DNA of 64,000 nucleotides from assembly GCA_050015455.1 (NCBI GenBank), contig JBEKBJ010000009.1, forward strand, positions 8,508 through 72,507. The letters run 5' to 3'. The stretch is from Candidatus Binatia bacterium (GTDB lineage Bacteria > Desulfobacterota > Binatia > HRBIN30). Below the pieces are notes generated by a model. It was not told the origin of the DNA and did not search any database. It worked only from the letters and a program-made list of their open reading frames with translations. Every line of letters begins with the position of its first letter. Positions within the stretch are counted from its first letter, which is position 1. The translations under genes were made by a program, and so were the position numbers. Below, in pieces: positions 1 to 64,000 of the stretch.

Positions 1-5
1 GTCTC

Positions 6-2942
6 TTGCGTTTGACGGACGCGAATACGCTCAAAGATGGTGCGCGAAACGGCATTGCGGAACTCCGAACCCATCTTCGAGAACTTCGGGATCTGATGCT
101 TTCGAACTCCTCGCAGGCGCAACGTAATAGTGACCCAACCCCTGTCAGCACCGGGGTGGATCTGGCTGGGTTGGGGAACCGCTTCCTCGGGCTGCTCGGT
201 CGCAAGTGGTCGCGCCGCGCCTTCGCTGCGGAAATGGCCAAACTGCTGGCCGTGGCCGCTGGGGCGAAAGCCGCCGCAGTTTTGGCATACGAGCGGCGAA
301 GCGGGTCTCTGGTGCTCCTCGCTGATCATCGGCTCTCGGACGAGGCGCGGGCTGCGCTCGGCAGCGGCGCCGAGGGGGCCTGGGACATTCCGCTTCGAGG
401 GCTGCAGAACCGGCGCATAAGCGTCATCGAGGCGGCACACCACAATCCCTTTGTCCCTCGAGCGCTGCGCCAGTTATGTCCGACGGGGCTCTGTATCGTT
501 TCCTTGCCGGTCTATTACGATTACGACCCAGTCGGCGTCGTCCTGCTGTTTGCGGCCCGCAGCCGCGCATTTGCCGACGGGCAAGTGCAAACGCTGAGTC
601 AGGCCCTGCGCGTGTGTGGCCGCGGTCTGCGTGAGCGCGAGAGCCCGATCGCCCGAATCTCAACCGCAACCGTTGCACCAGCCGTCAGCCCCGCCGAGGC
701 GGCCGCTGAAGCCGCACACCGGGAGGAGCCGACGCTGAGGCTTCTCGGTGGCGGGCAGGTCGAACCGATTCAAGAGAGCCAGCCGGAAGCCGCCGTCACC
801 GAAGCCCAACGTGTGCAGCAGGAACTCGGCCGGGCACAAGCTGAGATGCAGCGCCGCAGCGAAGCGGTGCGCAGCGTCGCAACGGCTACGCGCCTCCTCA
901 GGACCGAGCGTGACCGTCTGGCTCAGCAACTGACGGAGTTGGAGTACCTGCGCAAGAGCGAAAGCGACGAGCTGCGCGCTCAAATAGGCGCCTTGGAAGA
1001 GCGGCTGCTCGCGGCGGAATCGGAGCGGCTGCGCTATCAGCGCGCCGCCGAGGCGAAGCACCAGCGCACCGAAGAGTCCATCCAGGCGCTGCAGGCAGAG
1101 CGTGACGCCTTGTTGGAACGGCTGCGCGCGGCCGAATCGAGTGGTTCCGAGGTGCAGACGGTACTCAATGCGGCACGCCAAGAGCGCGACCAGCTGGCGG
1201 CGCAGATGCAAGCGGAGCTGCAGGAGGCCGCCGCCACGGCCGCGCAGCTCCGTCAACAGCTGCAGGATAGGGCCGCGGCACTCACAACGAGTGATGAACA
1301 GCTGGCCGCTCTCAGGGCTCAGCTGGAGCGAGCGGGCATCGAACGCCAGCAAGCCGAGCGCGTCTTCGAGGATGGGCTCGCGTCGGCGCGCGCGGACCTC
1401 GAGCGGCTGACGGAGGATACCTCGGGGCTCCGAGCCCAGCTCACGCAACGCGACGCTGATTTGGCGCGCCTGCGCGACGATAGTGAACGGGCACAGCAGG
1501 CGCAGAGCGCCCTACACCAAAGTACCGGCGCGTTGCGGGCAGACGTGGTCAAGCTGACGGCTCAGCTCGAGCAGGCGGCGACCGCAGCCGCCATGCGAGA
1601 GTCGGAGCTGGGCGCCGCGCTGGCCCAGGCGCGAGCCGAAGCCGAGACCTTGCGCCGGGCGAGCGCCGATCGGGAAATCCTCGCACGCACAGCGACCGAC
1701 CTCGGCGACAAAGCGGCAAGCCTGGAGCAGATGGTCGCCAGCCTGCGCGAGCAGGTCGCCCTCGCGCACGCCGAAGGCGCACGTGGCGACCAGCAAGCGG
1801 CGGACCTGCGTGCGCAGCTCGCAGCCGCGCAGCACACCTACGAGCAGGCTCGTGCCGATGCCGAACGTGAACGAACGGAACTCCAAGCCGCAGCCCAGGC
1901 AGCGGAAGCCGCGGGGCGAACCGCAACGGCCGAGACCGATGAGCTTCGCCACACCGTGCATGATGCCCTGCAGCGCCTTGAAGAGGAACGGCTGAAGCAC
2001 GCCGCCGAAATCGAAGCTCTGCTCGAAGAGTCGGCGCTGCCGCTCTCTGGCGCAACCACCGAGGCCCCAACGGCAACGCCAGAGGAGGTGCAGGGTGGCG
2101 ATGGGATTGAGATGCCGGAGGGACCGTTGGTCATCGAGCGCTCGGCGCCGCTCGCGGCTGCGGCCGATACACTAGCCGAGGCTGCCGAGAGTCCAGAGCC
2201 GCTCATGGAATACCAGCCAAGAGCCGCATCCGTCGACGAGTTGGTCCTGCTCGACCAAGGGGCGACCGCCGAGCAGGCGTGCGCGGCGCTTGCGGACGCT
2301 GGTTTCCAAGTGACACTATTCCCGTTCGGAGAGACTACGGTAGACGAGCTGGCGCGACGGAAGCTGAAATGCATCATGCTGAACTTGGCTGCCGGCGCAG
2401 CCGCGTGGCGGACGCTGAAGCTGCTGCGCGAGCGCGTCGGCACGCGTAACGTGCCGGTCTTGGTATACGTCATGGCGCCCGATGTCCCGACCGGCTTCTG
2501 CTTCGGGCGGACGGATTTTGCGCTGTGGCCGCTCGAACCCGGTCGCATGATCGAGCACCTCGGCCGGTTGCGTCCGAAATTGCACCGTTTGCTCGCTGTC
2601 ACCTCGGACGTCGACGGCATGAGCCAACTGCGAGAAGCGCTGGCGCGGGCCAAGATCTCGACATCGATCGTGCTCGACGCCAAGCAAGTCATGGATTTCG
2701 CGACGATGATAGACCCGGAAGCGGCTATCCTGCACATCTCCCCGAGCTGTCCGTCCGCCGCTCGCGCCCTGCAGGCTTTGCGTGCCAGTGATTCGACGCG
2801 CGAGCTGCCGTTACTCGTCCTGCTCGACAAGTTCGCGGGGGATGACGAGGCGTTCTTCTCCCAGGCGAGCCAACAGCTGCTGAGCAAGGCGAGGTTTCAG
2901 TTCTCACGGCTGCCGGAAGAGATCGGTCGGTTGATCGGCTGA
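6..2942 (+). CDS. Large coiled-coil protein with an N-terminal GAF-like domain, a ~400-aa coiled-coil core and C-terminal tandem pseudo-receiver (REC-like) domains (FrzS/AglZ-like architecture). The 5' end may extend beyond the window.
   Basis: 978-aa ORF with no stop upstream to position 1. Residues ~90-200 (VLAYERR...LLFAARSRAF) look like a GAF domain. The central ~400 aa are rich in the E/R/A/L/Q heptad pattern typical of coiled coils. The C-terminus has two REC-like folds (LVLLDQG...CIMLNLAAG...PVLVYV and LLAVTSDVDG...PLLVLLDKF) that lack the phospho-accepting Asp. Confidence 0.6.
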   Translation: MRLTDANTLKDGARNGIAELRTHLRELRDLMLSNSSQAQRNSDPTPVSTGVDLAGLGNRFLGLLGRKWSRRAFAAEMAKLLAVAAGAKAAAVLAYERRSGSLVLLADHRLSDEARAALGSGAEGAWDIPLRGLQNRRISVIEAAHHNPFVPRALRQLCPTGLCIVSLPVYYDYDPVGVVLLFAARSRAFADGQVQTLSQALRVCGRGLRERESPIARISTATVAPAVSPAEAAAEAAHREEPTLRLLGGGQVEPIQESQPEAAVTEAQRVQQELGRAQAEMQRRSEAVRSVATATRLLRTERDRLAQQLTELEYLRKSESDELRAQIGALEERLLAAESERLRYQRAAEAKHQRTEESIQALQAERDALLERLRAAESSGSEVQTVLNAARQERDQLAAQMQAELQEAAATAAQLRQQLQDRAAALTTSDEQLAALRAQLERAGIERQQAERVFEDGLASARADLERLTEDTSGLRAQLTQRDADLARLRDDSERAQQAQSALHQSTGALRADVVKLTAQLEQAATAAAMRESELGAALAQARAEAETLRRASADREILARTATDLGDKAASLEQMVASLREQVALAHAEGARGDQQAADLRAQLAAAQHTYEQARADAERERTELQAAAQAAEAAGRTATAETDELRHTVHDALQRLEEERLKHAAEIEALLEESALPLSGATTEAPTATPEEVQGGDGIEMPEGPLVIERSAPLAAAADTLAEAAESPEPLMEYQPRAASVDELVLLDQGATAEQACAALADAGFQVTLFPFGETTVDELARRKLKCIMLNLAAGAAAWRTLKLLRERVGTRNVPVLVYVMAPDVPTGFCFGRTDFALWPLEPGRMIEHLGRLRPKLHRLLAVTSDVDGMSQLREALARAKISTSIVLDAKQVMDFATMIDPEAAILHISPSCPSAARALQALRASDSTRELPLLVLLDKFAGDDEAFFSQASQQLLSKARFQFSRLPEEIGRLIG

Positions 2943-3360
2943 ATCATGGACGACCTCACGCTAGACCTTGCGCCGCCACGCATCGTCCCTGTCGCGAGGT
3001 CACCGGCGGCACCTTGAGTCACCGCCCCTTTGGGACGTTCGGGACTGTTTGGCCGTGAATGCTTGCTGTTGTGATTGCTGGCTCTCTCAAACATTCATAG
3101 GATTGGATACACGTTGACTTTTTCCCTTGTCGATGGCAATTTAACACGCTAGTGTCTCTGCTTTTGGAGGTGAGGTGCAAGGGCAAGGCGGCAGAGGGTG
3201 AATGAAGTCCACTTGCAGTCTGGCGCGGGCGGTACGCGAAGGCGGCGACATGGGGCACGAGGTGGTGCGGATGGTGGGGTATTTTCGGTGGTTGAGGGCT
3301 AGCGAATTGCGTGCGCTGCATCACACGAGGCCGAATCGAGCGTGGACAGAGGAGAAATGT

Positions 3361-6312
3361 ATGGAGTCGCGTGACGCAGAGAACTCTACCAATACGAAAC
3401 AGCAGCTGCTCAGGCGCGCGGGGCGGGGCGAACCCACTCGCGGCCTTGTGCGGGCGGGGCTGATTGCGGCCGGTTGCTTGTATTTTGCATTCCTGGCTGC
3501 ACCGGCGGTGGCAACCGAGCTCGTCAGCGTCAACATCCACGGAGTTTCCGGGGACGGCTCCAGCAGCGGCGTGGCGATGAGCACGAATGGAAACATCGCC
3601 GCGTTTTACTCCGACGCCGACGATCTGGTGCTCGGCGATACGAACCAAGCCCGTGACGTGTTCGTGCGGGACAGCAACGCCGGGACGACCGAACGGGTCA
3701 GCGTCAGTAACTCCGGCGCCCAAGCCAACGGACCAAGCCAGACCCGCGGGCTGGCCCCGGCCATCAGCGGCAACGGCGAGATCGTGGCGTTCTATTCTGA
3801 TGCCAGCAACCTCGTCCCTAACGACAACAACGGCACCACCGACGTGTTCGTTCGCGACCGGCAGGCGGGCACAACCACACTCGTCAGCGTCAATCTGAGC
3901 GGCAAATCCGGAAATCGGCCGAGTCTCTTTCCCAGCATCAGTGCCGACGGCAGCCTTGTCGCCTTTCAATCCGCCGCCTCCGATCTGGTCCCGGGAGACA
4001 CCAATGGAGCAAGCGACATTTTCGTGCGGGACTTACAGGCCGGCAGCACCGTACGGGTCTGCGGGGTCCAGCCAAACTCCTCCAGTCTCAATCCGCAGAT
4101 CAGCGGCAATGGCCGCTTCGTCACCTTCGTCTCTGCGGCCACCAACCTTGACCCCAACGTCACGCCCGGGATCCTCAACATCTTCGTGTGTGATCTGACC
4201 ACGGGTATGGTCAAGTCGGTCAGTGTCAGCAGCGCGGGTGTCCCGGGCAATGGCGACAGCATGACACCCGCCATCAGCTTCGACGGCCGCTTCGTTGCGT
4301 TCAAGTCCGAGTCCAACAACCTGGTGCCGAACGATAACAACGATCTCTTGGATGTGTTCGTGCGCGATACGGTCGCGGGCACGACCGAGCGCGTCAGCGT
4401 GAGTTTAACCGGCGGCGACTCCAACGACGTCTCGTTCCCGCCGGCCATCAGTGATGATGGGCGTTTCGTCGCCTTCGGATCGGCGGCCAGCAACTTGGTG
4501 CGTAACGACGCCAACGGAGCTGCCGACGTGTTTGTCCGCGACCGGCTGGGTGGTGTGACTTTGCTGGTGGACCTCGGTGCCGACGGCCAGCAGGCCAACG
4601 GCGGTATTCCGGACATGCCGCCCGCCATCAGCGGCGACGGGACGCGGATCGGTTTCGCGTCATTCGCAACGAACCTCGTGCCGAATGACCAGAACCAGAT
4701 GTCCGATGTGTTTGCGAATGAGAACCCGTTCTTGTGCGGGACCTGTCCGGAGGGGTTCATGTGCGTCAACGGCTTTTGCTTGCAGCCCACCCCTACGCCG
4801 ACGATGACGTCAAAGACCCCGAGCCAGACCCCGACTCCGACCCCAACGGGCCCGACGTCAACGCCAACCGTAACCGTGACGCCGACCATGACCCCGACCC
4901 CGATTCACTGCATTGGAAACGAGGACTGTTCGTTTGGGCAAGTCTGCGTCGGGGGATTGTGTGTGTTCCCGACGCCGACGCCGACGCCGATCGCCTGCAC
5001 TGACTCGATCACATGTCCGCAAGGTTTGATCTGCCTGAACGGAATCTGTCAGCCGGCGCAATCGCCAACTCCAACCATGACCCCAACGCCCATCCCGACG
5101 TGTTCGACCGATGCCGATTGCGCCAGGACGTGTGACAACTGCCGCGCCACTCAGGACTGCGTCGGCGGCCAGTGCAGCCCGGCCGACCGCTGCGTTGACG
5201 GCGTCTGCGCCCCGACGCGGCTGTGCTCACCGGACAACACGACTGCCTGCATTATCGACCGCGAGACCTGCCTCAACGACACGTGTGTGTGCGGCGGCGA
5301 CTGCAACCAGGATGGGTTTGTCTTCGCCAACGAGATCGCGGAGATGATCTGTATTATGTCGGGTAGCTGTCCGCTGAGCGGCTGTGAAGCGGGAGACCTC
5401 AACCAGGATAATGAGATCGAGGGCAATGAGATCTGCGATGCAGTGACCAATCTCGGCGTTGGTTGTCCGTTGGGCATCCAAAACGGCGCCGCTGTCATGC
5501 CCGCTACAGCCCAGGCGACCCGGACGTTGACGCTGATGGGTCCCCCCAACTCGGTCTTACGTGGTCAGACGATTCCGATCGACGTCAGCCTCAGCGGTGG
5601 CCCGGAGGGGGTCACGGACGTGGCGACGGCACAGTTGGACGTGCTGTTCGACACGACCGTACTCAGCTTCAACGAGTGCACGGTCAATCCGCTGCTGAGT
5701 ACGACCGACGTCTCGTTCACCTTCATGCCGCGCCGGCCAGACACGGCGCCCAACGTGGAGCGCTTGCGGGTGTTCGTCGCGGACTTGGATGTGTGCAATC
5801 CGAACTTCACGCCCAGCAGCCCGGCGATCGGCAACGGGGGACTAGTGACCTGCACGTTCACAGTCAACCCGACGGCGCCGTTTGGACAGTCAGAGGTGGA
5901 GGGCGACCGCACGAACCTCGGCGGTTTTCTCGGAAACGTGATCCCGTCGACCCCAACCACCACGGACATCACTGTCGCCCAGCAGACGTGCACGGCCGAT
6001 ACCGACTGCAATCCGGGCCTCCATTGCCGCGCCGGTGTTTGCACGGGGATCCGTCCCTGCGTCGGTTCTGCCCAGTGTGTGGTCGGCCGGGAGGCATGCG
6101 TGCTAGAAAACGGCACTGGTGTCTGCGAGTGCGGCGGTGACTGCAACCTGGATGGGTTTGTGGAGGGAAACGAGATCCTTACTATGGTCAGTATCTTCGG
6201 TGGAGCTACGCCGCTAGCGAGTTGTCCTGCTGGCGACATCAATGGAGACCTGTATATTGAGGGCAATGAAATTTTGACCGGCGTGTATAATTTCGGCGCG
6301 GGGTGCCCGTAG
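3361..6312 (+). CDS. Secreted multidomain surface 'adaptor' protein: ~10 PD40/TolB-like beta-propeller repeats, Pro/Thr linkers, Cys-rich modules, dockerin-like module 1, cohesin-like domain, Cys-rich module, dockerin-like module 2
   Basis: The track ORF is 3202..6312; I take ATG 3361 as the start because it is preceded by GAGGAG and followed by a signal-peptide-like stretch (LIAAGCLYFAFLAAPAVA). Repeats of the form ISGNGxxVAFxSxASNLVPNDxNGxxDVFVRDxxAGTTxRVSV recur about 10 times and fit the PD40 pattern. PTPTPT linkers are present. There are two Ca-loop pairs of EF-hand/dockerin type (DCNQDGFVFANE and DLNQDNEIEGNE; DCNLDGFVEGNE and DINGDLYIEGNE). A beta-sandwich segment (QTIPIDVSLSGGPEGVTDVATAQLDVLFDTTVLSF) fits a cohesin-like pattern. 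Confidence 0.7.
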   Translation: MESRDAENSTNTKQQLLRRAGRGEPTRGLVRAGLIAAGCLYFAFLAAPAVATELVSVNIHGVSGDGSSSGVAMSTNGNIAAFYSDADDLVLGDTNQARDVFVRDSNAGTTERVSVSNSGAQANGPSQTRGLAPAISGNGEIVAFYSDASNLVPNDNNGTTDVFVRDRQAGTTTLVSVNLSGKSGNRPSLFPSISADGSLVAFQSAASDLVPGDTNGASDIFVRDLQAGSTVRVCGVQPNSSSLNPQISGNGRFVTFVSAATNLDPNVTPGILNIFVCDLTTGMVKSVSVSSAGVPGNGDSMTPAISFDGRFVAFKSESNNLVPNDNNDLLDVFVRDTVAGTTERVSVSLTGGDSNDVSFPPAISDDGRFVAFGSAASNLVRNDANGAADVFVRDRLGGVTLLVDLGADGQQANGGIPDMPPAISGDGTRIGFASFATNLVPNDQNQMSDVFANENPFLCGTCPEGFMCVNGFCLQPTPTPTMTSKTPSQTPTPTPTGPTSTPTVTVTPTMTPTPIHCIGNEDCSFGQVCVGGLCVFPTPTPTPIACTDSITCPQGLICLNGICQPAQSPTPTMTPTPIPTCSTDADCARTCDNCRATQDCVGGQCSPADRCVDGVCAPTRLCSPDNTTACIIDRETCLNDTCVCGGDCNQDGFVFANEIAEMICIMSGSCPLSGCEAGDLNQDNEIEGNEICDAVTNLGVGCPLGIQNGAAVMPATAQATRTLTLMGPPNSVLRGQTIPIDVSLSGGPEGVTDVATAQLDVLFDTTVLSFNECTVNPLLSTTDVSFTFMPRRPDTAPNVERLRVFVADLDVCNPNFTPSSPAIGNGGLVTCTFTVNPTAPFGQSEVEGDRTNLGGFLGNVIPSTPTTTDITVAQQTCTADTDCNPGLHCRAGVCTGIRPCVGSAQCVVGREACVLENGTGVCECGGDCNLDGFVEGNEILTMVSIFGGATPLASCPAGDINGDLYIEGNEILTGVYNFGAGCP
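5284..5469 (+). other. Dockerin-like module 1 of the adaptor protein (two 12-residue Ca-binding loops bracketed by Cys)
   Basis: CVCGGDCNQDGFVFANEIAEMICIMSGSCPLSGCEAGDLNQDNEIEGNEICDAVTNLGVGCP. Both loops have Asp/Asn at positions 1, 3 and 5 and Glu at position 12. Confidence 0.55.
5510..5985 (+). other. Cohesin-like beta-sandwich domain inside the adaptor protein
   Basis: ...LRGQTIPIDVSLSGGPEGVTDVATAQLDVLFDTTVLSFNECTV...LVTCTFTVNP... matches the cohesin pattern (V-P-V-x-L-S-G, then F-x-L-x-F-D-x-x-VL). Assignment is by eye only. Confidence 0.4.
6124..6309 (+). other. Dockerin-like module 2 (C-terminus of the adaptor protein)
   Basis: CECGGDCNLDGFVEGNEILTMVSIFGGATPLASCPAGDINGDLYIEGNEILTGVYNFGAGCP, followed directly by the stop codon. 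Confidence 0.55.
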
Positions 6313-6368
6313 AACGGATGCGTCGGCAAGATGATCAGACGAATTACCACCCCGCTACAGGAGGGAAT

Positions 6369-7595
6369 ATGAGCATGGATAGGGTAGCATTCGCACCAGG
6401 ACCGCACGCGTACGTCTCGATTAGGCCATTCCTTGTCGCGGTGCTCGCACTGGTGATAGGTTCGGTTGCCGGCGAAGCTCAGCAGGTTCCCACTCTGTCG
6501 GTGGGGAATGGAACCGGGGGCTCGGGCGGCAGCGTGCCGATCGTAATCGGCATCAGTGACGTAACCGGACAGAACGTCGGATCCGCCACCGTTGACGTCC
6601 TCTTCGATAATACGAATCTCATCCTCGCGAACCCGGCGCAGGACTGCGTTCCGAGCGTGGGTAGCGATTTCAGCGCGTCGGCAAGCATTGCAACGACCCC
6701 GGCGCCACCGGCGGGAGAAAGTCGGCTGCGCCTTGGCGTATTCAATATCAAATTCGGTTCCACCCAGACGGTTGAGGACGGGCCGCTGTTCACATGCACC
6801 TTTCAGATTTCGCCCGGAGTGACTCCTCCTGCGAGCTTCACGCTGACCCCAGATCCGGATTCGCCCGAGACTCAAGTTGCGCAAATCGGAGGCGCCGTTC
6901 TTTGCAGCGGCCCGCAGACGCCTTGTGATACCACGCCTGGCCAGATCACGGTGGCTGAGGCCACGGTGACGCCAACGCCCGTGACAACGTGCGTCTACCA
7001 GAGTGACTGTCCGGGGCTGATCTGCCAAAGCGGGGTATGCACCGTGGTCCCATGTACCACGACCGCGGACTGCCCGATCGGCATATGCTCCAACAATAAT
7101 GTGTGCACGGGCCAGCCTTGCAACACCAGCGGTGATTGCCCGCCGAGTCAGGTCTGCCTCAACCAGGTGTGTTCGCAGGTGCAGTGCACCAATGGTACCG
7201 GGTGTCCCTCCGACGCGATCTGCCTCGATGGGACTTGTGTTGCAGCCCCCGCACCAACAGCGACCGAGACGCCGACCTTGATACCGACGAGCACTTCGCT
7301 GCCGACGGGCACGCCGACTCCGCTGCCGACGGGCACGCCGACTCCGCTGCCGACGAATACGCCGACTCCGCTGCCGACGAATACGCCGACTCCCACCGCG
7401 TCACAGACCGCGACGGCCACGCCGAGAGCCACCGACACGGCCTCGCCGGTGCCGAGCGCGACGAACACGGGCGTAGTGCCGGCGCCAAGCTCCGCCGATA
7501 ATGATGGGTGCAACATGTCGCAGTCGGGCTCAGGGGGCGCGCTGCTGTGGTTGCTGGTCCCTGCCGCTCTCATGGTGTACCGCCGGCGAAGGTAG
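6369..7595 (+). CDS. Cell-surface 'anchor' protein: signal peptide, cohesin-like domain, Cys-rich mini-modules, Pro/Thr linker and a C-terminal MYXO-CTERM-like sorting signal
   Basis: The track ORF 6303..7595 overlaps the upstream gene by 10 nt. I take ATG 6369 as the start, preceded by CAGGAGGGAAT. The N-terminal region (VPTLSVGNGTGGSGGSVPIVIGISDVTGQNVGSATVDVLFDNTNLIL) fits a cohesin-like pattern. Repeated CxxxxxCPxGxCxxxxC modules follow, then the PTGTPTPL linker. The protein ends DGCNMSQSGSGGALLWLLVPAALMVYRRRR*. Confidence 0.7.
   Translation: MSMDRVAFAPGPHAYVSIRPFLVAVLALVIGSVAGEAQQVPTLSVGNGTGGSGGSVPIVIGISDVTGQNVGSATVDVLFDNTNLILANPAQDCVPSVGSDFSASASIATTPAPPAGESRLRLGVFNIKFGSTQTVEDGPLFTCTFQISPGVTPPASFTLTPDPDSPETQVAQIGGAVLCSGPQTPCDTTPGQITVAEATVTPTPVTTCVYQSDCPGLICQSGVCTVVPCTTTADCPIGICSNNNVCTGQPCNTSGDCPPSQVCLNQVCSQVQCTNGTGCPSDAICLDGTCVAAPAPTATETPTLIPTSTSLPTGTPTPLPTGTPTPLPTNTPTPLPTNTPTPTASQTATATPRATDTASPVPSATNTGVVPAPSSADNDGCNMSQSGSGGALLWLLVPAALMVYRRRR
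6486..6960 (+). other. Cohesin-like domain of the anchor protein
   Basis: Motifs as described for the anchor protein; assigned by eye. Confidence 0.4.
7303..7398 (+). repeat. Four 24-bp tandem repeats encoding the P-T-G/N-T-P-T-P-L linker
   Basis: Four units of gccgacg(g/a)(g/a)(c/t)acgccgactccgct are visible in the sequence. Confidence 0.8.
7488..7595 (+). other. MYXO-CTERM-like C-terminal sorting/anchor signal (GC motif, hydrophobic helix, RRRR, stop)
   Basis: The tail has a conserved Gly-Cys, an ~18-residue hydrophobic stretch (ALLWLLVPAALMVY) and four terminal Arg. From memory this matches the MYXO-CTERM (TIGR03901-type) architecture. Confidence 0.55.
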
Positions 7596-7627
7596 CCCTT
7601 CGGGGAGCAAACAGCGGCTCTGCACAC

Positions 7628-7660
7628 GAGAGGAGGCCTCCGCGCCTCCTCTCGCTTTTG
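7628..7660 (+). terminator. Rho-independent terminator candidate after the surface-protein operon
   Basis: The stem GAGAGGAGG ... CCTCCTCTC has a 7-nt loop and is followed by GCTTTTGGGG. Confidence 0.5.
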
Positions 7661-7798
7661 GGGCACAGCAATGGCGGGGCAGGTTTCTGTGCTCGCCCGG
7701 TGGCGCCGGCAGCAACGCCTGCTGACGCGGTTTTCTTCGGGGCGGCCCTGCGCAGCCCGCTAGCTTGGCGGCGGATTAGTGGGTATGGTGTCGGCGCC

Positions 7799-9151
7799 AT
7801 GCAGGACGATCCGTTCACCACCCTGATCAAGCGACTCCAGTCACGCCAAGCCGTCGTCGGCATCATGGGCCTCGGCTACGTGGGCCTGCCGTTGGCGGCG
7901 ACCTTCGCGGAGGGCGGCTTCACGGTGGTTGGCTTCGATATTGCGGCCCACAAGATCGAGGAGCTACGCGCCGGCGGCAGCTATATCCGGCACGTCTCGG
8001 CGGAGCGCCTGCGCAACATTGTCCGCTCGGAGCCATTTCGGCGCGGCGGCCCAACCGGTTTCTACCCCAGCACGGAACACGCCCTCTTGCCCGAATGCGA
8101 TGCCATCCTAATCTGCGTGCCGACCCCGCTCACCGAGCACCGCGAGCCCGACCTGTCCTACGTCACCGGAACTACCGAGGCGATCGCCGCTCACCTGCGG
8201 CGCAACCAACTCGTCGTGCTTGAGAGCACGACCTATCCCGGTACCACGGACGAGGTCTTGCGCGAGATCCTCGAGGCGGGCGGCCTACGGGCGGGCGAGG
8301 ATTTCTACTTGGCGTTCTCGCCCGAGCGCGAAGACCCAAACAACGCGCAGTACAACACCAAGACCATCCCGAAGCTGATCGGCGGCTACACGCCGCGCTG
8401 CGGCGAGGTGGCGGTCGCCCTGTACGGAGCGGTGCTGGAGAAAATCGTCCCCGTGTCTTCGGCGCGGGTGGCCGAAGCTGCCAAGTTGCTGGAGAATATC
8501 TACCGCAGCGTCAACATCGCTCTGGTCAACGAACTGAAGCTGCTCTTCGAGCGCATGGGTATCGACGTGTGGGAAGTGATCGACGCTGCGGCAACTAAAC
8601 CGTTCGGTTTCACCCCGTTCTACCCTGGGCCGGGCCTGGGCGGTCATTGCATTCCGATCGATCCCTTTTACCTGACGTGGAAGGCGCGGCAGTACGATCT
8701 GACCACCCGCTTCATCGAGCTGGCCGGCGAGATCAACCACGCCATGCCGGCGTTTGTCATCGAGAAGCTCACTGACGCGCTCAACGAACGCCGGCGCAGC
8801 CTTGGGGGAGCGCGGGTGTTGGTGCTGGGGGTGGCCTACAAGCGCGATTTGGATGACACGCGCGAGTCGCCGGCACTCAAACTGCTCGATCTGCTGGTCA
8901 AGAAAGGGGCGGAGGTCGGCTACCATGATCCGTACGTGCCGGCGTTGGGACGCTCGCGGCACTACGATTTCCATCTCCAATCGCTGCCCCTGACCCCAGA
9001 GGAGCTACGACGCTGGGACGCCGTGATCATTGCCACTGACCATACGGTTTTCGACTATTCGATGATCGTCAGGGCCAGCGCGCTGGTCATCGACACACGC
9101 AACGCGACGCGCTCGGTCACGAAAGACCGAGGGAAAATCGTTCGGGCCTGA
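7799..9151 (+). CDS. NAD-dependent nucleotide-sugar dehydrogenase (UDP-N-acetyl-D-mannosamine / UDP-GlcNAc 6-dehydrogenase family, WecC/TviB-like)
   Basis: The Rossmann motif VVGIMGLGYVGLPLA sits near the N-terminus and the catalytic region GGHCIPIDP is present. Overall collinearity fits the UDP-glucose/GDP-mannose dehydrogenase family. The track ORF starts at 7508; the real start is probably ATG 7799 (MQDDPF...). Confidence 0.85.
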   Translation: MQDDPFTTLIKRLQSRQAVVGIMGLGYVGLPLAATFAEGGFTVVGFDIAAHKIEELRAGGSYIRHVSAERLRNIVRSEPFRRGGPTGFYPSTEHALLPECDAILICVPTPLTEHREPDLSYVTGTTEAIAAHLRRNQLVVLESTTYPGTTDEVLREILEAGGLRAGEDFYLAFSPEREDPNNAQYNTKTIPKLIGGYTPRCGEVAVALYGAVLEKIVPVSSARVAEAAKLLENIYRSVNIALVNELKLLFERMGIDVWEVIDAAATKPFGFTPFYPGPGLGGHCIPIDPFYLTWKARQYDLTTRFIELAGEINHAMPAFVIEKLTDALNERRRSLGGARVLVLGVAYKRDLDDTRESPALKLLDLLVKKGAEVGYHDPYVPALGRSRHYDFHLQSLPLTPEELRRWDAVIIATDHTVFDYSMIVRASALVIDTRNATRSVTKDRGKIVRA

Positions 9152-9332
9152 GCCGGAAAGGGCGTCGGCGGCGACGGAGATCGGCCCTCCAGAGCACTGC
9201 GCAACCCCTCCAGCCCTGCTCCGGAGGCAAGTGAAACGGCAAAAATGGCCCTCTTGACCCATCGCGGCCCGGTTTTTGCGTTGGCGGGGAATCAGTTTTC
9301 GGCCCGGAAGCAACTTTTCCATGACGTTATTC

Positions 9333-9362
9333 TTGACAATACGCCGGATTTTTGAGTATGTA
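9333..9362 (+). promoter_or_regulatory. Sigma-70-like promoter candidate (TTGACA, 17-18 nt spacer, TATGTA) upstream of the tandem secreted-protein genes
   Basis: TTGACA at 9333-9338 and GTATGT/TATGTA at 9356-9362 lie ~100 nt upstream of ATG 9467. Confidence 0.35.
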
Positions 9363-9466
9363 TGCGCGCACTTAGGTGGTGCGGAGAGCAGCCCGGCCCC
9401 TGAGTGTTGGGACGAAGGCACTAGGAGCCAGTGAGCAGGGAAGGTCGACTGGAAAGGAGGAGGGCA

Positions 9467-10612
9467 ATGCGAACGGTGAAGTGGAACGCTTTACTCTCAT
9501 GCCTCTGCGGACTCGCGGTGGTGTTGGGAGGCGTGGCGGTTAGCGCTCGAGCTGACGTCACGACGGAAAAGGGGGCATCGATCCTCATCTTTCCCAAGGT
9601 GCGCGCCGACGGCACGTTCGATACCATCATTCAAATTGCGAACACCAGTAACAGCATGAGGTATCTACAGTGCTTCTACGTGAACGCGTCCTTGCTGGAC
9701 TCGCTCACGCATTTGCCGTGCACGGTCCCCAGCGCCACCTGCGTACCGCAGTGCCAGGAGACGGATTTCACCATTTGGCTCACTAAGCAGCAGCCAACAC
9801 ATTGGAGCGTGAGCGAAGGCCGCTATTTCAATCCCAATGCGGGATTCGGCACTTATGATTCGGGCTTCGTGCCTGGTCACATCCCGCCGGTGACCGACTT
9901 CGTCGGCGAGCTGAAGTGCATCGAGGTGGATGCTTCCGGCAATCCGTCCATCTCCAACAGTCTAAAGGGTGAGGCCACCCTCGTCTCGCTTGTGACCGGG
10001 GGGGGCAGTACCTTGAGCTCTAATCTCACCGCTGAAGGCGATGTCGCCAAGTATAACGCGATCGGCATCCAAGGTAACCCGGACGTCGCGCCGGTGAATC
10101 CGCTCTTGCTCGACGGGGGCGCGACGTACAATGCCTGTCCAGCCAAGCTGATCTTGAACCACTTCACCAGTGGCGCGCCCGACATTGTCGTGAGCGAGCT
10201 CACTACCGATACGTCGGCAGAGTTCACCGACTTGACGCTGGTGCCGTGCAACGAAGACTTCGAGAATCAAATCCCGAAATCGGTGACCGTGCAGTTCCTC
10301 GTTTACAATGAGTTCGAAGAGAGATACTCGACGAGCATCACAGTCTCTTGCTTTTTGGAGACCGAACTTGCCAACATCGGCCAGGTGTTCACATACGGGT
10401 TTCTCGGCACGGAGGTGGCGCAGGCCATCATCACTCCGGTCGTGCAGGCCGATGGCTCTTCCGGCGGCCTGGTAGGCATCGCGGAACGGATCACCACTGT
10501 TGAGGTAGCGTCGCCGGCGACGGCGGCACGTGCGGCGTACAACCTGCACAGCGAAGGCAGCTTCATTCCTCCGATTGGGCCGGACCAGATCACGCTGCCG
10601 GCAGAGCAGTGA
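9467..10612 (+). CDS. Secreted Cys-containing protein of an unrecognised family (paralog A of a tandem pair)
   Basis: The start MRTVKWN follows GAAAGGAGGAGGGCA. A signal peptide ends ...AVSARA. Blocks shared with paralog B include FPK, CFYV, ETDF..LT..QP..W.VS.G, GELKC.EV, LKGEAT, YNA.GIQ, YN.CP..LIL.HF, LTLVPC.EDF and VQ(F/Y)LVYNEFE.R(Y/F)STS....CF.E. Confidence 0.7.
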   Translation: MRTVKWNALLSCLCGLAVVLGGVAVSARADVTTEKGASILIFPKVRADGTFDTIIQIANTSNSMRYLQCFYVNASLLDSLTHLPCTVPSATCVPQCQETDFTIWLTKQQPTHWSVSEGRYFNPNAGFGTYDSGFVPGHIPPVTDFVGELKCIEVDASGNPSISNSLKGEATLVSLVTGGGSTLSSNLTAEGDVAKYNAIGIQGNPDVAPVNPLLLDGGATYNACPAKLILNHFTSGAPDIVVSELTTDTSAEFTDLTLVPCNEDFENQIPKSVTVQFLVYNEFEERYSTSITVSCFLETELANIGQVFTYGFLGTEVAQAIITPVVQADGSSGGLVGIAERITTVEVASPATAARAAYNLHSEGSFIPPIGPDQITLPAEQ

Positions 10613-10684
10613 TCGCTGGCACAGAGGCAAAGAGGGGAAAAGGCAGTGGCTGGTTTCTCCCTGATAGGTGAAAGGAGAAGGGCA

Positions 10685-11971
10685 ATGCGTACGGTGAAGT
10701 GGAATCCTTTTCTCTCGGGTGTAGCGATGCTCCTGGGAGGGGTGCTCCTATGGGCGGGTGCTGCGCACGCCGATATCTCGTCGACTAACCCGGCGGCGAT
10801 CGTGGTGTTCCCGAAAATAGTGGTCGATACGGGCGCTGTGATATCGGACGCGAAAATCGACACCGTCATTCAACTGACCAATACCGCCCCCCAGGCGGTG
10901 AACGTGCGGTGCTTCTACGTCGACGCCAACGGGCACTGCTCGAACGCCCCGACTGCATTCTGCGATCCGGGCCAGCCGGCGAGCGACTACTGTAGCAGCC
11001 CCGGCTATTGCATACCGGGCTGGGTGGAGACTGATTTCTCTTTCCAGCTGACGGCCAATCAGCCGCTCGTGTGGACAGTGTCTGCAGGCTTGGCCGGCGG
11101 AGACTTTCCACTCGCCTCGTTGCCAGGTATAGGCGGTGAGCTCAACACCGGCAGCATCCCGCAGGCGGCTGAGGATCCGATGCTCGGCGAGCTGAAATGC
11201 GTCGAGGTCGGCGATGACGAGATGCCGGTCGATACGAACGACCTCAAGGGCGAAGCGACAATAGAGCTCCTGACCGGGGTAAATATCGACATCGAGGGCT
11301 ACAACGCCGTCGGCATCCAGGCGATCCCAGGGAGCTGCAGCGGCGACTCCTCGATATCGTGCACCGCCGATACGGACTGCCAGCCGCCGGCAACGAGTGC
11401 TGATGACACGCCGTGCATACACGTGAACAATTTTGACAACACTCTGGTGATCGGCGGGCCGAACGCGGAGTACAACGGTTGCCCGAACACCCTCATCCTT
11501 GACCACTTCTTCGATGACGCGCCGGTGCTTGGGAGCAACGTCGATACGTGGCTCACGTTGGTGCCGTGCTCGGAGGACTTCTTCACACAGACCTGCGTCA
11601 CAACCACCGTGCAGTATCTGGTGTACAATGAATTCGAGCAGCGCTTCTCGACCAGCCGGCCGCTGACGTGCTTTAGCGAGTTGCAGCTTTCGGACATCGA
11701 TACGCGTCTTGGCAACGACCCGCCGAACAACTACACCTCGATCTTCAATGTCAATGTTGAGGGGACGCTGACGGGGCAGACGGTTATCCGTGGTGTCGCC
11801 GATTCCGACCCTACCATAACGCCTGGACACGGTCTGCTCGGGGTCGTACATGAGTTCCACCAGCTGAACGGCGGATCGGCCCCCGTCTTCTCCGCTGCGT
11901 ATATGCTGGATCTGAGTGGCTCACGGACGCAGGCCGACATCGTGCTGATGCCGCCGCCTTCGCCACAGTAA
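10685..11971 (+). CDS. Secreted Cys-rich protein of an unrecognised family (paralog B, with inserted Cys-rich loops)
   Basis: The start context (GAAAGGAGAAGGGCAATGCGTACGGTGAAGTGGAA) is nearly identical to paralog A at the nucleotide level. A signal peptide is present, and the conserved blocks are the same as in paralog A. Confidence 0.7.
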   Translation: MRTVKWNPFLSGVAMLLGGVLLWAGAAHADISSTNPAAIVVFPKIVVDTGAVISDAKIDTVIQLTNTAPQAVNVRCFYVDANGHCSNAPTAFCDPGQPASDYCSSPGYCIPGWVETDFSFQLTANQPLVWTVSAGLAGGDFPLASLPGIGGELNTGSIPQAAEDPMLGELKCVEVGDDEMPVDTNDLKGEATIELLTGVNIDIEGYNAVGIQAIPGSCSGDSSISCTADTDCQPPATSADDTPCIHVNNFDNTLVIGGPNAEYNGCPNTLILDHFFDDAPVLGSNVDTWLTLVPCSEDFFTQTCVTTTVQYLVYNEFEQRFSTSRPLTCFSELQLSDIDTRLGNDPPNNYTSIFNVNVEGTLTGQTVIRGVADSDPTITPGHGLLGVVHEFHQLNGGSAPVFSAAYMLDLSGSRTQADIVLMPPPSPQ

Positions 11972-11999
11972 TTGCATCGAGTAGCTTTGGTGAGCGCAA

Positions 12000-12036
12000 G
12001 GGCCGGGCGGTCATCTCGCCCGGCCCTTCGCTTTTC
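12000..12036. terminator. Bidirectional rho-independent terminator between convergent genes
   Basis: The stem GGGCCGGGCGG ... GCCCGGCCC has a tcatctc loop and is followed by TTCGCTTTTCTGG. Confidence 0.5.
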
Positions 12037-12069
12037 TGGCCCGGAAGACCCCCGGCGCTTTCGCCACCG

Positions 12070-13419
12070 CTACGCGTTCCCGGCGAAGGGGACGTTGACG
12101 CGGTAGACGTAGGCGCCGCGGCGAATGGAGACCAGAGCGCCGCGCGCCGAGCGCACCTCGATCATTGTGCGGCGGAAATCCTCCAAACTCCGCACTGACG
12201 TGCCCGCGAGCGCAACGATAGCATCGCCACTCTCAACCCCGATCCGCGCCGCCGGGCTTTGTGGCCGCACCGCATCGACGCGTAGGCCGTTCCGCGCGTC
12301 CGTCAGCCGCACCCCGATCAGTTGCCAAGCCAGAGCGTCAGCCCTTTCCGGCGGGAAGCGGCGTGCATGCAGGGTCAACCGGCGTGCTCCGCTGTCTCCC
12401 ATGACGGTGAGTTCAATTGCACTGCTCTCGGCGTGGTCGCGAATGCGTTGGTCATACTCTTCCGCCGAGTGCACATCGCGGTTGTCGACGGCGGTGATCA
12501 CCTCTCCCGGAGTGATGCGGGCGTCCGCCGCCGGACTGCCGGATTCGATGCTCCGCACCACGACGCCGTACCGGCGCTGCGTCTGCATTTCTAATTGCGC
12601 GGCAAGCTCGGGAGTCAGATCCTGTACGATGGCGCCGACCCAAGGGACGTGCACTTCGCCGTAGCTGATCAGATCGGTGACGATGCGGCGGGCCCGGTTG
12701 ATGGGGATGGCGAAGCCGATGCCCTGCGCCTTCTGATAGATCGCGGTGTTGATGCCGATGAGATCGCCGCTGAGATTCAGTAGTGGCCCGCCGGAGTTGC
12801 CGGGATTGATCGACGCGTCGGTCTGGATGAAGTCGTAATAGGTTTGCTCGCCGGTCTTCAGTGAACGGCCGAGCGCGCTGACCACCCCTGTCGTTACCGT
12901 GTGTGAGAGTCCGAAGGGATTGCCGATGGCGATCACGGTTTCGCCGATCATGAGGTCGTCGGAGTCGCCCATGTTGATGTACGGTAGCGAGGTGTCGGTC
13001 TTGACCTTGAGCACGGCCAGGTCGGAGTCCGAATCCGCACCAACCAATTGCGCTTCGAAGTCTCGATCGTCCGCCAGCGTCACCTTGATCTCGCTGCCGT
13101 GCAGGACGACGTGCTGGTTGGTCAGTATGTAGCCGTCGGGCCGGATGACAACGCCGGAACCGAGGCTGGTTTGCTTGTAGCGCTCCACCCGTGGCTCGGA
13201 GAAATCGTGGAAGAACTCGTCGAACAGCGGATCCCGAAAGGCAGGGAACGGGCTGGTCTGGCGTGCCACGATGGTTTCCGTGGAGATGTTAACCACGGCC
13301 GAACTGACCTTGTGGACCGCTTCGACAACCGGCGTGCGCCGGATCGGAGAGACGTCGGCGTGCGCTGCCAGCGGCAACGCGAGCACAGTCACAAAAGCCA
13401 ACAATAATTGTAGCCGCAT
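12070..13419 (-). CDS. HtrA/DegP-family periplasmic serine protease with two PDZ domains
   Basis: The Ser-protease motif GNSGGPLLN is present, a catalytic His lies in the TNQHVV context, and two PDZ-like segments occupy the C-terminus. I take the start as MRLQLLLAFVTVLALPLAAHA (signal peptide, ATG at 13419); the track ORF extends to 13608. Confidence 0.85.
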   Translation of the reverse strand: MRLQLLLAFVTVLALPLAAHADVSPIRRTPVVEAVHKVSSAVVNISTETIVARQTSPFPAFRDPLFDEFFHDFSEPRVERYKQTSLGSGVVIRPDGYILTNQHVVLHGSEIKVTLADDRDFEAQLVGADSDSDLAVLKVKTDTSLPYINMGDSDDLMIGETVIAIGNPFGLSHTVTTGVVSALGRSLKTGEQTYYDFIQTDASINPGNSGGPLLNLSGDLIGINTAIYQKAQGIGFAIPINRARRIVTDLISYGEVHVPWVGAIVQDLTPELAAQLEMQTQRRYGVVVRSIESGSPAADARITPGEVITAVDNRDVHSAEEYDQRIRDHAESSAIELTVMGDSGARRLTLHARRFPPERADALAWQLIGVRLTDARNGLRVDAVRPQSPAARIGVESGDAIVALAGTSVRSLEDFRRTMIEVRSARGALVSIRRGAYVYRVNVPFAGNA

Positions 13420-13568
13420 GGCCAGTGAGTGCAGCACGGATGCCCGCAAGTCAAGGAGGAGAGACCGACGTCCGCAAAAGCAGGTTCCTCCCCTTACCAA
13501 GGGGAGGTCAGGAGGGGTTGCAAGCAGCGCCGCTGTTATGAGCTGAGCGCCGATTGGATTGTTACCGC

Positions 13569-14117
13569 CTATTCCGCGAACACCGCGGCGGCCACCACGG
13601 ACGTCCACAGCCCGTCCTTATCACCGATGGCGGACTGCGTGACATTGCGCGTGACAACAATCTCGGTCGACAAACGCCACACGTCCTTGCGCTCGTCGTA
13701 GCTCTTGTTGGCGTCGAACTCGACACCCAGGAGCGTCGCCAGCATGGAGGCGGCGAGGTCTTCGGCGTAATCGCCCGCCTTGTCGTCGGTCTGCCCGAAG
13801 CTGTGGTGCTCGGCCAGATAACCGTACTGCGTGCGGTCCTTGGGGATGGCGACGCCGACCGAGGCAGCAATCAAACGGTGCGGTTCGTTGGTGGCGTTAT
13901 CGCTCATGACGACGTAAAGAATCTGGCCGGGTTTGAGCAGCGTCAGGCCTTCCTGCGCGGTGATCAACTTGGCGTGAGGCGGGAAAATGCTCGAGACGCG
14001 AACGACGTTGAACTGTGCGATCTTGGCGCTGCGCAGGGCCATTTCGAAGCTGGTCAGCTTCTCGCGATGCTTCCCCACTCCTCGGGTGAGAAAGATCTTC
14101 TTGGCCACCATCGACAT
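13569..14117 (-). CDS. pdaD: Pyruvoyl-dependent arginine decarboxylase
   Basis: Collinear match to the PdaD family: FLTRGVGKH...LTSFEMAL...NVVRVSSIFPP, with the Ser-Ser site of self-cleavage. The start ATG (MSMVAKK) is preceded by GGAGGAG. Confidence 0.8.
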   Translation of the reverse strand: MSMVAKKIFLTRGVGKHREKLTSFEMALRSAKIAQFNVVRVSSIFPPHAKLITAQEGLTLLKPGQILYVVMSDNATNEPHRLIAASVGVAIPKDRTQYGYLAEHHSFGQTDDKAGDYAEDLAASMLATLLGVEFDANKSYDERKDVWRLSTEIVVTRNVTQSAIGDKDGLWTSVVAAAVFAE

Positions 14118-14147
14118 CGCTACTCCTCCTTCCCCAAGAGCCACCGA

Positions 14148-14179
14148 GATTGCGGCGCGTTTAACACGATTGCGGCGCG
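14148..14179. promoter_or_regulatory. 12-bp direct repeat (GATTGCGGCGCG, two copies 20 bp apart) upstream of pdaD; candidate operator
   Basis: Exact repeats at 14148-14159 and 14168-14179 lie in the 115-bp gap between the mutase gene and pdaD. Confidence 0.25.
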
Positions 14180-14231
14180 GCTACAACCGCAGCCTCGGTA
14201 CAGTGGAACTGCCGACACGGGGCGCAGCCCG

Positions 14232-15898
<1,667 letters not shown>

Positions 15899-15902
<4 letters not shown>

Positions 15903-16398
15903 TCGATCACCGCCAGCGCCTGGCCTGCCTCCACCGCTTGCCCCGGCTCGACCAGCACCTCTTTTACTTCGCCGGTGGCAGGTGACTTCACCTCGTTCTC
16001 CATCTTCATCGCTTCGATGACCAGTAGTCCCTGGTCGCGCACGACCACATCGCCGACCTGGATCAGCACTTCGACGACTTTACCGGGCATCAAGGCGCGC
16101 ACCTCGTGCCTGCCTTTCTCCTCTTCGGGCTCGCCCAACATGACTAGCCGCCGGCGCTCATCGACGATGCGTAACCGGAAGACCTCGCCGGCGATCGACA
16201 CGGTGTAGTGATCGCCATCGATCCCAACGTCGGCCACTACCGAATGCCCGTCGATGAGCAGCGAGTACGTGTTGGGTCCGATGCGCCGGCTGTCGACGGT
16301 GCGCGGCACGCCGTCGATTTCCACCGTGAAGGCGGAATCGCCTGCCGCGTGCACCTCGATGCGGTGCGTCTGCTGCTCGAGTTCCGCCAGGTACGCCA

Positions 16399-16399
<1 letters not shown>
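15899..16399 (-). CDS. Biotin carboxyl carrier / biotinyl-domain protein
   Basis: The C-terminal motif EAMKMENEV places the biotinyl-Lys in AMKM. The start shares an ATGA overlap with the upstream gene, and the gene overlaps the mutase start (ATGA). Confidence 0.8.
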
Positions 16400-17910
<1,511 letters not shown>

Positions 17911-18020
17911 TATCGTGATTCGTGCTCGTGAATCGTGCTCGGAGAGTCCAGCGGTGCTGCGCACCGCTGCGGCTGCTCGCTCTGTTCCACGAGCACCACT
18001 CACGAACACGACTCACGATC

Positions 18021-19589
18021 TTACAAGGGAATGTTGCCATGCTTCTTGGGCGGGTTCTTGTCGCGCTTGCTTTCGAGGATCTCGAGGGCGCGAATCAGCT
18101 TCGGACGCGTGTCCTCTGGCATGATGATCTCGTCGACGTAGCCCAGCTCGGCGGCCTTGAACGGGTTGGCAAAGGTGCGGCGATACTCGTCCACCAAGCG
18201 TTCTTTTTCGCCCACCGGATCGCCAGCGCGATCGAGCTCGTTGCGGAACACGATGTTGACGGCGCCGTCGGGCCCCATGACCGCGATCTCGGCGGTCGGA
18301 TACGCGAAGTTGATGTCGCCGCGGATGTGCTTCGAGGACATGACGTCGTAGGCGCCGCCGTAAGCTTTGCGCGCGATCACCGTGACCTTGGGGACAGTGG
18401 CCTCGCAGTACGCATACAGCAACTTGGCGCCGTGCGTGATGATACCGCCGTACTCCTGTGCCGTTCCCGGGAGAAAGCCCGGCACGTCGACGAAGGTGAC
18501 GATCGGGATGTTGAAGCAGTCACAGAAGCGCACGAAGCGCGCCGCCTTCTTGGAGGCATTGATGTCGAGGCAGCCGGCGAGGAAGGCGGGCTGGTTCGCC
18601 ACGATCCCGACCGAACGCCCGCCCAAACGTCCGAAACCGATCACGATGTTCTTGCCGTACTCACGTTGCACCTCGAAAAAGTGGCGATCGTCGACGACCG
18701 CGGTGATGATGTCGCGAATGTCGTAGGGCTTGTTCGGGGTGTCCGGCACTATCGAACGCAGTTTCTCATCGCGGCGCAACGGATCGTCGTCGGTCGGCAC
18801 AAACGGTGGATCCTCGAGGTTGTTGCTTGGGATGTAGGAGAACAGTTCGCGCACCATGGCGAGGCATTCGCGATCGTCACGGCCGGAGAAGTGCGCCACG
18901 CCGCTGCGAGTGTTGTGCGTGACCGCGCCACCGAGATCCTCCTTCGTCACCTCCTCGTGAGTCACTGCCTTGATGACGTCGGGGCCGGTGATAAACATGT
19001 AGCCGATCTTCTCGACCATGAAAATGAAGTCGGTCATGGCCGGCGAGTACACCGCGCCGCCGGCGCACGGCCCCATGACGACGGAGATCTGCGGGACGAC
19101 TCCGGATGCCAGCACGTTGCGCAAGAAGATGTCGGCGTAGCCGCCCAGGCTGACGACGCCTTCCTGAATGCGCGCGCCGCCGGAGTCGTTCAGGCCGATC
19201 ACCGGCGCGCCCGTCTTCATCGCCAGCTCCATGATCTTACAGACCTTCTCCGCGAAGGCGCCGCTCAAACTGCCGCCGAACACGGTGAAGTCCTGCGAGA
19301 AGACGTACACCAAGCGGCCATCAATGGTGCCGGAGCCGGTGACCACGCCGTCGCCCGGTATCTTCTTCTTGTCCATGTCGAAATCGGTGCAACGGTGGGT
19401 TTTGAACTTGTCGGTCTCCACGAAGGAGCCGGGATCGAGCAGCACATCGATGCGTTCGCGGGCGCTGAGCTTGCCTGAAGCGTGCTGCCGCTCGATGCGA
19501 TCGTCACCACCGCCCAGTTCGGCTTCCCGGTGCAGGCGCTCGAGTTGTTCCAGGTTCTCTTTTAGGCCCATAAGAAAGCTTGTCCCCAC
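18021..19589 (-). CDS. Acyl-CoA carboxyltransferase subunit (propionyl-CoA carboxylase beta / methylmalonyl-CoA carboxyltransferase 12S family)
   Basis: The carboxyltransferase regions are present (...[18 protein letters not shown]...GGARIQEG...), with N- and C-halves. The start is GTG 19589 or ATG 19571. Confidence 0.85.
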
Positions 19590-19787
19590 CTGCGGGCCGG
19601 GACGCAGCCGTCTTCATATGCGTCCCGCGAAGGGAATTCAAGGATGCGGCTCAGCGCAGTTTGCCAACTTCGGCTATAGTGGGGCTGCGCATGCTCGGCC
19701 CGTTCGCCGCGTAAAATGCGACCGAGGCGCTGGAGGCACCGGCCAGGAATAGTGTATACTACGCCCCGAGTCCGACGGAGGTGACGG

Positions 19788-20996
19788 TTGTTGGAGGTCG
19801 AAAAAAGGCAATACCGCTTCCCTGCGATTTACTTTGAAGCCACGCGGTTGTGCAACCTGCAGTGTTCCGTGTGCATGTCCGCGAGCAACGACGCGGAGCG
19901 CGTGCGCGCCAGTCGCAGGCAGGAATTGAGCTTCGAAGAGATCCGCGATCTGGTGCTCATACCCGCCAAGCGCCTCGGCGTGCTGGCCATCGGCTGGAGC
20001 GGCGGCGAGTTCCTGCTGCGCAAGGATGCCTTCGACCTCTTTCGGCTGACCATCGACCTGGGCTACCAGTGCAAGCTGTGCAGCAACGGTGAGCTGCTGA
20101 CGCGCGATGTCTTGCTGCAGATCAAAGAGGCCACTGGCGGGCGGGTGACCATCGCCCTTGGCCTGAATTCCATCGATGAACACAACGTCTGGAGCCGCGA
20201 CGCGGCGCCGGACCGCACGCTGGAAGTGTTGGATCTCTGTGACGAGCTGAAGATCGACCGCCACGTCATCATCACCATCGGTAAACACAACGCCGAGAGC
20301 TTCGAACGCACGGTGAAATACCTGGTGGATCGCCACATCTCCTACAACCGCTCGCCGCTGGTGGCCCGCGGGTCGGGCTGCGATGCCTTCATGGAGAAGG
20401 CCTTCGATCGAAAGGATCTGGAGGCAAAATTTCACCCGGCGCTGCGCCGGCATGTCAACGGCTACGTGAGCTACACGCCGTTCTTTCTCTCGCCGGAGCT
20501 GCACACCGAGGTCTCGGGCGGCGTGCGCAACGGTGCCGTGCCGCACAACCCGCCGATAGGCTGCTGGGTGGGCACGTGGCTGACGTTGAACGCCGAGGGT
20601 GACGTCTCGGTGTGCCCGGTGCTGCTCGACGTGCTCTCAGCCGGCAACGTGCGCGAGAAGCCGCTCGATCGCCTGGTCAACGAAAGCGAGCTTTTCGCCA
20701 CCATTCTCGACCGCAGCCAGCTCAAGGGGCGCTGCGGCCGCTGCCGCTACCAATACACCTGCGGCGGATGCCGGGCCATGGCCTACTTCCACACCGGCGA
20801 TTACATGGCCGACGACCCAACCTGCTTCTTCGACCCGGTCGACAAGACCACGGTCAGCGAGCACGAGGAAGAGACCAACCGCTTCTTCAAGAAATACCTG
20901 ATGATCGCCCGTTACGTCGGGCTGTATCAGCGGCCCGAGCGGAAACCGGCCCACCTATCCGAGCGTGCGGAGGAGCGCCCCGGCCTCAACTCGTAG
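19788..20996 (+). CDS. Radical SAM enzyme with a C-terminal SPASM (auxiliary Fe-S) domain; peptide-maturase-like
   Basis: The CNLQCSVC motif (CX3CX2C) lies near the N-terminus, and a C-terminal Cys cluster CPVL...CGRCRYQYTCGGCRAMAY...DPTCFFDP is typical of SPASM. Confidence 0.8.
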   Translation: MLEVEKRQYRFPAIYFEATRLCNLQCSVCMSASNDAERVRASRRQELSFEEIRDLVLIPAKRLGVLAIGWSGGEFLLRKDAFDLFRLTIDLGYQCKLCSNGELLTRDVLLQIKEATGGRVTIALGLNSIDEHNVWSRDAAPDRTLEVLDLCDELKIDRHVIITIGKHNAESFERTVKYLVDRHISYNRSPLVARGSGCDAFMEKAFDRKDLEAKFHPALRRHVNGYVSYTPFFLSPELHTEVSGGVRNGAVPHNPPIGCWVGTWLTLNAEGDVSVCPVLLDVLSAGNVREKPLDRLVNESELFATILDRSQLKGRCGRCRYQYTCGGCRAMAYFHTGDYMADDPTCFFDPVDKTTVSEHEEETNRFFKKYLMIARYVGLYQRPERKPAHLSERAEERPGLNS

Positions 20997-21250
20997 CGGC
21001 GCAGCATGCTGCGCCGCTGGCGTTTGGACGTTATCAGGCTATATTCTGCTGAAGTGCCCAGAATATGGCGACGGAGCCCAATCGTGCGGCGCGACCAAAT
21101 CGCCCAGGGCAGCGCCCTGGGCTGATGGCTGGCGCCCCTTTGCGGCTTGCTTTTCTGGAGCCCTGAAAGGGCGGAGAGTCATGAGCCCCGGGCAACGCCC
21201 GGGGTGGCCCGGAAATCATTCCCGGCTCTGCCGGAGAAAGGGACATAACC

Positions 21251-21967
21251 ATGAGTGACACCATCCTAATTACGTGGCTCGGGCACGCGACCTTCCGCAT
21301 CCAGAGTGCGAACGGCAAGATGCTGCTGATCGATCCATGGATCCGCGGCAATCCGGCCTGTCCGGACGCCGAGAAACAGACTGGGCCGCTCGACGCCATG
21401 CTCATCACGCACGGCCATTTCGATCACATCAGCGATGCCGTCGAAACCGCACGCGAAGCGAAGCCACACGCAGTTGTGGCGATTTACGAGACCACGGCCT
21501 GGCTCGAGCGCAAAGGCGTCGAGAACTGCGTCGGAATGAACAAGGGCGGCACGGTCGAGGTGGCGCCCGGCATTTCCGCCACCATGGTCTATGCCGATCA
21601 TTCGTGCGGCATCTTGGACGACGGCCAGATCATCTACGGCGGCGACCCGTGCGGCTACGTCATCGAGTTCGAAAACGGGAAACGCGTCTACCACGCCGGC
21701 GATACCAACGTCTTCGGCGACATGAAGCTCATCCGCGAGCTCTATCGGCCCGACATTGCCCTGCTGCCGATCGGCGGGCTCTACACCATGTCGCCACGCG
21801 AGGCGGCGCTGGCGGTCAAGCTGCTCGGCGTCAAGCGCGTCATCCCCATGCACCACGGCACCTTCCCAGCGCTCACCGGCACGCCGGAAGGGCTGCGTGC
21901 GGCAACCAAGGGGATTCACGGGTTGAAAATCGTCGACTTGAAACCCGGCGAGTCGACCGAGTTGTGA
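21251..21967 (+). CDS. MBL-fold metal-dependent hydrolase (UPF0173 family)
   Basis: The motifs ITWLGHATFRIQ...LLIDPW...HGHFDHISD match the beta-lactamase-fold HxHxDH pattern. Confidence 0.8.
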   Translation: MSDTILITWLGHATFRIQSANGKMLLIDPWIRGNPACPDAEKQTGPLDAMLITHGHFDHISDAVETAREAKPHAVVAIYETTAWLERKGVENCVGMNKGGTVEVAPGISATMVYADHSCGILDDGQIIYGGDPCGYVIEFENGKRVYHAGDTNVFGDMKLIRELYRPDIALLPIGGLYTMSPREAALAVKLLGVKRVIPMHHGTFPALTGTPEGLRAATKGIHGLKIVDLKPGESTEL

Positions 21968-22082
21968 AGACTCTCTCCGCAACGCCGTCCGCTGCTGCTC
22001 CCTCCAGATCGAGCGTAAGCATCAAGGCCTTCTCGAAGCTCATCGAACTTCTCCCGGACGGGCAAGGGACAGGCCTGTCGCG

Positions 22083-22490
22083 CTAGCGGGTATGGTCGGT
22101 CAATCGAGCAGTGACCCTCTCCACCCAGTGCCGCAGCAGTGCGGCGTGCTGGGGTAAGCGCCCCGCGATTTCCTCCGCCAAGTCTTCGTTATAGGTGTGC
22201 ACGGTCAGGTTGCGATCGTCGGCCATGGCCAGTGCGAGGCGCGTCTCGTCTTCGTCGAGAATCCCGACCTCCAGCGACGCCCGAGCTACGCCCTTGGGTG
22301 AACCGAGATCGAGGCCTTCCACTTCCCGGAGGTAAAGCTGAACCGCCTTCCAGACAGCCTCGAAAGTGTACTCGAAACGTTGGATCGCTGCATCCCGCTC
22401 GACCTTTGACCGCTCCCGTTTGTGCGCCAGCTCATCGAGCGTGGAGAGGACCTCGCGGGCCGTGGCGACGCGTTGGGTCAATCGTTCCAC
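22083..22490 (-). CDS. hepT: HepT-like HEPN toxin (nucleotidyltransferase substrate-binding protein, HI0074 family)
   Basis: At 135 aa with QRFEYTFEAVWKAVQLYL and a C-terminal RNLTVHTYNE R-x4-HxY motif, it matches HEPN/HepT toxins. It overlaps the upstream MNT gene by 13 nt. Confidence 0.75.
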   Translation of the reverse strand: MERLTQRVATAREVLSTLDELAHKRERSKVERDAAIQRFEYTFEAVWKAVQLYLREVEGLDLGSPKGVARASLEVGILDEDETRLALAMADDRNLTVHTYNEDLAEEIAGRLPQHAALLRHWVERVTARLTDHTR

Positions 22491-22756
22491 GGAATGCCCT
22501 CAGCCAGAATTCTACGGCGAAACGCCTCACTGACGGTTGAAAGGTCGATGACCTCGACCCGGTACGGGATGTCACTCTCTTCCAGCGCCTCACGCAGACG
22601 GGCCAGCGTCCCCGGAATCAGCGGGGCCTCCGGTAACACCGCCACGTCGATGTCTGAAGTGCGGCGCGCGTCGCCGCGCGCGCGTGATCCGAACAGAAAC
22701 AGCCGGGCGCGTTGCGGCGCAAGAAACTTCACGACGATCCGCCGCGCCGCCTCCAC
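22478..22756 (-). CDS. mntA: MNT (minimal nucleotidyltransferase) antitoxin partner of HepT
   Basis: The GS-x9-DxD motif LFLFGSRARGDARRTSDIDVAV is present. Only the C-terminal ~92 codons of the 407-aa track ORF are plausible, starting at GTG 22756. Confidence 0.6.
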   Translation of the reverse strand: MEAARRIVVKFLAPQRARLFLFGSRARGDARRTSDIDVAVLPEAPLIPGTLARLREALEESDIPYRVEVIDLSTVSEAFRRRILAEGIPWND

Positions 22757-22821
22757 ATCGTCGCGTTCGCCGCCCGTGTGTGCGTAGGCCACAGCGGCAG
22801 TATTAGTCCTGACCACACAGC

Positions 22822-23100
22822 CGGTCAACGGCTGCCGCGCGCCCCGTGCCGCGGCGCTAGAGTTCCTGGCTTTTACCTTGTCAATGGCATAGAAGGGTGT
22901 CCTCGTTTCCAACGGCCCGAACGGCCATGACCTGCGAACCACGGTGGAGACGCCGCCATTCGACCACACGGAAGAGTCGACGGTCCCGGCGTCGCTTCCC
23001 AGGGTCGCGCTGTTGCGATGGGAGGAGGAACGATGACGCACACGCGTAGGTGTCTGACGGGCGAAGAGAGTAACCCCGGAAGGTGGCGGGTGGCACTCGC
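22822..23100 (+). repeat. Copy 1 of a duplicated ~270-bp leader (promoter/5'UTR plus first ~25 codons) preceding a dockerin-cargo gene
   Basis: About 90% identical to 29305..29567. Contains CTGGCTTTTACCTTGTCAA, a GGAGG RBS and the conserved N-terminus [13 protein letters not shown](N/K)PGRWRVALA. Confidence 0.8.
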
Positions 23101-26065
23101 AGCGCTGGTTGCATTGCCGATTTGCACGGCGGCCATGGGCGTTGCTGACACCGCAAGCCTCAACATCAGCCCGTGCGTCGTGGGCACCGGCACGGGGGCG
23201 AGCTGCACCGAGACCGCGCTGAATGCCTGCCTCCCAGGCGGCGGGAGTTTCGACGGCACCGTGACCTTCAACTGCGGTGGCGCCGCCACGATTACTGTCA
23301 CCAGCACCAAGAACATTAGCGCCGATACCACCATTGATGGCGGGAGTCTGATCACGATCAGCGGCGACAGCGGCGGCGGCATCTACAACTCCTCGGGCAC
23401 GGTCACCGTCACCAACACTATCGTTGCCAATAGCACCTCGGGCGGCAATTGCGGCGGCAGCGTTCCTGTCACTGATGGCGGCCACAACATCGACGACGGC
23501 CCGACGTGCGGTTTCACGGGCACAGGCTGTACCGCCACGACCGGCACCTCGTTCTGTAACACCAACCCTGTTCTCGACCCCACCGGGTTCCAGAACAACG
23601 GCGGGCCGACGCAAACCATCGCGCTCCAGGCGGGCAGCCCGGCGTTCAACGCTGGCAATGAGTCCGTGTGCGCGGCACCGCCCGTGAACAGCCTCGACCA
23701 ACGCGGCTACGTCCGGCCCGGTACGGGCGCAACAAGCTGCTCCATCGGCGCGTACGAGTACAACTCTGGAATCTCATGCGGCTCGGGCGCGTGTGTATTT
23801 CCCCAGGTGTGTGTTGTTGGTCAGTGCGCCACCCCGGCACCGACTCAGACGCCGACGAGTATGCCGACGCAAACGGCAACCAATACCCCGGTGGTGACCA
23901 ACACTCCGGTGGTGCCGACTGCCACCCCGGTAGCCACCAACACCCCGCAGACCGGCTCGACCAACACGCCGACCACGTGCGGCAGTGCCACCAACTACAC
24001 CGTTGGAACCAATCCGCATGGCGTGGCCGTGGGCGACTTCAACGGCGACAAAAAACTCGACCTCGCCGTGACAAACGAGGGCTCCAACAACGTCTCCATC
24101 CTGCTCGGCAACGGCGACGGCACCTTCGGGACGGCCACCAACTACAACGTTGGAACCGATCCGCATGGCGTGGCCGTGCGCGACTTCAACGGCGACGGGA
24201 AACTCGACCTCGCCGCGGCCAACAACGGCTCCAACAACGTCTCCATCCTGCTCGGCAACGGCGACGGCACCTTCGGGACGGCCACCAACTACAGCGTTGG
24301 AACCAATCCGAATGGCGTGGCCGTGCGCGACTTCAACGGCGACGGGAAGCTCGACCTCGCCGTGACAAACAACGGCTCCAACAACGTCTCCATCCTGCTC
24401 GGCAACGGCGATGGCACCTTCGGGACGGCCACCAACTACAACGTTGGAACCAATCCGCATGGCGTGGCCGTGGGCGACTTCAACGGCGACGGGAAGCTCG
24501 ACCTCGCCGCGGTAAACAACGGCTCCAACAACGTCTCCATCCTGCTCGGCAACGGCGACGGCACCTTCGGGACAGCCACCAACTACAACGTTGGAACCAA
24601 TCCGCATGGCGTGGCCGTGGGCGACTTCAACGGCGACGGGAAGCTCGACCTCGCCACGGCAAACAACGGCTCCAACAACGTCTCCATCCTGCTCGGCAAC
24701 GGCGACGGCACCTTCGGGACGGCCACCAACTACAACGTTGGAACCAGTCCGTTCAGCGTGGCCGTGGGCGACTTCAACGGCGACGGGAAGCTCGACCTCG
24801 CCGCGGCAAACAACGGCTCCAACAACATCTCCATCCTGCTCGGCAACGGCGACGGCACCTTCGGGACGGCCACCAACTACAACGTTGGAACCAATCCGCG
24901 TGGCGTGGCCGTGGGCGACTTCAACGGCGACGGGAGGCCCGACATCGCCGTGGCAAACAACGGCTCCAACAACGTCTCCGTGGGGCTCAATTTGGTCTGT
25001 ACTACGGCAACCCCGACGTTTCCCACCAGCTCGCCGACCAACACGCCTACCAACACCACGGCGCCCACGGTTACGCCGACGTTGGCAAGTACGCCCACTC
25101 AGACTCCGACGCCAACGAACACGCCGAGCGCGACGCCGACACAGACGCTAAGCGCCACCAGCCCCCCTACGTCGACGCCGGCGGTAACGGCCACCAGCGC
25201 GACCGCCACGCCAACTCAGACGCCGACGAGCATGCCGACGTCAACCGCGACCAATACCACGACGACCACACCCACCAACACGGGAACGGCTACACCGACT
25301 GGCACTCCCACAGCGACCCCCTTGCCCCTTGTCGTCAGAGGGACCTGCATGGAACCTAGCTCACAGGGCCTCGCCCCCTGCACTGCCGGCACGGTGGTTA
25401 CTGCCTACCTGTGCACGGACCCAAGCTGCGCGGCGTCGACGCTGATCACACTCGAAGTGACTCAAACGGATGCGAATGGACAGTTCGTCTTCGTTCTCAG
25501 CCGCGGGCAGGTCGCGGGCAAGCGGCTGGTCTTTGACGCCACCATCGTACAGGCCGGAGGTGCCCTGACAACCAGGGGCCGCGCGGCCAGCGACACCACC
25601 GTCGATCTACAAACCATCGATTTCGGTCCCATTGGAGCGGCGACGAATTTGAGTGAGCTGATCGATCTGACATCGGAGGCCGCGGTGCAGCTGGTGGACG
25701 ACAACGGGGGGGCGCAGCACTACAGCGATCAGGGCATCAAGGATATCATCCAAGCCGTGCGAACAGCCGACAGCGGCATCAACTTCGCTGGCTTGACCGC
25801 GGCCGCCGCGGTTACCCTGGCGACCGAGACGGCAGGCAACGATCCCGCGGTACAAGCCGCGCTGCAGATGAAGTTGTGCACCGGCGATTGCAACGGCGAC
25901 GGCACGGTGACGGTTGATGAGATTCTCACCATGGTGAACATCGCCCTCGGCATTGAGGATGTCTCCACCTGCCTCCCCGGGGATGCGAACAATGACAAGA
26001 TGATTACCGTCGATGAGATCCTCACGGCCGTGAACGACGCGCTGAACGGGTGCGCGCCCTCCTGA
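23033..26065 (+). CDS. Secreted cargo protein: parallel beta-helix (choice-of-anchor-Q-like) domain, P/T linker, seven-bladed FG-GAP beta-propeller, P/T linker, unknown domain and a C-terminal dockerin
   Basis: A Tat-like/signal N-terminus (TRRCL..., [17 protein letters not shown]) is present. The beta-helix domain ends with [10 protein letters not shown]...CSIGAYEY. Seven 49-aa repeats of the form [47 protein letters not shown] show the FG-GAP Ca-binding motif. The C-terminal dockerin is [25 protein letters not shown]...[28 protein letters not shown]. The track ORF starts at 23018. Confidence 0.75.
23988..25016 (+). repeat. Seven near-identical 147-bp tandem repeats encoding the FG-GAP propeller blades
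   Basis: The 147-bp period is directly visible; it reads caccaactaca(a/c)cgttggaacc...ggcaccttcgggacggc, with only a few substitutions per unit. Confidence 0.9.
25877..26062 (+). other. Dockerin module (two Ca-binding loops) at the C-terminus of the beta-helix/FG-GAP protein
   Basis: [12 protein letters not shown] and [12 protein letters not shown] loops are each followed by a hydrophobic helix ([10 protein letters not shown] / [11 protein letters not shown]). Cys residues bracket the module. Confidence 0.6.
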
Positions 26066-26208
26066 TTATTTTCGGTCGTCGCCTTTCACCCACAATCCCG
26101 ACCACCACCCCAGGGCCCTCGGCGACAATTACACCAGCGGCGAGCAGGTTGCATCGTACCGGCAACCTGCGCCACAATCGCCGGCCGCAAGATTGAGACG
26201 AGTGCGCA

Positions 26209-27921
26209 GTGCCTGCTGACCAGCATACCATCAACGATAGCGATCGGGTTCCCGCCGGCATTCTCTTCGGCGACATGAAGGGTTCGACCGAGGAGGCCGA
26301 GCTCGACGAGAAGTCCACAATCGTCAAGCTGCGCGAGTACGAACGCATCATCAACGAGATCGCCAATCGCTTCGGGCCGAACTTCTACAAGGTCAAGACC
26401 GAGGGCGACGGCTTCATGGCGACCTTTGCCAGCGCGCACATCATGGTGGCGTGCGGCCTCGCCGTACAGCAGGAGTTTTGCCGCCGCGGCTGGCAGGTCC
26501 GCCTGGGAGGACACTACGGCGAAGTGTTTCGCAACAAACAGGGCGACGCCTTCGGAGCCGACGTCAATCGCGCCGCCCGCATCATGTCCGCCGCGGACGC
26601 GACCTCGGGCGAGTTCCTGGTGTCGGACGCCGTGCAAGTGATCGTGCGCGACCGACTACCGGACGCGCATTTCGAGCCGCACGAACCGATCCTCGCCAAG
26701 GGCGTCGGCAGCCTGGTCGTCTTCGCGGCCGTCGCCACCGGCCAACCCTCGCGGCCACCGGTGAGCCCGCACGTGGGAGCGGCAAGCGCGAAACCCGGCA
26801 GGCTTCCGCCGCCTCCGCCGCGGCGCAATCGGCCCCGAATCGGCCCGGCCGCTGCCTTCACCGTCCTGCTGATGCTCGCCGGACTGGCTGGGGGCGTGTG
26901 GTATTGGCGCGGCATGGCACGGAAGACGCTGCCGCAGAACATCGGCGATCGCAGCGGCAAACCAACGGATGTGATGAGGCCGATCGCGGTCATGGAATTC
27001 GAGAATCAGCGTGCGGACGATTCGAAGGACGACTGGTACGCCAAGGCGCTGCAAGCCGCGTTCAACACCGAGCTGAGTAAGATCCCGACGCTGCCGGTGG
27101 TCGCTCCCGAGCTGATTCAGCAAGTCGCGAAGGAAACCAGCCTCGATCGCATGGCAGCGGCCAAGAAACTGGGGGTCACCCGGTTCGTGACCGGTTCGTT
27201 TGCGGTGGTCGGCGACTCCATCCGCATCGACGCGCGCATCGTCCAAACGACCACCGGCATCCAGGAGGCGGCGGAAAACATCGAAGGGCGTCAAGACGAG
27301 TTCTTCGCCCTGCAGAAAAGCCTTACCCTGGCCACGCTCGAACACTTTCGGGTCCGACTCACCAAGAGCGAAGCCGAGTCGTTCAAGCAAACGACCAACT
27401 CGCGTCTCGACAAGTACAAGATGCTGCTGGACGCCGAAGGCGTGACGAAGGGCAAGAGCGGCGGTGAACCGGAAACCAAGGCGTCCGATGCCCAGGCCTT
27501 TGGCAGTGCCGGGAGAGAAGTCATCGGAACCTTCGCCGCCGCGCGCGTGTGGTCGTGGGTGCTCCCAGCGCCGGCGGTCGCATTGGCGCAGGCGCCGCTG
27601 GAAGCCGCCGCGCGCGAGGTCCTTGAGGAGTATCGCCGTGCGCACGAGCGCGGCGACCTCGATCAGCTCGCGAGCCTGTATGTCAACTTCCCGGCTGCTC
27701 AGCGACAGAAAATCGATGCGTATTTGAAGGGGATCACTGACCTGCACGTGGAGCTGGCCGACGTGAAGATCCAGCCGCGGGAGCACGACATCGCCGTTTC
27801 CTATATCCGGCGCGACAAATTCGTCGACAAAGAAACGGGCGAACCCGTCACCCTCGAAGTGCGCCTCACCAAGTTCCTGGTGCAGGATGGCGCCAAGTGG
27901 AAGTTCGCCGAGGGATCGTGA
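26209..27921 (+). CDS. Class III adenylate/guanylate cyclase with one TM helix, a periplasmic-type domain and a C-terminal NTF2/SnoaL-like domain
   Basis: The cyclase motifs FGDMKGST, KTEGDGFMATF and VNRAARI are present. The TM helix is AAAFTVLLMLAGLAGGVWYW. The C-terminal ~120 aa show an NTF2-like pattern (LEEYRRAHERGDLDQLASLY...). Confidence 0.75.
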   Translation: MPADQHTINDSDRVPAGILFGDMKGSTEEAELDEKSTIVKLREYERIINEIANRFGPNFYKVKTEGDGFMATFASAHIMVACGLAVQQEFCRRGWQVRLGGHYGEVFRNKQGDAFGADVNRAARIMSAADATSGEFLVSDAVQVIVRDRLPDAHFEPHEPILAKGVGSLVVFAAVATGQPSRPPVSPHVGAASAKPGRLPPPPPRRNRPRIGPAAAFTVLLMLAGLAGGVWYWRGMARKTLPQNIGDRSGKPTDVMRPIAVMEFENQRADDSKDDWYAKALQAAFNTELSKIPTLPVVAPELIQQVAKETSLDRMAAAKKLGVTRFVTGSFAVVGDSIRIDARIVQTTTGIQEAAENIEGRQDEFFALQKSLTLATLEHFRVRLTKSEAESFKQTTNSRLDKYKMLLDAEGVTKGKSGGEPETKASDAQAFGSAGREVIGTFAAARVWSWVLPAPAVALAQAPLEAAAREVLEEYRRAHERGDLDQLASLYVNFPAAQRQKIDAYLKGITDLHVELADVKIQPREHDIAVSYIRRDKFVDKETGEPVTLEVRLTKFLVQDGAKWKFAEGS

Positions 27922-28017
27922 GATGTCGCGTGCGTGGCGTTTGCTGAACCGACCCTTGTCATGAGCAAGGTGGCCGGCGGTCATCGGCGCGCGATAGAAG
28001 TAAGGGGGCGGGAGAAC

Positions 28018-29304
28018 ATGCCGAACCGGTGTCGAGGATACTGGCTTGTGGTATCCATGGCGGCTCTTGTCTTGTTCGGGTTGCCGCTCAGTGTAGTGCC
28101 GCGAGCCAACGCCGCCGGGAATTCCAACCAGTTCGGTGGCCAAGATCGCGCCGCGGCCGCGGCGCAGATGATCGTGCTCGGCGTCCAGCAGGGCATTTCG
28201 TCCCTGCCGCCGACCTCGGGCCAGTCGTTTGCGTACCAATTCGATCCGGCGTCGGACACCTACGTCCGCAGTGAGCAGTTGGGACCGACCTCGTTCCGCT
28301 CGCCGCAGACCGTCGGGCCCGGGAAGTTCAGCTTCCGCTTGGCGACGTCCTACTTCGAGCTCGCGGACACCAAGGCGCCGATCCCTTACCTCGTGAGTTC
28401 GCCGCCCGGCACCGCGCTCGGGGTCGGCGCTTTGGGCCTGCAGGCGGATGCGAAAGTGGCGCTCGTCAACCTCTCCGCCAACTACGGCTTTACCAACCGC
28501 GTCGAAGTGACGATGAACCTGCCGGTCGTCGTCGTCGATGCAAGCGCCAAGCAGATCTTCAGCACCAGCCAGCCCACCGGGCCGCCGCAGCAGGCGCCGT
28601 TCAGTGGAACTCCCATCGTGACGGATTCTACGGGCAAGCCAGATCTGGCGGCGAGCGTCGGGTTGCTGAACCAAGCCATTCAGGCCGGTGCCCTCCATCT
28701 GCGCAAAGAATCATTGAGTGCTCTGGGCTTCAGCTTCAACGATGGCACCCACGTCGGCGTCGGGCGCATTAGCCTAGGTGTGAAGGGTGTGCTCTACGCT
28801 GACAAGATCGTCCAGCTCGCCGCCGCTCCCGAGTTCTACTTCCCCAGTCCCAACCAGGGCGAGTTTGCGGGCTCGGACAGTGCGGCGATCCTGCCGCGCC
28901 TGGTGGCGGCGTTCAGGTTGGCCGATGCCGTCAGGTTGCACATCGACGCCGGGTACGACTACGACTTCGACAAGGACGAGCTGCGGCGGTTCGTGTGGAA
29001 TCTCGGGCCGTCGCTGGCACTGGGCCGGGCGACCGTGGATGCCGGGGTGGGGGGCTCGAAGTTCAATACCGGGATCAAATGGACCCCGACCACCGCGCCC
29101 TTTGTCGACAACTCAGGCAACCCCGGCTCGATTCGGGCGTTGGGCGACAACCGGCTGGGCAGCAACTTCATCGACGCGCTGGGCGCGGTGAAGGTGCGGC
29201 TGGGGACCAAGTCGGTGCTCAGCGGAGCCGTCAACGTCCCGTTGAACAACGAAGGCTTCCGCGCCGCCGCCGTCGGCACGCTGGCGGTCGAGCTGCATTT
29301 GTAG
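28018..29304 (+). CDS. Secreted protein of unknown function, possibly an outer-membrane beta-barrel
   Basis: ATG 28018 follows TAAGGGGGCGGGAG. The signal peptide is LVVSMAALVLFGLPLSVVPRANA. Alternating hydrophobic beta-strand-like segments run to the C-terminus (...AVGTLAVELHL). Confidence 0.5.
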   Translation: MPNRCRGYWLVVSMAALVLFGLPLSVVPRANAAGNSNQFGGQDRAAAAAQMIVLGVQQGISSLPPTSGQSFAYQFDPASDTYVRSEQLGPTSFRSPQTVGPGKFSFRLATSYFELADTKAPIPYLVSSPPGTALGVGALGLQADAKVALVNLSANYGFTNRVEVTMNLPVVVVDASAKQIFSTSQPTGPPQQAPFSGTPIVTDSTGKPDLAASVGLLNQAIQAGALHLRKESLSALGFSFNDGTHVGVGRISLGVKGVLYADKIVQLAAAPEFYFPSPNQGEFAGSDSAAILPRLVAAFRLADAVRLHIDAGYDYDFDKDELRRFVWNLGPSLALGRATVDAGVGGSKFNTGIKWTPTTAPFVDNSGNPGSIRALGDNRLGSNFIDALGAVKVRLGTKSVLSGAVNVPLNNEGFRAAAVGTLAVELHL

Positions 29305-29567
29305 ACCACGGCCGACGCGCGCCCCGTGCCGCGGCGGTAGAGTTCCTGGCTTTTACCTTGTCAACGGCATAGAAGCGTCCTGGTTTCCGACGGCCCAAAC
29401 GGCCATGACCTGCGAACCACGGTGGAGACGCCCACACGAAAGAGTCGACGATCCCGGCGTCGCTTCCCAGGGTCGCACTGTTGCGATGGGAGGGCGAACG
29501 ATGACGCACACGCGCAGGTGTCTCACGGGTGAAGAGAGCAAACCCGGAAGGTGGCGGGTGGCGCTCG
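29305..29567 (+). repeat. Copy 2 of the duplicated ~270-bp leader preceding the second dockerin-cargo gene
   Basis: Aligns with 22822..23100 with a few substitutions and one ~12-bp indel. Confidence 0.8.
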
Positions 29568-30927
29568 CCGGTCTCGGTATGACGGGGGACGGGTTTGCTC
29601 AAGCCGACGTCAGTCTCGTCTTTGGAGACCCAACTGCTTTCCCCGTCGCCGCCACCGCGGCGCCCGAGGCAAGCGGCAGCGCGGCTTTCGATGGAACGAA
29701 CTTTCTCGTCGGCATTCAGACGCAAACTACAGTTGGCGCGCAGCTCGTGTCGCCAGCGGGTGTGACGCTCGGTCCTCTGATCACAACCAATCGCAGCGGT
29801 AATGAGCCGGTGCTCGCTTTCAATGGGACCAATTACCTGTTGGCATGGGCGACGCTCGATGCAAGTCCCTTTGCCTACGGGCAGTTGGTGAGTCCGTCGG
29901 GAACTACCGTCGGCTCCCCGTTTCAAATCAGCCAATCCAACACCGTCATCCTTACCGGAGTGCAATGGTCGTTGGGCGGCATTGCCTCGGACGGGACGAA
30001 CTACCTGGTGGTGTGGACCGATTCACGGCTTTCCCCGGACAAATATATCTACGGGCGCGTGGTTGCGGACTCCGGGAGCCCCGTCGGAAGCGACATCATG
30101 ATCAGCGAGAGCCCCGGCGCGGAAGCCCAAGTCGCCTTCGACGGCAACAACTACCTCGTCGTCTGGCACGGCGAAGACTCCAACAGCTCCTTGGTGATGG
30201 GAAGATTCATGGACCGAGCGGGGGCACTGGTTAGCGCCGAATTCGTTGTGAAAAATGGCCCGGCTCCGAGCGACAATCCCAACGCCGTCGCGTTCGGCCG
30301 AACCAACTACCTTGTGGTGTGGCCGGACGAGGTGGACTCGAGCAGCCACCAGTGGAACATTTTCGGGCAATTGGTGACGCCTTCCGGCGCCCTCACCGGA
30401 GAGGTGCTCCAGATCACCAGCGAGCCCGGGGAGCAGTTTTACCCAACCCTCGCCTTCGACGGTCGCAACTACCTGGCGACCTGGACGAACTTTACGTGCA
30501 ACGTGTCTGCGGGCGAGACGTGCGGAGATGTGCACGGCCAATACCTGAGTCAGTGCGGCACGCCGATAGGCGCTGCATTCCCATAGGCGCGGGAGCTGGC
30601 ACCCAAATGATCTCGCCGGTGGCGTTCGGTGCCGGTCAGTACCTGGTGGTGTGGAATAGTGATGCCACCATCAGCCACAGCGGGATCACCGGCGGCGATG
30701 TGTACGGGACGTTCCTCGCGCCGGTGCCACTGGCCTGCGCCGGTGACTGCGGCGGCGACGGCCAAGTCACCATCGATGACATCCTCACCATAGTGAACAT
30801 CGCGCTGGGCAACACCACCCTTTGCGCGTGCGAAGCGGGCGACGTCAATGGCGACGGCCAAATCACCGTCGATGAGATCCTGACGGCGGTGAACAACGCG
30901 CTCAACGGGTGCGTGCAAGGGCCGTGA
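29501..30927 (+). pseudogene. Dockerin-tagged repeat (propeller-like) protein interrupted by an apparent +1/-1 frameshift near 30,590. It is either a real pseudogene, a slippage site or a sequencing error.
   Basis: Frame 2 (29405..30586) carries ~50-aa repeats (VAFDG.NYLVVW ... GQLVSPSG..G). The same repeat and the dockerin continue in frame 1 (30598..30927: ISPVAFGAGQYLVVW ... DCGGDGQVTIDD ... DVNGDGQITVDE). At the junction there is an imperfect duplication CGATAGGCGCTGCATTC / CCATAGGCGCGGGAGCT. Confidence 0.5.
30736..30924 (+). other. Dockerin module at the C-terminus of the frameshifted repeat protein
   Basis: [59 protein letters not shown]. Confidence 0.6.
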
Positions 30928-31001
30928 GGAGTGAGGGCCTGAACACCTCACGCTGCGTGGCGGCGGCGCTCGAGCTTGCGCAGCCGTTTCTCGTGGTCCG
31001 C

Positions 31002-31544
31002 TCAGTCGCGGTCGGCGCGGGCGTAGTAGCGGCTGAACTCGGTCAAGAACGACAGCGATTCCATCGACCGCATGCGGTCAAGGAAGACCTTGCCGATCAG
31101 ATGATCGCATTCGTGCTGCACCACCCGGGCGTAGAAATCCTTGGCGACGTAATTGAGCTTGTTGCCGGCACGATCGTAAGCCTCGACGCGCACGAGCGTA
31201 TAGCGCGGCACTTTGCCGCGCAGGTCCGGAAGGCTCAGGCAACCCTCCCAGTCCTCGTCCGTGTGCTGTGACAGCGGCGTGATCTTCGGATTGATGAGCA
31301 CCGTCAGTGGAATGGTTTCCGCGTCCGGATAGCGTGGATTGCCGTCGACTTGAAAGGTCAGAATCTGCTGCGAGACATGCACCTGAGGCGCCGCCAATCC
31401 GGCACCGTCGTACTCGATCATGGTCTCGATCAAATCGTCGATGAAGCGCTGGACCTGTGGGGAGCCGATTGCTTCCGGCGGCACCGGTTCCGCCACCTTT
31501 CGCAATACGGGATTGCCCAAACGCGCAACCTTGAGAATGGCCAT
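31002..31544 (-). CDS. def: Peptide deformylase
   Basis: The motifs GAGLAAPQV, EGCLSLP and QHECDHL (metal-binding HExxH) are present. Confidence 0.9.
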   Translation of the reverse strand: MAILKVARLGNPVLRKVAEPVPPEAIGSPQVQRFIDDLIETMIEYDGAGLAAPQVHVSQQILTFQVDGNPRYPDAETIPLTVLINPKITPLSQHTDEDWEGCLSLPDLRGKVPRYTLVRVEAYDRAGNKLNYVAKDFYARVVQHECDHLIGKVFLDRMRSMESLSFLTEFSRYYARADRD

Positions 31545-31688
31545 CGGATAATCCCGTAGCGGAGCAGCAGGCAGTTTTCCAGGGTTTAGAGGGCAGCTTT
31601 CAGCTGTCAGCGTTCAGCTTTCAGCCAAGAGCATGGCTTACTCACCAGCTGGAGTAGGTTGCTGACAGCTGATCGCTGACGGCTGCCC

Positions 31689-33062
31689 CTACGCGTCTTC
31701 GGTCTCGCCGAAGCTGACGTCGTCCGGGGCAGCACGGCTCTCGAAGCGAGTATACTCCGAGATGAACGTCAGGGGTATCACGCCGGTCGGGCCGTTGCGT
31801 TGCTTCGCCAGGATCAGCTCCGCCTCACCTTCGTCGGCATTCTTGTCGTACACGATCGGGCGGTAGAGGAACCCGATCACGTCGGCGTCCTGCTCGATGG
31901 CGCCCGATTCGCGCAGGTCGGCCATGATCGGCCGCTTGTCGGCCCGCGTCTCGACCTGCCGGTTCAGCTGCGAGAGGGCGACGATGGGGACGTTGAGTTC
32001 CTTGGCCAGCGCCTTGAGCGAACGCGAGATGTTCGAAATCTCCTGCTCGCGGTTGTCCGCGCGCTCATGGCCGCGCATCAGCTGCAGATAGTCGACAATC
32101 ACCAGCCCGAGGTTCGCTTCACGTTCACGTTTCAAGCGCCGCGCCTTGGCGCGCAACTCGAGCGCGCTCAACCCCGGTGTGTCGTCGATGAAGATGTGCG
32201 ATTCGGAGAGCCGGCTGGCGGCCTTCGCCAGCTCCGGAAAAGCAGTGGCCGGGACGTAGCCTGTGCGCACCTTGGACTGGTCGACCCGGGCTTCGGAGCA
32301 CAGCATGCGCAACCCGAGCTGCTCCTTCGACATTTCGAGCGAGAAGAGGGCGACCCCTTGCTTGCCGGTGATGCCGACGTGCTGCGCGATGTTCAGCGCG
32401 AAGGCCGTCTTGCCCATGCTCGGCCGGCCCGCCACGATGATCAGGTCGGAGGGCTGCAGCCCGGCCGTCAACCGGTCGAGATCTTTGAAGCCGGTGGACA
32501 CACCGGTGACCAACTCCTTGCGTTCGTACATCTGCTCGATGGAACCCATGGTGCTAAGCATGATGTCGCGCAGATGAAAGAAGGCCGGCCGGATCCTGCG
32601 TTCGGAAATGGCGAAGATCTGCTGTTCCGCTTGGTCGAGGAACCCGTCGACGTCGGCGCCGGACTCGAACGCCCCGCGGGCGATCTCGGTGGCGGTATCG
32701 ATGAGGCTGCGCAGCACCGATTTCTGATGCACGATGCGGGAGTAGTAGGCGACGTTGGCAGACGTCGGTACCTTGTCTGCCAGCTCGGCGAGGTAGGCTG
32801 CGCCGCCGATCTCCTGCAACTCGCCGCGCCCCTTCAGTGCCTCGGCCAACGTGATCAGGTCTACCGGCTCGTTGCGCTGGTTGAGGTCGATCATGGCGCG
32901 CATGATCTTGCGGTGCGCTTCACGGTAGAAGTCTTCCGGCGAGAGAATCTCCAGCGCCCGGTCGAGCGAGTTGTTGTCGAGCAGCACCCCGCCCAAGACC
33001 GACTCCTCCGCTTCAATGCTCTGCGGCGGCAGTTTGCGCAAGGTTTCTTCGATGGCGTCCAT
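31689..33062 (-). CDS. dnaB: Replicative DNA helicase DnaB
   Basis: SIEAEESVLGGVLLDN is near the N-terminus, followed by the Walker A motif GRPSMGKTAFAL and the RecA-like C-terminal domain. I take ATG 33062 as the start; the track ORF starts at TTG 33083. Confidence 0.9.
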   Translation of the reverse strand: MDAIEETLRKLPPQSIEAEESVLGGVLLDNNSLDRALEILSPEDFYREAHRKIMRAMIDLNQRNEPVDLITLAEALKGRGELQEIGGAAYLAELADKVPTSANVAYYSRIVHQKSVLRSLIDTATEIARGAFESGADVDGFLDQAEQQIFAISERRIRPAFFHLRDIMLSTMGSIEQMYERKELVTGVSTGFKDLDRLTAGLQPSDLIIVAGRPSMGKTAFALNIAQHVGITGKQGVALFSLEMSKEQLGLRMLCSEARVDQSKVRTGYVPATAFPELAKAASRLSESHIFIDDTPGLSALELRAKARRLKREREANLGLVIVDYLQLMRGHERADNREQEISNISRSLKALAKELNVPIVALSQLNRQVETRADKRPIMADLRESGAIEQDADVIGFLYRPIVYDKNADEGEAELILAKQRNGPTGVIPLTFISEYTRFESRAAPDDVSFGETEDA

Positions 33063-33184
33063 GTGGGAGCGCAAAGATATCAAAAGCGGCGGTCACGGAG
33101 CAAATAAGTTTCTGCGATGGGCACCCAAGTTCCAACGTAGCGCAGTTGCGCAGGCACTAGAACCTCTCCTCCGGCCCCTCTCCG

Positions 33185-33255
33185 ACACGGGAAGGGGAGC
33201 GAAAAGCCGAGCCTTTCCCCCCCTTCCCTCGCAGGGAAGGGGGGCAGGGGGTTAG
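33185..33255. repeat. G/C-rich palindromic hairpin element (GGGAAGGGG ... CCCCTTCCC, then GGGAAGGGGGGCAGGGGG) in the divergent dnaB-sucA intergenic region
   Basis: The inverted repeat spans 33189-33197 and 33220-33228. It is REP-like; function unknown. Confidence 0.3.
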
Positions 33256-33416
33256 GTTTCAATGCGAGCGGCGTCAAACTAGGACTGCGATGGGCAGGCG
33301 CCGCTTGTAAGCCTCTGTCATTTTATGTCCTCGCCCGGTATCGTGGGTCAGTGAGGAGAACACGGCCCCTACATCGGAGACGCTTTGCTGCTATGGTGTA
33401 CCTGCGGTGATCGCAG

Positions 33417-36213
33417 ATGGACCTGGACTTCATCACTCGAGCCAATCCGGACTACGTGGACGGCTTGTACCGGCAGTTCCTGCGTGATCCGAGCTCGGTG
33501 GACGAGCAGTGGGCTATGTTCTTCGCCGGTTTCGAAGCCGCTGAGGGCGATGGCGCCCGCGCCGCCAAGCTCGAGATCGAGATCGCCCCAGCGGGGATTG
33601 CCCGGCTGGAGCCTGCCCCGAGCGAGCCCCCCGCGACGGGGATTGTTCCCGCTGCCCAGTGGGGTCTCGGTGTGTTTGAGTTGGTCCACCATTACCGCGA
33701 GTTCGGGCACTTGATTGCCAACCTCGATCCGCTCGGCCACAACCAGTCCAGCCATCCGCTGCTGGAGCCGAAGGAGTTCGGCTTCACCGCAGCCGATCTC
33801 GACCGCGCGGTGGAATGCACCAGTTTCTTGGGTTGCCGGCGAGCAACCATCCGCGAACTGGTGACGCTCTTGCGCGCCACCTATTGCGGCACCTTCGCCG
33901 TCGAGTACATGGACATCGCCGACAAGGCACAACTCGATTGGCTCCAGGAGCATATGGAGCCTGCGCTCAACAAGCCGGAGCTGACCGCGGAGGCGCGCAA
34001 GCATATCCTCTCGCGCCTCATCGCCGCCGAGGGCTTCGAGCACTTCCTGCACACCAAATATGTCGGCCAGAAGCGCTTCTCCTTGGAAGGAGCCGAGTCG
34101 CTCATCCCCCTGCTCGACACGCTGATCGAAGAAGCCGGCAAGACCGGCGTGGAACAGATCATCATGGGCATGGCGCACCGCGGCCGCCTGAATGTTCTCG
34201 CCAACATTCTGCACAAGCCGTATGCGCTGATCTTCGCGGAGTTCGAGGGCACCTTCCTGCCACCCAACGTCCAGGGCGACGGCGACGTGAAATACCATCT
34301 CGGCTACGCCTACGACCACACCACCGAGAGCGGCCAGACGATCCACTTGTCGCTGTGCTCGAACCCGAGTCACCTCGAGGCCATCGATCCGGTGGTCGAA
34401 GGCATCGTGCGCGCCAAGCAGTACTATCTCAAAGATTACGAACGCAGTCGGGTGGTGCCGGTGCTGATCCACGGTGACGCCGCCTTCACCGGGCAGGGGA
34501 TCGTTTCCGAGACGCTCGCCCTCTCCGAGCTGGAGGCCTACCGCACCGGCGGCACGATCCACATCATCGTGAACAACCAGATCGGCTTCACCGAATCGCC
34601 CCCGGAATATCGCTTTACGAGATATCCGAGTGACATCACCAAGATCATCCAGGCGCCGGTGTTCCACATCAACGGCGACGATCCCGAGGCGGCCATCCAG
34701 GCGGCGCGCCTGGCGGTGGCTTTTCGCCAGAGGTTCAAGAAGGATGTGGTCATCGATCTGGTGTGCTACCGGCGTCACGGCCACAACGAAGGTGACGACC
34801 CGACCTTCACTCAGCCGCTGATGTACAAGGAGATCGCTGCGCACCGCAGCGTACGCGACCTGTATGCCGAGCGCTTGCAGTCCGAGGGCGTGATCGGAGC
34901 CGAGGAAGTCGCGGCAGCGGGTACAGCACTCCGCGAGGTCTTCGATGATGCTCTAAATTATGCTCGCGACTTCATGCCGCGCATGCAAGTGTTCGCGCTG
35001 GACGGCGCCTGGAAGGGCCTGCAGTGGGCCGGCGACGACTGGAGCGCGCACACAGCCGTCCCGCGGGAGATGCTTGAGCGCGTGATGCAAGGCCTCGAGC
35101 GCGTGCCCCAGGGCTTCACCGTGCACCCCAAGGTCAAGCGCCTGCTGGCGCAGCGCGCCGAGATGCTGGGCCGCGAAGGCGAGATCGACTGGGCCGGCGC
35201 CGAAATGCTCGCCTTCGGTACGCTGCTCCTCGAAGGCACCAAGATCCGGCTGAGCGGACAGGACTCGGGCCGCGGCACGTTCAGCCAGCGACATGCGGAG
35301 TTGTTCGACATCAACACCAACGAGCGCTACGTGCCGCTCGACCACCTCAGCCCGGAACAGGGCCGCTTCGTTGTTATCGGCGGCATGCTCTCCGAAGAGG
35401 CCGTGCTCGGCTTCGAATGGGGCTTCAGCTCCGCCGACCCACGCAATCTGGTGGTTTGGGAGGCGCAGTTCGGCGACTTCGCCAACAATGCGCAGGTTAT
35501 CATCGACCAGTTCATTGCTTCTTCGGAATCGAAGTGGCAGCGCATGAGCGGTATCGTGCTGTTGCTGCCGCACGCATACGAGGGGCAGGGGCCGGAACAC
35601 TCCGGCGCCCGCTTGGAGCGATTCATGCAACTCTGCGCCGAGGACAACATGCAAATCTGCAACTTGACGACGCCGGCGCAGTACTTTCACGCTCTGCGGC
35701 GGCAAATGCATCGCCAATTCCGCAAGCCGCTCATTGTCATGTCCCCGAAAAGTCTGCTGCGCCACAAGCTGGCGGTGTCCTCGCCGCATGACCTTAGCGA
35801 CGGCAGCTTCCAGATGGTGCTCGGCGAGGGCGACCCGATGGATGCGGCGAAGGTGCGCCGTGTGCTGCTCTGCAGCGGCAGAGTGTACTACGAGCTGCTG
35901 GTGGCGCGCCGCGAGCGTGACATCGACGATATCGCCATCGTTCGAGTCGAGCAGCTCTATCCCTTCCCGGGACGGGAAATCACCGCCGCGCTGCAGCCGT
36001 ACGTTTCGGCGCGCGAGGTGCTCTGGGTGCAAGAGGAGCCGTGGAACATGGGCGCCTGGCACGATATGCGTCGTCGCTTACGCCGCATCCTTCCACCAGG
36101 CCGCTTCATCGGATACGCCGGCCGCCCCGCCGCGGCCAGTCCGGCGACAGGCTTGTACAAGGTGCACCAGACTGAAGAAACGGATCTCATCAACAACGCC
36201 CTGAGGAAGTCCT

Positions 36214-36224
<11 letters not shown>
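33417..36224 (+). CDS. sucA: 2-oxoglutarate dehydrogenase E1 component
   Basis: At 935 aa, it is collinear with SucA/KGD from the N-terminus ([25 protein letters not shown]...) through the ThDP-binding and transketolase-like domains. Confidence 0.9.
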
Positions 36225-37488
<1,264 letters not shown>

Positions 37489-37553
37489 ACCGAGAGCACG
37501 AGCGCAAACAGGTTCCTTCTCCCTCCGGGAGAGTGTCAGGGTGAGGGGGTAAA

Positions 37554-39017
37554 ATGACTCCGCGACCGCCAGTACTTAGCAATCAGAACCCTTCAACAGA
37601 GATCAGGACAGGCCCAGGAGCCAGCACGGATTTCGACCTCATCGTCATCGGCGCCGGACCGGGCGGCTACGTTGCCGCCATCCGTGCCGCGCAACTCGGG
37701 ATGCGGGTTGGCTGCGTTGAAAGAGCAGCCACGCTCGGCGGCACCTGCCTCAACGTCGGCTGCATCCCCAGCAAGGCACTGCTCGACTCCAGCGAGCAGT
37801 ACCACACCGTTCGCCATGGCTTGGCCGCGCACGGCATCAAGGTCGGCAGCGTGGAGATCGACCTGGCAGCCATGATGGCGCGGAAGGAACGCGTGGTGAA
37901 GGTGCTGACGCAGGGCGTGGCTGGGCTGTTTCGCAAGAACAAGGTCGAACGGTTCACCGGCACCGCTCGCATCACTGCCGCCGATGCTGTCGAGGTTGCA
38001 AATGGCGCCGGGCGCCAGACTCTTCGTGGCCGCCGCATTCTCATTGCCACCGGCAGCGCTCCAATGGAGTTGCCGGGGCTCCCGTTCGATGGGAGGTCTA
38101 TCGTTTCGTCGACTGAGGCGCTGAGCTTTTCGCAGGTGCCGCCGCGGCTCTTGATCGTTGGCGCCGGTGCCATCGGTTTGGAGCTCGGTTCGGTGTGGAA
38201 CCGGCTCGGATCGCAGGTACTGTTTGTGGAATTCATGGATCGCATCGTGCCCGGCATGGATCGTGGGATGGGCGAGCAACTGAGGAAGTCCTTGGAGAAA
38301 CAAGGCATGACCTTCCGCTTGCGCACCACGGCGCGGCAGGCGGCCGTGAGTGACGGCAAAGTGCGTGTGACGTTGGAATCGGAGGGCAAGACGAGCGAGG
38401 AGGAGTGCGACGTGGTGCTGGTTGCCGTCGGGCGGCGGCCGTTTAGCGAGGCGCTAGCGGCGCGCGACGTTGGAGTCCAGTTTGACGACCACGGGCGGAT
38501 CACCGTTGACGCGCACTACCAGACAAGCGTTCCCGGCGTGTACGCCATCGGCGACGTGATCACCGGCCCGATGCTGGCGCACAAGGCTTCGGAGGAAGGC
38601 ATTGCGGCGGTGGAAAGCATGGCCGGGCAATCCGGGCACGTGAATTACGACGCCATCCCCAATGTGGTTTACACCTGGCCCGAGCTGGCCAGCGTCGGCA
38701 TGACCGAGGAGCAGGCACGCAGTCAGGAGATGCAGTTTCGCGTCGGCACGTTCCCGTTCATGGCCAACGGCCGCGCCCGCTGCATGAACGAAACCGAAGG
38801 GGGGGTGAAAATCCTCGCGGACGCCAAGACCGACCGCATCCTGGGCATCCACATCCTAGGCGCGCGTGCTTCCGACATTATCGCCGAAGCGGCTGTGGCG
38901 ATGGAGTTCGGGGCCAGTGCCGAGGACATCGCGCGCTCGGCGCACGCGCACCCAACGCTCCCCGAGGCGGTGAAGGAAGCGGCGCTCGCCGTAAACGGGC
39001 GCGCGTTGCACATCTGA
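37554..39017 (+). CDS. lpdA: Dihydrolipoyl dehydrogenase (E3)
   Basis: The FAD motif GAGPGGY and redox disulfide GGTCLNVGCIPSK are present. Catalytic His-Pro-Thr appears near the C-terminus (HAHPTLPEA). Confidence 0.9.
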   Translation: MTPRPPVLSNQNPSTEIRTGPGASTDFDLIVIGAGPGGYVAAIRAAQLGMRVGCVERAATLGGTCLNVGCIPSKALLDSSEQYHTVRHGLAAHGIKVGSVEIDLAAMMARKERVVKVLTQGVAGLFRKNKVERFTGTARITAADAVEVANGAGRQTLRGRRILIATGSAPMELPGLPFDGRSIVSSTEALSFSQVPPRLLIVGAGAIGLELGSVWNRLGSQVLFVEFMDRIVPGMDRGMGEQLRKSLEKQGMTFRLRTTARQAAVSDGKVRVTLESEGKTSEEECDVVLVAVGRRPFSEALAARDVGVQFDDHGRITVDAHYQTSVPGVYAIGDVITGPMLAHKASEEGIAAVESMAGQSGHVNYDAIPNVVYTWPELASVGMTEEQARSQEMQFRVGTFPFMANGRARCMNETEGGVKILADAKTDRILGIHILGARASDIIAEAAVAMEFGASAEDIARSAHAHPTLPEAVKEAALAVNGRALHI

Positions 39018-39106
39018 TTCGCCCAGGGGACCTCCCGTAGGCTTCGGCGGCAGAGAGTCGCCGCTCCCGAACGCCGCAGACCGGCGCTTTCCAACCGCCC
39101 GTTAGG

Positions 39107-39904
39107 CTAGAGCCCGTGCTCGAGCGAGCGCTGGGTGAACGTGTCGTCTCCGAAACCGGGGTCGTACGTGATCTCGCTGAAGTCGGCCACGGTATGACTC
39201 CCACCCTGTTCGTTCATCATTTCCATGCGAAAGGCCGTCGGAATCGCCCCGACAGTGCGGATATCACGAAGGGTGAGCGATTTTTCCAGCCGGCCGCCCT
39301 TATCGTACATCTGGAACTTCACCATCACGAGATCGTCGGCCGTTAGCCAGGTGAGGATCTTGCTGTACGTGAGGTCCTTCCCGGTCGGGGTGAACTCGAT
39401 GACATGGCTGGGGCGGCCATCCAGTACCTCGTCGCGCAGCAAGACGGCACGGGCATCCGCGTCAGTCCAATCGGTGATGTCCCCGATTATGGCCAGATCG
39501 TCGTAACTGAAATCCGTCCCCATGAAGCTCTCGTGCTTGGCGCCCGCGCTGATTTGTCGGACGCGCTTCAGCTCGGGAAGATACAACCATTGCTCATCTT
39601 TCCCGTGTGGGTCGGCCCACTGCAGGAAGCCAACGCCTTTGACCTCCGGCGGCGATTCGAAGAACAGGATCGTGCGGCTGCGGTCCTCAGGATACTTCTT
39701 GGACTTGATGACGAGCTCGCGATTCCGCTCGCCGCCCCGACGGTCGACGATGCGCAGCTTCAAACGCTGCAGCCGATCGTTCCACTTGCGTGTGGTCTCG
39801 GCCAACAGTCGCGTCTGGTCGAGCAGCTCGCGCGCGGTTGTCGCCGCTGCGGCAGGCGCGGCGACGCACGCGAGGAGCATCAGGAAACCAAAGGTTCTGC
39901 GCAT
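39107..39904 (-). CDS. LolA-like outer-membrane lipoprotein-sorting family protein (the type commonly paired with MMPL/RND exporters)
   Basis: A signal peptide is present. At 265 aa it has the LolA-like half-barrel pattern (...RTILFFESPPEVKGVGFLQWADP...LYLPELKRVRQIS...). Confidence 0.55.
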   Translation of the reverse strand: MRRTFGFLMLLACVAAPAAAATTARELLDQTRLLAETTRKWNDRLQRLKLRIVDRRGGERNRELVIKSKKYPEDRSRTILFFESPPEVKGVGFLQWADPHGKDEQWLYLPELKRVRQISAGAKHESFMGTDFSYDDLAIIGDITDWTDADARAVLLRDEVLDGRPSHVIEFTPTGKDLTYSKILTWLTADDLVMVKFQMYDKGGRLEKSLTLRDIRTVGAIPTAFRMEMMNEQGGSHTVADFSEITYDPGFGDDTFTQRSLEHGL

Positions 39905-40025
39905 GTGACGTTCCTCCTATGTCATGATGTCGGCGAGGCCGGCCTCGTGACCGCCGGCGGTCAACCCACCGCCGCATTCCCACAGGCTGCGAGCTTATTC
40001 GCACCTCCCGACTTCTTGCCGAATT

Positions 40026-41627
40026 TCACAGCTTGTACTCGAGCCGGACGAAGCCTTCGTCGTTGCGCCGATATTGACCGATTAACGAACCGGCGCGTCC
40101 CGCAATGAACAAGTAACCGACCTGGGCATTCAAGTTGTCTGTAAGGCGGTACAGAAGCGTGGGGCGGATGAGCGTGTAATCGCTTTCAATTGCATGCATG
40201 CCGATCAGCTGCGTTTGCAATCGGTCCGCCAGAAAGCTCTTGCGCAAGTTGGCAAGCAGCCGCGTCTCGACGTTTTTGATCAATAGGTCCACGTCGTTGT
40301 GCAATACATCGGTTTGGTTCACCTGCAGGAGCAGGAGGTAGCCTTCGTAGACGTAATCGACCCCGAGGCCCCACTCGGCGGCGGAATGGATGACGGTGGC
40401 GGGAGGCAGCAGCACTGTTGCCTGGCCGGCGCCCTGGGTGAGTGCCGTCAAGGCATTCTTGATTTCGCCGGCGAGGGCTTGCGGATTCGTCACCAAGTCC
40501 CGCAGGTCGCGGGGGAAGGGGCGCCCGCTGACAAAAGCCCCCTCCCCGCGCACGGTGAAGCGATCAAACGCGTATGCGAAGTCCGCCCCCCATGAGTCGA
40601 TCCGGTGGAATTCGGGCGACAGGGTCGTGGCGCCGGACAAATCCTTCACGTGAAACGGATTGGCAAGGCTCGGATCGGGCTGGCCGAAAACCTGCGCCGT
40701 CAAATTGAACCCCGGCTCGATGTCGAAGCCGTGAAAGTAATACAGCGCCAGATCGACGTCGCGGATGAGCGCCGAGTAACGCACACCGACCGTGCTGTCA
40801 TTCAGACGCGTCGCCGGCGGCGCCACGTTGCGCACGCGGAAAGCGAGCGGCACATTGAACCCCGGACTGGGGCTCCCGTCGGGCAGAGTGATGAGGCCCG
40901 GCGGCACGAAGAAGTTGGGCGTCGGCACACCCGCCGGGGGAAACCAGCGTTCCGCATCGCAATGCGAGGCGTTGCCCTGGACATCACACGTCGCCAAAGG
41001 GAACCGAGGCGGCACATACTTCGGCACCCAAACGACGGTCAGACGGCTCTCCGGCGGGATGGCGGCGGTCTCCGGCAGATAATACGACGCCTGCAGGGCG
41101 GGCACACCGATCCGTTCTTCGGCTTCCTCTGCTAGGAACGGATCGAAGTAGGCGATGGGGTTGATCAAATTGTTCGGCTGCGTGCGGTCGAGCTTCCCCC
41201 AAGCCACCTTCTGGATGCCGAGGCGGAGATCGACGGAAGGGAGGACCATGCTGAGGTACGCTTCGTCGAACTCCACCGCGGGTGATATGTCCTGAAAGAC
41301 GCCATTCCACGAGTAGACACCGGCGCGGTCGGCTTTCAGCGTCGGGCCGCCATTCGTCCCGACCGTCGTCGCATCGAATCGGACCCACTTGGCCAGCTCC
41401 ACACCGACGTGCAGGCGTAACTCCTCCAGAGTCCGTTCGTGCTTGGTAGCCCCGTTCTCCTCGACGACTTCCCGGACGCGCAGGGTTCCGTCAAGATCAA
41501 GCGGCCGGCCGCCGACGGTCGTTTGCATCGGCCAGACGGCCGGGGCCGCTAACATCCAAACAACCACGACCAGCACCAACCAGATTCCTATCTTCGCCGG
41601 CATCCACCCTCTGGCCATCGTGTCCAC
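40026..41627 (-). CDS. Putative outer-membrane beta-barrel protein (DUF1302-like partner of the LolA-like protein)
   Basis: A signal peptide/TM is present at the N-terminus. The 533-aa protein has alternating beta-strand-like segments and ends ...VRLEYKL. The family is a guess from gene context. Confidence 0.4.
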   Translation of the reverse strand: MDTMARGWMPAKIGIWLVLVVVVWMLAAPAVWPMQTTVGGRPLDLDGTLRVREVVEENGATKHERTLEELRLHVGVELAKWVRFDATTVGTNGGPTLKADRAGVYSWNGVFQDISPAVEFDEAYLSMVLPSVDLRLGIQKVAWGKLDRTQPNNLINPIAYFDPFLAEEAEERIGVPALQASYYLPETAAIPPESRLTVVWVPKYVPPRFPLATCDVQGNASHCDAERWFPPAGVPTPNFFVPPGLITLPDGSPSPGFNVPLAFRVRNVAPPATRLNDSTVGVRYSALIRDVDLALYYFHGFDIEPGFNLTAQVFGQPDPSLANPFHVKDLSGATTLSPEFHRIDSWGADFAYAFDRFTVRGEGAFVSGRPFPRDLRDLVTNPQALAGEIKNALTALTQGAGQATVLLPPATVIHSAAEWGLGVDYVYEGYLLLLQVNQTDVLHNDVDLLIKNVETRLLANLRKSFLADRLQTQLIGMHAIESDYTLIRPTLLYRLTDNLNAQVGYLFIAGRAGSLIGQYRRNDEGFVRLEYKL

Positions 41628-41931
41628 GGTTCTGTCATTTCCTCCTGGTCAAGGCCTACGCGCCAGGTGCGAAGTCGCCCCACCCCGTGGCGCGGGCCGC
41701 AAACGCTTTTGGGCTTGAAACGTCGGACACGCTTTGCATAACTCAGCTGTCACTGTCAAGCGGAGAAAACCGTCCGTGAGAGACGACCAGCTGTCGCCGG
41801 CTCGCGCGGAGTCCTGCGGCCACCAAGCCAGTGACAGGCAGGATGGCAGATCGCGCTACTGTACCGAGGGGAATTTCGCGCCCACGGCCTTGATCATGGA
41901 GGGCGACGCCGTCAGCGTCGATGTGACGGCG

Positions 41932-43482
41932 TCATCGTGCGAGCGATTGGAAATCGGGCGCCTCGAGCTCGGCGAGCGTCGGATTCCACAATCCCTGCTT
42001 CCGCAGGATCCGGACATTGTGGACGTGAATTATGAGGGACAGCCCCAGGACATGCCCATCCTTGCCGTGGAAGAGCTTCACCGCTTCGCGCGGCACAGAG
42101 CGGAACTCTGCCCCCAGATCTGCGTACGCTTGGAGAAGATTCTTCCAGATTAACGCAAACCGCTGTGGGTTCCAGCTGACTGCCGCCGAGGGCTCTGGGG
42201 AGTGCTTCGCCAGCACTGCCACACGCTGCAAGAAGGCATCGGGAGTATAGAGCTTATTCAGTAGCCACTGTGTTCCATATTGCAGCTCATGAACTGTCAT
42301 TTGCTTGGGAATGATATTGGTACCCGTGTATCCGTCTTCCTCATTGAGCGTCCGTAACCGGTGCTCAGCACGGAGGCGCCGTTCGAGGGGCGTGCCCTCC
42401 GGCGCCACCAACATGTTGACCAGTACCGCAGGAATGCCCGCCTGTTGAAGGAACTCCAGCTGCACGCGAAAGGAGTCCTTGGTGTCCGCATCGAAGCCGG
42501 TAATGATGCCAGCTTCAACCGAGATACCTCGTCGCTGGAAGGCGCGGATGTCAGCGATCAGATCGGGTCGCAGGTTCTGCTGCTTTCTTACCTGGCGCAG
42601 CGCTTCGTGGTTGGGCGTCTCGATCCCAATGAAAGCCTGCCTGATACCCGCTTCGGCAGCGAGGTCCAGCAGCCCGGGATCACGCGCAGCGTCGATCGAC
42701 ACCTGGGCTGCAAAGGTGACGCGTTCGGGCTTACCGCGGTTCCACTGGCGAATGGCTTCCAAGATGCCCTTGGCGTGCTTGCGGTGGGCGGTCAGGTTGT
42801 CATCCGCCAGAAAGCCCTCGCGGTAGCCGAGCTGATAGAGTTGCTCGATCTCGGCGACTACGCGCTCGGGTCTCTTGTATCGCTGCCGGCGGCCGAGGTA
42901 GACGATCACATCGCAGAACTCGCATTCGAAGGGGCAGCCGCGACTCGTCTGGACGATCCCCACCCAGTACGCTCCACGCTTGACCTTGCCCATTGCCGGG
43001 AGCGGCGAGTGGTTGAGGTCGACCGGATTCCGCTCCCGGTACTCCGACTTCCAGGAGCCGGCACGGAGATCCGATAGAAACTGAGGCCAGGTCCGTTCGG
43101 CCTCGCCGATGAAGAGAATGTCGGCATGGGGACGCACGGTACTGGATGACAGGGTGGCGTACGGGCCGCCGATGGCCACTAGGTTCCCATGCTGGCGGAA
43201 CACGTCCGCCAGCTTGAGCATACGATCCCTGTGCGTGATGTAGCCGGTGATGCCGACCACGCCCCAGCGTTCGCTCAAATACGGCTCAATGCTTTCGAGC
43301 TGCTCGTCTACGATAGTGACGTTGACATCACTGGGGGCCAAGGCCGCCAATGTAGGCAGCGCGATGTTGGGCGTGTACGCCGCACAACCGGTGATGTCGG
43401 CGGTCTCATTCATGGAGTACAGCGACGGCTTCTGGCCCGGGCTCACCAACAAAACTCGCACCGCGTACTCCTGAGTTGACAC
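41932..43482 (-). CDS. B12-binding-domain radical SAM protein (class B)
   Basis: The N-terminal cobalamin-binding Rossmann-like region (RVLLVSP...IGGPYATL) is followed by the radical-SAM motif SRGCPFECEFC. Confidence 0.8.
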   Translation of the reverse strand: MSTQEYAVRVLLVSPGQKPSLYSMNETADITGCAAYTPNIALPTLAALAPSDVNVTIVDEQLESIEPYLSERWGVVGITGYITHRDRMLKLADVFRQHGNLVAIGGPYATLSSSTVRPHADILFIGEAERTWPQFLSDLRAGSWKSEYRERNPVDLNHSPLPAMGKVKRGAYWVGIVQTSRGCPFECEFCDVIVYLGRRQRYKRPERVVAEIEQLYQLGYREGFLADDNLTAHRKHAKGILEAIRQWNRGKPERVTFAAQVSIDAARDPGLLDLAAEAGIRQAFIGIETPNHEALRQVRKQQNLRPDLIADIRAFQRRGISVEAGIITGFDADTKDSFRVQLEFLQQAGIPAVLVNMLVAPEGTPLERRLRAEHRLRTLNEEDGYTGTNIIPKQMTVHELQYGTQWLLNKLYTPDAFLQRVAVLAKHSPEPSAAVSWNPQRFALIWKNLLQAYADLGAEFRSVPREAVKLFHGKDGHVLGLSLIIHVHNVRILRKQGLWNPTLAELEAPDFQSLAR

Positions 43483-43603
43483 TGCACCTAGTGCCCCTCT
43501 GAGCCAAGATCAACGAAATCGGCGCGAGACCTCACGCTGCCGTAGCCGATTTGCCAGGCGGAACGAAGCTCAAGGGCCCGAAGATCGAGTCGCGGGAATA
43601 CCA

Positions 43604-45778
43604 TCAAGACGATGCGACCTTGCGAGCACGTGCGTAGCGGAGCGGGCGCGACTCCATCTCCGTATGTGCTTCAGGTGGAGTGGATCGACCGCCCGCGTCG
43701 CACGGCGGCAGATTGACGCAAAAGCTGCTTCCGTGGCCCTCGCGGCTGTCAACAGTGATAGAGCCACCGTGCTCGCTAACGATTTGATGAGCGATGGCCA
43801 AACCCAGACCCGTCCCCTTGCCCTTCGTGGTGAAAAAGGGGTCGAAGATGTGTTCGAGCTGGTCTGGTGGGATACCGACGCCCGTGTCTTGGATCTCAAT
43901 TTGACCGAAGGCGCCATTTTGATGATCGACGCAGCGAGTGGAGATTGCGACGACGCCGCCGGGTCGGGTCGCCTGAATCGCGTTCAGGACCAAATTGATC
44001 AACACCTGCTTGATTTGGTCGCCGTCGGCATTGACGAGCGGAACATTTGCCGAAAGCGCGCGCGTCAGGGTCAGATTGTGTTTTCGCGCTTCCGGTTCGA
44101 GCAGCGTCGCCACGCGCTCCACCAGCTCGTTGAGATTCACGGCGGCCAAGGAAGGAGTGCTGGAGCGAGCGAAGGACAGCAATTCCGTGATCAGGTCGGA
44201 GATACGTTTGACCTCATTAGCGGTCATGCCGAGGAAAGTGGTGAAGAACTCCTGGTCATGCAGTCGCTGCGGGGCCAGTTGGAAAAACGTCTGGATCGAT
44301 ACCAGCGGATTCCGCACCTCGTGCGCGATGCCGGCTGCCAGCGTGCCTAGTGCGGACAAGCGGTCCGCGCGGCGGATGATGTCTTGTGACTTCTTCAGCT
44401 CCTCGTACAGCCGTGCGTTTTCGAGCGCGACCGAAGCTTCAGCGGCGAGGGTCTCGAGCAAATCGAGGTCCTCCGCAGAGAAGGCTTCGAGGTTTCGCTT
44501 ACCGCCCAGGCCGATGAACCCAAGAAGCTTCTCACCGAGGATCAGCGGGATGCAAACCTCCCAGCCGTTACGGCGGCAGAGCTCGCTTACGGCTGTGCGC
44601 GCCGCCACGTCGGTGCCGGCCACCAGTTCCTCACGCAGCACGACTTCCCGGCTGTGTGCCAGGGAGCGCACGAACTCATCGCTTTCGGCAAACTCGGCCT
44701 GCGCCGAATTCTCACCGAGCTGGTAGCGCACCGAATATGTTTGCCTCATGTCGTCCCGCAGCCAAACGCCGACCCGGCTCACGTGCAGTGTGTAACTCAG
44801 GGTCGAGGCGATCTCGCGGATGAGCTTCTCGTGTTCCAAGATCCGAACGATGGAGCGAGCGAAACTACCGAGTGCGGTACGGTATTCGCTCTTCTCGCGG
44901 AAGAAGGTCTGCTGAATCCGGGACTGCGCTTGAATCCGAAGGACAGGGAACAGCACTGCGATGGCCACGAACATCAACAGCACGGCAAACGAGAAATCCG
45001 GTTGCACGTGGCCGAAGGCGAGCCGTTGTAACCACACCATGAGCGCGAAGGCTGGCCCGATGAGAATGCAAGCCACTGCGGCGTAGGCTACCCCTTTGCT
45101 CACGACGACATCGATGTCCATCAACCGGTGGCGCGCGATTGCGTAGGCGATGATCGCCGCGTACAGCGCGCTGCCAAAATGACCGAGTGGGTAGATCGGA
45201 ACGCCGAAGATCGGCAGGAAGTTGGTCAACCCCGTGGGAAGGACGGCGGCAGCCAACAACCAAAACCGTACTTGCAGCTTGCGCCGCGGGGAGGTCGTGG
45301 TGTGGTAGTGATGGATGAGCACGCCTAGCGCCAAGGTGCATTGGATGACCGCTGCGGCGATGAAGACGCCGTAGAGACGTGTGCCAACGGGGTAGAGGCC
45401 CCACGCGTAGTGCCGTGCGCCAGAAACGAGGAGCCCGAGCGCGTTGGCTACGATCAGCCCAGCGGAAACGGAATAGCTGCATCCGAGCAGCCAACGGGAC
45501 AGCGATTTTGGGGTACCCGCAAGCGTGAGCGCGAGGTGCAGAACGGTAGCTGGCACGAGTATCGTGCCGGGCCTGAGGATACTGCCCCACCACAACGCGC
45601 GGCTGGGGTCGGGTATGGCGTAGAATACGAAGTTGTTCAGGTTCCAGAGTGCCAGCGCCACGCCCATCAGCACGAAAACCTGATTGAGGCGTGCGCGCCG
45701 GTCACGCGCGAGCACCAGGACGCCCAGCAACAGATTGAGCACGGCGGAGATCAGCGGGACGAGCCAGTGATACTTCAT
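43604..45778 (-). CDS. Sensor histidine kinase, PrsK-like architecture (multi-TM N-terminal domain, GAF, HisKA, HATPase), paralog 1
   Basis: There are ~8 predicted TM helices in the first ~300 aa, then a GAF-like region. The H-box is AAGIAHEVRNPL, followed by the N/G1/G2 boxes (DTGVGIP...GTGLGLAI). The start ATG overlaps the stop of the upstream acyltransferase gene (ATGA). Confidence 0.75.
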   Translation of the reverse strand: MKYHWLVPLISAVLNLLLGVLVLARDRRARLNQVFVLMGVALALWNLNNFVFYAIPDPSRALWWGSILRPGTILVPATVLHLALTLAGTPKSLSRWLLGCSYSVSAGLIVANALGLLVSGARHYAWGLYPVGTRLYGVFIAAAVIQCTLALGVLIHHYHTTTSPRRKLQVRFWLLAAAVLPTGLTNFLPIFGVPIYPLGHFGSALYAAIIAYAIARHRLMDIDVVVSKGVAYAAVACILIGPAFALMVWLQRLAFGHVQPDFSFAVLLMFVAIAVLFPVLRIQAQSRIQQTFFREKSEYRTALGSFARSIVRILEHEKLIREIASTLSYTLHVSRVGVWLRDDMRQTYSVRYQLGENSAQAEFAESDEFVRSLAHSREVVLREELVAGTDVAARTAVSELCRRNGWEVCIPLILGEKLLGFIGLGGKRNLEAFSAEDLDLLETLAAEASVALENARLYEELKKSQDIIRRADRLSALGTLAAGIAHEVRNPLVSIQTFFQLAPQRLHDQEFFTTFLGMTANEVKRISDLITELLSFARSSTPSLAAVNLNELVERVATLLEPEARKHNLTLTRALSANVPLVNADGDQIKQVLINLVLNAIQATRPGGVVAISTRCVDHQNGAFGQIEIQDTGVGIPPDQLEHIFDPFFTTKGKGTGLGLAIAHQIVSEHGGSITVDSREGHGSSFCVNLPPCDAGGRSTPPEAHTEMESRPLRYARARKVASS

Positions 45779-46422
45779 CGCGCGCTCGTGTCCTCACCAG
45801 CCGGCGCAGCGAAGGCCGCGTTCAGCAGATGGTTGGCGGCGGCGTAGCGCGCCGGCAGGTCGACCATGTGCAGCCGCATCAACAAGTGCGGTACCCCACC
45901 GAAGGGCAGGTAGGGAATATTCGGCGGGGTCAGCGCCTCGAACAGAATGGACTCGTACATCTTTTGTACGGTTGGCACCGCGCAGATGAAGATATCGTCA
46001 ATGTTCTGCATCTGGCAGACATCGTAGAGGAGCCGAATCAGGCCCAGGTAAACCTGCATCGCCCGCGTGATGCGCCGAAACGGCGCAGCGATGCAAAGGC
46101 GCGTGGTTTCCCCCGGGGGGTGTCCCGGGCGGAGGAACGGCGTGAGATCGAGGCTGGTTTCCATTTCGAACGGCCGCCCCGTAGGGCCCAGCAGGCGGAT
46201 CATTCCCACCGCCTCACCGGCTTCCGACATGGCGAGCAGATGAATCGCGCGCTCGTCTATGGGCCCCCACTCTACCGCCCGTGGTCCGTAGCCGAGCTCG
46301 TCGCCGTAAACCGCTTGCCGGAGCTGCAAGATTGCCTCGCGTCGGTGTGGCCCCGCAACCTCGAAGCACAAACGCCAGGATTCCACGGGGCAAATCGTAT
46401 TATGCTCTGCTGTTGACTTCAA
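45775..46422 (-). CDS. GNAT-fold N-acyltransferase resembling N-acyl-amino-acid / autoinducer (LuxI-like) synthases ('exosortase-system-associated acyltransferase'-like)
   Basis: At 215 aa, weak LuxI/NAS-like features are visible (W..CFEV, DE.A.HLLA, IRLL). The gene is divergent from an ACP-KAS pair. It begins with TTG and the RBS is weak. Confidence 0.45.
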   Translation of the reverse strand: MKSTAEHNTICPVESWRLCFEVAGPHRREAILQLRQAVYGDELGYGPRAVEWGPIDERAIHLLAMSEAGEAVGMIRLLGPTGRPFEMETSLDLTPFLRPGHPPGETTRLCIAAPFRRITRAMQVYLGLIRLLYDVCQMQNIDDIFICAVPTVQKMYESILFEALTPPNIPYLPFGGVPHLLMRLHMVDLPARYAAANHLLNAAFAAPAGEDTSAR

Positions 46423-46466
46423 GGAGCACGTTGGACGATATTGTCACTCTCTCTTCGTCGAGAGTT

Positions 46467-46742
46467 ATGATCCAAGAACCGGCTCAACAAGCGCCCTCGA
46501 TAGAAGAAGTCAAAGCAACCCTGCGACGGCTCATCGGGGAGATCGGGGATTTGGACGCCGATTCGATCACCGATTCCTCCACGCTGGATGAAGATATTCC
46601 GCTGCCGTCGATCCAGTTCATCGAACTGCAAGTCGCCGTTGAAGACATTTTCGATATCCAGCTCGACCCGGTAGAGATCGTTGAGCGAAATACATTTGGG
46701 GCGATTGCTGCCCTAATCTGCGATAAGGTCCGTGCAAGTTGA
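46467..46742 (+). CDS. Acyl-carrier-protein-like small protein
   Basis: The 91-aa acidic protein has an ACP-like helix II region (LDEDIPLPSIQFIELQVAVEDIFDIQL) with a Ser for phosphopantetheinylation. ATG 46467 lies within the larger track ORF 46281..46742. Confidence 0.5.
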   Translation: MIQEPAQQAPSIEEVKATLRRLIGEIGDLDADSITDSSTLDEDIPLPSIQFIELQVAVEDIFDIQLDPVEIVERNTFGAIAALICDKVRAS

Positions 46743-46751
46743 CTACCGTGA

Positions 46752-48026
46752 GTGCCGTGTGATTTTGCGATGAGAGAAGGCGTACGGGCCGTGCGGCGCG
46801 TGGTGATCACTGGGATAGGCCTCATTGGACCGACCGGAGTTGGGCTTCGGGCCTTCTGGGAGTCCCTGCTGGAAGGCCATTCAGGCATTGGCCGCATCTC
46901 CCGCTTCGACCCGAGCCCGTACCAGTGTCAGATTGGCGGCGAGGTACGTGACCGGAGTTACGAAGAGCTGCTGGATCCGCGCCAGCTCCGCACCACGACG
47001 CACGCCACACAGCTGGCCCTTGGGGCGGCCGAGCTGGGGCTTCGGGACGCGCGCCTCTCACCAACTTACTACGACCCGGCCCTCATCGGGGTCAGCATCG
47101 GCACCGCAATAGGTGGTTGGCGAGATCTCGCACAGCAACACGCTATCCTGCTTGAGCGCGGCGCCCGCCGCGTCAACCCTTTCATCGCCAACGGCACCCC
47201 GAATCATACCAGCGGCGTCGAACTTGCCGGCGCGTTCGGTGCGTGCGGAGGCCACTTCACCTTTTCGTGCGGCTGTCCGTCTAGTCTCCAGGCCATCGGC
47301 CACGCGGCAACCCTCGTTGCCACAGAAGAGTTGGACGTCTGCTTGGCGGGCGGTACGGAGAGCCCACTCACCCCAATGATCTTCGCCGGCATGGGCCGCA
47401 CCCAGGAGCTGTGCACAATCAACGACGATCCGCAGCACGCCAGCCGGCCCTTCGACCGTGCCCACGCCGGCATCGTTCTCAGTGAAGGCGCCTGTATCTT
47501 GGTACTGGAGTCGGCCGAGCATGCCGCTCGACGAGGCGTGGCACCGTACGCGGAAGTCGTCGGTCACAGCTCATCCTGCGACGCCAAGGGTTTGTACAAT
47601 TTCGACCCGAGCGGCGAAACCGGCGCACGGGCGATTCACCGACTCCTCCAGCGGACCGGTGTGCCTGCAACGGAGATTCACTACGTTTGCTCACACGCGA
47701 ACTCATCCCCGGCATTCGACCGCAAAGAAACGGTCGTCATCAAGAAAGCCTTCGGCGAGTGCGCCGCGCGCCTGCCGGTCAGCTCGATCAAGGCCGTGCT
47801 AGGACACCTGTTCGGTGCCTCCGGCGCGTTCCAAGTGGCTGCGGCGGCCTTGGCCATCCGCAACCAAACTGTACCGCCGACCCACAACCTCGAAGTTCCG
47901 GACCCGAAATGCGATCTGGACTATGTGCCCCGACAGGCACGCCCGGCACACATTCGCAACGCGCTGGTCACCAGCTATGGGTACGGGGGCGTGAACTCGT
48001 ACCTGCTGGTAACAGAGACTCACTGA
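46752..48026 (+). CDS. Beta-ketoacyl-ACP synthase (KAS I/II family), paralog 1
   Basis: The N-terminal VVITGIGLIGPTG region and active-site Cys/His/His regions are collinear with FabF/FabB. The C-terminus ends GYGGVNSYLLV. Confidence 0.85.
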   Translation: MPCDFAMREGVRAVRRVVITGIGLIGPTGVGLRAFWESLLEGHSGIGRISRFDPSPYQCQIGGEVRDRSYEELLDPRQLRTTTHATQLALGAAELGLRDARLSPTYYDPALIGVSIGTAIGGWRDLAQQHAILLERGARRVNPFIANGTPNHTSGVELAGAFGACGGHFTFSCGCPSSLQAIGHAATLVATEELDVCLAGGTESPLTPMIFAGMGRTQELCTINDDPQHASRPFDRAHAGIVLSEGACILVLESAEHAARRGVAPYAEVVGHSSSCDAKGLYNFDPSGETGARAIHRLLQRTGVPATEIHYVCSHANSSPAFDRKETVVIKKAFGECAARLPVSSIKAVLGHLFGASGAFQVAAAALAIRNQTVPPTHNLEVPDPKCDLDYVPRQARPAHIRNALVTSYGYGGVNSYLLVTETH

Positions 48027-48210
48027 AGCCGGGGAAGTGGCTGCTCACAGCAGCCGCGCCGTAGCAACGTGGTGAATCTGGTTCGTGCCCTCGAAGATCT
48101 GCATCAGCTCGGCATCGCACACAAGCTTCCGCCCGCCCTTCGAACATGCTCAAGGTGAGCGGACAGCGTTGTCGTAGGGACGTGCCGGTTAGCTCCGGTG
48201 GCGCAGGATA

Positions 48211-50400
48211 CTACGAGGCGGCCTGACGGCGAAGCGCGTAGCCGAGGGGAGCCGATTCGGCGGCTGCAACTGACTGGCCTGCCAGGGCGGACACGACTTC
48301 CTCGACGTACGCCGGGAGATTGACGAAGACGGTTGTCCCCCAACCCTCGCGGCTCTCCACGGTAATGGAGCCGGCGTGTTCAGTGACGATCTGATGCGCG
48401 ATGGGCAACCCCAACCCCGTTCCCTTGGCCTTCGTAGTGAAGAAAGGGTTGAAGATCTCTTCCAAGTGCTCCGGCGCGATGCCGGCCCCGGTATCGCGGA
48501 CCTCCAACTGCACCAAATCCGCGTTGCCATTTCGCACCGTCCGGCTGCTGATCGATACCGCGCCTCCTGGCTCCGTGGCCTGAATGGCGTTGAGAATCAG
48601 GTTGATCAGCACCTGCTTGATCTGATCGCCGTCGGCGCACACGAGTGGGAGGGCCGGCGCCAACCCGCGGGTCAGCGTCAGCTTCCGGTTCTTGGCTTCC
48701 GGCTCTAGCAGCGTGACGACGCGCTCGACGGCTGCGTTGAGATCCAGCGGCCCGAACGCCGCTGTCGGCGAACGGGCAAACGACAAGAGTTCCGTGATCA
48801 GATTCGCAATCCGATTCACCTCACCGGCTGTAGTGTTCAGAAAGGTGGTGGAGAATTCGTGGTCATGCAGACGTTCCGGCGCCAACTGAAAGAAGGTCTG
48901 GATCGACACCAACGGGTTGCGGATTTCGTGGGCGATGCCGGCAGCCAAGGTGCCCAGGGCGGAGAGGCGGTCCGCGCGGCGGATTATATCCTGTGACTTC
49001 TTGAGTTCGTCATACAGACGGGCGTTTTCTAGAGCGATGGCTGCTTCCGCGGCTAGGGTGTTGAGCAACTCAAGATCACCGCTGGAGAAGAGCTCGAGGT
49101 TGCGCTTGCGTCCCAAGTTGACGAAGCCGACGAGCCTGCCGCTGATCGTCAACGGCATCGACACTTCCCAGGCGTTGACTCGGTAAGAATCGCGAATTGC
49201 GGCGAGCTCCGACGAAGCTGCTGCCGCCTCCAACTCCTCGCGGAGGACCGTCTCGGCCCGCTGCGCTAGCAAGCGCACGAGGACATCGCCCCTCGCAAAC
49301 TCTTCGGTTGTCGGGGCAATTCCCGCGCTATGCTGCAGGTGGTACGCTTGATCCGGTGCTTGCAGGAATATCGCCACCCGGTCCAACTGCAGCACCCGTA
49401 TGAGTGTATCGGCCAGCTCACGTAGCAGCTTCTCGCGGTCCAAAATGCGGACGATGGTGCTGGTGAAGCCCGCCAGGGCCGCGCGGTACTCGTGTTTTTC
49501 GCGAAAGAGAGACTGCCCAACGCGTCGCTCGGTGCGGCCGCGTAACAAAGGAAACAGGGCGGCGACCAAGAAGTACGAAACCAAGAGAGCTGTGGAAAAG
49601 TTGGCGTCAAGGTGGCCGAAGCTCTGCTTCTGGATCCAAACAATCAACGTGAAGACCGGGGCGATCAGCGCGAGGGTGCCCAGGGTGTAGCCCACACCCT
49701 TTGTTATAACGATGTCGATGTCCATGAGGCGGTGCTGAACCATGGCGTAGGCCATAAGGCCCGTAAAAGCGGCGCTGGCGAGACTTCCGAGCGGGTAGAT
49801 GGGCACGCCGTACACGGCCAGCAGGTTCGTGGCACCGAGCGGTGCCGCAATCGCCAACGCAAGAAGTAAGAAGCGGGCTTGCAGACGTACGCGGGCTGAG
49901 CCGCTATGCTGATATGCGTACGTGAGCACGCCCAGAGAGAGTATGGCGTTGCCAGCGAAAGACGCTGTGTGCAGGGAGTACAAAGGTTGCGGGCGCGGGT
50001 AATAGCCCCACTGCACCCACTCCACGCGCGAGACCAACATGTCCAATGAATTCGCGGCAACCAGCACGATCCCGATTGCGTAGCTGACCAAGAGTACCGG
50101 GCGCACCCACCGCGCCTTTGTGTCGGTAAAGACCACCGCACAGTGCAGGAACGTCGGCGGCATGAGCACCATCCCGACGCGAAACAGTCGAGACCAGAAG
50201 AACGCCTCCTCCGCCGTAGAGGCGTAGTCCAGAGAGAAGATGTCCATATTCCAGAGCACAATCGTGAGGGACATCAAGGCGAAGGTTTGGTTAACCTGGC
50301 GCTTTTTGTCGTGCTGGTAGACAAAGAGGCACAGCCACAAGTTGGCCAGTGCCGCCACGAGCGGGGCGACCCAGTGGAATTGGGGAGCCCCGTCCGTCAC
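48211..50400 (-). CDS. Sensor histidine kinase, PrsK-like, paralog 2
   Basis: Same architecture as paralog 1; the kinase core is nearly identical (KKSQDIIRRADRLSALGTLAAGIAHEIRNPLVSIQTFFQLAPERLHD). I take the start as GTG 50400, which overlaps the TGA of the upstream KAS gene (GTGA) and gives 729 aa, versus 724 aa for paralog 1. The track ORF extends to 50520. Confidence 0.75.
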   Translation of the reverse strand: MTDGAPQFHWVAPLVAALANLWLCLFVYQHDKKRQVNQTFALMSLTIVLWNMDIFSLDYASTAEEAFFWSRLFRVGMVLMPPTFLHCAVVFTDTKARWVRPVLLVSYAIGIVLVAANSLDMLVSRVEWVQWGYYPRPQPLYSLHTASFAGNAILSLGVLTYAYQHSGSARVRLQARFLLLALAIAAPLGATNLLAVYGVPIYPLGSLASAAFTGLMAYAMVQHRLMDIDIVITKGVGYTLGTLALIAPVFTLIVWIQKQSFGHLDANFSTALLVSYFLVAALFPLLRGRTERRVGQSLFREKHEYRAALAGFTSTIVRILDREKLLRELADTLIRVLQLDRVAIFLQAPDQAYHLQHSAGIAPTTEEFARGDVLVRLLAQRAETVLREELEAAAASSELAAIRDSYRVNAWEVSMPLTISGRLVGFVNLGRKRNLELFSSGDLELLNTLAAEAAIALENARLYDELKKSQDIIRRADRLSALGTLAAGIAHEIRNPLVSIQTFFQLAPERLHDHEFSTTFLNTTAGEVNRIANLITELLSFARSPTAAFGPLDLNAAVERVVTLLEPEAKNRKLTLTRGLAPALPLVCADGDQIKQVLINLILNAIQATEPGGAVSISSRTVRNGNADLVQLEVRDTGAGIAPEHLEEIFNPFFTTKAKGTGLGLPIAHQIVTEHAGSITVESREGWGTTVFVNLPAYVEEVVSALAGQSVAAAESAPLGYALRRQAAS

Positions 50401-51641
50401 AGCAAGTCCTGTGCGCCAAGCAGTAAGAAAGCATTGACGCCACCGTAGCCAAAATTCGATATCAGAGAGCGCCGAGGCCGCAACGATCGCGGGACGTTGG
50501 GGACGTAGTCCAAATCGCACTCCGGATCGGGTTCGATGAAGTTGATAGTTGCCGGAAGGATGCCGCGGGTCATCGCGAGCGCCGTTGCGCCCACCTGGAA
50601 CGCACCTGCCGCGCCGAAAGAATGGCCGAGCATCGACTTGATCGAGCTAATCGGGATCTGGTGGGCGCTCTCGCCAAAAGCGCGCTTTAGGACTCGCGTC
50701 TCCTTGCGATCCCAGTTCGGACACGAGCTGCCGTGGGCGCTGACGTACTCCACCTCGCCTGGAGAAACCTGGCTGCGCCGCAGCGAAGCCAGCAGTGTGG
50801 CGATGGCGATTTCACCCGTCGGCTCCAAAGCGTAGGCGTCCTGGGCCTCCGATCCAATGGCGTGCCCGAGCACCTCAGCGTAAAGGGGCGCGTCGCGCAG
50901 CTTAGCATGGGCCAACTCTTCGATGACCAGCACGGCGCTGCCCTCGCCGACGACAAGCCCCTCGTGGTCCTTATCGAAGGGGCGCGATGCCTCCTCGGGC
51001 GCGCCGTTCTTCTTGGCCAAGTCGCCTGCTCGGCACATTGCGGCAAAGACCAGCGGTGTTACAGGGCTCTCAGCGCCGCCGACAATGCACACGTCAAGAA
51101 CGCCCGACCGGATCAGGTCAGCACCCGCCGCGATGGCACAAAGGCCAGAGGCACACGCTGCTGACTGCGTGAAGTTTGCTCCCGCCGCCCTGGCTTCGCT
51201 CGCAACCTCGCTTACGGTCGAGTGATAATACGTTGCCAAAGTCAGAAACGGGTTGATCCGATTCGCCCCGCGCTCGAGCAGTATGGTGTGTTGCTTCTCC
51301 GCGTCGCTCAAGCTGCCAAGCGACGTTCCCAACACCACCCCGGCCCGCATCGGGTCATATCGCGGGCGCTCGAGGCCGGCGTCATTGAGCGCCAGGCGCG
51401 CTGCGCCCACTGCCATACGCGTCACGTGTGGCATGCGCCGGGCGCGTTTCGGCTCCAGAAGATCCACATAGCTTTCGTCGATGACCTCTGCTGCAATCCG
51501 CGAGGGGTAGCCCGAGGCGTCAAAGCGGGTCACCGGACCGACGCCGGAACGCCCTTCCATCAACCCCGACCAGAAGGCTTCCTTCCCGATACCGGTGGGG
51601 CCAACAACGCCGATGCCCGTAATGACGATGCGTCGCTGCAC
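50397..51641 (-). CDS. Beta-ketoacyl-ACP synthase (KAS family), paralog 2
   Basis: The region MQRRIVITGIGVVGPTGIG... is collinear with KAS enzymes and with the paralog at 46752. Confidence 0.85.
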   Translation of the reverse strand: MQRRIVITGIGVVGPTGIGKEAFWSGLMEGRSGVGPVTRFDASGYPSRIAAEVIDESYVDLLEPKRARRMPHVTRMAVGAARLALNDAGLERPRYDPMRAGVVLGTSLGSLSDAEKQHTILLERGANRINPFLTLATYYHSTVSEVASEARAAGANFTQSAACASGLCAIAAGADLIRSGVLDVCIVGGAESPVTPLVFAAMCRAGDLAKKNGAPEEASRPFDKDHEGLVVGEGSAVLVIEELAHAKLRDAPLYAEVLGHAIGSEAQDAYALEPTGEIAIATLLASLRRSQVSPGEVEYVSAHGSSCPNWDRKETRVLKRAFGESAHQIPISSIKSMLGHSFGAAGAFQVGATALAMTRGILPATINFIEPDPECDLDYVPNVPRSLRPRRSLISNFGYGGVNAFLLLGAQDLL

Positions 51642-51850
51642 GCTAGACTACCAGGGAGCGAGGCCACTGCACTTGGCGGCTGCGCTCGTCGACTCGCACA
51701 ATAGTGGGCATGCGGAGACGCTTGACCTGCATGCTTCGCCCTCAGCTCACTCCGGACCAAAGTGTACGGCGACACGGTTTGCACTGTCAAGCGAAACCGT
51801 ACTTGCGAAGCCACGGCAGCCCCGGCTTGGGGCTGTGAGAAACGGGAAGG

Positions 51851-54202
51851 TTAGTTCCCGGCGGTGGCTCGTATGCGGGCGGTGACAGGCCAGGCGTAGC
51901 CCATCGGTACCGCACCTAACATCTTCGGCCGCGTCGTGATGAACAACGCCGGGATGATCGTGAGCGTGGCCAACGCGCTAACGCCCATCATCAACGCCGT
52001 GAGCACGCCGAGATGAATCCAGGCGCCGAATCCCGAAAGCGGCAAAACCAAGTAGCCCAAGGCGACCGCTGACGAGACGAAAAAAATTGCCTTTCCCGAG
52101 GTGAGCAGGCTGGCACGCAGCGCCGCCGCCAGATCGCCATCGTGCTGCTGCAGCTCTTCCCGAACCCGGAAGATCAGGTAGATGGCGAAGTCGGCGCCGA
52201 TGCTGATCGCCGTCGAGGTGATGGCCGCCGTCGCCAGACTCAGCCAGGTGTGCGACCAGCCCATGATCCCGAGATTGACCACCACCGAAACCGCCAGTGG
52301 CGTTAGCACAATCAGACCACCGACGAACGACCGCAGGACCAGCGACGAAAGCAGAAAGATGATCACCGTCACTTGTATAACGTTCAGGATCTTCTCGCGC
52401 ACGATGACCTCGTTCATCGCCGTCTGTACGCCCAACGCGCCGCCGGCGAGATGCACCTCCGCCGGCAGTCCCTGAAAACGCTGCGTCACATAGGCGCCGA
52501 GATCGTTGAACAGCTCACGTCCAAACTCGGCACCGTCGGTCTTGGCGTAGGCGCGGATGACGGAGAGGCGGTGGGACGAATCGATGACCGAGGTGAAGTC
52601 GTTCGGTCCGGAGAGCGAATACAGAAAGAGGTATTGCGCGATCAGCCGCTTCGTATCGGGAATGGCGTAGTAGGCCGCGTCGTCATTGTTCATGGCCCGA
52701 TGCATGCGTTTGACGTAATCCGCCATCGAGGTGGCGGCACCGATTCCCTGCCGCTTTTCGAGAAAGTCCTCCACGTCGCTCATCGCCCGCAACACGCCGG
52801 GATCCTCGATGTCCCCTTCCTCTTGTCCCTCGACCAAGAGGGTCAAGGTCGACGTGCCGGCCAGGTGCTGGTTCAGCAACGCGTCCGCCTGGCGCACGGG
52901 TGAACTTGCGGGGAACCAGCCCTTGAAACTGTTATCGACCTTCAGTGACAGTGCCCCGATGAAGAACAGGACCACAACTGCCATGGAGACGAGCAGCACG
53001 GCCTGGGGCCGTCGCACCACCAGTGCGGCGATCCATTCCAATCCCGTCTTGAGAATCCACCCTTCTTTTTCGCGTGCGACCTCACGCCCGCGAGGGGCCG
53101 GCAGCATCGCCCGGCAGGCCGGCGTAAAGGTCATCTCGATTATCAACGCACTGACGATGCCGCAGGCCAGCAGCAAGCCGAAGACGCGCACGCTGGTCAC
53201 GCCGAAAGCCACCAGCGACCCGAATCCCGCCGACGCAATCAGTCCCGCGGTCAGCATCACCGGCCCGACCGCAGTGACCGAGCGGATGACGGCGAGCTTG
53301 CTGTCGCCTACCTGCGCGAACTCTTCATAGTAGCGCTTCAGGATCTGTACGGCATGGCCCGCGGCGATGGCGAGTATCACCACGGGGGTGACGGCGCTCC
53401 AGGTGTCCATTGGCTGACGCAGCCAACCCATGATGCCCAACGACCAGATGACGCTGAGCAAGGCCGTGGCCAAGGGCAAAAACACCGCCTGCAGGGTGCG
53501 GAAGGCTTCGTAGTGCACCAATCCGATGACCATGACGGCGATCGGAAACAGAATGGCCATCATCGCCGTGTAGCGTGCGGCTGAGGCGCGAATCATCGGC
53601 GCGCCACCCAACACCACGTCCGCATCCGCGTCCCGTTCGCCCGCGACCACCGATTCCACTTCGTCAACGATGGCCTCACCCGTGAGCTCGCCGTTGAAAT
53701 CGACGACGATCAGTGCCGCGCTGCCGTCGGCGGCGACCAAGGTCCCCTTGTAGAGTTTGTCGCTGAAGACTTCCTCTTTCAGCTGCGCGATGGCGGCGTC
53801 GTCGTGCGGCGCTTCGGCCATCAGCGGGCGCACCTCCATGCCGTCAGCGGTACCCTTGATGAATTTCACTCGCTCCGCTGCGATGCTCAGGACATTGTTG
53901 GCCACCGCACCCGGCAGTTGCCCGACGAGGCGCGTAATGCGCACAATCTTCTCGAGGATGGGCGGGGTGAAAATGTCCCCGTGGCGGGCGATGACACCGA
54001 TGATGAGTGTGGTCTCTCCGCCGAAAATGTCCGCGATGCGATTGTGGACTTGAACGTACGGATGACTCTGCGGCGTCAGCGCCCGCTGGCGGATCTCCAG
54101 GCGCACGTGGGGGAGCTGCGTCGCGAGCAGCGCCGTAGCCGTCAGAACCGCCATCAGCACCGCGAGGCGATGCCGCACGATGAACGTGACATACCGCTCC
54201 AT
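51851..54202 (-). CDS. MMPL/RND-superfamily exporter (lipid-exporter type, HpnN-like topology)
   Basis: There are two blocks of ~6 TM helices, each followed by a large periplasmic loop (12 TM in total). Size and pattern match MMPL proteins. I take the start at ATG 54202 (MERYVTF...). Confidence 0.75.
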   Translation of the reverse strand: MERYVTFIVRHRLAVLMAVLTATALLATQLPHVRLEIRQRALTPQSHPYVQVHNRIADIFGGETTLIIGVIARHGDIFTPPILEKIVRITRLVGQLPGAVANNVLSIAAERVKFIKGTADGMEVRPLMAEAPHDDAAIAQLKEEVFSDKLYKGTLVAADGSAALIVVDFNGELTGEAIVDEVESVVAGERDADADVVLGGAPMIRASAARYTAMMAILFPIAVMVIGLVHYEAFRTLQAVFLPLATALLSVIWSLGIMGWLRQPMDTWSAVTPVVILAIAAGHAVQILKRYYEEFAQVGDSKLAVIRSVTAVGPVMLTAGLIASAGFGSLVAFGVTSVRVFGLLLACGIVSALIIEMTFTPACRAMLPAPRGREVAREKEGWILKTGLEWIAALVVRRPQAVLLVSMAVVVLFFIGALSLKVDNSFKGWFPASSPVRQADALLNQHLAGTSTLTLLVEGQEEGDIEDPGVLRAMSDVEDFLEKRQGIGAATSMADYVKRMHRAMNNDDAAYYAIPDTKRLIAQYLFLYSLSGPNDFTSVIDSSHRLSVIRAYAKTDGAEFGRELFNDLGAYVTQRFQGLPAEVHLAGGALGVQTAMNEVIVREKILNVIQVTVIIFLLSSLVLRSFVGGLIVLTPLAVSVVVNLGIMGWSHTWLSLATAAITSTAISIGADFAIYLIFRVREELQQHDGDLAAALRASLLTSGKAIFFVSSAVALGYLVLPLSGFGAWIHLGVLTALMMGVSALATLTIIPALFITTRPKMLGAVPMGYAWPVTARIRATAGN

Positions 54203-54292
54203 CACGCGCTCCGAGCTTTTAAACTGAGCGCACATACTACTTTTTGGCTCCGTCAACAAGGATAACTTGTACTCGCTGCCTGCGTGGGGCCG

Positions 54293-55306
54293 TCACAGCC
54301 TTTCGATCGCGGCGGCGATTTCGCGCGTGACGCCGTCGCGCACGGCCTTGGCTGCCACCTTGATAGCGTTCTTGATGGCGCCGGCGTTTGAGCGGCCGTG
54401 CGATTTGATCATGAGGTGCTCGAAGCCGAGGATCGGCGCCCCGCCGTACGCGGCGTAGTCAGTGAGATCCCGCAAGCGGCCGAAACTGTTCGCCAACATG
54501 AAGAAGCCCAGCTTCCAGCGCCAATTGTCGCGGCGCGCCGTTCCCGCTAGGTCAACGACCACTTCGGCTAAGCCCTCCAGCAACTTTAGCACAACATTGC
54601 CGAGCAGCCCCTCGCAGACGATAACGTCCGCCTTGCCTTTGGCGAGGTCGTTGCCTTCGATGTTGCCGACGAAGTTGAGGTCTGGAATGCGCTTGAGGTA
54701 ACGGTGCGCGTTGACAAGGGCGTCGCCTCCTTTGGTCTCCTCGGCGCCCATGTTGAGCAGAGCCACCCGTGGGCTCGGTACCTTGGAGACGTGGCGCGCA
54801 TAGGCACTGCCCATCAAGGCGAACTGCACGAGTTCCGTGGTATCACAACGGATGGTTGCGCCGACATCGAGCAACAGCGCCAGTTGATCCTGGCCGGGGT
54901 ACTCGGTCTGGCGCGGATACACGCTGGCCAGCGCTGCCTTGCGTACGCCGCGGACTATCTTGAAGTGTTGTCCGCAAGCCAGCACGGCGGCGCCCGTGTT
55001 GCCGGCGGTCACTACAGCGTCGGCCTCCCCTTCGGACACCAATCGCGCTGCCACCAGCACGGAGGCGTTGCGCTTCTGCCGCAGCGTGCGCTTCGGGTCC
55101 TCCGCCATGGAAATGAAATCGCGGGTGTGGTGGACACCGATGTGCGCCGGGTTGTAGGGAACGCGATCGAGAGCGGCCTGGATCTGCGCCTCGTCGCCCA
55201 CTAGCGTGCAGTGGATGTCAGTCTCAAGCGAAGCCTGCGCCACACCTTTGACTACCTCTTCGGGAGCGAGATCCCCGCCCATGGCATCAACAGCAATGGT
55301 CGGCAT
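54293..55306 (-). CDS. plsX: Phosphate acyltransferase PlsX
   Basis: The motifs IAVDAMGGD ... GNTGA ... GFEHLMIKSHG match the PlsX family. The start is ATG 55306 (MPTIAVDAMGGD). Confidence 0.85.
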   Translation of the reverse strand: MPTIAVDAMGGDLAPEEVVKGVAQASLETDIHCTLVGDEAQIQAALDRVPYNPAHIGVHHTRDFISMAEDPKRTLRQKRNASVLVAARLVSEGEADAVVTAGNTGAAVLACGQHFKIVRGVRKAALASVYPRQTEYPGQDQLALLLDVGATIRCDTTELVQFALMGSAYARHVSKVPSPRVALLNMGAEETKGGDALVNAHRYLKRIPDLNFVGNIEGNDLAKGKADVIVCEGLLGNVVLKLLEGLAEVVVDLAGTARRDNWRWKLGFFMLANSFGRLRDLTDYAAYGGAPILGFEHLMIKSHGRSNAGAIKNAIKVAAKAVRDGVTREIAAAIERL

Positions 55307-55411
55307 AGCTGGGAATGACTCCTCAACGGCTGTTTGCATACCGTCAGCCGGCGGAGTTGACAATATTGCGTCCTTTCTCTAACCAAGTAGTTCGTTCGGC
55401 TGGAGACCAGC

Positions 55412-55747
55412 ATGAGCTATGCAGTGATTCGTACCGGCGGGAAGCAGTACCGCGTGGCCCTCGGAGACGTCATCCGAGTGGAGAAGCTAGGCGGCGATCC
55501 AGGGGCGGAAGTCGAGTTCCGGGAAGTGCTGATGACCGCAGATGGCGATGCGGTGCGGCTAGGCACGCCGCTGGTGGCGGGCGCGCGGGTCGCCGGACAG
55601 GTGCTCGAGCACGGCAAGGCCAAGAAGATCATGGTCTTCAAGAAGAAGCGGCGCAAGAACTACCGTCGGCATCAAGGGCACCGGCAGGAGTTCACTGCGG
55701 TACGGGTGACCAACATCGAAACGGGGGCAGAGAGTCATGGCCCATAA
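55412..55747 (+). CDS. rplU: 50S ribosomal protein L21
   Basis: [15 protein letters not shown]... matches the canonical L21 N-terminus. Confidence 0.9.
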
Positions 55748-55991
55748 GAAAGGGCAAGGCAGTACTCGCAACGGACGCGACAGCCACGGCCAACGCCGCG
55801 GCGTGAAGGTCTTTGCGGGACAGTTTGCGAAAGCCGGCAACATCCTCGTGCGCCAGGTCGGGACGCGGGTGCACCCGGGCAAGAACGTCGGTATGGGCCG
55901 CGATTTCACGCTGTTTGCCAAGATCGACGGCATCGTTAGCTACGAGCGCGTTGGCAAGGACCGCCGTCAGGCCCACATCTTTCCAGCATAG
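55737..55991 (+). CDS. rpmA: 50S ribosomal protein L27
   Basis: [23 protein letters not shown]... matches the canonical L27. Confidence 0.9.
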
Positions 55992-56111
55992 CTGCATTTG
56001 TCATGCCCGCGAAAGCGGGCGTCCAAGCGCAGGCGGCGCCCTCCAGGTCGAAGCGCGGGCTCGCCGCTTTCCTTTTCGGGGTGTCGTCGCTAACCTCCGC
56101 TAGCAGGCGAG

Positions 56112-56201
56112 ATGAAATTCATCGATGAAGCCGAAGTCGACGTGCGAGCCGGCGACGGCGGGCGCGGGTCTCCTCTTGGACAGGGGACAGGGCGAAGGTG
56201 A
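56112..56201 (+). pseudogene. obg: Remnant of the Obg GTPase gene (first ~19 codons recognisable, then stop after 29 codons)
   Basis: MKFIDEAEVDVRAGDGGRGS matches the invariant Obg N-terminus (MKFVDE..I.V.AGDGG.G), then diverges to PLGQGTGRR*. It sits at the canonical rplU-rpmA-obg-proB position, immediately before proB. Confidence 0.45.
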
Positions 56202-56210
56202 GGGCCTGCG

Positions 56211-57389
56211 GTGAGTAGCCAAGCGTCCTCCAGCTTGCACCTCACGCACAAGCAGCGCCTGCTCAAGCGCGTCCGCCGCGCTGTCATCAAGATCGGCAGC
56301 AGCATCCTCTCCGGCCAGACCGGCATCAATCGCCTGCGGCTGCGCTCGCTGGCAGAAGAGATCTGCGCCCTGCACCAACGCGGCGTAGAGTTGGTGGTGG
56401 TGAGTTCGGGCGCGGTCGCGGCCGGGATGGCCCGCCTCGGTGTGACGGAACGCCCGAAGAGCATGCCGCAACGACAAGCCGCGGCGGCCGTCGGGCAGAT
56501 CGATCTGATGGCGCTGTACAAAGAGTACTTCGCGCTGCACGCGACGCAGGTGGCGCAGATACTCCTGACCCACGACGACCTGGCGGACCGCAGTCGCTAT
56601 CTCAACGCGCGGCACACCATCGAGACCCTAATCGCGGCTGGCGTAGTGCCCGTAGCCAACGAAAACGACACGGTCGTGATCGACGAACTGATGAGGAATT
56701 TTGGCGATAACGACAACCTCTCTGCGCTGATTGCTGGCCTGGTAGAAGGGGACCTTTTGGTGCTGCTGAGTGATGTTGCTGGACTGTATACGGAAGATCC
56801 GCACGCACATCCCGACGCCCAACTGGTGGCGGTGGTCGAGGATGCCAGCCGGGCCGCTGCCTCCTGTGCCATGGACGGGCGCGGCGCGCTCGGCACCGGC
56901 GGGATGGCATCGAAGTTCGCGGCCGCCAGAAAGGCGGCGGCGGCCGGCATCCCGACCGTCATTGCCGACGGACTGCACGCCGGAGTGCTGCCGGCGGTGT
57001 TCGACCCTCGCCAGGCAGTGGGTACACTCATCCTGCCCAGAGGCGACCGGCTGGCTCGGCGCAAGCACTGGATCGCGTACACGCTGAAGCCCGCCGGCAC
57101 GCTCATCGTCGATCAAGGCGCGTTCGAGGCGATCGTGCAGAAGGGGCGCAGTCTGTTGCCGAAGGGCCTGAAGGAAGTGCAGGGGAAGTTCGGCAGCGGC
57201 GAGTGCGTCCGCTGCGTCGATCTATCCGGCCGTGAGTTCGCGCGTGGCCTGGTGAACTACAGTGCCGGCGATCTGGAGAAGATCAAGGGCGCCCATTCGG
57301 CGCGCATCGAGAGCATCCTCGGTTACCAGCTCACCGACGAAGTCATCCACCGCAATGATCTCGTCCTGACCGGCAGTCCGGAGTCCTGA
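56211..57389 (+). CDS. proB: Glutamate 5-kinase with a C-terminal PUA domain
   Basis: The amino-acid-kinase fold motifs VIKIGSS ... VVVSSGAVAAG are present, and a PUA-like domain lies at the C-terminus. Confidence 0.9.
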   Translation: MSSQASSSLHLTHKQRLLKRVRRAVIKIGSSILSGQTGINRLRLRSLAEEICALHQRGVELVVVSSGAVAAGMARLGVTERPKSMPQRQAAAAVGQIDLMALYKEYFALHATQVAQILLTHDDLADRSRYLNARHTIETLIAAGVVPVANENDTVVIDELMRNFGDNDNLSALIAGLVEGDLLVLLSDVAGLYTEDPHAHPDAQLVAVVEDASRAAASCAMDGRGALGTGGMASKFAAARKAAAAGIPTVIADGLHAGVLPAVFDPRQAVGTLILPRGDRLARRKHWIAYTLKPAGTLIVDQGAFEAIVQKGRSLLPKGLKEVQGKFGSGECVRCVDLSGREFARGLVNYSAGDLEKIKGAHSARIESILGYQLTDEVIHRNDLVLTGSPES

Positions 57390-57446
57390 GCGCCGTGTCC
57401 TGAAGGGGAATCACCGGTCAGGCCGTGAACCGTGTGGGGGGGGGCG

Positions 57447-58100
57447 TTACATGACCCGCAGACCGGCAATCTTCACCGCTCCACGATGGTAGCCCGAAGG
57501 GAACAGCTTTTCGAGCTCGTCGATCTCCATCCCGCACTTGGTACAGGTTTCAAGTACCGTGGGCACAATACCGGTGCGGGCGTGCTCGTCCCGTAAGAAA
57601 TGAATGACCTGCCGGTGTGCCTCCGTAAGCTGGCCGGCGATGCCCAACTCGGCGGCTTTGCCGGCGGCGAACCTCTCGTCCCACTCGGACGGGTCCCGCA
57701 GAAAACCCATGGCGTTCACCCGGTAAGTCTTCTCCTGGATGCCTCCGGCGCGGGCTGGCTCAGCCGTTGTGACCCGTGGTTCGGTCGTCACTCCCTCCAG
57801 ATAGGTCAGACCGGCCAGCTTGCAGGCTCCCCGCAGGTAGCCGGTCGGAAAGAGACGTCCCAGATCGGCGAGCTTCAAGTTGTTCTGCCGGCAGGTCTGG
57901 TAAACCAGGGGGCAGCGACCGGTCTCTTTTGCGGCGGCGCGCAGAAAGCGAATCACCTTCCAGTGCTCTTCCGTCAAACCCTCCGACATCCCGAGTTTGA
58001 GGGCCATTCCCCGGGCAAAGTTTTCGTCCCATTGTTCGGGAGCGACGAGAAAGCCCAAAATATCCGTCTCATAAGTTTTGCCGCCGTACTGAAATTCCAT
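57447..58100 (-). CDS. Tandem-duplicated DsrC/TusE-family protein lacking the C-terminal sulfur-accepting cysteines
   Basis: Two ~105-aa repeats are each collinear with TusE/DsrC (GKxYETD.LGFL..P.QWDE.FA...A...G..LTE.HW.VI.FLR .... LFP.GY.RGA.K.AGL). They end ...LEG and ...LRVM, with no penultimate Cys. Confidence 0.7.
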   Translation of the reverse strand: MEFQYGGKTYETDILGFLVAPEQWDENFARGMALKLGMSEGLTEEHWKVIRFLRAAAKETGRCPLVYQTCRQNNLKLADLGRLFPTGYLRGACKLAGLTYLEGVTTEPRVTTAEPARAGGIQEKTYRVNAMGFLRDPSEWDERFAAGKAAELGIAGQLTEAHRQVIHFLRDEHARTGIVPTVLETCTKCGMEIDELEKLFPSGYHRGAVKIAGLRVM

Positions 58101-58151
58101 GTCAGCCTCCTGGGGGAAGTGTTCTTGTTTCGTTCATCGGGTCCCAAGCCG

Positions 58152-59327
58152 TCAGGCGCGTTCACGGATCCGAGCCACCGCCTCCAGGGCCGCATCCACT
58201 TCAGCCTCGGTGGTCGAGTATCCCAGGGAAAAACGCACGGTCCCGAAAGGCATGGTCCCGATGGTCCGGTGAGCCCCCGGTGCGCAATGGAGGCCGGTGC
58301 GGGTCAGAACCCCGAAACGCACATCCAGGAGGAAACCGACGTCAGTCGGCTCCATGCCATCCACGGTGATCGAGACGATGCTCACGGCTCGGTCGGCCTC
58401 CTCAGGACCGTAGACCCGCACGTAGGGGATCGCGCGCAAGCCGTCGCGGAAACGCCGCCACAAAGCCATCTCGTGGGCACGCACTGACTCTACGCCCCGC
58501 GCGAGGAGGAACTCCACACCCGCCTTGAGGCCGGCCAGACCATGGCCGTTGAGGGTACCGGCCTCGAATCTGTCGGGGAGGAATCCAGGTTGTCTGTCCG
58601 ATTCGGACACCGTGCCGGTGCCGCCTCGTTTGAACGGTTGAATGCGGGGGGCAACGTCGGGATGGACCACCAACCCTCCGGTCCCCTGCGGCCCGAGCAG
58701 AGACTTGTGGCCGGTGAAGGCCAAAACGCTCAAACCCAACTCCTGAAAGTTGACGGGATAGGCCCCGCATATCTGGGCCGCATCAACAATGAAGGGGATT
58801 TTGCGGCTGCGGCAAGCCCGCGCCACCGGTTCGATCTCCTGAAGGCTCCCCATGACGTTGCTGGCCCAGACCATGACCACGAACTGGGTGTCGTCCCTAA
58901 GGGCCTGGATGATCTCGTGGCTATCGCACAACCCCCGTTCATCAGCGGGCACGGTAATGATCCTGCACCCGTACCGCTCGCGTAGGTCCGCCAACGGGCG
59001 ACGCACGGAGTTGTGCTCGAGCATTGTGGTAACGATGCTCCCCCCGGGCTCGGCCAGGCCATAGATGGCCAGGTTGAGCGCCTCGGTCGCGTTGAGCCCG
59101 AAACAGACCCATTCGGGGGCACCGGCCCCCAGCAGCCTGGCGAGAGCCTCCCTGACCCCGTCAAGGAGTTCCGCAGATTCGATGCTCTTGCGGTGGGAGC
59201 TGCGCCCTCCTGAGCCGCCGATCTCCCGGGCAAAGGAGTCCATGGCGGCGTAGACCGACTCTGGCTTGGGAAAACTGGTGGCGGCGTTGTCCAGGTAAAT
59301 GACCTGGTCGTTTCCCTCGTGACTCAT
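58152..59327 (-). CDS. Class-V aminotransferase / cysteine desulfurase-like (SufS/CsdA-type)
   Basis: The PLP-Lys context TGHKSLLGPQGTGGL and the active-site-like RTGLHCAPG near the C-terminus are present. The start is ATG 59327, or alternatively GTG 59360. Confidence 0.7.
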   Translation of the reverse strand: MSHEGNDQVIYLDNAATSFPKPESVYAAMDSFAREIGGSGGRSSHRKSIESAELLDGVREALARLLGAGAPEWVCFGLNATEALNLAIYGLAEPGGSIVTTMLEHNSVRRPLADLRERYGCRIITVPADERGLCDSHEIIQALRDDTQFVVMVWASNVMGSLQEIEPVARACRSRKIPFIVDAAQICGAYPVNFQELGLSVLAFTGHKSLLGPQGTGGLVVHPDVAPRIQPFKRGGTGTVSESDRQPGFLPDRFEAGTLNGHGLAGLKAGVEFLLARGVESVRAHEMALWRRFRDGLRAIPYVRVYGPEEADRAVSIVSITVDGMEPTDVGFLLDVRFGVLTRTGLHCAPGAHRTIGTMPFGTVRFSLGYSTTEAEVDAALEAVARIRERA

Positions 59328-59364
59328 GGATTTGGCTTCTTCTCCTTTATGAAAGGACACTACT

Positions 59365-59751
59365 CTACGAGCCCAGATGCTGCTTGACCATGGTCAGCAT
59401 CTTCTCCCTATCTACGGGCTTCGACAGGTAGCCCTCGGGCGGCGGCACCTGCCGGCGGGTAGAGATGAACCTCTCGAACTCCGTGGAGATGCCGGTAACG
59501 ATGATAATTGGAATGCTCTTCCACTTCTCGCTCTCTTTCATGTCCCGGTAGAACCTGACGCCGCTCTTGTGGGGCATGGTGATGTCCAGGGTGATGAGGT
59601 CTGGAGGGCTGGCCTTGACCTTTTCGAGTGCCTGATCGCCGTCCTCCGCTGCAACGGTGTCGTACCCGGCGTCCCCGAACAGTGTGCTGAGGTACGTGAC
59701 GGTATCGGGCTCGTCTTCAACGATCAGGATAGTCTTCTTATTTTCGGCCAT
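59365..59751 (-). CDS. Stand-alone response-regulator receiver domain (CheY-like)
   Basis: ILIVEDEPD ... DLITLDITMP ... IIIVTG ... LSKP. Confidence 0.8.
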   Translation of the reverse strand: MAENKKTILIVEDEPDTVTYLSTLFGDAGYDTVAAEDGDQALEKVKASPPDLITLDITMPHKSGVRFYRDMKESEKWKSIPIIIVTGISTEFERFISTRRQVPPPEGYLSKPVDREKMLTMVKQHLGS

Positions 59752-59829
59752 GTTTGTCTCTTCCTTCAGTCTGGGGAGACCCTCACCCGGGGTGCTCCGT
59801 GGGTTTTCGCAAGGCTACCGCATCGATGT

Positions 59830-60234
59830 TCAAGTATCCAGGAGGCGGAGCAACGCCTCCGCGTCCACGGGCTTTCCCAGCACGGCATCGGGTCCCCGAA
59901 TGCCCTTGTGAAAGGAGAGGTAGGATTTGCCGTAGTCTTCCAAGACCCGGTCATTGCCCGTAACCACGATCACCATGAGGTTGCTCCAGCGCGGACTGCT
60001 GCGCAACTTAACCAGCAGGTCCAGCCCCGACCTGCCCGGCATCAACACATCCATGATCACCGTATCGGCCGGGAATTCCTCGAGCTGGGAGAGAGCTTCC
60101 ACCTCGTCTTCCGCGGCGCGCACCTCGTATCCCTTGTCCTCCAGCAGCACCGACAGATAGAACGCCGTGTCCCGGTCGTCGTCCACCACGAGGACTCTCC
60201 CTCTTCCAGTGGATACGCCAGACATGCTGCTCAC
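59830..60234 (-). CDS. Stand-alone response-regulator receiver domain (CheY-like), paralogous to the neighbouring one
   Basis: VLVVDDDRD ... DTVIMDVLMP ... IVVTGN ... LGKP, starting at GTG. Confidence 0.8.
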   Translation of the reverse strand: MSSMSGVSTGRGRVLVVDDDRDTAFYLSVLLEDKGYEVRAAEDEVEALSQLEEFPADTVIMDVLMPGRSGLDLLVKLRSSPRWSNLMVIVVTGNDRVLEDYGKSYLSFHKGIRGPDAVLGKPVDAEALLRLLDT

Positions 60235-60253
60235 CCTGGTTGTCTTCCGTCGC

Positions 60254-61723
60254 CTATTGTTCGCAGGCGCTCGGCTCGTCCACCAACGGGACGCTCGGGC
60301 GCGCTTCGAGAGGAAAGCGTACCAGGAACCGACTGCCGCGCTGCGGCTCCGAACTCACGTCGATGCGGCCGCCGTGTTTGCCAACGATCTTGTTCGCGAT
60401 GAACAGGCCGAGGCCGGTTCCCTTGATTCCCTTGGAGGTGAAGAACAGGGAAAAGATCTTCTCCCGCGTCTCGCGGTCCATGCCTATGCCGTTGTCCTCC
60501 ACGTCGAAGGTCATGAAGGGGGGCTCGCGGCCAACGTTCACTCTCACGAAGTGCTGGTCTTTACGCCGGTCGGCACGGCAGGCGTCCAGAGAGTTCTCGA
60601 CGATGTTCAACAGCACGGCTCGCACCGCCATCGCGTCGCCAGCGAACGTGCCAGCGTCGGGGGCGACGTCGATGGTCAGCTCCGTGTCGATGTCGCTGGC
60701 CTTCTTCTGCAAACCGTTCTCCAGGTCCGCGAACAGCTCGGCAGGGTTGACGTCGACCAGCGAAAGCTCTCGGTCCTTGGCATAGTAGAGGATGTCCATC
60801 ACCATGCTGCGGATACGGTCGACGTTGCGCTGGACCATTTCCCAGCCTCTTTCAATCCGGGCTCGATCGTCACTGGCGAAGCCCGAGTTGACGAGGTAGA
60901 TGCCGCCATCCAAGCCCATGAGCAAGCCCTTGATCCCGTGTGAGATCGAGCCCACGAGCAGGCCGATTGAGGTGAGCTGCGACTGCAACTGCCGGATCTC
61001 CGTGATGTCGGCGGACATCTCGATGACGGCCTCGGGCTTGCCTTCGGAGTTGAAGATCGGCGCGGTCGTGGCCAGCACGTTGATCCTCTCTCCCGCGGCC
61101 GAGGTCACGACCTCCTCGGTGCTCCGGCACTGGCCGTCCTCCAGGGTCAGCCGGGCGGCGCACACCAGGCAAGGCTCCTCGCGGTGCTTGTAAACCTTGT
61201 AGCAGTAGTTCCCCACCGCCGGCCCGAAGGTCTCGCGAAAGCGCCGGTTGGCGTTTCGGATCATCAGGTCCTGGCCCTGCACGGAGATGTAGCACGGGAC
61301 CTCCTCGAAGAGCTGAGCAAAGTGCTCCTGGCTGCGCTGCAGGAGGTTCTGGAGTCTCTTGAACTCGTCGATCACTGTGAGCATCTCCATGACCGACACG
61401 ATGTTGCCACCTTCGTCGCAACAAAAGGGCGTAGTATGCACCAGGACGTGCCTTTGCTTGCCGTGTCGCGTGAGCAGGAGTTGCTCGTTCGAGTGACTCT
61501 TCCCGTCTGTGAAGGTCATCTCGACGGGGCAGTTCTCACACACATCTTCTCGCTGCTTGTACACGCGGTAACAGAAGTCGCCGATGATGCGCTCGCCGAA
61601 GTCCGTGCGAACGCGGCGGTTGGCATCGATGATGCGGAAGTCCCGGCCGTGGACGGACAAGTAGCAAGGCATCTCCTCGAAGTACTGCTCGTAAGTAATG
61701 ATCGTGGGAATTCGATCGTCCAT
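60254..61723 (-). CDS. Cytoplasmic PAS-domain sensor histidine kinase (two PAS/PAC-like repeats, HisKA, HATPase)
   Basis: A duplicated ~120-aa segment contains conserved Cys pairs (CYLSVHGRDF.I.DANRR ... CENCPV / CYISVQGQDLMIRNANRR ... CLVCAA). The H-box is ISHGIKGLL, and the ATPase G-boxes are DNGIGM...GTGLGL. The start is ATG 61723. Confidence 0.8.
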   Translation of the reverse strand: MDDRIPTIITYEQYFEEMPCYLSVHGRDFRIIDANRRVRTDFGERIIGDFCYRVYKQREDVCENCPVEMTFTDGKSHSNEQLLLTRHGKQRHVLVHTTPFCCDEGGNIVSVMEMLTVIDEFKRLQNLLQRSQEHFAQLFEEVPCYISVQGQDLMIRNANRRFRETFGPAVGNYCYKVYKHREEPCLVCAARLTLEDGQCRSTEEVVTSAAGERINVLATTAPIFNSEGKPEAVIEMSADITEIRQLQSQLTSIGLLVGSISHGIKGLLMGLDGGIYLVNSGFASDDRARIERGWEMVQRNVDRIRSMVMDILYYAKDRELSLVDVNPAELFADLENGLQKKASDIDTELTIDVAPDAGTFAGDAMAVRAVLLNIVENSLDACRADRRKDQHFVRVNVGREPPFMTFDVEDNGIGMDRETREKIFSLFFTSKGIKGTGLGLFIANKIVGKHGGRIDVSSEPQRGSRFLVRFPLEARPSVPLVDEPSACEQ

Positions 61724-61912
61724 GCTGTCCTCCCGCGGTGCCAGCATGTGGTGCTGGCCGAGCATGCGCCGGTGTTCCCTCCCCGGCCGGGCAGGCGGAG
61801 CACCCGGCGTCAGGCCATCAGCCTCGGGGGTGTGGCTTCATCATAATCCTCGAAATACTCGAACACCTCGCGAACAGCCGTGCGCCTTCGCTTTGCCCCG
61901 GCGCAGAGCGCC

Positions 61913-63661
61913 CTACTCCTTTTTGTCCCGCAGCTCGAGGATCCGGTGCACCCCAGTGACCAGATCCTCGGGGCTCACCGGCTTGTTCATGTAGCCGTCG
62001 GGCTTCTCGGCGTGAGCGGCGTAGATCACCTCGCGGAACTCCGGGTGCCCGGTGACCACGCAGATCAACATCGCCGTGGTGTCCGGGCTACCGCGAAGCT
62101 CCCGGAAGACCTCGACACCATCCTTGCCCGGCATGGAGATATCCAGAGTGATGAGGTCCGGCTTCTCCTTTCCTGCCAGCTCGATGGCCTGGTCGCCGTC
62201 CGTGGCCTCGATGATCGTGGCGCCGGCATCCGCGAGCACGGTGCTGATGAAGGTGCGGGCATCGTCCTCGTCGTCGACGACCAGGATTTTCCGGCCCTGG
62301 AGGGGCAGCCCGGGTTCCGGCTTCGCGGCGGCTTTTTTCCTGCTCACGGCACACTCCTCCAACACCAGCGCTCCCGCCACAAGGTCTACCAGTTGCACCA
62401 CCTTGCAATCAAGCTTGTAGTGCCTGATGACATCCGTGAGACCGTCGACGCAATTGTGGCACGAGGTGACGACGATCTTGGCGCCGGTGGCCGCGATCTG
62501 GTCTGCCTTAACCCTCGCCGACTTCAGGCGACGAGGCGTGTACTCGGACATCGACATGGCGCCGCCGCCACCCGTGCAGCAGTAGTTTTCGGTGCGGTTG
62601 GGGTGCATCTCGCGGAAATCGCTGACCACCATGTTCAGAAGCTCTCGAGGCTCTTCGTAGAATCCGCAGCTGCGAGCGTTGTTGCACGAGTCGTGGAAGG
62701 TGACCGGGATGGAATTCCTGGTCTTGTCCACCTTGATCCGACCTTCCCTGATGTAGCGGATCATGGTGACCACCGAGCTTTCCATGACGAAGTCCTGATC
62801 TGTTCCCGACCAATTCGGTCCTTCGCAGCGAGTCGATCGGTAGCCATGGCCGCACTCGGAGATCACCAGGCGCTTGCCCCGCAGTTCTTTGAATTTCTCC
62901 TCCAGGTGCTTCCAAGAGGCCGCGCCCATGGCATCATCGCCGGAGAAAAGTCCGAAATTCGTCTGATCCCAGCCCCAGGAGGGCATGGTCCAGTTCTCGT
63001 CCGCGGCGTAGAAGATCAAGGCGGCGTTGTTGATCGTGCGCGGGTCGTACTTCGCCTCACGTGGGTTGATTGTATAGACGACCTCAGCGTCCAGCTTGTC
63101 GACCGGGATCGCCGCCTGCTCGTCGCCTCCCACCTGGTCCACGAGCTCTTCCGAGACCCACTCCAGAGTCTCTATGTAGTCCTCCTCGAGCACCCCCATC
63201 TGGTTGCCGATCTCCCAGGTGTCTTTGCTGACCACTCGGACACCTTCCGGCATCACGCCAACCCGGGTCAGCAGGCCGCGCATGATCCGGTTGAGGGTGG
63301 CGGTGTCCACGCCCATCGGGCAGTTGAACGTGCAGCGCCGACAGTTGGTGCAAGTCCCGAAGGCGATGTCTTTGAGTTTATCCAGATCCTCATCCGTCAC
63401 GGGGGGATAGGCATTGACCCACCGGGGAAACACCCGGCCGGTCCAGTCGAAATGCCGCTTGAAGATTTTGCGCAACTGATCCGCCTTGTACGAGGGCGTC
63501 ATCTTGGGATCGTCGGGATGGGTCAAAACGTAATGACAGGCCTCGTTGCACATGCCGCAATGCACACAACCAACCAACGAACCCACTACCTGGCGCGTTA
63601 GCTTGGGCGCCAGCAGCTCCACCATCTTGTCGACTTTGTACGACCTGTTCTGATCGGCCAT
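61913..63661 (-). CDS. HdrD/DsrK/GlpC-family Fe-S oxidoreductase (two ferredoxin-type 4Fe-4S motifs and two CCG domains) fused to a C-terminal response-regulator receiver domain
   Basis: The ferredoxin motifs are CVHCGMCNEAC and CTNCRRCTFNCP. The CCG-type Cys clusters are ...CCTGGGG... and ...SCHNC... The C-terminal ~125 aa form a canonical REC domain (ILVVDDEDD ... DLITLDISMP ... VVTG ... NKP). ATG 63661 is preceded by AAGGAGG, and the upstream gene's TGA lies inside the RBS. Confidence 0.75.
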   Translation of the reverse strand: MADQNRSYKVDKMVELLAPKLTRQVVGSLVGCVHCGMCNEACHYVLTHPDDPKMTPSYKADQLRKIFKRHFDWTGRVFPRWVNAYPPVTDEDLDKLKDIAFGTCTNCRRCTFNCPMGVDTATLNRIMRGLLTRVGVMPEGVRVVSKDTWEIGNQMGVLEEDYIETLEWVSEELVDQVGGDEQAAIPVDKLDAEVVYTINPREAKYDPRTINNAALIFYAADENWTMPSWGWDQTNFGLFSGDDAMGAASWKHLEEKFKELRGKRLVISECGHGYRSTRCEGPNWSGTDQDFVMESSVVTMIRYIREGRIKVDKTRNSIPVTFHDSCNNARSCGFYEEPRELLNMVVSDFREMHPNRTENYCCTGGGGAMSMSEYTPRRLKSARVKADQIAATGAKIVVTSCHNCVDGLTDVIRHYKLDCKVVQLVDLVAGALVLEECAVSRKKAAAKPEPGLPLQGRKILVVDDEDDARTFISTVLADAGATIIEATDGDQAIELAGKEKPDLITLDISMPGKDGVEVFRELRGSPDTTAMLICVVTGHPEFREVIYAAHAEKPDGYMNKPVSPEDLVTGVHRILELRDKKE

Positions 63662-63672
63662 GGTTTCCTCCT

Positions 63673-64000
63673 TCAACCCCTGGCAACCGCCGGTGGCATG
63701 CTCCCCCGGTGGCCCAAAGTGCGGCCGATCCAGTACCGCGTGAAGGGGTAGTACAGGTAATGAGAGATTTTCGAGAATGGAACGTAGATCAGGAAGAAGC
63801 TGGTGGCAAAAAGATAGGCCACCCAGTAGCCTTCACCCTTCAACAACCCAGCCGTGTGAGCCGCGGCTGCAACGCCCACCCCGAACCAGATCGTCAAGGT
63901 AATCAAAGAAAAGTAATCGTCCGGTGTGCTGATGAGGCGTAGGACCGGCCTGGCGAAACGGCGTATGCCCCGGCCCACCGCCACCACGAAGGCGGCACCT
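63673..64000 (-). CDS. Integral membrane protein, 3' part only. It may be the NarI/HdrE/DsrM-type membrane partner of the HdrD-like protein.
   Basis: The frame is open to the end of the window. It contains hydrophobic helices with His residues (AAAAHTAGLL, SKISHYLYYP). The stop overlaps the RBS of the downstream Fe-S gene. Confidence 0.4.
   Translation of the reverse strand, partial: GAAFVVAVGRGIRRFARPVLRLISTPDDYFSLITLTIWFGVGVAAAAHTAGLLKGEGYWVAYLFATSFFLIYVPFSKISHYLYYPFTRYWIGRTLGHRGSMPPAVARG

Follow-up and report, generated by a model that had tools for sequence, protein, structure and literature searches.

The C-terminal tail of a cohesin protein from Candidatus Binatia is a real Cys-type sorting signal, whose mechanism can be proposed by analogy with a known system. 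It is probably a lineage-specific, MYXO-CTERM-like signal that would undergo myxosortase-like processing on the model of Myxococcus xanthus. The protein, termed the anchor, is encoded on the forward strand at 6375..7595 of the window, which is the whole 64-kb stretch of DNA analyzed here. It comprises, in order, a signal peptide, a cohesin, Cys-rich repeats, a Pro/Thr linker, and the Cys-type sorting tail. The tail, DNDGC-NMSQSGSGGA-LLWLLVPAALMVY-RRRR, finishes at the stop codon and is the sole tail of its kind within the window.

The anchor protein and its dockerin-like neighbors

The open reading frame of the anchor lies on the forward strand, begins at a GTG (6303) or an ATG (6375) and ends at 7595; its translation terminates in SSADNDGCNMSQSGSGGALLWLLVPAALMVYRRRR followed by the stop codon. 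The product of the ATG start, 406 aa in length, is 100% identical in the NCBI comparison to P0001, which is titled [quoted passage not shown] Genomic context for the anchor was taken from the JGI fragment P0035 instead of P0001; this 48-aa fragment is labeled "MYXO-CTERM domain-containing protein."

All parts of the anchor are given here by their forward-strand coordinates. An N-terminal signal peptide ending in VAGEA/QQ was read from the sequence (residues 1 to ~35; 6375..6479), and AlphaFold2 places a hydrophobic helix at residues 16-28 in this region. Next comes a predicted cohesin-fold beta-sandwich (residues 40-193; 6492..6953), modeled with pLDDT >92. When this domain was compared with the PDB by Foldseek, the top 50 matches were cohesins without exception, with a target TM of up to 0.83; the best match was 6kgf_C (E 1.7e-9, target TM 0.81, rmsd 2.8 Å). 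The Pfam Cohesin model (PF00963) scored 14.4 on the anchor, below its threshold of 24.1. As modeled, the passenger adopts a genuine cohesin fold, with an unambiguous structural match. The cohesin identity assigned by the initial annotation is thus upheld by Foldseek, and dockerin-like partners are encoded adjacent to the anchor.

The cohesin is followed by Cys-rich mini-domains that resemble DUF7107 repeats (residues ~205-295; 6987..7259); Pfam PF23416 matches them with 23.9 bits over three stretches, and AlphaFold2 models them at pLDDT 80-88. A predicted disordered linker (residues ~297-374; 7263..7496; pLDDT ~46-54), rich in Pro and Thr as read from the sequence, then leads to the tail. The tail opens with the signature motif D-N-D-G-C (7497..7511), delimited by the orthologue and 88-tail alignments and ending in Cys379 (codon 7509-7511). 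A Gly/Ser-rich spacer defined by the tail alignments, N380-A389 (7512..7541), lies between this Cys and the membrane helix. The transmembrane (TM) segment LLWLLVPAALMVY (residues 390-402; 7542..7580), assigned from AlphaFold2 and conservation, includes the conserved residues Trp392 and Pro396. The last part (7581..7595) consists of Arg403-406 (RRRR, 7581-7592) and the stop codon and is a predicted cytoplasmic stop-transfer end. AlphaFold2 gives a helix at residues 389-405 with pLDDT ~80, and Cys379 is located upstream of this helix in a low-pLDDT stretch. Translation and the AlphaFold2 helix therefore confirm the Gly-Cys, single TM helix, and poly-Arg tail that had been described for the anchor. 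The fourth Leu codon of the tail is TTG.

Directly upstream of the anchor on the forward strand is the gene for a likely binding partner (3202..6312; JGI start at 3448), recognized from domain searches and conserved adjacency. A dockerin-like gene is found just upstream of the anchor in every syntenic locus. The protein encoded in the window contains a PD40/TolB-like propeller, Cys-rich repeats, a weak cohesin-like region, and a C-terminal dockerin-like module with a duplicated Ca-loop (~6130-6309). Two further genes on the forward strand encode candidate cargo. The second candidate is an FG-GAP/choice-of-anchor-Q protein identified with Pfam (23018..26065), whose dockerin-like end module scores 14.1 on Pfam Dockerin_1 (below 22.9) and also has EF-hand matches. 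The third is a repeat protein with a dockerin-like end (29405..30927) that is split by an apparent frameshift near 30575. Cys residues bracket the dockerin-like modules, which score under the Pfam Dockerin_1 threshold.

Conservation and spread of the tail

The Cys, which the initial annotation had called invariant-looking, is indeed invariant in the aligned tails of the orthologues (12/12), as are Trp, Pro, and RRR. Because these residues are invariant while the adjoining Pro/Thr linker is without conservation among the same orthologues, the tail lies beyond chance. A search of 1.84 billion proteins with a profile of the tail only returned 92 cluster representatives at E<=1e-3, with nearly all matches at the extreme C-terminus. 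Together, the orthologue invariance and these 92 matches rule out a chance origin.

Within an alignment of 88 tails, Cys forms the sole invariant column. An upstream Cys is present in all members of a set of 94 tails (94/94); it forms part of G-C in 86 and has an acidic residue at most four positions before it in 72, whereas CxC occurs in 3. The Arg cluster is placed no more than 8 residues from the C-terminus in 88 of the 94. Pro is found within the TM segment in 89/94 tails and Trp at its start in 85/94; these two counts involve some circularity, since tails carrying Trp and Pro went into the search profile. Seventeen residues is the most frequent distance between the Cys and the TM Pro in this set. 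The residues before Trp are usually small (Gly/Ser), and Gly-Gly is not conserved there, as seen in ADGSLLW, SSAGWLLL, and HLGWMLF.

A subgroup with the conserved tail DDDGCQ…GWLLLxPAA was traced by a metagenome scan to at least two short contigs, and a word-indexed search with the tail profile yielded four short fragments. Separately, the matches to a DNA pattern (L001-L007) were rejected as chance; the pattern misses the window itself, and in L001 the match is to LLWLVSPA inside an unrelated ORF of 287 aa.

Carriers of the tail fall into ~15 unrelated N-terminal groups. The passengers include beta-helix/PMP, DUF4215, sortilin/BNR, FG-GAP, DUF5122, SBBP/NHL propeller, and Ig-like proteins. 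Other proteins sharing the tail, which the initial annotation had suggested seeking, therefore do exist as unrelated passengers across the database, with one carrier only in the 64-kb window. A cohesin-like N-domain is common to 55 of the 75 longer carriers, so the spread of the tail across protein families is much narrower than in myxobacteria. Furthermore, the number of Cys residues outside the tail is even in 56 of the 67 carriers counted; the window anchor has 20 outside the tail and 1 within it. The even count leaves the tail Cys unpaired, as a free thiol.

Relationship to known sorting signals

The best curated model for the isolated window tail is TIGR03901 (MYXO-CTERM), for which the NCBIfam curated cutoff is 20 bits. 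The tail just passes this cutoff, with 21.5 bits as a 51-aa segment and 22.0 as a 42-aa segment, whereas the whole anchor protein scores 15.1 bits and falls under it. Among the 88 related tails, 50 match MYXO-CTERM at E<=1e-3; JDVT-CTERM is the second-ranking family with 9, and GlyGly-CTERM and Synerg-CTERM match one tail each. At the locus L025, two neighboring genes encode tail-bearing cohesin proteins, and a Pro-less, canonical-looking tail occurs beside a W..P tail. P0053, one of the two proteins, scores 20.8 on TIGR03901 as a whole protein, above the 20-bit cutoff.

The initial annotation had proposed a tripartite sorting signal of the MYXO-CTERM or PEP-CTERM type. The score of the isolated tail sustains the MYXO-CTERM class, but the PEP-CTERM part does not stand, as the tail has no Pro-Glu-Pro motif and no TIGR02595 match even at E<=10. 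A PEP-CTERM/exosortase-type signal controlled by the PrsK-like kinases of the window has next to no probability. Two kinases do align end to end with TIGR02916 (PrsK), and a gene beside them weakly resembles the exosortase-associated acyltransferase TIGR03694. Nevertheless, the kinases reach 208.7 and 157.2 bits, short of the 300-bit TIGR02916 cutoff, and the acyltransferase-like gene scores 33 versus 112 on TIGR03694. The kinases are also situated 36-41 kb from the anchor behind housekeeping genes (TCA-cycle genes, dnaB, and def lie between), and genes for an exosortase and PrsR are absent from the window. Absence of the motif, low scores, and distance effectively refute this link for the window tail. 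The kinases, which had been offered as support for the signal, would not serve that purpose in any case because PrsK belongs to the exosortase/PEP-CTERM system and not to the myxosortase system.

The window tail shares with MYXO-CTERM proteins processed by the myxosortase MrtX, such as M. xanthus TraA, a position at the extreme C-terminus, a Gly-Cys with an invariant Cys, a spacer, a TM helix, and an Arg cluster. Additionally, both have a disordered linker upstream and surface-type passengers with N-terminal signal peptides. They differ in that the window tail has one Cys only, preceded by an acidic (D/N-D-D)/Gly stretch, and a TM helix that contains Trp and Pro. Moreover, the host belongs to Binatota rather than Myxococcota or Bradymonadales, and cohesin modules dominate among the carriers. 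In canonical MYXO-CTERM, the TM segment lacks Pro and charged residues, and GCGC is frequent (Haft 2023, bioRxiv 10.1101/2023.06.07.544157); the window tail family departs from this combination of a Pro-free TM and frequent GCGC.

JDVT-CTERM, handled by MrtJ (NF033191, NF033192), is likewise a Cys/CPBP-type signal, in which one Cys is invariant and other residues, including a Pro, are conserved. However, it has a mid-helix D-P 9 residues past the Cys, whereas the Pro of the window tail is ~17 residues past the Cys and not part of a D-P, and the JDVT-CTERM model (NF033191) gave no match to the window tail itself. Genomes with JDVT-CTERM also contain a single client, next to which the protease gene lies, while no locus examined here has a CPBP gene within 10 kb. 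Synerg-CTERM/MrtS (TIGR04564) resembles the window tail in that its Cys, and a Pro within its Leu-rich TM segment, are invariant, but its Cys abuts the TM segment without a spacer, compared with a spacer of ~10 residues here.

The GlyGly-CTERM/rhombosortase system (TIGR03501; Vibrio cholerae VesB) also uses a tripartite tail with small pre-helix residues. In this known system, the Cys is not needed, the enzyme is of the rhomboid class, and surface display depends on the type II secretion system (T2SS). Rhomboid cleavage is favored by helix-destabilizing residues. The window tail could be read as a GlyGly-CTERM-like signal that rhombosortase, a rhomboid serine protease, would cut after the small pre-helix residues (…SGG-A-LLW…), with the helix-breaking Pro as a rhomboid substrate feature. 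On TIGR03501, the window tail by itself reaches 16.1 bits against a cutoff of 15.5 (10.0 for the whole protein), and small Gly/Ser residues usually precede the Trp. This reading is nonetheless improbable, as just 1 of the 88 related tails matches GlyGly-CTERM versus 50 for MYXO-CTERM, the pre-helix Gly-Gly varies, the invariant Cys would be left without a role, and the screened DNA yielded no rhomboid-like ORF.

Search for processing enzymes

Genes for a CPBP protease (PF02517), the myxosortase core (NF040914), a rhombosortase, an exosortase, and the T2SS were not found in the window and related loci, which together make up ~240 kb of non-redundant DNA. Across 11 loci, neither PF02517 nor PF01694 was detected within 10 kb of the carrier genes. 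A crude regular-expression screen of all ORFs in the window and related DNA for CPBP (EExxxR…FxxxH…HxxxN) and rhomboid (GxSG…H) patterns gave no match, nor did a composite query of two MrtX peptides quoted by Haft (VVALPEEFFYRGY … RLSVFFPALIFGW). Since housekeeping myxosortases are never encoded beside their clients (Haft, bioRxiv 10.1101/2023.06.07.544157), a protease gene that is not linked to the carrier is expected.

Lgt-family genes are located two genes downstream of tail-bearing cohesin genes at L016-L018 and again at L025. Lgt has been put forward, as a hypothesis, as the leading candidate for lipidating the MYXO-CTERM Cys (Guo, Haft & Wall 2025, PMC11980579). The linkage seen here traces back to a single region, conserved among related genomes and located beside the housekeeping gene fabI, and may therefore be coincidental. 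A literature search on Binatia/Binatota with cohesin, dockerin, MYXO-CTERM, or CPBP returned nothing relevant.

The tail could instead be a plain, uncleaved C-terminal anchor, in which the helix and Arg residues tether the cohesin to the inner membrane, the assembly is periplasmic, and the Cys serves otherwise, e.g., in an intermolecular disulfide. Such an anchor would agree with the lack of a processing enzyme in the window and the ~240 kb of DNA, with the TolB/PD40-like propeller of the partner, which is typically a periplasmic module, and with the whole-protein score under the TIGR03901 cutoff. In addition, the tail could be a trait of a single N-terminal family, given that this family accounts for 55 of the 75 carriers. 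However, a plain anchor has no need for an invariant Cys with an acidic/Gly lead-in ~10 residues outside the membrane, or for Trp and Pro residues that keep the same places in the helix across unrelated passengers. The top-scoring curated models are cleaved sorting signals throughout, and the passengers (beta-helix/PMP repeats, FG-GAP, BNR, and Ig-like) are typical surface proteins. Furthermore, outer-membrane genes, among them LolA-like and OmpA-type ones, indicate a diderm context, in which an uncleaved inner-membrane anchor could not put the cohesin on the cell surface. A plain anchor is thus judged unlikely.

Proposed sorting pathway

A pathway for the preferred reading, a MYXO-CTERM-like signal with myxosortase-like processing, combines sequence features observed here with biochemical steps that are each extrapolated from M. 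xanthus (PMC11980579), the one organism in which cleavage, Cys dependence, and T2SS-dependent surface display have been demonstrated (PMC11980579). The anchor would cross the inner membrane by means of its N-terminal signal peptide and would be retained there by its C-terminal helix, with the Arg cluster in the cytoplasm. The unpaired Cys379, in a disordered stretch ~10 residues outside the membrane, would then be lipid modified; an enzyme of the Lgt family may perform this step. A CPBP-family glutamic intramembrane protease resembling myxosortase would cleave just past the Cys, and the helix and Arg tail would be lost. The lipidated anchor would subsequently reach the outer face of the outer membrane, probably through the T2SS. 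There, the cohesin, on its long Pro/Thr stalk, would bind the dockerin-like modules of proteins encoded by neighboring genes.

This scheme would share its logic with the lipoprotein pathway (Lgt then LspA), in which a Gly-Cys is lipidated near a membrane helix and an intramembrane cut is made beside the Cys. The helix of the anchor, however, is C-terminal rather than N-terminal, giving an inverted topology; there is no lipobox, and the Cys is ~10 residues away from the helix. The anchor likewise resembles the cellulosomal anchoring scaffoldins of Firmicutes (e.g., Ruminococcus flavefaciens ScaE) in having a cohesin on a Pro/Thr-rich stalk, an envelope tether, and dockerin partners encoded nearby. 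Unlike these scaffoldins, which are tethered by SLH or LPXTG/sortase, the anchor has a Cys-type tripartite signal and a gram-negative host, and its partners are propeller and FG-GAP proteins and not recognizable glycoside hydrolases.

In a broader proposal, Binatota would have a Cys-type C-terminal sorting system of their own, which would add a fifth branch to the four known as MYXO-, JDVT-, Synerg-, and CGP-CTERM. This system would have a co-evolved intramembrane protease of the Mrt family that reads the helix Trp and Pro, as well as a dedicated Lgt paralogue (one of a tandem pair, L016-L018 and L025) that lipidates the tail Cys, and it would be specialized for a cohesin-dockerin scaffold on the gram-negative surface. 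The proposal as a whole is speculative and may well be wrong, although it deserves some weight.

Implications for Cys-type protein sorting

Reports of MYXO-CTERM and myxosortase have so far been confined to Myxococcota and Bradymonadales. The natural variants found among these tails, with a single Cys and with Trp and Pro in the helix, could be used to probe protease recognition, and the Lgt paralogues beside carrier genes provide a concrete, testable candidate for lipidation of the MYXO-CTERM Cys. If the proposed reading is true, the anchor would represent a new tether for a cohesin scaffold, a lipid-type C-terminal signal in a diderm, with cargo that does not consist of obvious cellulases. 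A distinct version of the signal in the uncultured phylum Binatota would also mean that Cys-type, CPBP-processed sorting has a wider reach.

The anchor gene and its C-terminal tail

The open reading frame of the cohesin anchor lies on the forward strand, starting at 6303 (GTG) or 6375 (ATG) and ending at 7595, and its product terminates in SSADNDGCNMSQSGSGGALLWLLVPAALMVYRRRR*, exactly as written in the initial annotation. Translated from the ATG, the 406-aa product is 100% identical to the database protein P0001, which is encoded on a 76.8-kb contig and titled at NCBI 'MAG: hypothetical protein ABSA52_04295 [Candidatus Binatia bacterium]'. Binatia falls within the candidate phylum Binatota, not in Myxococcota. 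Within the 64-kb window, only this ORF has a hydrophobic segment and basic end of the anchor type.

The same tail is kept in 11 homologues (29–60% identity); the Pro/Thr linker that precedes it is not conserved. In the alignment of these 12 tails the Cys, the Trp, the Pro and three Arg are invariant, so that the Cys, whose conservation in orthologues had been set beforehand as a test, is retained throughout. A profile built from the 12 tails and searched with HMMER against 1.84 billion representative proteins returned 92 matches at E<=1e-3, of which 7 reach E<=1e-10. An upstream Cys is found in 94/94 tails, as Gly-Cys in 86, and the Arg cluster ends <=8 residues from the C-terminus in 88 of the 94. 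The helix Pro (89/94) and the Trp at the helix start (85/94) are likewise frequent, figures that are partly circular because both residues were built into the search profile; this applies less to the Cys and the terminal position. The most frequent Cys-to-Pro spacing is 17 residues.

Match to curated sorting-signal models

Sequence evidence supports the proposal of a MYXO-CTERM-like signal on the anchor. The best NCBIfam match of the isolated tail is MYXO-CTERM (TIGR03901; 21.5 bits for 51 aa and 22.0 for 42 aa, cutoff 20). It also scores 16.1 on GlyGly-CTERM (cutoff 15.5) and 15.6 against 15.85 on TIGR03382. PEP-CTERM, the other layout initially proposed, is absent from the tail's matches in the NCBIfam scan. 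When 88 related tails are scored individually at E<=1e-3, 50 match MYXO-CTERM, 9 JDVT-CTERM, 2 TIGR03382, 1 GlyGly-CTERM and 1 Synerg-CTERM. All well-supported matches fall in the Cys-containing signal group, which Haft assigns to CPBP-family (Rce1-like) glutamic intramembrane proteases (bioRxiv 10.1101/2023.06.07.544157).

On the whole anchor, TIGR03901 scores 15.1 bits, below the cutoff of 20. JGI gene calling splits the anchor gene into small fragments, and a 48-aa fragment (window 7449–7595; 10001–10147 in the related locus L008) is labelled 'MYXO-CTERM domain-containing protein', whereas the intact 406-aa protein is 'hypothetical' at NCBI, probably because the score drops in the whole protein. 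The discrepancy is apparently an artefact of annotation, caused by dilution of the score over the full length.

Passenger domain and candidate dockerin-like partners

An AlphaFold2 model of the anchor, based on an alignment of 45 sequences, comprises a signal-peptide helix (residues 16–28), a beta-sandwich (40–193; pLDDT >92), Cys-rich mini-domains (about 205–295), a disordered linker containing Cys379 (297–385) and a terminal helix (389–405). All top 50 Foldseek matches in the PDB are cohesins, the best being 6kgf_C (E 1.7e-9, target TM-score 0.81, rmsd 2.8 Å); the Pfam Cohesin HMM stays below threshold (14.4, cutoff 24.1). At each related locus, one to three genes immediately precede the cohesin-plus-tail gene, and their products have a dockerin-like end, a Cys-bracketed module with a duplicated D-x-N-x-D-G Ca-loop that Pfam recognizes only through Dockerin_1 at 12–14 bits (cutoff 22.9) and EF-hand matches. 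No protein among the genes of the window and related loci carries both cohesin-plus-tail and this end module. Given the modelled cohesin fold and the adjoining dockerin-like genes, 'cohesin anchor' is a reasonable label for this candidate scaffold protein.

In the window, dockerin-like ends occur on a PD40 propeller protein directly upstream of the anchor (3202–6312, end module about 6130–6309), an FG-GAP/choice-of-anchor-Q protein (23018–26065, end about 25870–26062) and a YLVVW-repeat protein (30235–30927); others are found at loci L008–L018, L022, L024 and L025. ORF 29405–30586 and the overlapping frame 30235–30927 are apparently a single gene with a frameshift near 30575, past which the YLVVW-type repeats go on in the other frame and lead to the dockerin-like end; assembly error, pseudogene formation or recoding could each account for this. 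The N-terminal 28 letters of the 23018–26065 protein are nearly identical to residues 28–56 of ORF 29405–30586, which suggests that a 5ʹ end and leader were recently duplicated between the two dockerin-ended genes.

Portability across passengers

When 75 longer carriers (database proteins ending in a related tail) are clustered by single-linkage BLAST on their N-terminal parts, 55 join the window protein's family and the remainder form 14 other groups. By Pfam, the latter carry unrelated modules of surface type: right-handed beta-helix/PMP repeats, DUF4215, sortilin/BNR, FG-GAP, DUF5122 and SBBP/NHL propellers. The tail is thus modular, yet in this lineage strongly tied to one passenger type. 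For carriers with a named source organism, this is Candidatus Binatia (P0001 and P0042); most other carriers come from metagenome contigs. Canonical-looking myxobacterial tails among the profile matches (P0055 and the Labilithrix protein P0061) show that the profile extends into ordinary MYXO-CTERM.

Proposed processing

All steps of the putative mechanism derive from M. xanthus (PMC11980579). The anchor would be exported by Sec, held transiently in the membrane by its C-terminal helix, lipidated on the tail Cys, cleaved after that Cys by a myxosortase and transferred to the cell surface in a T2SS-dependent manner; cleavage, lipidation, the responsible enzyme and surface display are inferences. 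The anchor's N-terminal signal peptide supports this pathway, and Cys379 is modelled as disordered, about 10 residues ahead of the helix. The tail Cys is the unpaired one, since the Cys count outside the tail is even in 56/67 carriers (20 plus 1 in the window protein), with a binomial p of 1e-8 that overstates significance, the carriers being related proteins. With its LolA-like and OmpA-type genes the host is diderm, so that an anchor left uncleaved in the inner membrane could not present its cohesin on the surface.

Among about 50 ORFs of the window, NCBIfam and Pfam revealed neither a CPBP protease nor a rhomboid, exosortase or sortase. The gene tables of 11 contexts list no processing enzyme less than 10 kb from a carrier gene, and about 240 kb of non-redundant DNA, comprising the window and related loci, likewise gave no candidate when screened for motifs. 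This absence is weak evidence against the proposed pathway, because the genes of housekeeping myxosortases never adjoin those of their client proteins (Haft, bioRxiv 10.1101/2023.06.07.544157).

For lipidation, the leading candidate acyltransferase is Lgt (Guo et al., PMC11980579). At loci L016–L018, fabI comes after the gene of a double-cohesin carrier (P0120), and next to it stand two full-length Lgt-family genes in tandem (12320–13893 in L016), two genes downstream of the Cys-tailed cohesin gene. On PF01790, which they match from end to end, they score 150 and 158 bits, and on the TIGR00544 equivalog 85 and 88 bits, below its cutoff of 118.9. A like cluster in L025 ends with fabI, with an Lgt-family gene further on (11618–12151) in a similar relative position. 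The linkage may be incidental, as these are homologous loci from related genomes and fabI has a housekeeping role.

Other genes of the window

Two PrsK-like kinases on the reverse strand (43604–45778 and 48211–50520), initially connected with such sorting systems, align with TIGR02916 over its full length at 208.7 and 157.2 bits, below the cutoff of 300. The 36–41 kb that separate them from the anchor include the sucAB-lpd, dnaB and def genes. PrsK is part of the exosortase/PEP-CTERM system, which the tail does not resemble, so the kinases provide no evidence for its sorting signal and the link was discarded. Their cluster (39107–54259) encodes a FeeM-like N-acyl amino acid synthase, two FabF paralogues, an HAE3/MMPL-type RND transporter and B12-radical SAM, LolA-like and DUF1302 proteins, but no exosortase; it looks like a regulated unit that makes and exports lipids or acyl amino acids.

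Downstream of the anchor gene, two paralogous secreted proteins of 393 and 441 aa (9431–10612 and 10646–11971) each have one N-terminal hydrophobic segment and no Pfam or NCBIfam match. The pair is kept at all syntenic loci, usually directly after a nucleotide-sugar dehydrogenase. All syntenic loci also keep, just before the dockerin/cohesin gene pair, a gene (window 6–2942; L008 2648–5494) for a large, Ala/Glu/Gln-rich, probably coiled-coil protein (978-aa ORF, 948 aa in the JGI call), whose only match is weakly SMC-like (31 bits).

Departures from known signal types

According to Haft, the canonical MYXO-CTERM helix lacks Pro and charged residues, and GCGC is often present (bioRxiv 10.1101/2023.06.07.544157). 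In window-type tails, by contrast, the helix Pro is invariant among orthologues and CxC is rare (3/94 tails). In JDVT-CTERM a D-P motif follows the Cys at a distance of 9 residues and the protease gene adjoins; neither applies to the window tail. Synerg-CTERM shares the helix Pro but lacks the spacer that the window tail has. Because of these departures, the tail is best described, on sequence grounds, as a variant of the MYXO-CTERM class that is specific to Binatota.

Locus L025 holds adjoining cohesin-like genes (7363–8142 and 8429–9319) with differing Cys-tail flavours. One has the W..P-helix tail (P0053; 20.8 bits on MYXO-CTERM as a whole protein), and the second, GGGGGGGGCSIDNRTMGAGPWISVLLAAAALLLRRRLARS, has a canonical-looking helix without Pro (21.6 bits on MYXO-CTERM when isolated). 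Their presence side by side argues against a sharply separate system. The MYXO-CTERM-like signal is a lineage-specific variant, in a phylum for which there is no earlier report.

Follow-up and report, generated by a model that had tools for sequence, protein, structure and literature searches.

A conserved gene pair for secreted, cysteine-rich proteins in the uncultured phylum Binatota

Two adjacent genes in a 64,000 nucleotide stretch of DNA from a Candidatus Binatia bacterium (here termed the window) encode homologous secreted proteins without recognized relatives in the family libraries. Do the two products act together, and if so, where in the cell and in what role? The genes, termed A and B, had been described in a first-pass annotation as open reading frames of 381 and 428 amino acids, and this agrees with the NCBI predictions for a Candidatus Binatia MAG, i.e. 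ABSA52_04305 (A) and ABSA52_04310 (B), which are the same in length and sequence. The explanation that best fits the findings, with a probability of about one half, is that positions 9333–12038 form a self-contained two-gene operon for an obligate, secreted, acidic and disulfide-bonded hetero-complex of A and B that would serve as a structural or attachment module of the cell envelope.

The genes and their expression signals

The features of the locus are as follows.

9333..9371, + strand: promoter-like element, with TTGACA at 9333–9338 and TATGTA at 9357–9362, at a conserved position
9369..9466, + strand: putative 5′ leader (approximately 97 nt), closed by a strong Shine-Dalgarno sequence, AAGGAGGAGGG
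9452..9498, + strand: initiation region copy 1, 47 nt, comprising Shine-Dalgarno, ATG and codons 1–11 (MRTVKWNALLS)
9467..10612, + strand: gene A (A-type subunit), 381 aa, ATG at 9467 and stop at 10612
9467..9553, + strand: Sec-type signal peptide of A, residues 1–29, with a site between ARA and DVTTE read from the sequence
10613..10684, + strand: A-B spacer of 72 nt, bearing the Shine-Dalgarno sequence of B, AAGGAGAAGGG
10670..10716, + strand: initiation region copy 2, 47 nt, comprising Shine-Dalgarno, ATG and codons 1–11 (MRTVKWNPFLS)
10685..11971, + strand: gene B (B-type subunit), 428 aa, ATG at 10685 and stop at 11971
10685..10771, + strand: Sec-type signal peptide of B, residues 1–29, with a site between AHA and DISST read from the sequence
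11998..12038, + strand: intrinsic terminator of the A-B operon, 13-bp stem with 10 G-C pairs, 5-nt loop and CGCTTTTCTG tail
12070..13608, − strand: HtrA/DegP-type protease gene with Trypsin_2 and two PDZ domains, convergent and downstream of B

The paralogy of A and B and their collinear cysteine-bearing blocks, both reported earlier, are borne out by BLASTP, which gives 34% identity over the full length (E-value = 8e-52). The two proteins nonetheless belong to distinct types: the A-type HMM outscores the B-type HMM on gene A by 384 bits, and the B-type HMM outscores the A-type on gene B by 393 bits. No additional A/B paralogs are found within the window. Both proteins were rightly called secreted, as each carries a Sec signal peptide with an AxA site; the Sec pathway would export both chains, with cleavage after ARA in A and AHA in B. 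As computed from the sequences, mature A would have 352 aa, a mass of 37.3 kDa, a pI of 4.27 and 8 cysteines, and mature B 399 aa, 42.1 kDa, a pI of 4.05 and 14 cysteines. GC3 of the two genes is 0.75–0.76 and that of central-metabolism genes in the window is 0.81–0.86, thus codon usage gives no support for very high expression.

The first-pass annotation noted that the start contexts of the two genes are nearly identical over approximately 14 nt. The likeness is real but extends further: positions 9452–9498 and 10670–10716 constitute a 47-nt direct repeat with 89% identity. Nucleotide identity between A and B is 85% in the first approximately 11 aligned codons (28 of 33 positions) and 55% in the remaining aligned coding sequence, and the similarity of the initiation regions far exceeds that of chance or shared ancestry. 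The Shine-Dalgarno sequence of A, AAGGAGGAGGG at positions 9454–9464, stops two nucleotides short of the ATG, and both it and the adjoining bases are invariant among orthologs. Among approximately 20 A orthologs, copy 1 is near-invariant in nucleotides, synonymous sites included. The differences of copy 2 from copy 1, i.e. CGT versus CGA, GGAGAAGGG versus GGAGGAGGG and AATCC versus AACGC, are fixed across species; thus each copy is conserved separately, without homogenizing gene conversion. This nucleotide-level conservation of both initiation regions represents a small, clean case of selection on mRNA beyond the protein code.

At the site of the candidate promoter proposed earlier, 9333..9362, there is a TTGACA-N18-TATGTA element that recurs in 18 other orthologous loci as tTCCTTGACAa-N9-tTTTTGAGTATGTATGCGCGCAC, located approximately 100–115 nt upstream of the A start codon. 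The 18-nt spacer of the element ends in TTTTTGAG, and GCGCGCAC follows TATGTA. The element occurs only once in the window. The conserved element at 9333–9371 falls outside the criteria of a generic sigma-70 scan, and the term promoter is therefore based on its conservation and position. Transcription presumably starts near position 9369. The leader may form a GC-rich hairpin at its 5′ end and a variable inner hairpin; RNAalifold shows stems without covariation in the leader and initiation region, and single-sequence folds of this segment are no better than those of shuffled sequences. No Rfam family matches the leader, and no Rfam family or tRNA is present anywhere in the window.

The sequence of the A-B spacer is kept in orthologs, and a search of the spacer for a terminator-like site gave none. 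A and B are probably co-transcribed. The terminator downstream of B has a fold z-score of −3.1, with none of 200 shuffled sequences folding equally well, and it could also be used by the convergent htrA gene. The promoter-like element, together with the two near-identical and very strong initiation regions, would drive matched synthesis of A and B.

Distribution and pairing of the family

A survey of phylogenetic distribution and copy number, which had been suggested earlier, shows that the genomes with matches to A/B are nearly all Binatia MAGs, with at least 6–10 family genes and approximately five conserved pairs per genome. Public data contain approximately 1000 clusters of the family at 50% identity. 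The pair has no relative in IMG/VR and none on plasmids. The family is previously undescribed and almost confined to the uncultured phylum Binatota, and nothing on it was found in the Binatia/Binatota literature on S-layers, on cohesin and dockerin and on highly expressed hypothetical proteins. It is a phylum-level signature, present in many gene copies, confidently foldable yet without curated relatives.

A pairing census was made with 82 sources, i.e. the window and 81 fetched loci (two of which are duplicate fetches); 77 loci came from a genome scan. In 73 of the 82 sources the family genes are same-strand tandems with a strict A-then-B alternation, arranged as AB (52 sources), ABAB (18) or ABABAB (3). 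The nine irregular sources are contig ends or broken open reading frames, and outside of these no lone genes or same-type arrays are found among the 82. Distances between A partners correlate with distances between B partners (r = 0.82, 96 pairs), and the 96 pairs fall into five clades of 30, 29, 25, 6 and 6 pairs, which shows that A/B pairs duplicate as units. The description of A and B as diverging tandem paralogs therefore has to be replaced: the two subfamilies are ancient, have separate orthologs throughout the phylum and are not the products of a recent duplication. This rigid A-then-B genomic grammar makes the hypothesis of a hetero-complex directly testable.

Orthologs are 48%–64% identical across the phylum; the comparable value for a neighboring cytoplasmic enzyme is 70%–81%. 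Across 101 genes of each type, 31 positions show conservation of at least 90% in the A-type as well as the B-type subfamily, and the family is under purifying selection. Both subunits retain every invariant residue. Many of the positions conserved in both are polar, namely D100, Q109, N164, N197, Y221, N281, E282, E284, S288 and S290. Residues of this kind, common to both subunits, would also suit a ligand-binding or catalytic site.

Fold, cysteines and fused relatives

The first-pass annotation could not place the family, and the wider searches agree. Scans of A and B against Pfam, NCBIfam, PADLOC and PHROGs give no match, and Pfam gives none at E ≤ 1 for 61 family members. With PDB sequences, phmmer yields only noise and a profile search yields 0 matches. 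AlphaFold models of A (pLDDT 88.7, pTM 0.85, nearly all-beta) and B (pLDDT 86.7, pTM 0.85, with a low-confidence insertion at 218–244) confidently predict the same fold for both, and each chain would form the same compact, acidic, all-beta body. Foldseek analysis of such models, also recommended earlier, shows no global fold match in PDB or BFVD. One sub-domain of A and of B superposes on PDB 1nc7, an ASRT/TM1070 beta-sandwich, with a Foldseek probability of 1.0 and a target-normalized TM of 0.69–0.74 for A and 0.68–0.74 for B; this local superposition is confined to about a third of the query (approximately 146–178 aligned columns), at 6%–10% identity. Comparison of the N-terminal with the C-terminal half by hhalign gives a probability of 0.1%, thus an internal repeat is without sequence evidence.

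ASRT/TM1070 carries the ASRAH domain (Pfam DUF1362), a beta-sandwich of eight strands for which sugar binding has been predicted. Its signature residues are a Trp where strand 1 begins, an Asn where strand 2 ends and those of a His/Cys pocket; extracellular versions have been proposed as cell-surface glycan binders (PMC2739507). The local superposition and the proposed glycan role suit an envelope context for A/B. However, there is no sequence or profile match between them, and the rest of the A/B fold is unmatched. In addition, ASRT is a single domain of 116–125 aa that forms a cytoplasmic homotetramer, whereas the A/B proteins are 350–400 aa in length, secreted, disulfide-rich and encoded in pairs.

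Two cysteine-rich insertions had been assigned to B. Both are present, but they differ in kind. The loop at residues 85–109 (C85...C109) is a feature of the whole B-type subfamily. The insertion at C218–C244, which has 4 cysteines, is lineage-specific; it lies in a hot-spot loop, where many A-type and B-type members have small Cys modules inserted. Five cysteines are universally conserved in the family, and disulfides among these would hold each body together. Most members carry one cysteine above an even number per chain, and this parity is correlated between pair partners, although imperfectly (13 of 96 pairs are mixed). A would pair with B, possibly through the one partnerless cysteine that most chains have. 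A Cys-Gln thioester was considered for the odd cysteine and dropped, as there is no CxEQ-type motif and C261 is situated in C[SN]ED.

Several relatives show A and B domains in fused or split form. A conserved A-B fusion subfamily (P0321, P0390 and P0391, with a mutual identity of 48%–50%) bears a dockerin-like CxGDCDGxG...DxDxDG segment. In P0255 and P0377 the order is B, linker, hydrophobic segment and A. One locus (L084) encodes an FG-GAP/CARDB/EF-hand protein with an A domain at its end, and a B gene comes next. In another (L083), a B domain forms the end of a propeller protein; the next gene, at +2 nt, encodes a signal peptide followed by an A domain and a propeller. In some relatives there are PT linkers, together with either a “GC-hydrophobic-RRRR” tail at the C-terminus or dockerin-like modules. 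Several independent architectures, fused or split, always join one A with one B. With the exception of Vgb-lyase-like propellers, the fusion partners are surface-display domains (FG-GAP, CARDB, dockerin-like) and not catalytic cassettes. In such relatives the A/B module, either fused or divided between adjacent genes, may act as a carrier for surface proteins with FG-GAP, beta-propeller and dockerin domains.

Neighboring genes and possible function

In the orthologous slot the conserved upstream neighbors are cohesin/dockerin/PD40 surface proteins and a nucleotide-sugar dehydrogenase. Matches to Cohesin (PF00963) and Dockerin_1 (PF00404) are found in upstream neighbor genes of related loci; A, B and 61 relatives have no match to either profile. 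The other four pair lineages adjoin unrelated housekeeping genes, and the vicinity of the pairs shows no conserved anchoring domain, secretion system, chaperone or usher. The HtrA protease was correctly recognized as convergent in the window, but the functional link drawn from it does not hold. A homolog of the window HtrA is located downstream in one orthologous locus (L011, 71% identity) with a partial match in a second (L023), i.e. in 1–2 of approximately 30 orthologous loci, and in L001 and L003 the position downstream of the pair is held by RNase R or arginine decarboxylase (SpeA). The adjacency is incidental and the operon has no functional tie to HtrA; an HtrA-linked client or quality-control module would call for a conserved adjacency, which these loci do not display.

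The most likely function of the A/B pair is to build or decorate the cell surface. The complex would work in the envelope or on the surface in a structural or attachment role, perhaps with glycan binding, and approximately five isoform pairs are maintained in the genome. Of the roles suggested in the first-pass annotation, a surface association is the part that is plausible.

Two-subunit surface-layer systems include the HMW/LMW complex of Clostridioides difficile SlpA with its Cwp paralogs and the archaeal SlaA/SlaB. By functional analogy only, A/B resembles these in having two different secreted subunits, presumably made in matched amounts, with an acidic pI, several paralogous versions per genome, and a module that is reused on other surface proteins. 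There is no homology, however; A is a paralog of B, both are Cys-rich, and abundant cysteine is atypical of classical bacterial S-layer proteins. No S-layer domain (SLH, CWB2, RsaA-type and similar) is detected in A/B by Pfam or NCBIfam. A further parallel is with cohesin-dockerin systems: the orthologous slot lies directly downstream of genes for cohesin- and dockerin-like module proteins, the A-B fusion subfamily bears a dockerin-like segment, and both systems assemble extracellular proteins non-covalently (as proposed for A/B). A/B itself has no cohesin or dockerin match, however, and the other four pair lineages are not beside such genes.

In curli (CsgB/CsgA) and in Bacillus Ena1A/Ena1B, adjacent paralogous secreted subunits co-assemble, and in Ena fibers conserved cysteines cross-link the subunits. 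The one cysteine above an even number in most A/B-family members is reminiscent of the latter. There is no sequence or fold similarity to either system, the A/B proteins are much larger globular two-sheet proteins, and no CsgEFG-like, chaperone or usher genes are conserved near them. Comparison with chaperone-usher systems gives no chaperone or usher neighbors in any slot, and structural matches to pilins and adhesins (CfaB, CupB6, CfaE) have a TM of ≤0.17.

A more specific and tentative proposal, which we regard as doubtful, is that A/B pairs are protomers of a Binatota-specific lattice or fiber. Pseudo-symmetric A:B heterodimers would be cross-linked through their odd cysteines, the approximately five isoform pairs would form alternative or layered coats, and the A/B interface would dock FG-GAP, beta-propeller and dockerin-bearing proteins. 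If correct, both the fold and this principle of cell-surface organization would be new, in a phylum that is globally distributed and uncultured. To our knowledge the Binatota, which are found worldwide, have no cultured representative and a cell envelope that has yet to be described. If A/B is a surface building block or docking module of Binatia, it would open a first route into the biology of the Binatota envelope and be a marker to detect or sort Binatia cells, and it might serve protein engineering as a new orthogonal heterodimerization module.

The main competing explanation, which is possible but considered unlikely, is that A/B is a heteromeric extracytoplasmic ligand-binding protein or enzyme, e.g. 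a lectin-like glycan binder or a catalyst that employs the unpaired cysteine and the acidic NExE/SxS cluster, with the five lineages as specificity variants. Many of the 31 positions conserved in both subfamilies are polar, and there is one excess cysteine. The sole reproducible structural likeness is to the ASRT/TM1070 sandwich, a predicted sugar binder; the adjoining conserved nucleotide-sugar dehydrogenase suits a glycan theme, and the set of five conserved isoform pairs is reminiscent of binding-protein families whose members differ in specificity. However, no profile of an enzyme or binding-protein family, DUF1362 included, matches A/B, and no metabolic or transporter gene accompanies the other pair lineages as a conserved partner. 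Catalytic residues are usually lost in one subunit of heteromeric enzymes, whereas both A and B keep all invariant residues. Apart from the Vgb-lyase-like propellers, the fusion partners are also those typical of surface display.

An improbable alternative is that the two paralogs work independently of each other and are neighbors only through tandem duplication and conserved synteny. As homologs with the same predicted fold and invariant residues, each could act alone or as a homo-oligomer. This does not account well for the strict A-then-B order in 73 of 82 sources, the co-duplication of whole pairs into five lineages, the constant joining of one A with one B in fused and split architectures, or the correlated cysteine parity of partners.

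The first-pass annotation suggested a diverging secreted pair linked to HtrA, with a role as a variable surface antigen, in effector/immunity or as a polymorphic-toxin module. Both proteins are indeed secreted and rich in cysteine and lack annotation, Cys modules are preferentially inserted in one loop, the pair evolves faster than the neighboring cytoplasmic enzyme, and HtrA is convergent in the window. This reading is very improbable, since the distribution data already contradict it: HtrA is rarely downstream in orthologous loci, both partners have orthologs that are conserved throughout the phylum, with 31 conserved positions, and that are not hypervariable, and plasmids and viral contigs lack the pair. 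No toxin, immunity, Rhs, CdiA, T6SS or other secretion-system domain or neighbor is found and PADLOC gives no match, and the partners are homologous, with signal peptides and the same fold in both, unlike toxin/immunity pairs.

Some viruses with two major capsid proteins encode their beta-barrel subunits in two adjacent genes, and Foldseek gives low-probability matches of A/B to picorna-like, calici- and birnavirus capsid proteins; nevertheless a domesticated viral jelly-roll capsid-like pair or mobile-element cargo is scarcely credible, as the capsid matches in BFVD and PDB have a TM of ≤0.2, PHROGs, IMG/VR and plasmids yield no relative, both proteins have Sec signal peptides, and the pairs occupy fixed chromosomal slots among housekeeping genes throughout the phylum.

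Genes A and B and their predicted products

Genes A and B are two same-strand open reading frames, present exactly as the first-pass annotation had described them, and both are identical to NCBI calls in the 'Candidatus Binatia bacterium' MAG.

9467–10612 (+): gene A, ATG to stop, 381 aa, NCBI call ABSA52_04305
10685–11971 (+): gene B, ATG to stop, 428 aa, NCBI call ABSA52_04310

The proposed paralogy is borne out by BLASTP, which aligns the two proteins end to end at 34% identity (E = 8e-52); no third copy of the family is found within the window (62.9% G+C). Each protein begins with a Sec-type signal peptide that has an AxA site (…VSARA followed by DVTTE in A, …GAAHA followed by DISST in B). 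Mature A is 37.3 kDa with a pI of 4.27 and 8 Cys, and mature B is 42.1 kDa with a pI of 4.05 and 14 Cys. We infer that both proteins are exported and disulfide-bonded. Their GC3 values of 0.75–0.76 give no sign of extreme expression.

The family had been called unrecognised, and A and B indeed have no match in Pfam, NCBIfam, PADLOC or PHROGs at E ≤ 1, and no relationship to a described family is detected. Comparison of 61 relatives with Pfam gives no consistent match, only scattered single-member matches (E ≥ 0.012), and PDB sequence and profile searches return nothing. No description of the family is found in the curated libraries or literature searched.

AlphaFold2 models built on alignments of 61–63 sequences are confident and nearly all-beta for both A (pLDDT 88.7, pTM 0.85) and B (pLDDT 86.7, pTM 0.85); the two share one confidently predicted fold. 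Foldseek comparison of both models, as had been suggested, gives no global match in the limited fold libraries of PDB and BFVD (query-normalised TM ≤ 0.25). A local match to Thermotoga maritima TM1070 (1nc7) is reproduced for both models, with probability 1.0 and a target-normalised TM of 0.68–0.74. TM1070 is an ASRT-type (ASRAH/DUF1362) eight-stranded sandwich for which sugar binding is predicted (PMC2739507). The likeness of the predicted models is a lead on one sub-domain and not a sign of family membership. Matches to transglutaminase, PAD2, arrestin, pilin and capsid proteins have an rmsd of about 20 Å and were rejected as generic sandwich noise.

Distribution, pairing and neighbourhood of the A-type and B-type genes

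The family comprises at least 1767 (A) and at least 1980 (B) word-indexed relatives, and 999 clusters at 50% identity (E ≤ 1e-3). Scanning GTDB at one genome per species gave 219 encoding stretches, of which 77 loci from 38 assemblies were kept. Nearly all of these assemblies are labelled Candidatus Binatia, and individual assemblies carry at least 6–10 family genes. The few other labels belong to short contigs, or to bins with the same synteny and promoter element, and are therefore taken as mis-assignments; the family is restricted to Binatia.

A-type and B-type HMMs were built and every open reading frame of the loci was scored. Family genes always form same-strand tandems in strict A-then-B alternation: AB in 52 sources, ABAB in 18 and ABABAB in 3 (82 sources, i.e. 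the window and 81 fetched loci, two of these being duplicate fetches). The nine irregular sources are accounted for by contig ends or broken open reading frames. Among 96 complete pairs the identity of A to B within a pair is 30%–46%, A-A and B-B distances are correlated (r = 0.82), and five clades are seen (30, 29, 25, 6 and 6 pairs), the largest of which includes the window pair. Strict alternation, correlated distances and the five pair clades together indicate that A and B are two ancient subfamilies that duplicate solely as a unit, which replaces the earlier description of diverging tandem paralogs.

Several proteins carry the two domains in fused or split form, and in all of these architectures one A is combined with one B. 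In P0321, P0390 and P0391 (mutual identity 48%–50%) a signal peptide precedes the A domain and then the B domain; a dockerin-like segment, a PT linker and an approximately 190-aa domain complete each protein. In P0255 and P0377 the B domain comes ahead of the A domain, and between them lie, in order, a PT linker, a hydrophobic segment bearing RRRR and a second signal-like segment. A Binatia MAG locus (L084, 8001–14437) encodes a 1766-aa EF-hand/CARDB/FG-GAP protein with a terminal A domain, next to a B-type gene that appears truncated at the start called for it, the B-type gene being the second of the two. Another locus (L083, 3668–9920) encodes a 1443-aa Vgb-lyase-like propeller protein with a terminal B domain and, 2 nt further on, a protein in which a signal peptide is joined to an A domain and a propeller. 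The partner domains are of kinds typical of extracellular or surface proteins.

The window pair lies among the following genes.

3202–6312 (+): multi-module secreted protein, 1036 aa; PD40/TolB-like propeller repeats, Cys-rich DUF7107 modules, PT linkers, two dockerin-like EF-hand pairs, cohesin-like segment
6303–7595 (+): second secreted protein, 430 aa; cohesin-like domain, DUF7107 modules, PT linker, C-terminal 'DGC...hydrophobic...RRRR' tail
7829–9151 (+; open reading frame from 7508): nucleotide-sugar dehydrogenase, TIGR03026, closest to UDP-ManNAc dehydrogenase WecC and TviB
12070–19589 (−): housekeeping run; HtrA/DegP, pyruvoyl-dependent arginine decarboxylase, methylmalonyl-CoA mutase, biotin carboxylase, carboxyltransferase (propionyl-CoA pathway)
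15899–16399 (−): small biotinyl-domain-like open reading frame, seen by eye only

Two same-strand upstream genes are conserved in the window lineage. These are the PD40/TolB-like propeller protein with cohesin/dockerin-like and Cys-rich DUF7107 modules, homologs of which are kept upstream of the pair in 22 related loci, and the WecC/TviB-like dehydrogenase directly 5′ of the promoter-like element, kept in 20 loci at 70%–81% identity. The dehydrogenase might connect the pair with a surface glycan. The cohesin-type second gene is seen in one related locus (L001), with weak partial matches elsewhere; its tail resembles a MYXO-CTERM/PEP-CTERM-type sorting signal, with no NCBIfam model matching.

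The convergent downstream gene does encode an HtrA/DegP protease, but the functional tie that had been proposed does not hold, as among about 30 orthologous loci the adjacency recurs only in L011, L023 giving a partial match. The downstream side is variable; other loci have RNase R or arginine decarboxylase, then propionyl-CoA carboxylase. The genes at 12070–19589 are ordinary and serve as synteny markers. Other pair lineages occupy unrelated housekeeping slots: one has DprA-TopA-TrmFO-class IV aminotransferase upstream and GshB downstream, and further ones adjoin GlnE, or an ABC transporter and an FG-GAP protein. No conserved chaperone, usher, secretion system or dedicated partner is found in the pair-lineage slots examined. 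Each A/B pair is an autonomous unit, and HtrA is an incidental neighbour.

Conserved residues, cysteines and possible role

A set of 101 A-type and 101 B-type genes has 31 positions with the same residue at ≥90% conservation in both subfamilies (P43, T53, N59, C69, D100, F101, T106, Q109, P110, W113, G118, G147, L149, C151, P160, N164, G168, N197, A198, Y221, C224, P225, P260, C261, N281, E282, E284, S288, S290, C295 and F308). Five Cys are universal and further Cys are added as pairs or modules, so that the total is odd in most members. Insertions bringing in 4 to 12 Cys concentrate in the loop between YNAxGI and YxxCP, the second Cys-rich insertion of B among them. Partners are odd/odd in 76 of the 96 pairs, even/even in 7 and mixed in 13, a correlation with p = 2e-4 by Fisher's exact test, uncorrected for phylogeny. 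A further Cys at column 96 is nearly always present in even-numbered members. The window pair is an even/even exception because each chain has gained one Cys, C96 in A (nt 9752–9754) and C304 in B (nt 11594–11596); C295 of A is at nt 10349–10351. In locus L003, C295 is lost from A and C96 is gained in B. The pattern suggests that in most members one Cys per chain, probably C295, would lack an intra-chain partner and may instead form a disulfide between the chains, serve as a free thiol or take part in some other chemistry.

A and B probably associate as a 1:1 complex, and this heteromer hypothesis is directly testable. That such a complex also acts as a structural or attachment component of the envelope or surface is put, as a whole, at a probability of about 0.5; the role is possibly glycan-binding. 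The main rival, a heteromeric ligand-binding or catalytic protein, is unlikely but is kept in view by the many shared polar invariant residues and the odd Cys. The remaining readings are poorly supported. Independent action of two paralogs that alternate strictly is improbable, and the toxin, immunity or antigen-plus-HtrA reading, with its rarely recurring adjacency, is very improbable. Searches of IMG/VR viral contigs and PLSDB plasmids give no relative, and a viral origin is the least credible of all.

Initiation regions, flanking signals and other repeats

9333–9362 (+): promoter-like element, TTGACA-N18-TATGTA
9452–9498 and 10670–10716 (+): 47-nt direct repeat, 89% identity between copies, initiation context of A and B
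11998–12038 (3′ of B): terminator-like 13-bp G+C-rich hairpin and T-run, z = −3.1

A generic sigma-70 scan makes no call at the candidate promoter proposed in the first-pass annotation, but its extended form, tTCCTTGACAa-N9-tTTTTGAGTATGTATGCGCGCAC, is found again about 100–115 nt 5′ of the start codon of A in 18 further orthologous loci, where the encoded proteins are just 49%–64% identical. This is a strong phylogenetic footprint.

The shared initiation context is longer and stronger than the ~14 nt first noticed. Within the first ~11 aligned codons of A and B, 28 of 33 nt positions agree (85%), versus 55% identity in the remaining aligned coding sequence. Positions −20 to +36 of both genes are almost invariant over about 20 species, including synonymous sites. 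Fixed differences between the A and B copies (CGA/CGT, GGAGGAGGG/GGAGAAGGG, AACGC/AATCC) are retained over the same range, which argues for separate purifying selection on each copy and not homogenisation by gene conversion. This nucleotide-level conservation, the rigid A/B grammar and the phylum restriction would surprise a specialist. RNAalifold pairs GAGGG (3′ part of the SD) with CUCUC of codons 11–12; the pairs are invariant and thus silent on covariation. Rfam gives no family match. The 72-nt A-B spacer contains no terminator, and A and B are probably transcribed together as one bicistronic mRNA.

The ~85-nt 5′ leader of A (window 9369–9452; related loci L003 9899–9984, L005 9898–9984 and L021 633–716) folds in several orthologs into an outer stem CACUUCC/GGGAGUG round an inner hairpin. 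The inner sequence varies by species with self-complementarity kept (CCGCUC/GAGCGG, CUGCCGC/GCGGCAG, UCUCUC/GAGAGA, CCUGUCG/CGACAGG). Single-sequence z-scores of the leader are not significant, and RNAalifold on a MAFFT alignment does not give the inner hairpin.

The window has another duplicated leader/signal-peptide region on otherwise different genes, a ~270-nt repeat (22828–23100 and 29308–29568, 91%–95% identity), which spans the upstream region and first ~27 codons of two different secreted-protein genes. One secreted protein of this region is as follows.

23018–26065 (+): secreted protein, 1015 aa; choice-of-anchor Q domain, FG-GAP repeats, PT linkers, dockerin-like C-terminus

Seven 147-nt tandem repeats at 23827–25008 encode FG-GAP units and are 84%–93% identical. 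Dockerin-like ends are common in the secreted proteins of this genome. A repeat protein with 'DGTNYLVVW' units (29405–30927, +) ends at 30586 and appears to run on in another frame to 30927, the extension encoding two dockerin-like segments (a repeat shared with 26003–26057). There is probably a frameshift near 30560–30600, either real or an assembly error.

Follow-up and report, generated by a model that had tools for sequence, protein, structure and literature searches.

The gene at 23033-26065 on the forward strand of the window, by which we mean the whole 64-kb stretch of DNA that was analysed, on balance probably encodes a Sec-exported modular surface protein that is docked by a dockerin-like tail on a divergent cohesin. 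This protein of a Candidatus Binatia bacterium would be built as beads on a string. Its two presumed ligand-binding modules would be a beta-helix head, short and of the choice-of-anchor-Q type, and an FG-GAP propeller that binds Ca. Long Thr/Pro linkers would set these apart from a cassette at the C terminus, in which a beta-sandwich and a helical region precede a duplicated F-hand (dockerin-like) module clamped by disulfides. Most likely, the dockerin-like module would bind a divergent cohesin in a Ca-dependent manner, and the candidate partners are an anchoring protein encoded at 6303-7595 and a Doc-Coh-Doc adaptor encoded at 3202-6312, either of which would retain these modules on the surface of the cell or within a matrix. 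Comparisons at the level of sequence established the domain families, the cohesin homology, the reuse of the tail on many unrelated cargo proteins, and the fact that cohesins occur together with anchors and with Ca-loop pairs. The features of the gene are as follows.

22828..23110, forward strand: leader and first 26 codons, with a duplicate of about 92% identity at 29308-29568 (alignment and repeat families D3, D5 and D6)
23020..23029, forward strand: Shine-Dalgarno-like GGGAGGAGGA, 3 nt 5' of ATG 23033, read from the sequence
23033..26065, forward strand: whole gene, with an identical copy in the 76.8-kb contig L004
23033..23146, forward strand: predicted Sec signal peptide, aa 1-38, judged by eye
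23147..23770, forward strand: Cys-rich head, aa 39-246, with an N-cap, about three beta-helix rungs and a choice-of-anchor-Q C-terminal cap
23777..23827, forward strand: small four-Cys knot, aa 249-265, read from the sequence
23828..23977, forward strand: Thr/Pro-rich linker 1, aa 266-315, from composition
23978..25000, forward strand: seven FG-GAP blades, aa 316-656, flanked by Cys316 and Cys656 (Pfam; DNA repeat family D1)
25001..25327, forward strand: Thr/Pro-rich linker 2, aa 657-765, 83% T/P/S/A
25328..25588, forward strand: four-Cys beta-sandwich, aa 766-852 (AlphaFold2, strands at model residues 12-98, pLDDT 73-82)
25667..25864, forward strand: helical region, aa 879-944, with four helices and immediately N-terminal to the tail (AlphaFold2)
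25868..26062, forward strand: dockerin-like module, aa 946-1010, with two Ca loops, two long helices and four conserved Cys

The sequence-only reading had placed an ORF of 1010 aa at 23033-26065, and this was borne out by a strong Shine-Dalgarno site and by a frame that is uninterrupted through 1010 codons plus the stop, with a GC3 of 0.81, comparable to that of the adjacent genes. The ATG at 23033 was favoured over 23018 and 23135 because GGGAGGAGGA lies just 5' of it; a start at 23018 was dismissed because it falls within the Shine-Dalgarno site, and a start at 23135 because it would strip the signal peptide. The signal peptide is probably cleaved after GVA, a boundary supported by the homologues, whose mature part starts at the aligned ACVVGTGT motif, and a lipoprotein signal was dismissed because LPIC is not a canonical lipobox. 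The JGI gene call for this ORF has its start at the downstream position 23135.

The duplicate of the leader at 29308-29568 precedes a second tag-bearing gene, and a 25-mer of the leader is also present in the related metagenome contigs L012-L014. At the duplicated leader, an Rfam scan of 20000-32000 gave no match and a sigma-70 scan gave no promoter on the forward strand. The immediate neighbours of the gene are a toxin-antitoxin-like pair and a cyclase. The exact 1010-aa protein was absent from the records searched, as was a 1015-aa protein, and a search for full-length homologues returned no full-length orthologue, its results being dominated by FG-GAP proteins. The domain order proposed earlier was upheld by HMM matches and by reading of the sequence, and as a whole the protein is an unremarkable combination of binding domains already known; it is from these domain types that we infer an adhesin-like role.

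An N-terminal beta-helix with a terminal hallmark had been proposed, and this stood in part. The NCBIfam model choice_anch_Q (NF041518) matched aa 186-244 (23588-23764), the cap included, with 60.7 bits against a cut-off of 25 (E 1.2e-16), and the 653 homologues of the head are mostly labelled as Binatia choice-of-anchor Q. However, the head is truncated in comparison with its relatives, about 136 aa of repeated rungs in the relative L014 being missing from it, and the N-terminal domain had no match of its own to Pfam Beta_helix (PF13229) or PMP (PF02415). This short head was seen in all assemblies of the population among the matches listed, including the strain L006, which is about 99% identical. 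[quoted passage not shown] The beta-helix fold of the target head may thus be assigned at the family level only.

The small four-Cys knot and the first Thr/Pro-rich linker, neither of which was listed in the sequence-only reading, follow the head, and the knot resembles, by eye, the Cys-knot repeats of both cohesin proteins, which match Pfam DUF7107. The proposal of seven Ca-binding FG-GAP repeats agreed with the Pfam results, in which PF13517 (FG-GAP_3, E 3e-78) and PF01839 (FG-GAP, E 1e-41) each matched in seven stretches, corresponding to seven 49-aa units (aa 317-659), every one with a DFNGDGKLD-type loop. The blades matched the CRTAC1 propeller directly by sequence (E 1e-6), and their bacterial homologues number thousands; the FG-GAP homologues were left out of mixed MAFFT alignments, in which they were misplaced. 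The Thr/Pro-rich spacer noted earlier corresponds to the second linker. Structure prediction, which had been expected to show a beta-helix and a seven-blade propeller, confirmed neither fold: the AlphaFold2 model of aa 30-660, from a 23-row alignment, had a pLDDT of 46.7, was confident only at aa 49-109 and showed only periodic strand pairs in the propeller region. This model was too poor for a fold search.

The region described earlier as an unknown domain of about 200 aa is present and resolves, in the models, into the beta-sandwich (aa 766-852) and the helical region (aa 879-944). The helical region is conserved in several further tail-bearing proteins, whose homologous segments span aa 869-1010 and 913-1010. 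When the C-terminal model was compared with the PDB by Foldseek, only weak matches to C2-like beta-sandwiches were obtained (TM <=0.39), and no dockerin was found within the top 50 because the beta-sandwich dominated. A scan of genome contigs with the C-terminal cassette found a single distant locus, with 37% identity over 81 aa.

The tail has Ca loops at D952-E963 and D984-E995 and conserved Cys at positions 949, 953, 980 and 1007. Its model, with a pLDDT above 90, has long helices at aa 961-971 and 993-1005 with a short helical turn in between, that is, a layout of loop-helix, short linker helix and loop-helix with no helix entering the first loop. As modelled, this layout agrees better with the F-hand pair of a dockerin than with an EF-hand pair of four helices, and it corresponds to two tandem Ca loop-helix (F-hand) repeats of about 22 aa with a short linker, by which dockerins are recognised; loop position 12 is Glu instead of the usual dockerin Asp. 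Profile scores placed the tail between the two families. Against Pfam Dockerin_1 (PF00404) it scored 14.4 bits (E 0.046), under the gathering cut-off of 22.9, against EF-hand_1 25.4-25.9 bits (cut-off 25.4), and against the pair model EF-hand_7 18.6-18.9 bits (cut-off 30), and in a search of the PDB with the tail profile EF-hand proteins (E 0.002-0.004) ranked above the dockerins 5nrk_B (0.038) and 6kge_D (0.075). Dockerin_1 matched 12 of 29 family tails at E<0.01, the target tail not among them. The terminal dockerin claimed by the sequence-only reading therefore holds as an EF-hand/dockerin-like pair of Ca loops with a paralogue that passes Dockerin_1, but the target tail itself is sub-threshold and scores better as EF-hand. 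The absence of an anchor in the protein itself was also read correctly, since the sequence has neither a membrane nor a sorting anchor and ends in this pair.

A tail of about 60 aa, at 65-80% identity, terminates more than 100 unrelated proteins, of which the named ones are all from Binatia, and the cargo types include matrixin, sialate O-acetylesterase, azurin-like, cytochrome c, Kazal, VanY, BNR and CoA-Q proteins; a 1040-aa protein of L014 carries two copies. Precomputed PF00404 matches in many FG-GAP proteins were not usable as evidence for dockerins. The four FG-GAP proteins whose sequences were read, P0001, P0002, P0039 and P0075, have no such tail, and PF00404 was listed for the last three.

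The putative partners and the second tagged gene in the window are given below.

3202..6312, forward strand: putative adaptor, with PD40 repeats, Cys knots, a dockerin-like module of subtype B (5281-5466), a cohesin (about 5446-5985) and a second dockerin-like module of subtype B (6121-6309)
6303..7595, forward strand: putative anchoring scaffoldin, with a signal peptide, a cohesin (about 6480-6944), Cys knots, a T/P linker and a Cys/TM/RRRR C-terminal sorting signal
29498..30927, forward strand: second gene, whose leader and tail match those of the target; a frame change divides it into 29498-30586 and 30607-30927

The two cohesin-like domains that had been noted elsewhere in the window were substantiated at the family level. 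Individually they scored 21.5 and 17 bits against Pfam Cohesin (PF00963), both below the cut-off of 24.1. When these two domains and 67 family members were scanned together, 47 of the 69 sequences matched (best 1.8e-13), and the profile of the family, which comprises 68 representative clusters, matched cohesins exclusively in the PDB (6kg8_A, 3.1e-13; 6kgc_A, 9.4e-13; 5nrk_A, 3.6e-8). Judged by these profile matches, both domains are real but divergent cohesins. The Cys/TM/Arg C-terminal signal was found in 14 cohesin-family proteins and the Ca-loop motif in 27 of 67, in 16 of which it occurs as a closely spaced pair. Members of the family thus bear either an anchor of this kind or dockerin-like pairs. 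At the sequence level, nothing supports a dockerin identity of the tail better than this co-occurrence of domains. The tail of the second gene (30730-30924) scored 27.5 bits against Dockerin_1, above the cut-off of 22.9. The scaffoldin has the tripartite Cys/TM/Arg layout and scored 15.1 bits against MYXO-CTERM (TIGR03901, cut-off 20), and the window ORFs that were scanned against Pfam included no CPBP protease. Exact copies of neighbouring proteins are on record at NCBI under a Candidatus Binatia MAG, among them the adaptor, which is labelled hypothetical there. The cohesin genes lie 16-20 kb from the target gene and outside its operon, which counts against docking. The tail may bind either of their products, and the target would then be located at the surface.

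The intermediate scores of the tail could also mean that it is a structural or regulatory EF-hand pair, acting for example in extracellular Ca-dependent folding, stability or oligomerisation, with no cohesin partner, in which case the protein would be freely released or bound to the matrix via other domains. We consider this unlikely. The tail reaches the cut-off of EF-hand_1 and not that of Dockerin_1, EF-hand proteins head its sequence matches in the PDB, and the Glu found at position 12 of its loops is the canonical EF-hand residue. However, its model has no E-helix ahead of the first loop, a paralogous tail passes Dockerin_1, Ca-loop pairs recur within cohesin-family proteins, cohesins are anchored, and unrelated cargo proteins carry the tail as a highly conserved addition that is strictly C-terminal. 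The last property, very high conservation at the C terminus over many cargo families and MAGs, would also suit a secretion or sorting signal read by an export or outer-membrane translocation machine, such as the C-terminal domain of the T9SS or a recognition module of the T2SS, rather than docking, and the invariance of four Cys hints at a folded unit for recognition. A signal of this kind is very improbable, because tails are also found internally and twice per protein, as in the adaptor and the 1040-aa protein of L014, which is unusual for sorting signals and typical of dockerins; furthermore, no dedicated machinery is encoded nearby, and the co-occurrence with cohesins would stay unexplained.

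The architecture itself could in part be an artefact, in which mis-assembly of near-identical repeats produced the blade count, and perhaps also the shortness of the beta-helix, and the true protein differs. At the DNA level the blades form a near-identical tandem repeat of 147-nt units, with 93-98% identity among blades 2-6, and the seven-blade count depends on assembly through this repeat: there are three blades in the independent assembly L006, contig L005 stops within the repeat and L002 starts within it. The missing rungs of the head point in the same direction. Nevertheless, the seven-blade version is 100% identical in L004, which is an independent contig, seven is the canonical number for an FG-GAP propeller, the short head recurs across the assemblies as described above, and the reading frame is open throughout, so that we regard an artefact as highly unlikely. 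Docking of the tail on a divergent cohesin is the explanation that we prefer to all three.

Docking between cohesins and dockerins is understood almost solely in the cellulosomes of Gram-positive anaerobes, and the many non-cellulosomal modules recognised in sequences still await an assigned role. The window offers a compact test case, with one anchored cohesin, one Doc-Coh-Doc adaptor and two cargo genes with a leader and a tail in common, in a phylum of which no member has been cultured. It is probable that cellulosome-style docking is reused here for proteins other than cellulases, with the tail plugging into cohesins at the cell surface. If the tail does bind the window cohesins, this would show how such a bacterium arranges a large and diverse exoproteome on its surface and would give protein engineers a new docking pair stabilised by disulfides. 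The Binatia host is presumably two-membraned. More tentatively, and with rather more doubt than belief, we propose that Binatia possess a hierarchical, cellulosome-like cohesin-dockerin system at the cell surface, presumably the outer membrane, in which scaffoldins with MYXO-CTERM-like Cys anchors would act together with Doc-Coh-Doc adaptors. Dozens of proteins without carbohydrate activity, among them adhesin-like propellers, proteases, cupredoxins and cytochromes, would be displayed on these through dockerin tags clamped by disulfides. Such a system would have two subtypes of dockerin, matched to two of cohesin, and its cargo genes would diversify through module swaps at the Thr/Pro linkers.

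Rhombotarget A (RbtA) of Acinetobacter baumannii carries a GlyGly-CTERM/rhombosortase signal. Like the target, RbtA is a cell-surface protein with a right-handed beta-helix closed by a DQRG...C.[IL]GA.E cap and with a separate localisation signal after the beta-helix (PDB 9CDU/9CDV; PMC12643943); unlike the target, in which about three rungs are present and the end is a dockerin-like tail, its beta-helix spans about 440 aa. The propellers of integrin-alpha type and the bacterial FG-GAP/VCBS proteins (e.g. CRTAC1, PDB 9ETN) share the seven FG-GAP repeats and the Dx[DN]xDGxxD Ca loops, whereas the blades of the target are nearly identical to one another and its predicted propeller is bracketed by two Cys. 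As in the MYXO-CTERM/myxosortase system (TIGR03901; PMC11980579), the cohesin protein at 6303-7595 ends in an invariant Cys, a hydrophobic helix and an Arg cluster, but with a score below the cut-off, in a host that is not a myxobacterium, and on the partner protein rather than on the target.

The closest parallel to the docking proposed here is with the cellulosomal type I dockerin-cohesin pairs of Clostridium/Acetivibrio (PDB 5NRK, 6KGE, 1OHZ), whose cohesins, and more weakly whose dockerins, are matched by the Binatia family profiles. Both have a C-terminal module of about 60 aa with two Ca loop-helix repeats, beta-sandwich cohesin partners (in Binatia, putative ones) on separate anchored or adaptor proteins, Thr/Pro-rich linkers between modules, and an adaptor with both a cohesin and dockerins. 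Cellulosomes belong to Gram-positive anaerobes that degrade cellulose, whereas the host here is an uncultured Binatia bacterium. The Binatia tail differs in its four conserved Cys, in the Glu at position 12 of its loops and in a score below the PF00404 cut-off, and it is attached to cargo without carbohydrate activity. Where cellulosomal systems use SLH or sortase motifs for anchoring, the candidate partner has a C-terminal Cys/TM/Arg signal, and the docking in Binatia is a prediction. A literature search found no paper pairing Binatia or Binatota with dockerin. Non-cellulosomal cohesin- and dockerin-like modules of unknown function reportedly occur across bacteria and archaea, as surveyed by Peer et al. 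in 2009. The modules of that survey, like those described here, are on proteins unrelated to cellulose degradation; what differs in Binatia is that the lineage-wide reuse of one tail, the anchored cohesins and the Doc-Coh-Doc adaptor come together in one 64-kb window.

The gene at 23033-26065 (+) is an open reading frame without stops over 1010 codons, with a GC3 of 0.81 as in the adjoining genes, and we regard it as real. The start at 23033 is preferred over those at 23018 and at 23135 (a 976-aa call in a JGI assembly), because GGGAGGAGGA at 23020-23029 ends 3 nt ahead of ATG 23033. The N-terminus, in which basic residues precede a 19-residue stretch, looks by inspection like a Sec signal peptide. 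The cargo protein, a mosaic of known domains, is arranged as follows (aa numbering of the 1010-aa product).

aa 1-38 (+), putative signal peptide, by inspection
aa 39-246 (+), Cys-rich head with a choice-of-anchor-Q cap (NCBIfam choice_anch_Q)
aa 249-265 (+), four-Cys knot, from sequence
aa 266-315 (+), T/P linker 1
aa 317-659 (+), seven 49-aa FG-GAP units with one loop of the DFNGDGKLD type per unit; Cys316 and Cys656 bracket the array
aa 657-765 (+), T/P linker 2, 83% T/P/S/A
aa 766-1010 (+), C-terminal cassette
aa 766-852 (+), four-Cys beta-sandwich, in the AlphaFold2 model of aa 755-1010
aa 879-944 (+), four-helix region, in the same model

The four-Cys knot resembles, by eye, the Cys-knot repeats (Pfam DUF7107 matches) of both cohesin proteins encoded in the window. 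What had been read as a "~200-aa unknown domain" is split by the C-terminal model (mean pLDDT 77.9) into the four-Cys beta-sandwich, a disordered loop and the four-helix region. Foldseek with this model gave only weak C2-like sandwich matches, and therefore the fold class stays generic.

The seven FG-GAP repeats of the sequence-only reading were recovered by HMM search, in which the Pfam models FG-GAP_3 (E 3e-78) and FG-GAP (E 1e-41) each matched seven stretches; the propeller fold proposed with them is predicted from sequence only, and the AlphaFold2 model of aa 30-660 had a pLDDT of 46.7. At the DNA level, the blades (23978-25000) form a 147-nt tandem repeat, with blades 2-6 93-98% identical. 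Among blades 2-6, codons with nonsynonymous and synonymous differences stand at about 46:14, near the neutral expectation, a ratio that fits gene conversion or an amplification of recent date. Short-read assemblies break at this repeat, with one contig (L005) stopping and another (L002) beginning within it, and in a ~99%-identical strain (L006) there are three blades, the gene being exactly 588 nt (four units) shorter, either because the repeat collapsed in assembly or because its copy number truly varies. A partial assembly artefact in the number of blades or rungs would be in line with such breaks, and we consider it quite improbable. Since a 76.8-kb contig (L004) has the identical seven-blade form and seven is the canonical blade number for the FG-GAP propeller fold, seven blades are provisionally accepted, with the caveat of the assembly breaks and the three-blade strain.

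The choice-of-anchor-Q domain was borne out at aa 186-244 (60.7 bits; cut-off 25). The beta-helix that had been assigned to this head holds at the level of its family and is weak for the protein itself, in which HMM scans gave no match to Pfam Beta_helix or Chlam_PMP. [quoted passage not shown] A close relative on contig L014 has 82-93% DNA identity to the head, yet is longer by about 136 aa of PMP-like rungs, and therefore the head studied here appears to keep only about three rungs plus caps.

The last 65 aa of the protein contain four conserved Cys and two 12-residue Ca loops, with a helix after each loop. This tail, previously called a terminal dockerin, scored below the cut-off of Dockerin_1 (14.4 against 22.9 bits) and at the cut-off of EF-hand_1 (25.4-25.9 bits). 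When a profile of 29 tails was compared with the PDB, EF-hand proteins came first (E 0.002-0.004) and type I dockerins lower (5nrk_B, 0.038; 6kge_D, 0.075), so that by sequence models the class of the tail is ambiguous between dockerin and EF-hand. These matches are what one would expect if the tail were simply an EF-hand module that stabilises the protein and has no partner, a reading that we consider rather unlikely. In the tail model (pLDDT >90), a short linker helix joins two loop-helix elements, with no entering helices; a paralogous tail at 30730-30924 passed the Dockerin_1 cut-off with 27.5 bits, and 12 of the 29 tails matched that model at E<0.01. More than 100 unrelated proteins end in the tail at 65-80% identity, the named ones being from Binatia, and judged from these proteins the tail is a promiscuous add-on. 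It might instead be a secretion or sorting signal, to which we assign little likelihood; it also occurs internally and in two copies per protein, as in the product of 3202-6312 and in a 1040-aa protein of L014. The loop-helix model, the paralogous tail that passes Dockerin_1, the add-on spread and the internal and double copies together favour the dockerin reading, with the reservation that the tail of this protein is itself sub-threshold.

The putative partners of such a dockerin are encoded by two genes, which do not share an operon with the cargo gene.

3202-6312 (+), adaptor-like protein: PD40 repeats, Cys knots, divergent subtype-B tail, cohesin-like domain, second subtype-B tail
6303-7595 (+), anchor-like ORF: signal peptide, cohesin-like domain, Cys knots, T/P linker, ending ...DNDGCNMSQSGSGGALLWLLVPAALMVYRRRR

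Taken alone, their cohesin-like domains were sub-threshold on Pfam Cohesin (21.5 and 17 bits). A two-sequence profile of these domains, used in a HMMER scan of 1.8 billion representatives, gave a small family of 68 clusters, in which Pfam Cohesin matched 47 of the 69 sequences scanned (best 1.8e-13) and whose profile matched only cohesins in the PDB (6kg8_A, 3.1e-13; 6kgc_A, 9.4e-13; 5nrk_A, 3.6e-8). Cys-TM-RRR endings are present in 14 proteins of the family and the Ca-loop motif in 27 of 67 (as a closely spaced pair in 16), while anchor and Ca loops occur together in only two. This division, with anchored scaffoldins on one side and adaptors carrying cohesin plus dockerin on the other, is the strongest indirect evidence for the tail being a functional dockerin.

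The 1036-aa adaptor-like protein has PD40 (TolB-like) repeats, at least three Cys knots and a Doc-Coh-Doc order; its tails (GDCNQDGFV..NEI) are 43-48% identical to those of cargo, and it could self-polymerise or bridge cargo to anchor. The anchor-like ORF, whose start overlaps the preceding stop by 10 nt, has a Cys/TM/RRRR C-terminus like MYXO-CTERM (15.1 bits against a cut-off of 20) and Cys knots just below the DUF7107 cut-off (23.9 against 24.6 bits); its homologues carry one to three cohesins and the same ending.

The neighbouring proteins have exact matches among the NCBI entries for a Candidatus Binatia MAG, on contigs of about 76.8 kb. Upstream of the cargo gene, on the other strand, is a nucleotidyltransferase/HEPN-like pair (NTP_transf_2 and NTase_sub_bind genes, 22083-22792 (-)), likely a toxin-antitoxin module, and downstream is a guanylate-cyclase-domain gene; the rest of the window holds housekeeping genes. 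About 280 nt (22828-23110, upstream region and first 26 codons) are duplicated with about 92% identity at 29308-29568, ahead of a second tail-bearing gene (29498-30927), which a frame change divides in every assembly seen. The first ~85 nt of this leader (about 90% identical, an exact 25-mer included) recur in contigs L012-L014 upstream of a gene for a YVTN propeller plus tail, which is followed by the 1040-aa protein, in which a full-length choice-of-anchor-Q head precedes an internal tail, Cys-rich repeats and another tail. Genes of this type evidently evolve by module swapping, for which the L014 locus is evidence. The duplicated stretch, which had no Rfam match and no sigma-70 consensus, could serve these genes as a common promoter or 5' leader.

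Other features were noted in these regions. In L014, from a related population, the YVTN-propeller gene and that of the 1040-aa protein lie at 1179-5672; the latter protein has Cys-rich repeats of the type CGNG..E.CDG and a divergent second tail. The split gene codes for YLVVW-type repeats and a dockerin-like tail. Assemblies call it as two ORFs, one of 361 aa (29498-30586, with a seemingly truncated signal peptide h-region; 335 aa in L006) and one of 106 aa (30607-30927); it could be a pseudogene, or the two-gene arrangement could be real. At 9431-10612 and 10646-11971, two tandem paralogues encode secreted proteins rich in Cys (393 and 441 aa) that have no Pfam or NCBIfam match; their start regions have a 47-nt identical-like stretch in common (repeat D7). 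Between radical-SAM and metallo-beta-lactamase-fold genes, at 21103-21147 (+), the Acido-Lenti-1 sRNA model matched below its threshold (27.1 against 37 bits, E 0.008). A possible lipid-signal or secondary-lipid locus includes two paralogous 7TM-GAF histidine kinases (43604-45778 and 48211-50520 (-)), which surround ketosynthase genes and one for a FeeM-like N-acyl amino acid synthase; downstream follow an MMPL transporter and another ketosynthase gene.

On balance, we lean towards a Sec-exported binding protein that would be held non-covalently to anchored scaffoldins at the surface by a Ca-dependent dockerin-cohesin contact, with the FG-GAP propeller and the short beta-helix head as its probable ligand-binding ends. 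Sequence surveys have shown since 2009 that cohesin and dockerin modules also exist outside cellulosomes. A literature search gave no paper in which dockerins are connected with Binatia or Binatota. The proposed docking system would work like the cellulosomal type I dockerin-cohesin pair, in an uncultured Binatia bacterium rather than a Gram-positive cellulolytic anaerobe. It differs from that pair in a tail with four Cys and Glu12 that is sub-threshold for PF00404, in a cargo that is not carbohydrate-active, and in an anchor that is a Cys-type C-terminal signal.

Follow-up and report, generated by a model that had tools for sequence, protein, structure and literature searches.

The window (the whole 64-kb stretch of DNA analyzed, part of a 77-kb contig) carries two genes that begin almost identically. 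Gene A (23033-26065, plus strand) encodes a choice-of-anchor Q protein with seven FG-GAP repeats and a dockerin. Gene B (29501-30586, plus strand) encodes a widespread repeat domain, for which over 850 relatives are known but which no Pfam model describes. What they have in common is a direct repeat, the two copies of which lie 6.5 kb apart on the same strand: positions 22828-23100 match positions 29308-29568 with 88.6 to 89% identity over 265 to 273 alignment columns (BLAST, E of ~1e-84 to 1e-100). An identity of ~90% had been given in the earlier note and is borne out, with the 5' ends proposed there only 3 to 6 nt off. The further remark that the two proteins are unrelated apart from the dockerin holds in that they are otherwise unrelated, but the dockerin of B sits in another reading frame (described below). 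At the DNA level, the two dockerins are ~76% similar.

Copy A of the repeated module (22828..23100, plus strand), as delimited by alignment, a repeat finder, and BLAST, comprises ~65 nt of upstream region, a ~140-nt putative 5' untranslated region (5'UTR), a ribosome binding site (RBS), and the 23 codons held in common with B. Copy B (29308..29568, plus strand) starts 3 nt past the stop codon of the upstream gene (29302-29304). On the same strand, the putative 5'UTR of gene A occupies 22893..23032, including a 22954-22963 segment absent from copy B, and that of gene B is ~128 nt long (29373..29500). The RBS is GGGAGGAGG before the ATG at 23033 in gene A and GGGAGGG before the ATG at 29501 in gene B, and the shared coding part ends in (N/K)PGRWRVALA. 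Two indels, of 2 nt and 10 nt, distinguish the copies, and both are 5' of the ATG; the longer one is the segment just mentioned, CGCCATTCGA. There is also an upstream ATG, at 22927 in A and 29405 in B, that is in frame with the gene only in B. Since it is in frame only there and the indel sizes are not multiples of three, the ~205 nt 5' of the starts are noncoding. A match over ~200 bp of noncoding DNA, the RBS, and the N terminus, as first described, is thus confirmed as ~205 nt of noncoding DNA plus 23 codons.

Within the genome, the copy count covers the 64-kb window of the 77-kb contig. Here, two core blocks of the module (a 22-mer and a 31-mer) occur exactly twice each, against 0.00 expected, and a scan allowing three mismatches finds two module copies; elsewhere in the genome, there may be others. 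The window itself is identical to the JGI contig Ga0181524_10000177 (76.8 kb), and near-identical contigs are present in independent ENA, JGI, and Logan assemblies.

The neighbors of the two copies differ. Divergent from gene A is a nucleotidyltransferase (MNT) gene of an MNT/HEPN pair (22478..22792, minus strand, GTG start at 22792), and its own sigma-70-like promoter, TTGACC-18-AATACT (22828..22799), borders directly on copy A at the 5' end of the latter. Because this gene is only 240 nt away, the gene A promoter must be sought within 22793-23032, 240 nt of which 205 are module, and it is almost certainly located in the module. Upstream of copy B is a Phenol_MetA_deg-like outer-membrane channel gene (27934..29304, plus strand), and read-through from this gene could be a further source of the gene B transcript.

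Chimeric structure of genes A and B

Gene A falls into two parts. Its codons 1 to 47 (23033..23173, plus strand) are module derived and encode a Sec-type signal peptide and ~13 residues homologous to proteins at four related loci, L007 to L010 (described below). The remainder (23174..26065, plus strand) is the cargo: the choice-of-anchor Q region, seven FG-GAP repeats of 147 nt, Thr/Pro linkers, and the C-terminal dockerin. Homology of the cargo to its relatives, which NCBI names as Binatia proteins, begins exactly at Cys48 of gene A. This corresponds to residue 29 to 31 of the homologues and lies just past their own ordinary signal peptides (e.g., MRKTALRSSGVGLALLLPCLTLPSRALA, followed directly by CVVGTG...). 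The module N terminus was found in none of the 120 listed homologues of the gene A cargo. Since homology starts at residue 48 and no listed relative has the module N terminus, gene A consists of module codons 1 to 47 and a foreign cargo; at the level of sequence comparison, this establishes a chimera in which the module ends precisely where the predicted mature cargo begins.

Gene B was joined at a different point. An intact orthologue, P0006 (83% identical, 465 amino acids, dockerin in frame), starts with MMIKAAITSFTALLVACAGLGMTVGGSAQADV, and its homology to gene B starts at residue 20 of B. The crossover is therefore placed inside the Ala/Leu-rich hydrophobic core, at VALA/GLGM. By this alignment, gene B is a second chimera, in which module codons 1 to 23 (29501..29569, plus strand) stand in place of the native N terminus and lead into the native body (29570..30586, plus strand), which ends at the TAG at 30584-30586. 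The continuation of the gene, from IGAGAGTQM... through the dockerin, lies in the -1 frame (30582..30927, plus strand) and is contiguous with the body in P0006. Gene B has lost 1 nt in a run of C's at 30580-30582 (gca ttc cca TAG), which explains why the body stops at 30584-30586 and why the dockerin is out of frame with it. In P0006, there is no interruption at this position (AAFSIGAGTGTQM), and the frameshift in gene B recurs in independent assemblies.

The graft also appears to have affected the signal peptide. The hybrid core of gene B has only 10 uncharged residues, and its best 12-residue hydropathy is 1.07, versus 2.2 to 2.8 in the signals of A, L008, L009, L010, native B, and the relatives of the A cargo. 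Given this weak core and the frameshift, the gene B product is probably impaired.

The module in related genomes

Where else does the module occur? Three further copies were found, at the loci L007, L008, and L009, all of them in close relatives, which brings the total to five. L008 (Ga0326728_10010619) shows synteny to window positions 13016-22003, with 86 to 92% nucleotide identity, and its module begins 4 nt upstream of the CTGGC motif discussed below. In L009, the upstream block, motif, leader, and N terminus are all present. The cargo in L008 and L009 is of a third type, with CarboxypepD_reg repeats. L007 is an orphan module: its leader and 47 codons are followed by an immediate stop codon and an unrelated gene. 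At a more distant locus, L010, the second gene has a homologous signal peptide and a CarboxypepD_reg-type cargo and is without the leader, starting 16 nt after a dockerin gene. These comparisons identify the module as native to a predicted CarboxypepD_reg-type secreted-protein gene of a narrow Binatia lineage. Could the leader itself have been a decayed dockerin 3' end? Only its last ~25 nt (TGTTGAGA...GGACGAACGATG) resemble the L010 gene junction, and the remainder is without significant similarity, so this idea was dropped.

The module is rare. An exact 20-mer has one match among metagenome contigs (L008), and an exact 19-mer that the five copies share without change is absent from 185,579 species genomes (GTDB). 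In 44 related Binatia-type loci totaling 645 kb, nhmmer and blastn found no module, only noise, and gene A, gene B, the cyclase gene, and the channel gene are likewise absent from those loci. At the protein level, a profile of the N terminus run against 1.84 billion protein representatives gave three relevant matches (P0001 to P0003) and one irrelevant one, and a word-indexed protein search with the module N terminus gave one. The organism is related to Candidatus Binatia: its radical-SAM protein, encoded next to the module region, reaches 86% identity with proteins of Binatia metagenome-assembled genomes (MAGs), and its propionyl-CoA carboxylase beta subunit is 93% identical to a protein of one of these MAGs. 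Beside the radical-SAM and MBL genes of the closest Binatia genomes, the A-to-B segment (22 to 31 kb) is absent. Counting copies genome-wide had been suggested as a check on the regulon idea; with two in the window and five overall, the searched data give no sign of a large regulon.

Age of the copies and likely constraint on the leader

Why is the noncoding part so well conserved between A and B? Over the stretch from -27 to the ATG, divergence is 0.063 between A and B and 0.13 between A and L008. The A-B value being below the A-L008 value, the A-B copy is younger than the split from the organism of L008, and this recent origin explains most of the noncoding conservation. Recency alone is insufficient, though. 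Four-fold degenerate sites of the window and L008 differ at 0.21 (238 of 1,124 sites in five flanking orthologous genes), so that the leader, at 0.13, has evolved more slowly than silent sites (z of ~2.5). Mild constraint, and hence some function of the leader, is likely. We infer that the noncoding conservation stems mainly from the young A-B copy, with mild purifying selection acting on the leader.

A shared leader, rather than simple gene duplication, had been proposed on the strength of this conservation. One half of the proposal stands, in that there is a common 5' module and not a duplication of whole genes. The other half, a leader selected for a regulon, does not fare well: the conservation is mostly a matter of recency, both genes are chimeras, and B looks damaged. 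A general caution follows, namely, that noncoding conservation between paralogues within a genome is no evidence for a regulon until the duplication has been dated.

Probable grafting of the module by recombination

What, then, is the repeat? The reading that we favor, with a probability of roughly 0.7, is that it is the 5' expression and export module of a CarboxypepD_reg-type gene that was grafted by recombination onto other secreted-protein genes. The module would be made up of a promoter region, the ~140-nt untranslated leader, the RBS, and the first part of a Sec-type signal peptide. In the case of gene A, its codons 1 to 47 would have been joined to the first residue of the mature cargo. 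In the case of gene B, only its first 273 nt would have been acquired, with a crossover within the hydrophobic core, and these would have displaced the native upstream region and the first ~18 codons of a gene whose intact form, P0006, is known as a protein. The module would supply the promoter of gene A, possibly a weak sigma-54-type -24/-12 element near 22866-22882. Gene B would then be a by-product, with its weak signal peptide and its frameshift, rather than a designed member of a regulon. The comparisons above demonstrate that A and B are chimeras, which gene natively hosts the module, and how rare the module is; the direction and number of the recombination events we infer from the five copies, of which three lie on short contigs. 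That two separate junctions fall after codon 47 (in gene A and L007) could point to a process more directed than chance recombination.

The candidate sigma-54 promoter

The most serious rival explanation is that the repeat is a shared sigma-54/enhancer-binding-protein leader, kept by selection, that switches both dockerin-cargo genes together within a secreted-protein regulon. Its basis is the motif CTGGC-N7-TTGTC, which was reported for both copies and is indeed there, on the plus strand at 22866..22882 in copy A (GG at 22868-22869, GT at 22880-22881) and at 29346..29362 in copy B. A sigma-54-dependent start would be expected near A22893 in copy A and near 29373 in copy B. Several features speak for such an element. 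It has the correct spacing and lies in the only AT-rich patch (~45% GC in copy A), and the homology between L008 and the window starts merely 4 nt before it. The window copies and L009 have the identical GG-N10-GT, and L008 has the canonical GG-N10-GC (CTGGCTTTTGCATTGCG), that is, TGGC-N7-TTGC. A GT at -12 is found in the ChIP-verified Salmonella promoters of pspA, pspG, and hydN (PMC3844500, Table 3). The loose pattern TGGC-N7-TTGY occurs 9 times in the window versus 4.8 expected (128 kb counting both strands), an expectation of ~0.01 per 240-nt region. A consensus scan found no sigma-70-type promoter on the plus strand. Two PrsK/AtoS/ZraS-like histidine kinases are encoded in the window, and there is a precedent in the PEP-CTERM secreted-protein genes, with their common sigma-54 upstream regions and long leaders (PMC1569441).

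The match itself, however, is weak, and to call it near-consensus, as had been done, was an overstatement. Against YTGGCACG-N4-TTGCW, the window copies match at 8 of 13 positions and L008 at 9 of 13; eight or more matches are found at 1,926 window positions and nine or more at 390. A matrix built from 29 Salmonella sigma-54 sites gives the candidate 2.7 bits, compared to at least 16.4 for each of its training sites. Scores this high are reached at about 90 positions of the window, and the candidate also has a T where every one of the 29 training sites has an A. Of the 19 nt of the core element, 15 are the same in the window and L008, so that its conservation does not exceed that of the leader overall. 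No GAFTGA activator or RpoN box was found in six-frame translations of the window and the fetched loci, and Pfam scans found no Sigma54_activat domain. Nor is there an upstream activator site conserved across all copies, the only common block (-65 to -27) being missing in L008. Finally, a regulon of this kind would have a damaged chimera, gene B, as one of its members, and there are only five copies across the collections searched. Sigma-54 dependence of the module promoter is thus a tentative idea that we consider rather improbable, and a selected sigma-54 regulon is, to a similar degree, doubtful.

Other promoter types were considered as well. Manual matches to extended -10, ECF-like, and sigma-32-like promoters were either poor or lost between copies that differ by the 2-nt and 10-nt indels. 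Before another repeat-protein gene, there is a core-like site at 3120-3138 (17 of 19 nt, E of 3.2) with TTGAC in place of CTGGC, which may be a chance match.

Possible recurrent or programmed grafting

Two further readings accept recombination as the source of the repeat and give it a larger role. In the first, a portable cassette of promoter, leader, and signal peptide has been grafted repeatedly by the Binatia lineage onto various extracellular cargo genes, twice with the break after codon 47, and would put them under a common switch that possibly depends on sigma-54 and an activator. We regard this as unlikely. Were it true, it would mean that new dockerin proteins are recruited by recombination into a coregulated secretome.

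In the second, which seems to us a little less likely still, cargo switching is programmed: the 5' module and the 3' dockerin serve as homology arms by which the promoter and signal peptide are moved, or the direct repeats allow deletion of what lies between them. There is more than one hint of this in the data. The three junctions are independent (A and L007 after codon 47, B after codon 23), the direct repeats are 6.5 kb apart, and the similarity of the dockerins extends to the DNA. Dockerin genes of related genomes are arranged in tandem, with junctions that are conserved, and a second homogenized 5' end is found in the window at 9452-9498 and 10670-10716, in paralogues that are only 34% identical. 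On the other hand, there is no recombinase, invertase, or transposase gene near either copy and there are no terminal inverted repeats, and the independent assemblies that were fetched are identical, without deletion or inversion variants. Moreover, the copies have diverged by 6 to 11%, which argues that they are not frequently homogenized.

The leader RNA and the signal peptide

Is the leader a regulatory RNA? The earlier note had suggested that the ~140-nt leader could be structured, and a riboswitch, a thermosensor, or an RBS-sequestering leader would be conceivable forms. Such an RNA might be expected from the slow evolution of the leader relative to four-fold degenerate sites, from a 24-nt block that is invariant across all five copies (AACGGCCATGACCTGCGAACCACG in the putative gene A 5'UTR), and from a pyrimidine tract, CUUCCCA, that is complementary to the RBS and pairs with UGGGAGG in single-sequence folds. 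The folds are no more stable than those of shuffled sequences, however (z-scores of 0.29 and 0.03). The RNAalifold covariation term is +0.88, with compensatory changes at 0 of 43 pairs in alignments of four to five copies, and substitutions break two pairs of the RBS hairpin, in three of the five copies each. Indels of 10 nt and 2 nt are tolerated. Rfam has no family for it: the whole window gave nothing at gathering thresholds, and the best match to the element alone (E of ≤10) had an E value of 0.32 and 19 bits, as opposed to the 63.6-bit threshold. A structured regulatory leader is therefore very improbable.

We give as little credence to the proposal that TRRCL in the module N terminus is a twin-arginine (Tat) motif, by which folded, calcium-loaded cargo would be exported. 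T-R-R-C-L does resemble Z-R-R-x-hydrophobic, and RRC recurs in the distant homologue at L010 (MAYARRCS), given an upstream ATG. In Tat signals, the twin-arginine motif abuts the hydrophobic core. In the module, the two arginines are at residues 5 and 6 and the core starts at residue 20, leaving 13 residues between them that include two Glu and two further Arg. P0002, the L009 protein, reads TRACL, with R-A in place of RR, and the Tat-signal models of Pfam and NCBIfam have no match at an E of ≤0.01. The cargoes themselves are extracellular repeat proteins that are rich in Cys and bind Ca, and their relatives have ordinary Sec signals. The module N terminus is best read as a putative Sec signal with a long n-region.

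Last, a MITE or similar small mobile element was rejected, given two copies in the window, no terminal inverted repeats, and extreme rarity in the collections searched.

Comparison with known systems

One family of genes with a comparable arrangement is that of the upstream homology box (UHB) of Borrelia burgdorferi (ospE/ospF/elp, Erp), in which, as outlined in PMC12018966, genes for unrelated mature proteins have a common box and leader peptide in front of them; the family is attributed to recombination. The two systems are alike in placing a shared noncoding upstream region and signal-peptide start on unrelated mature parts, which is a functional analogy with no sequence relationship. They also differ. 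The Borrelia family has many copies, is carried on cp32 prophage plasmids, encodes lipoproteins, and is under RpoS control, whereas here there are two chromosomal copies in the window, a Sec type I signal, dockerin cargoes, and one visibly damaged copy.

The PEP-CTERM genes offer a second comparison. They share a -24/-12 motif and have leaders with a mean length of 71 nt and a maximum of 221 nt (Haft et al. 2006, PMC1569441). They also have a motif 1, 17 nt that end in TTTACA, located ~63 nt before the -24/-12 motif. As in the present case, their products are secreted and share a C-terminal domain for sorting or anchoring, the genes mostly stand as single units with long upstream regions, and the PrsK-like kinases of the window are a further point of likeness. 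Unlike PEP-CTERM proteins, the cargoes here end in dockerins, and the -24/-12 match is weak. Motif 1, with its TTTACA end, is absent from the expected place in both copies (22793-22813 and 29273-29293). The similarity extends over the whole 273 nt and is not confined to two short motifs, as it is in PEP-CTERM genes, which follows from recent duplication.

As for mechanism, the repeat resembles the outcome of ectopic gene conversion or segmental duplication: a 273-nt tract shared by genes 6.5 kb apart on the same strand, one breakpoint in microhomology (the Ala/Leu-rich core of the signal peptide), and a divergence below that of orthologues. It departs from ordinary gene conversion in that the tract is a complete front end for expression and export, found in at least three downstream contexts (gene A, gene B, and L007).

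What does the locus add to these precedents? It would be a clean and datable case of a secreted-protein gene gaining promoter, leader, and export signal in a single recombination step. It would do so in the Binatia, an uncultured, phylum-level group whose genomes encode many proteins that carry a dockerin tag and have no known function. Should the -24/-12 element, weak as it is, prove functional, the link between sigma-54 and sorted extracellular families, known from PEP-CTERM, would extend to dockerin proteins. By analogy, the closest functional counterpart of the module appears to be the Borrelia UHB/Elp family, and its closest regulatory precedent would be the sigma-54 upstream region of the PEP-CTERM genes.

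Genomic setting and integrity of the two genes

Genes A (23033-26065, +) and B (29501-30586, +) lie in a segment that the closest Binatia genomes do not share. When window 22000-31000 is compared with the corresponding loci of those genomes (L012-L015), the segment is absent beside the radical-SAM and MBL genes, and with it a toxin-antitoxin pair, gene A, a cyclase-like gene, a channel gene, and gene B. L008, a related contig with a further copy of the module (the repeated upstream region, leader, RBS, and first codons), has thioesterase and acyl-CoA dehydrogenase genes at this place instead. Window 22000-31000 is a variable region.

Gene A contains a run of seven tandem FG-GAP units (23827-25008) of 147 nt each that are 92-93% identical to one another. 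In L002, another assembly of the locus (ENA ERZ27249941), the array is shorter by 735 nt, or 5 units, reflecting either variation in repeat number or assembly collapse.

Gene B is split. Within 30575-30590, a CCC run has lost 1 nt (ttc cca TAG), which places the dockerin in the -1 frame, in an ORF that runs on to 30927; in the intact orthologue P0006 the frame stays open across this position. The frameshift is real, since independent assemblies from ENA, JGI, and Logan all show it in identical form. It represents a pseudogene lesion or, with lower probability, a -1 slip site (C_CCA_UAG). The frame of a B-like gene in a more distant relative (L010, 1100-1400) is broken too, at another position, with TTFGAGQY appearing once in each of two frames; the cause is an assembly artefact or else repeated decay within the B gene family.

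Shared 5' ends and promoter-like sites

Where does the leader of the module have its homologues? In related genomes, dockerin genes stand in tandem with a conserved junction (L010, 1540-1570; L011, 790-820) that reads ...AACGG(G/A)TG(T/C)TGA GAAAGG.G.ACG..CG ATG. The module leader shares homology with it over its final ~25 nt (TGTTGAGATGGGAGGACGAACGATG), the former Cys and stop codons included. The related contig L007 carries an orphan module (1-300), consisting of the leader and a 48-codon ORF whose stop, directly after ...FNISP, falls at the position where gene A passes from module to cargo; the next gene is unrelated and alpha/beta-hydrolase-like. Two tandem secreted-protein paralogues provide another case of a homogenised 5' end (9452-9498 and 10670-10716): over the RBS and first 7-10 codons (MRTVKWN...) their DNA identity is 89%, against only 34% for the proteins. 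This pair points to recurrent 5'-end gene conversion in the genome.

At 3112-3140, TTTTCCCTTGTCGATGGCA resembles the module core TTTTACCTTGTCAATGGCA (17/19 nt, E = 3.2), 64-82 nt ahead of the start of a repeat-protein gene with dockerin-like repeats (3202-6312). The site carries TTGAC in place of CTGGC and is therefore no -24 element; the similarity may be due to chance or to a factor site common to both. For the MNT/HEPN pair (-), a sigma-70-like promoter is present at 22799-22828 (TTGACC-18-AATACT), with its -35 hexamer directly adjoining module copy A at the 5' edge. This promoter ends 7 nt ahead of the GTG start at 22792, a distance suggesting a leaderless or near-leaderless mRNA.

Histidine kinases

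Two paralogous 7TM-GAF histidine kinases are encoded at 43604-45778 (-) and 48211-50520 (-), adjoined by a gene for a FeeM/exosortase-associated-acyltransferase-like protein (45775-46422, -); no response regulator adjoins the kinase genes. The best matches of the two kinases are AtoS and ZraS, and both also align over their full length, with scores below the cutoff, with PrsK, the kinase of the XrtA/PEP-CTERM system.
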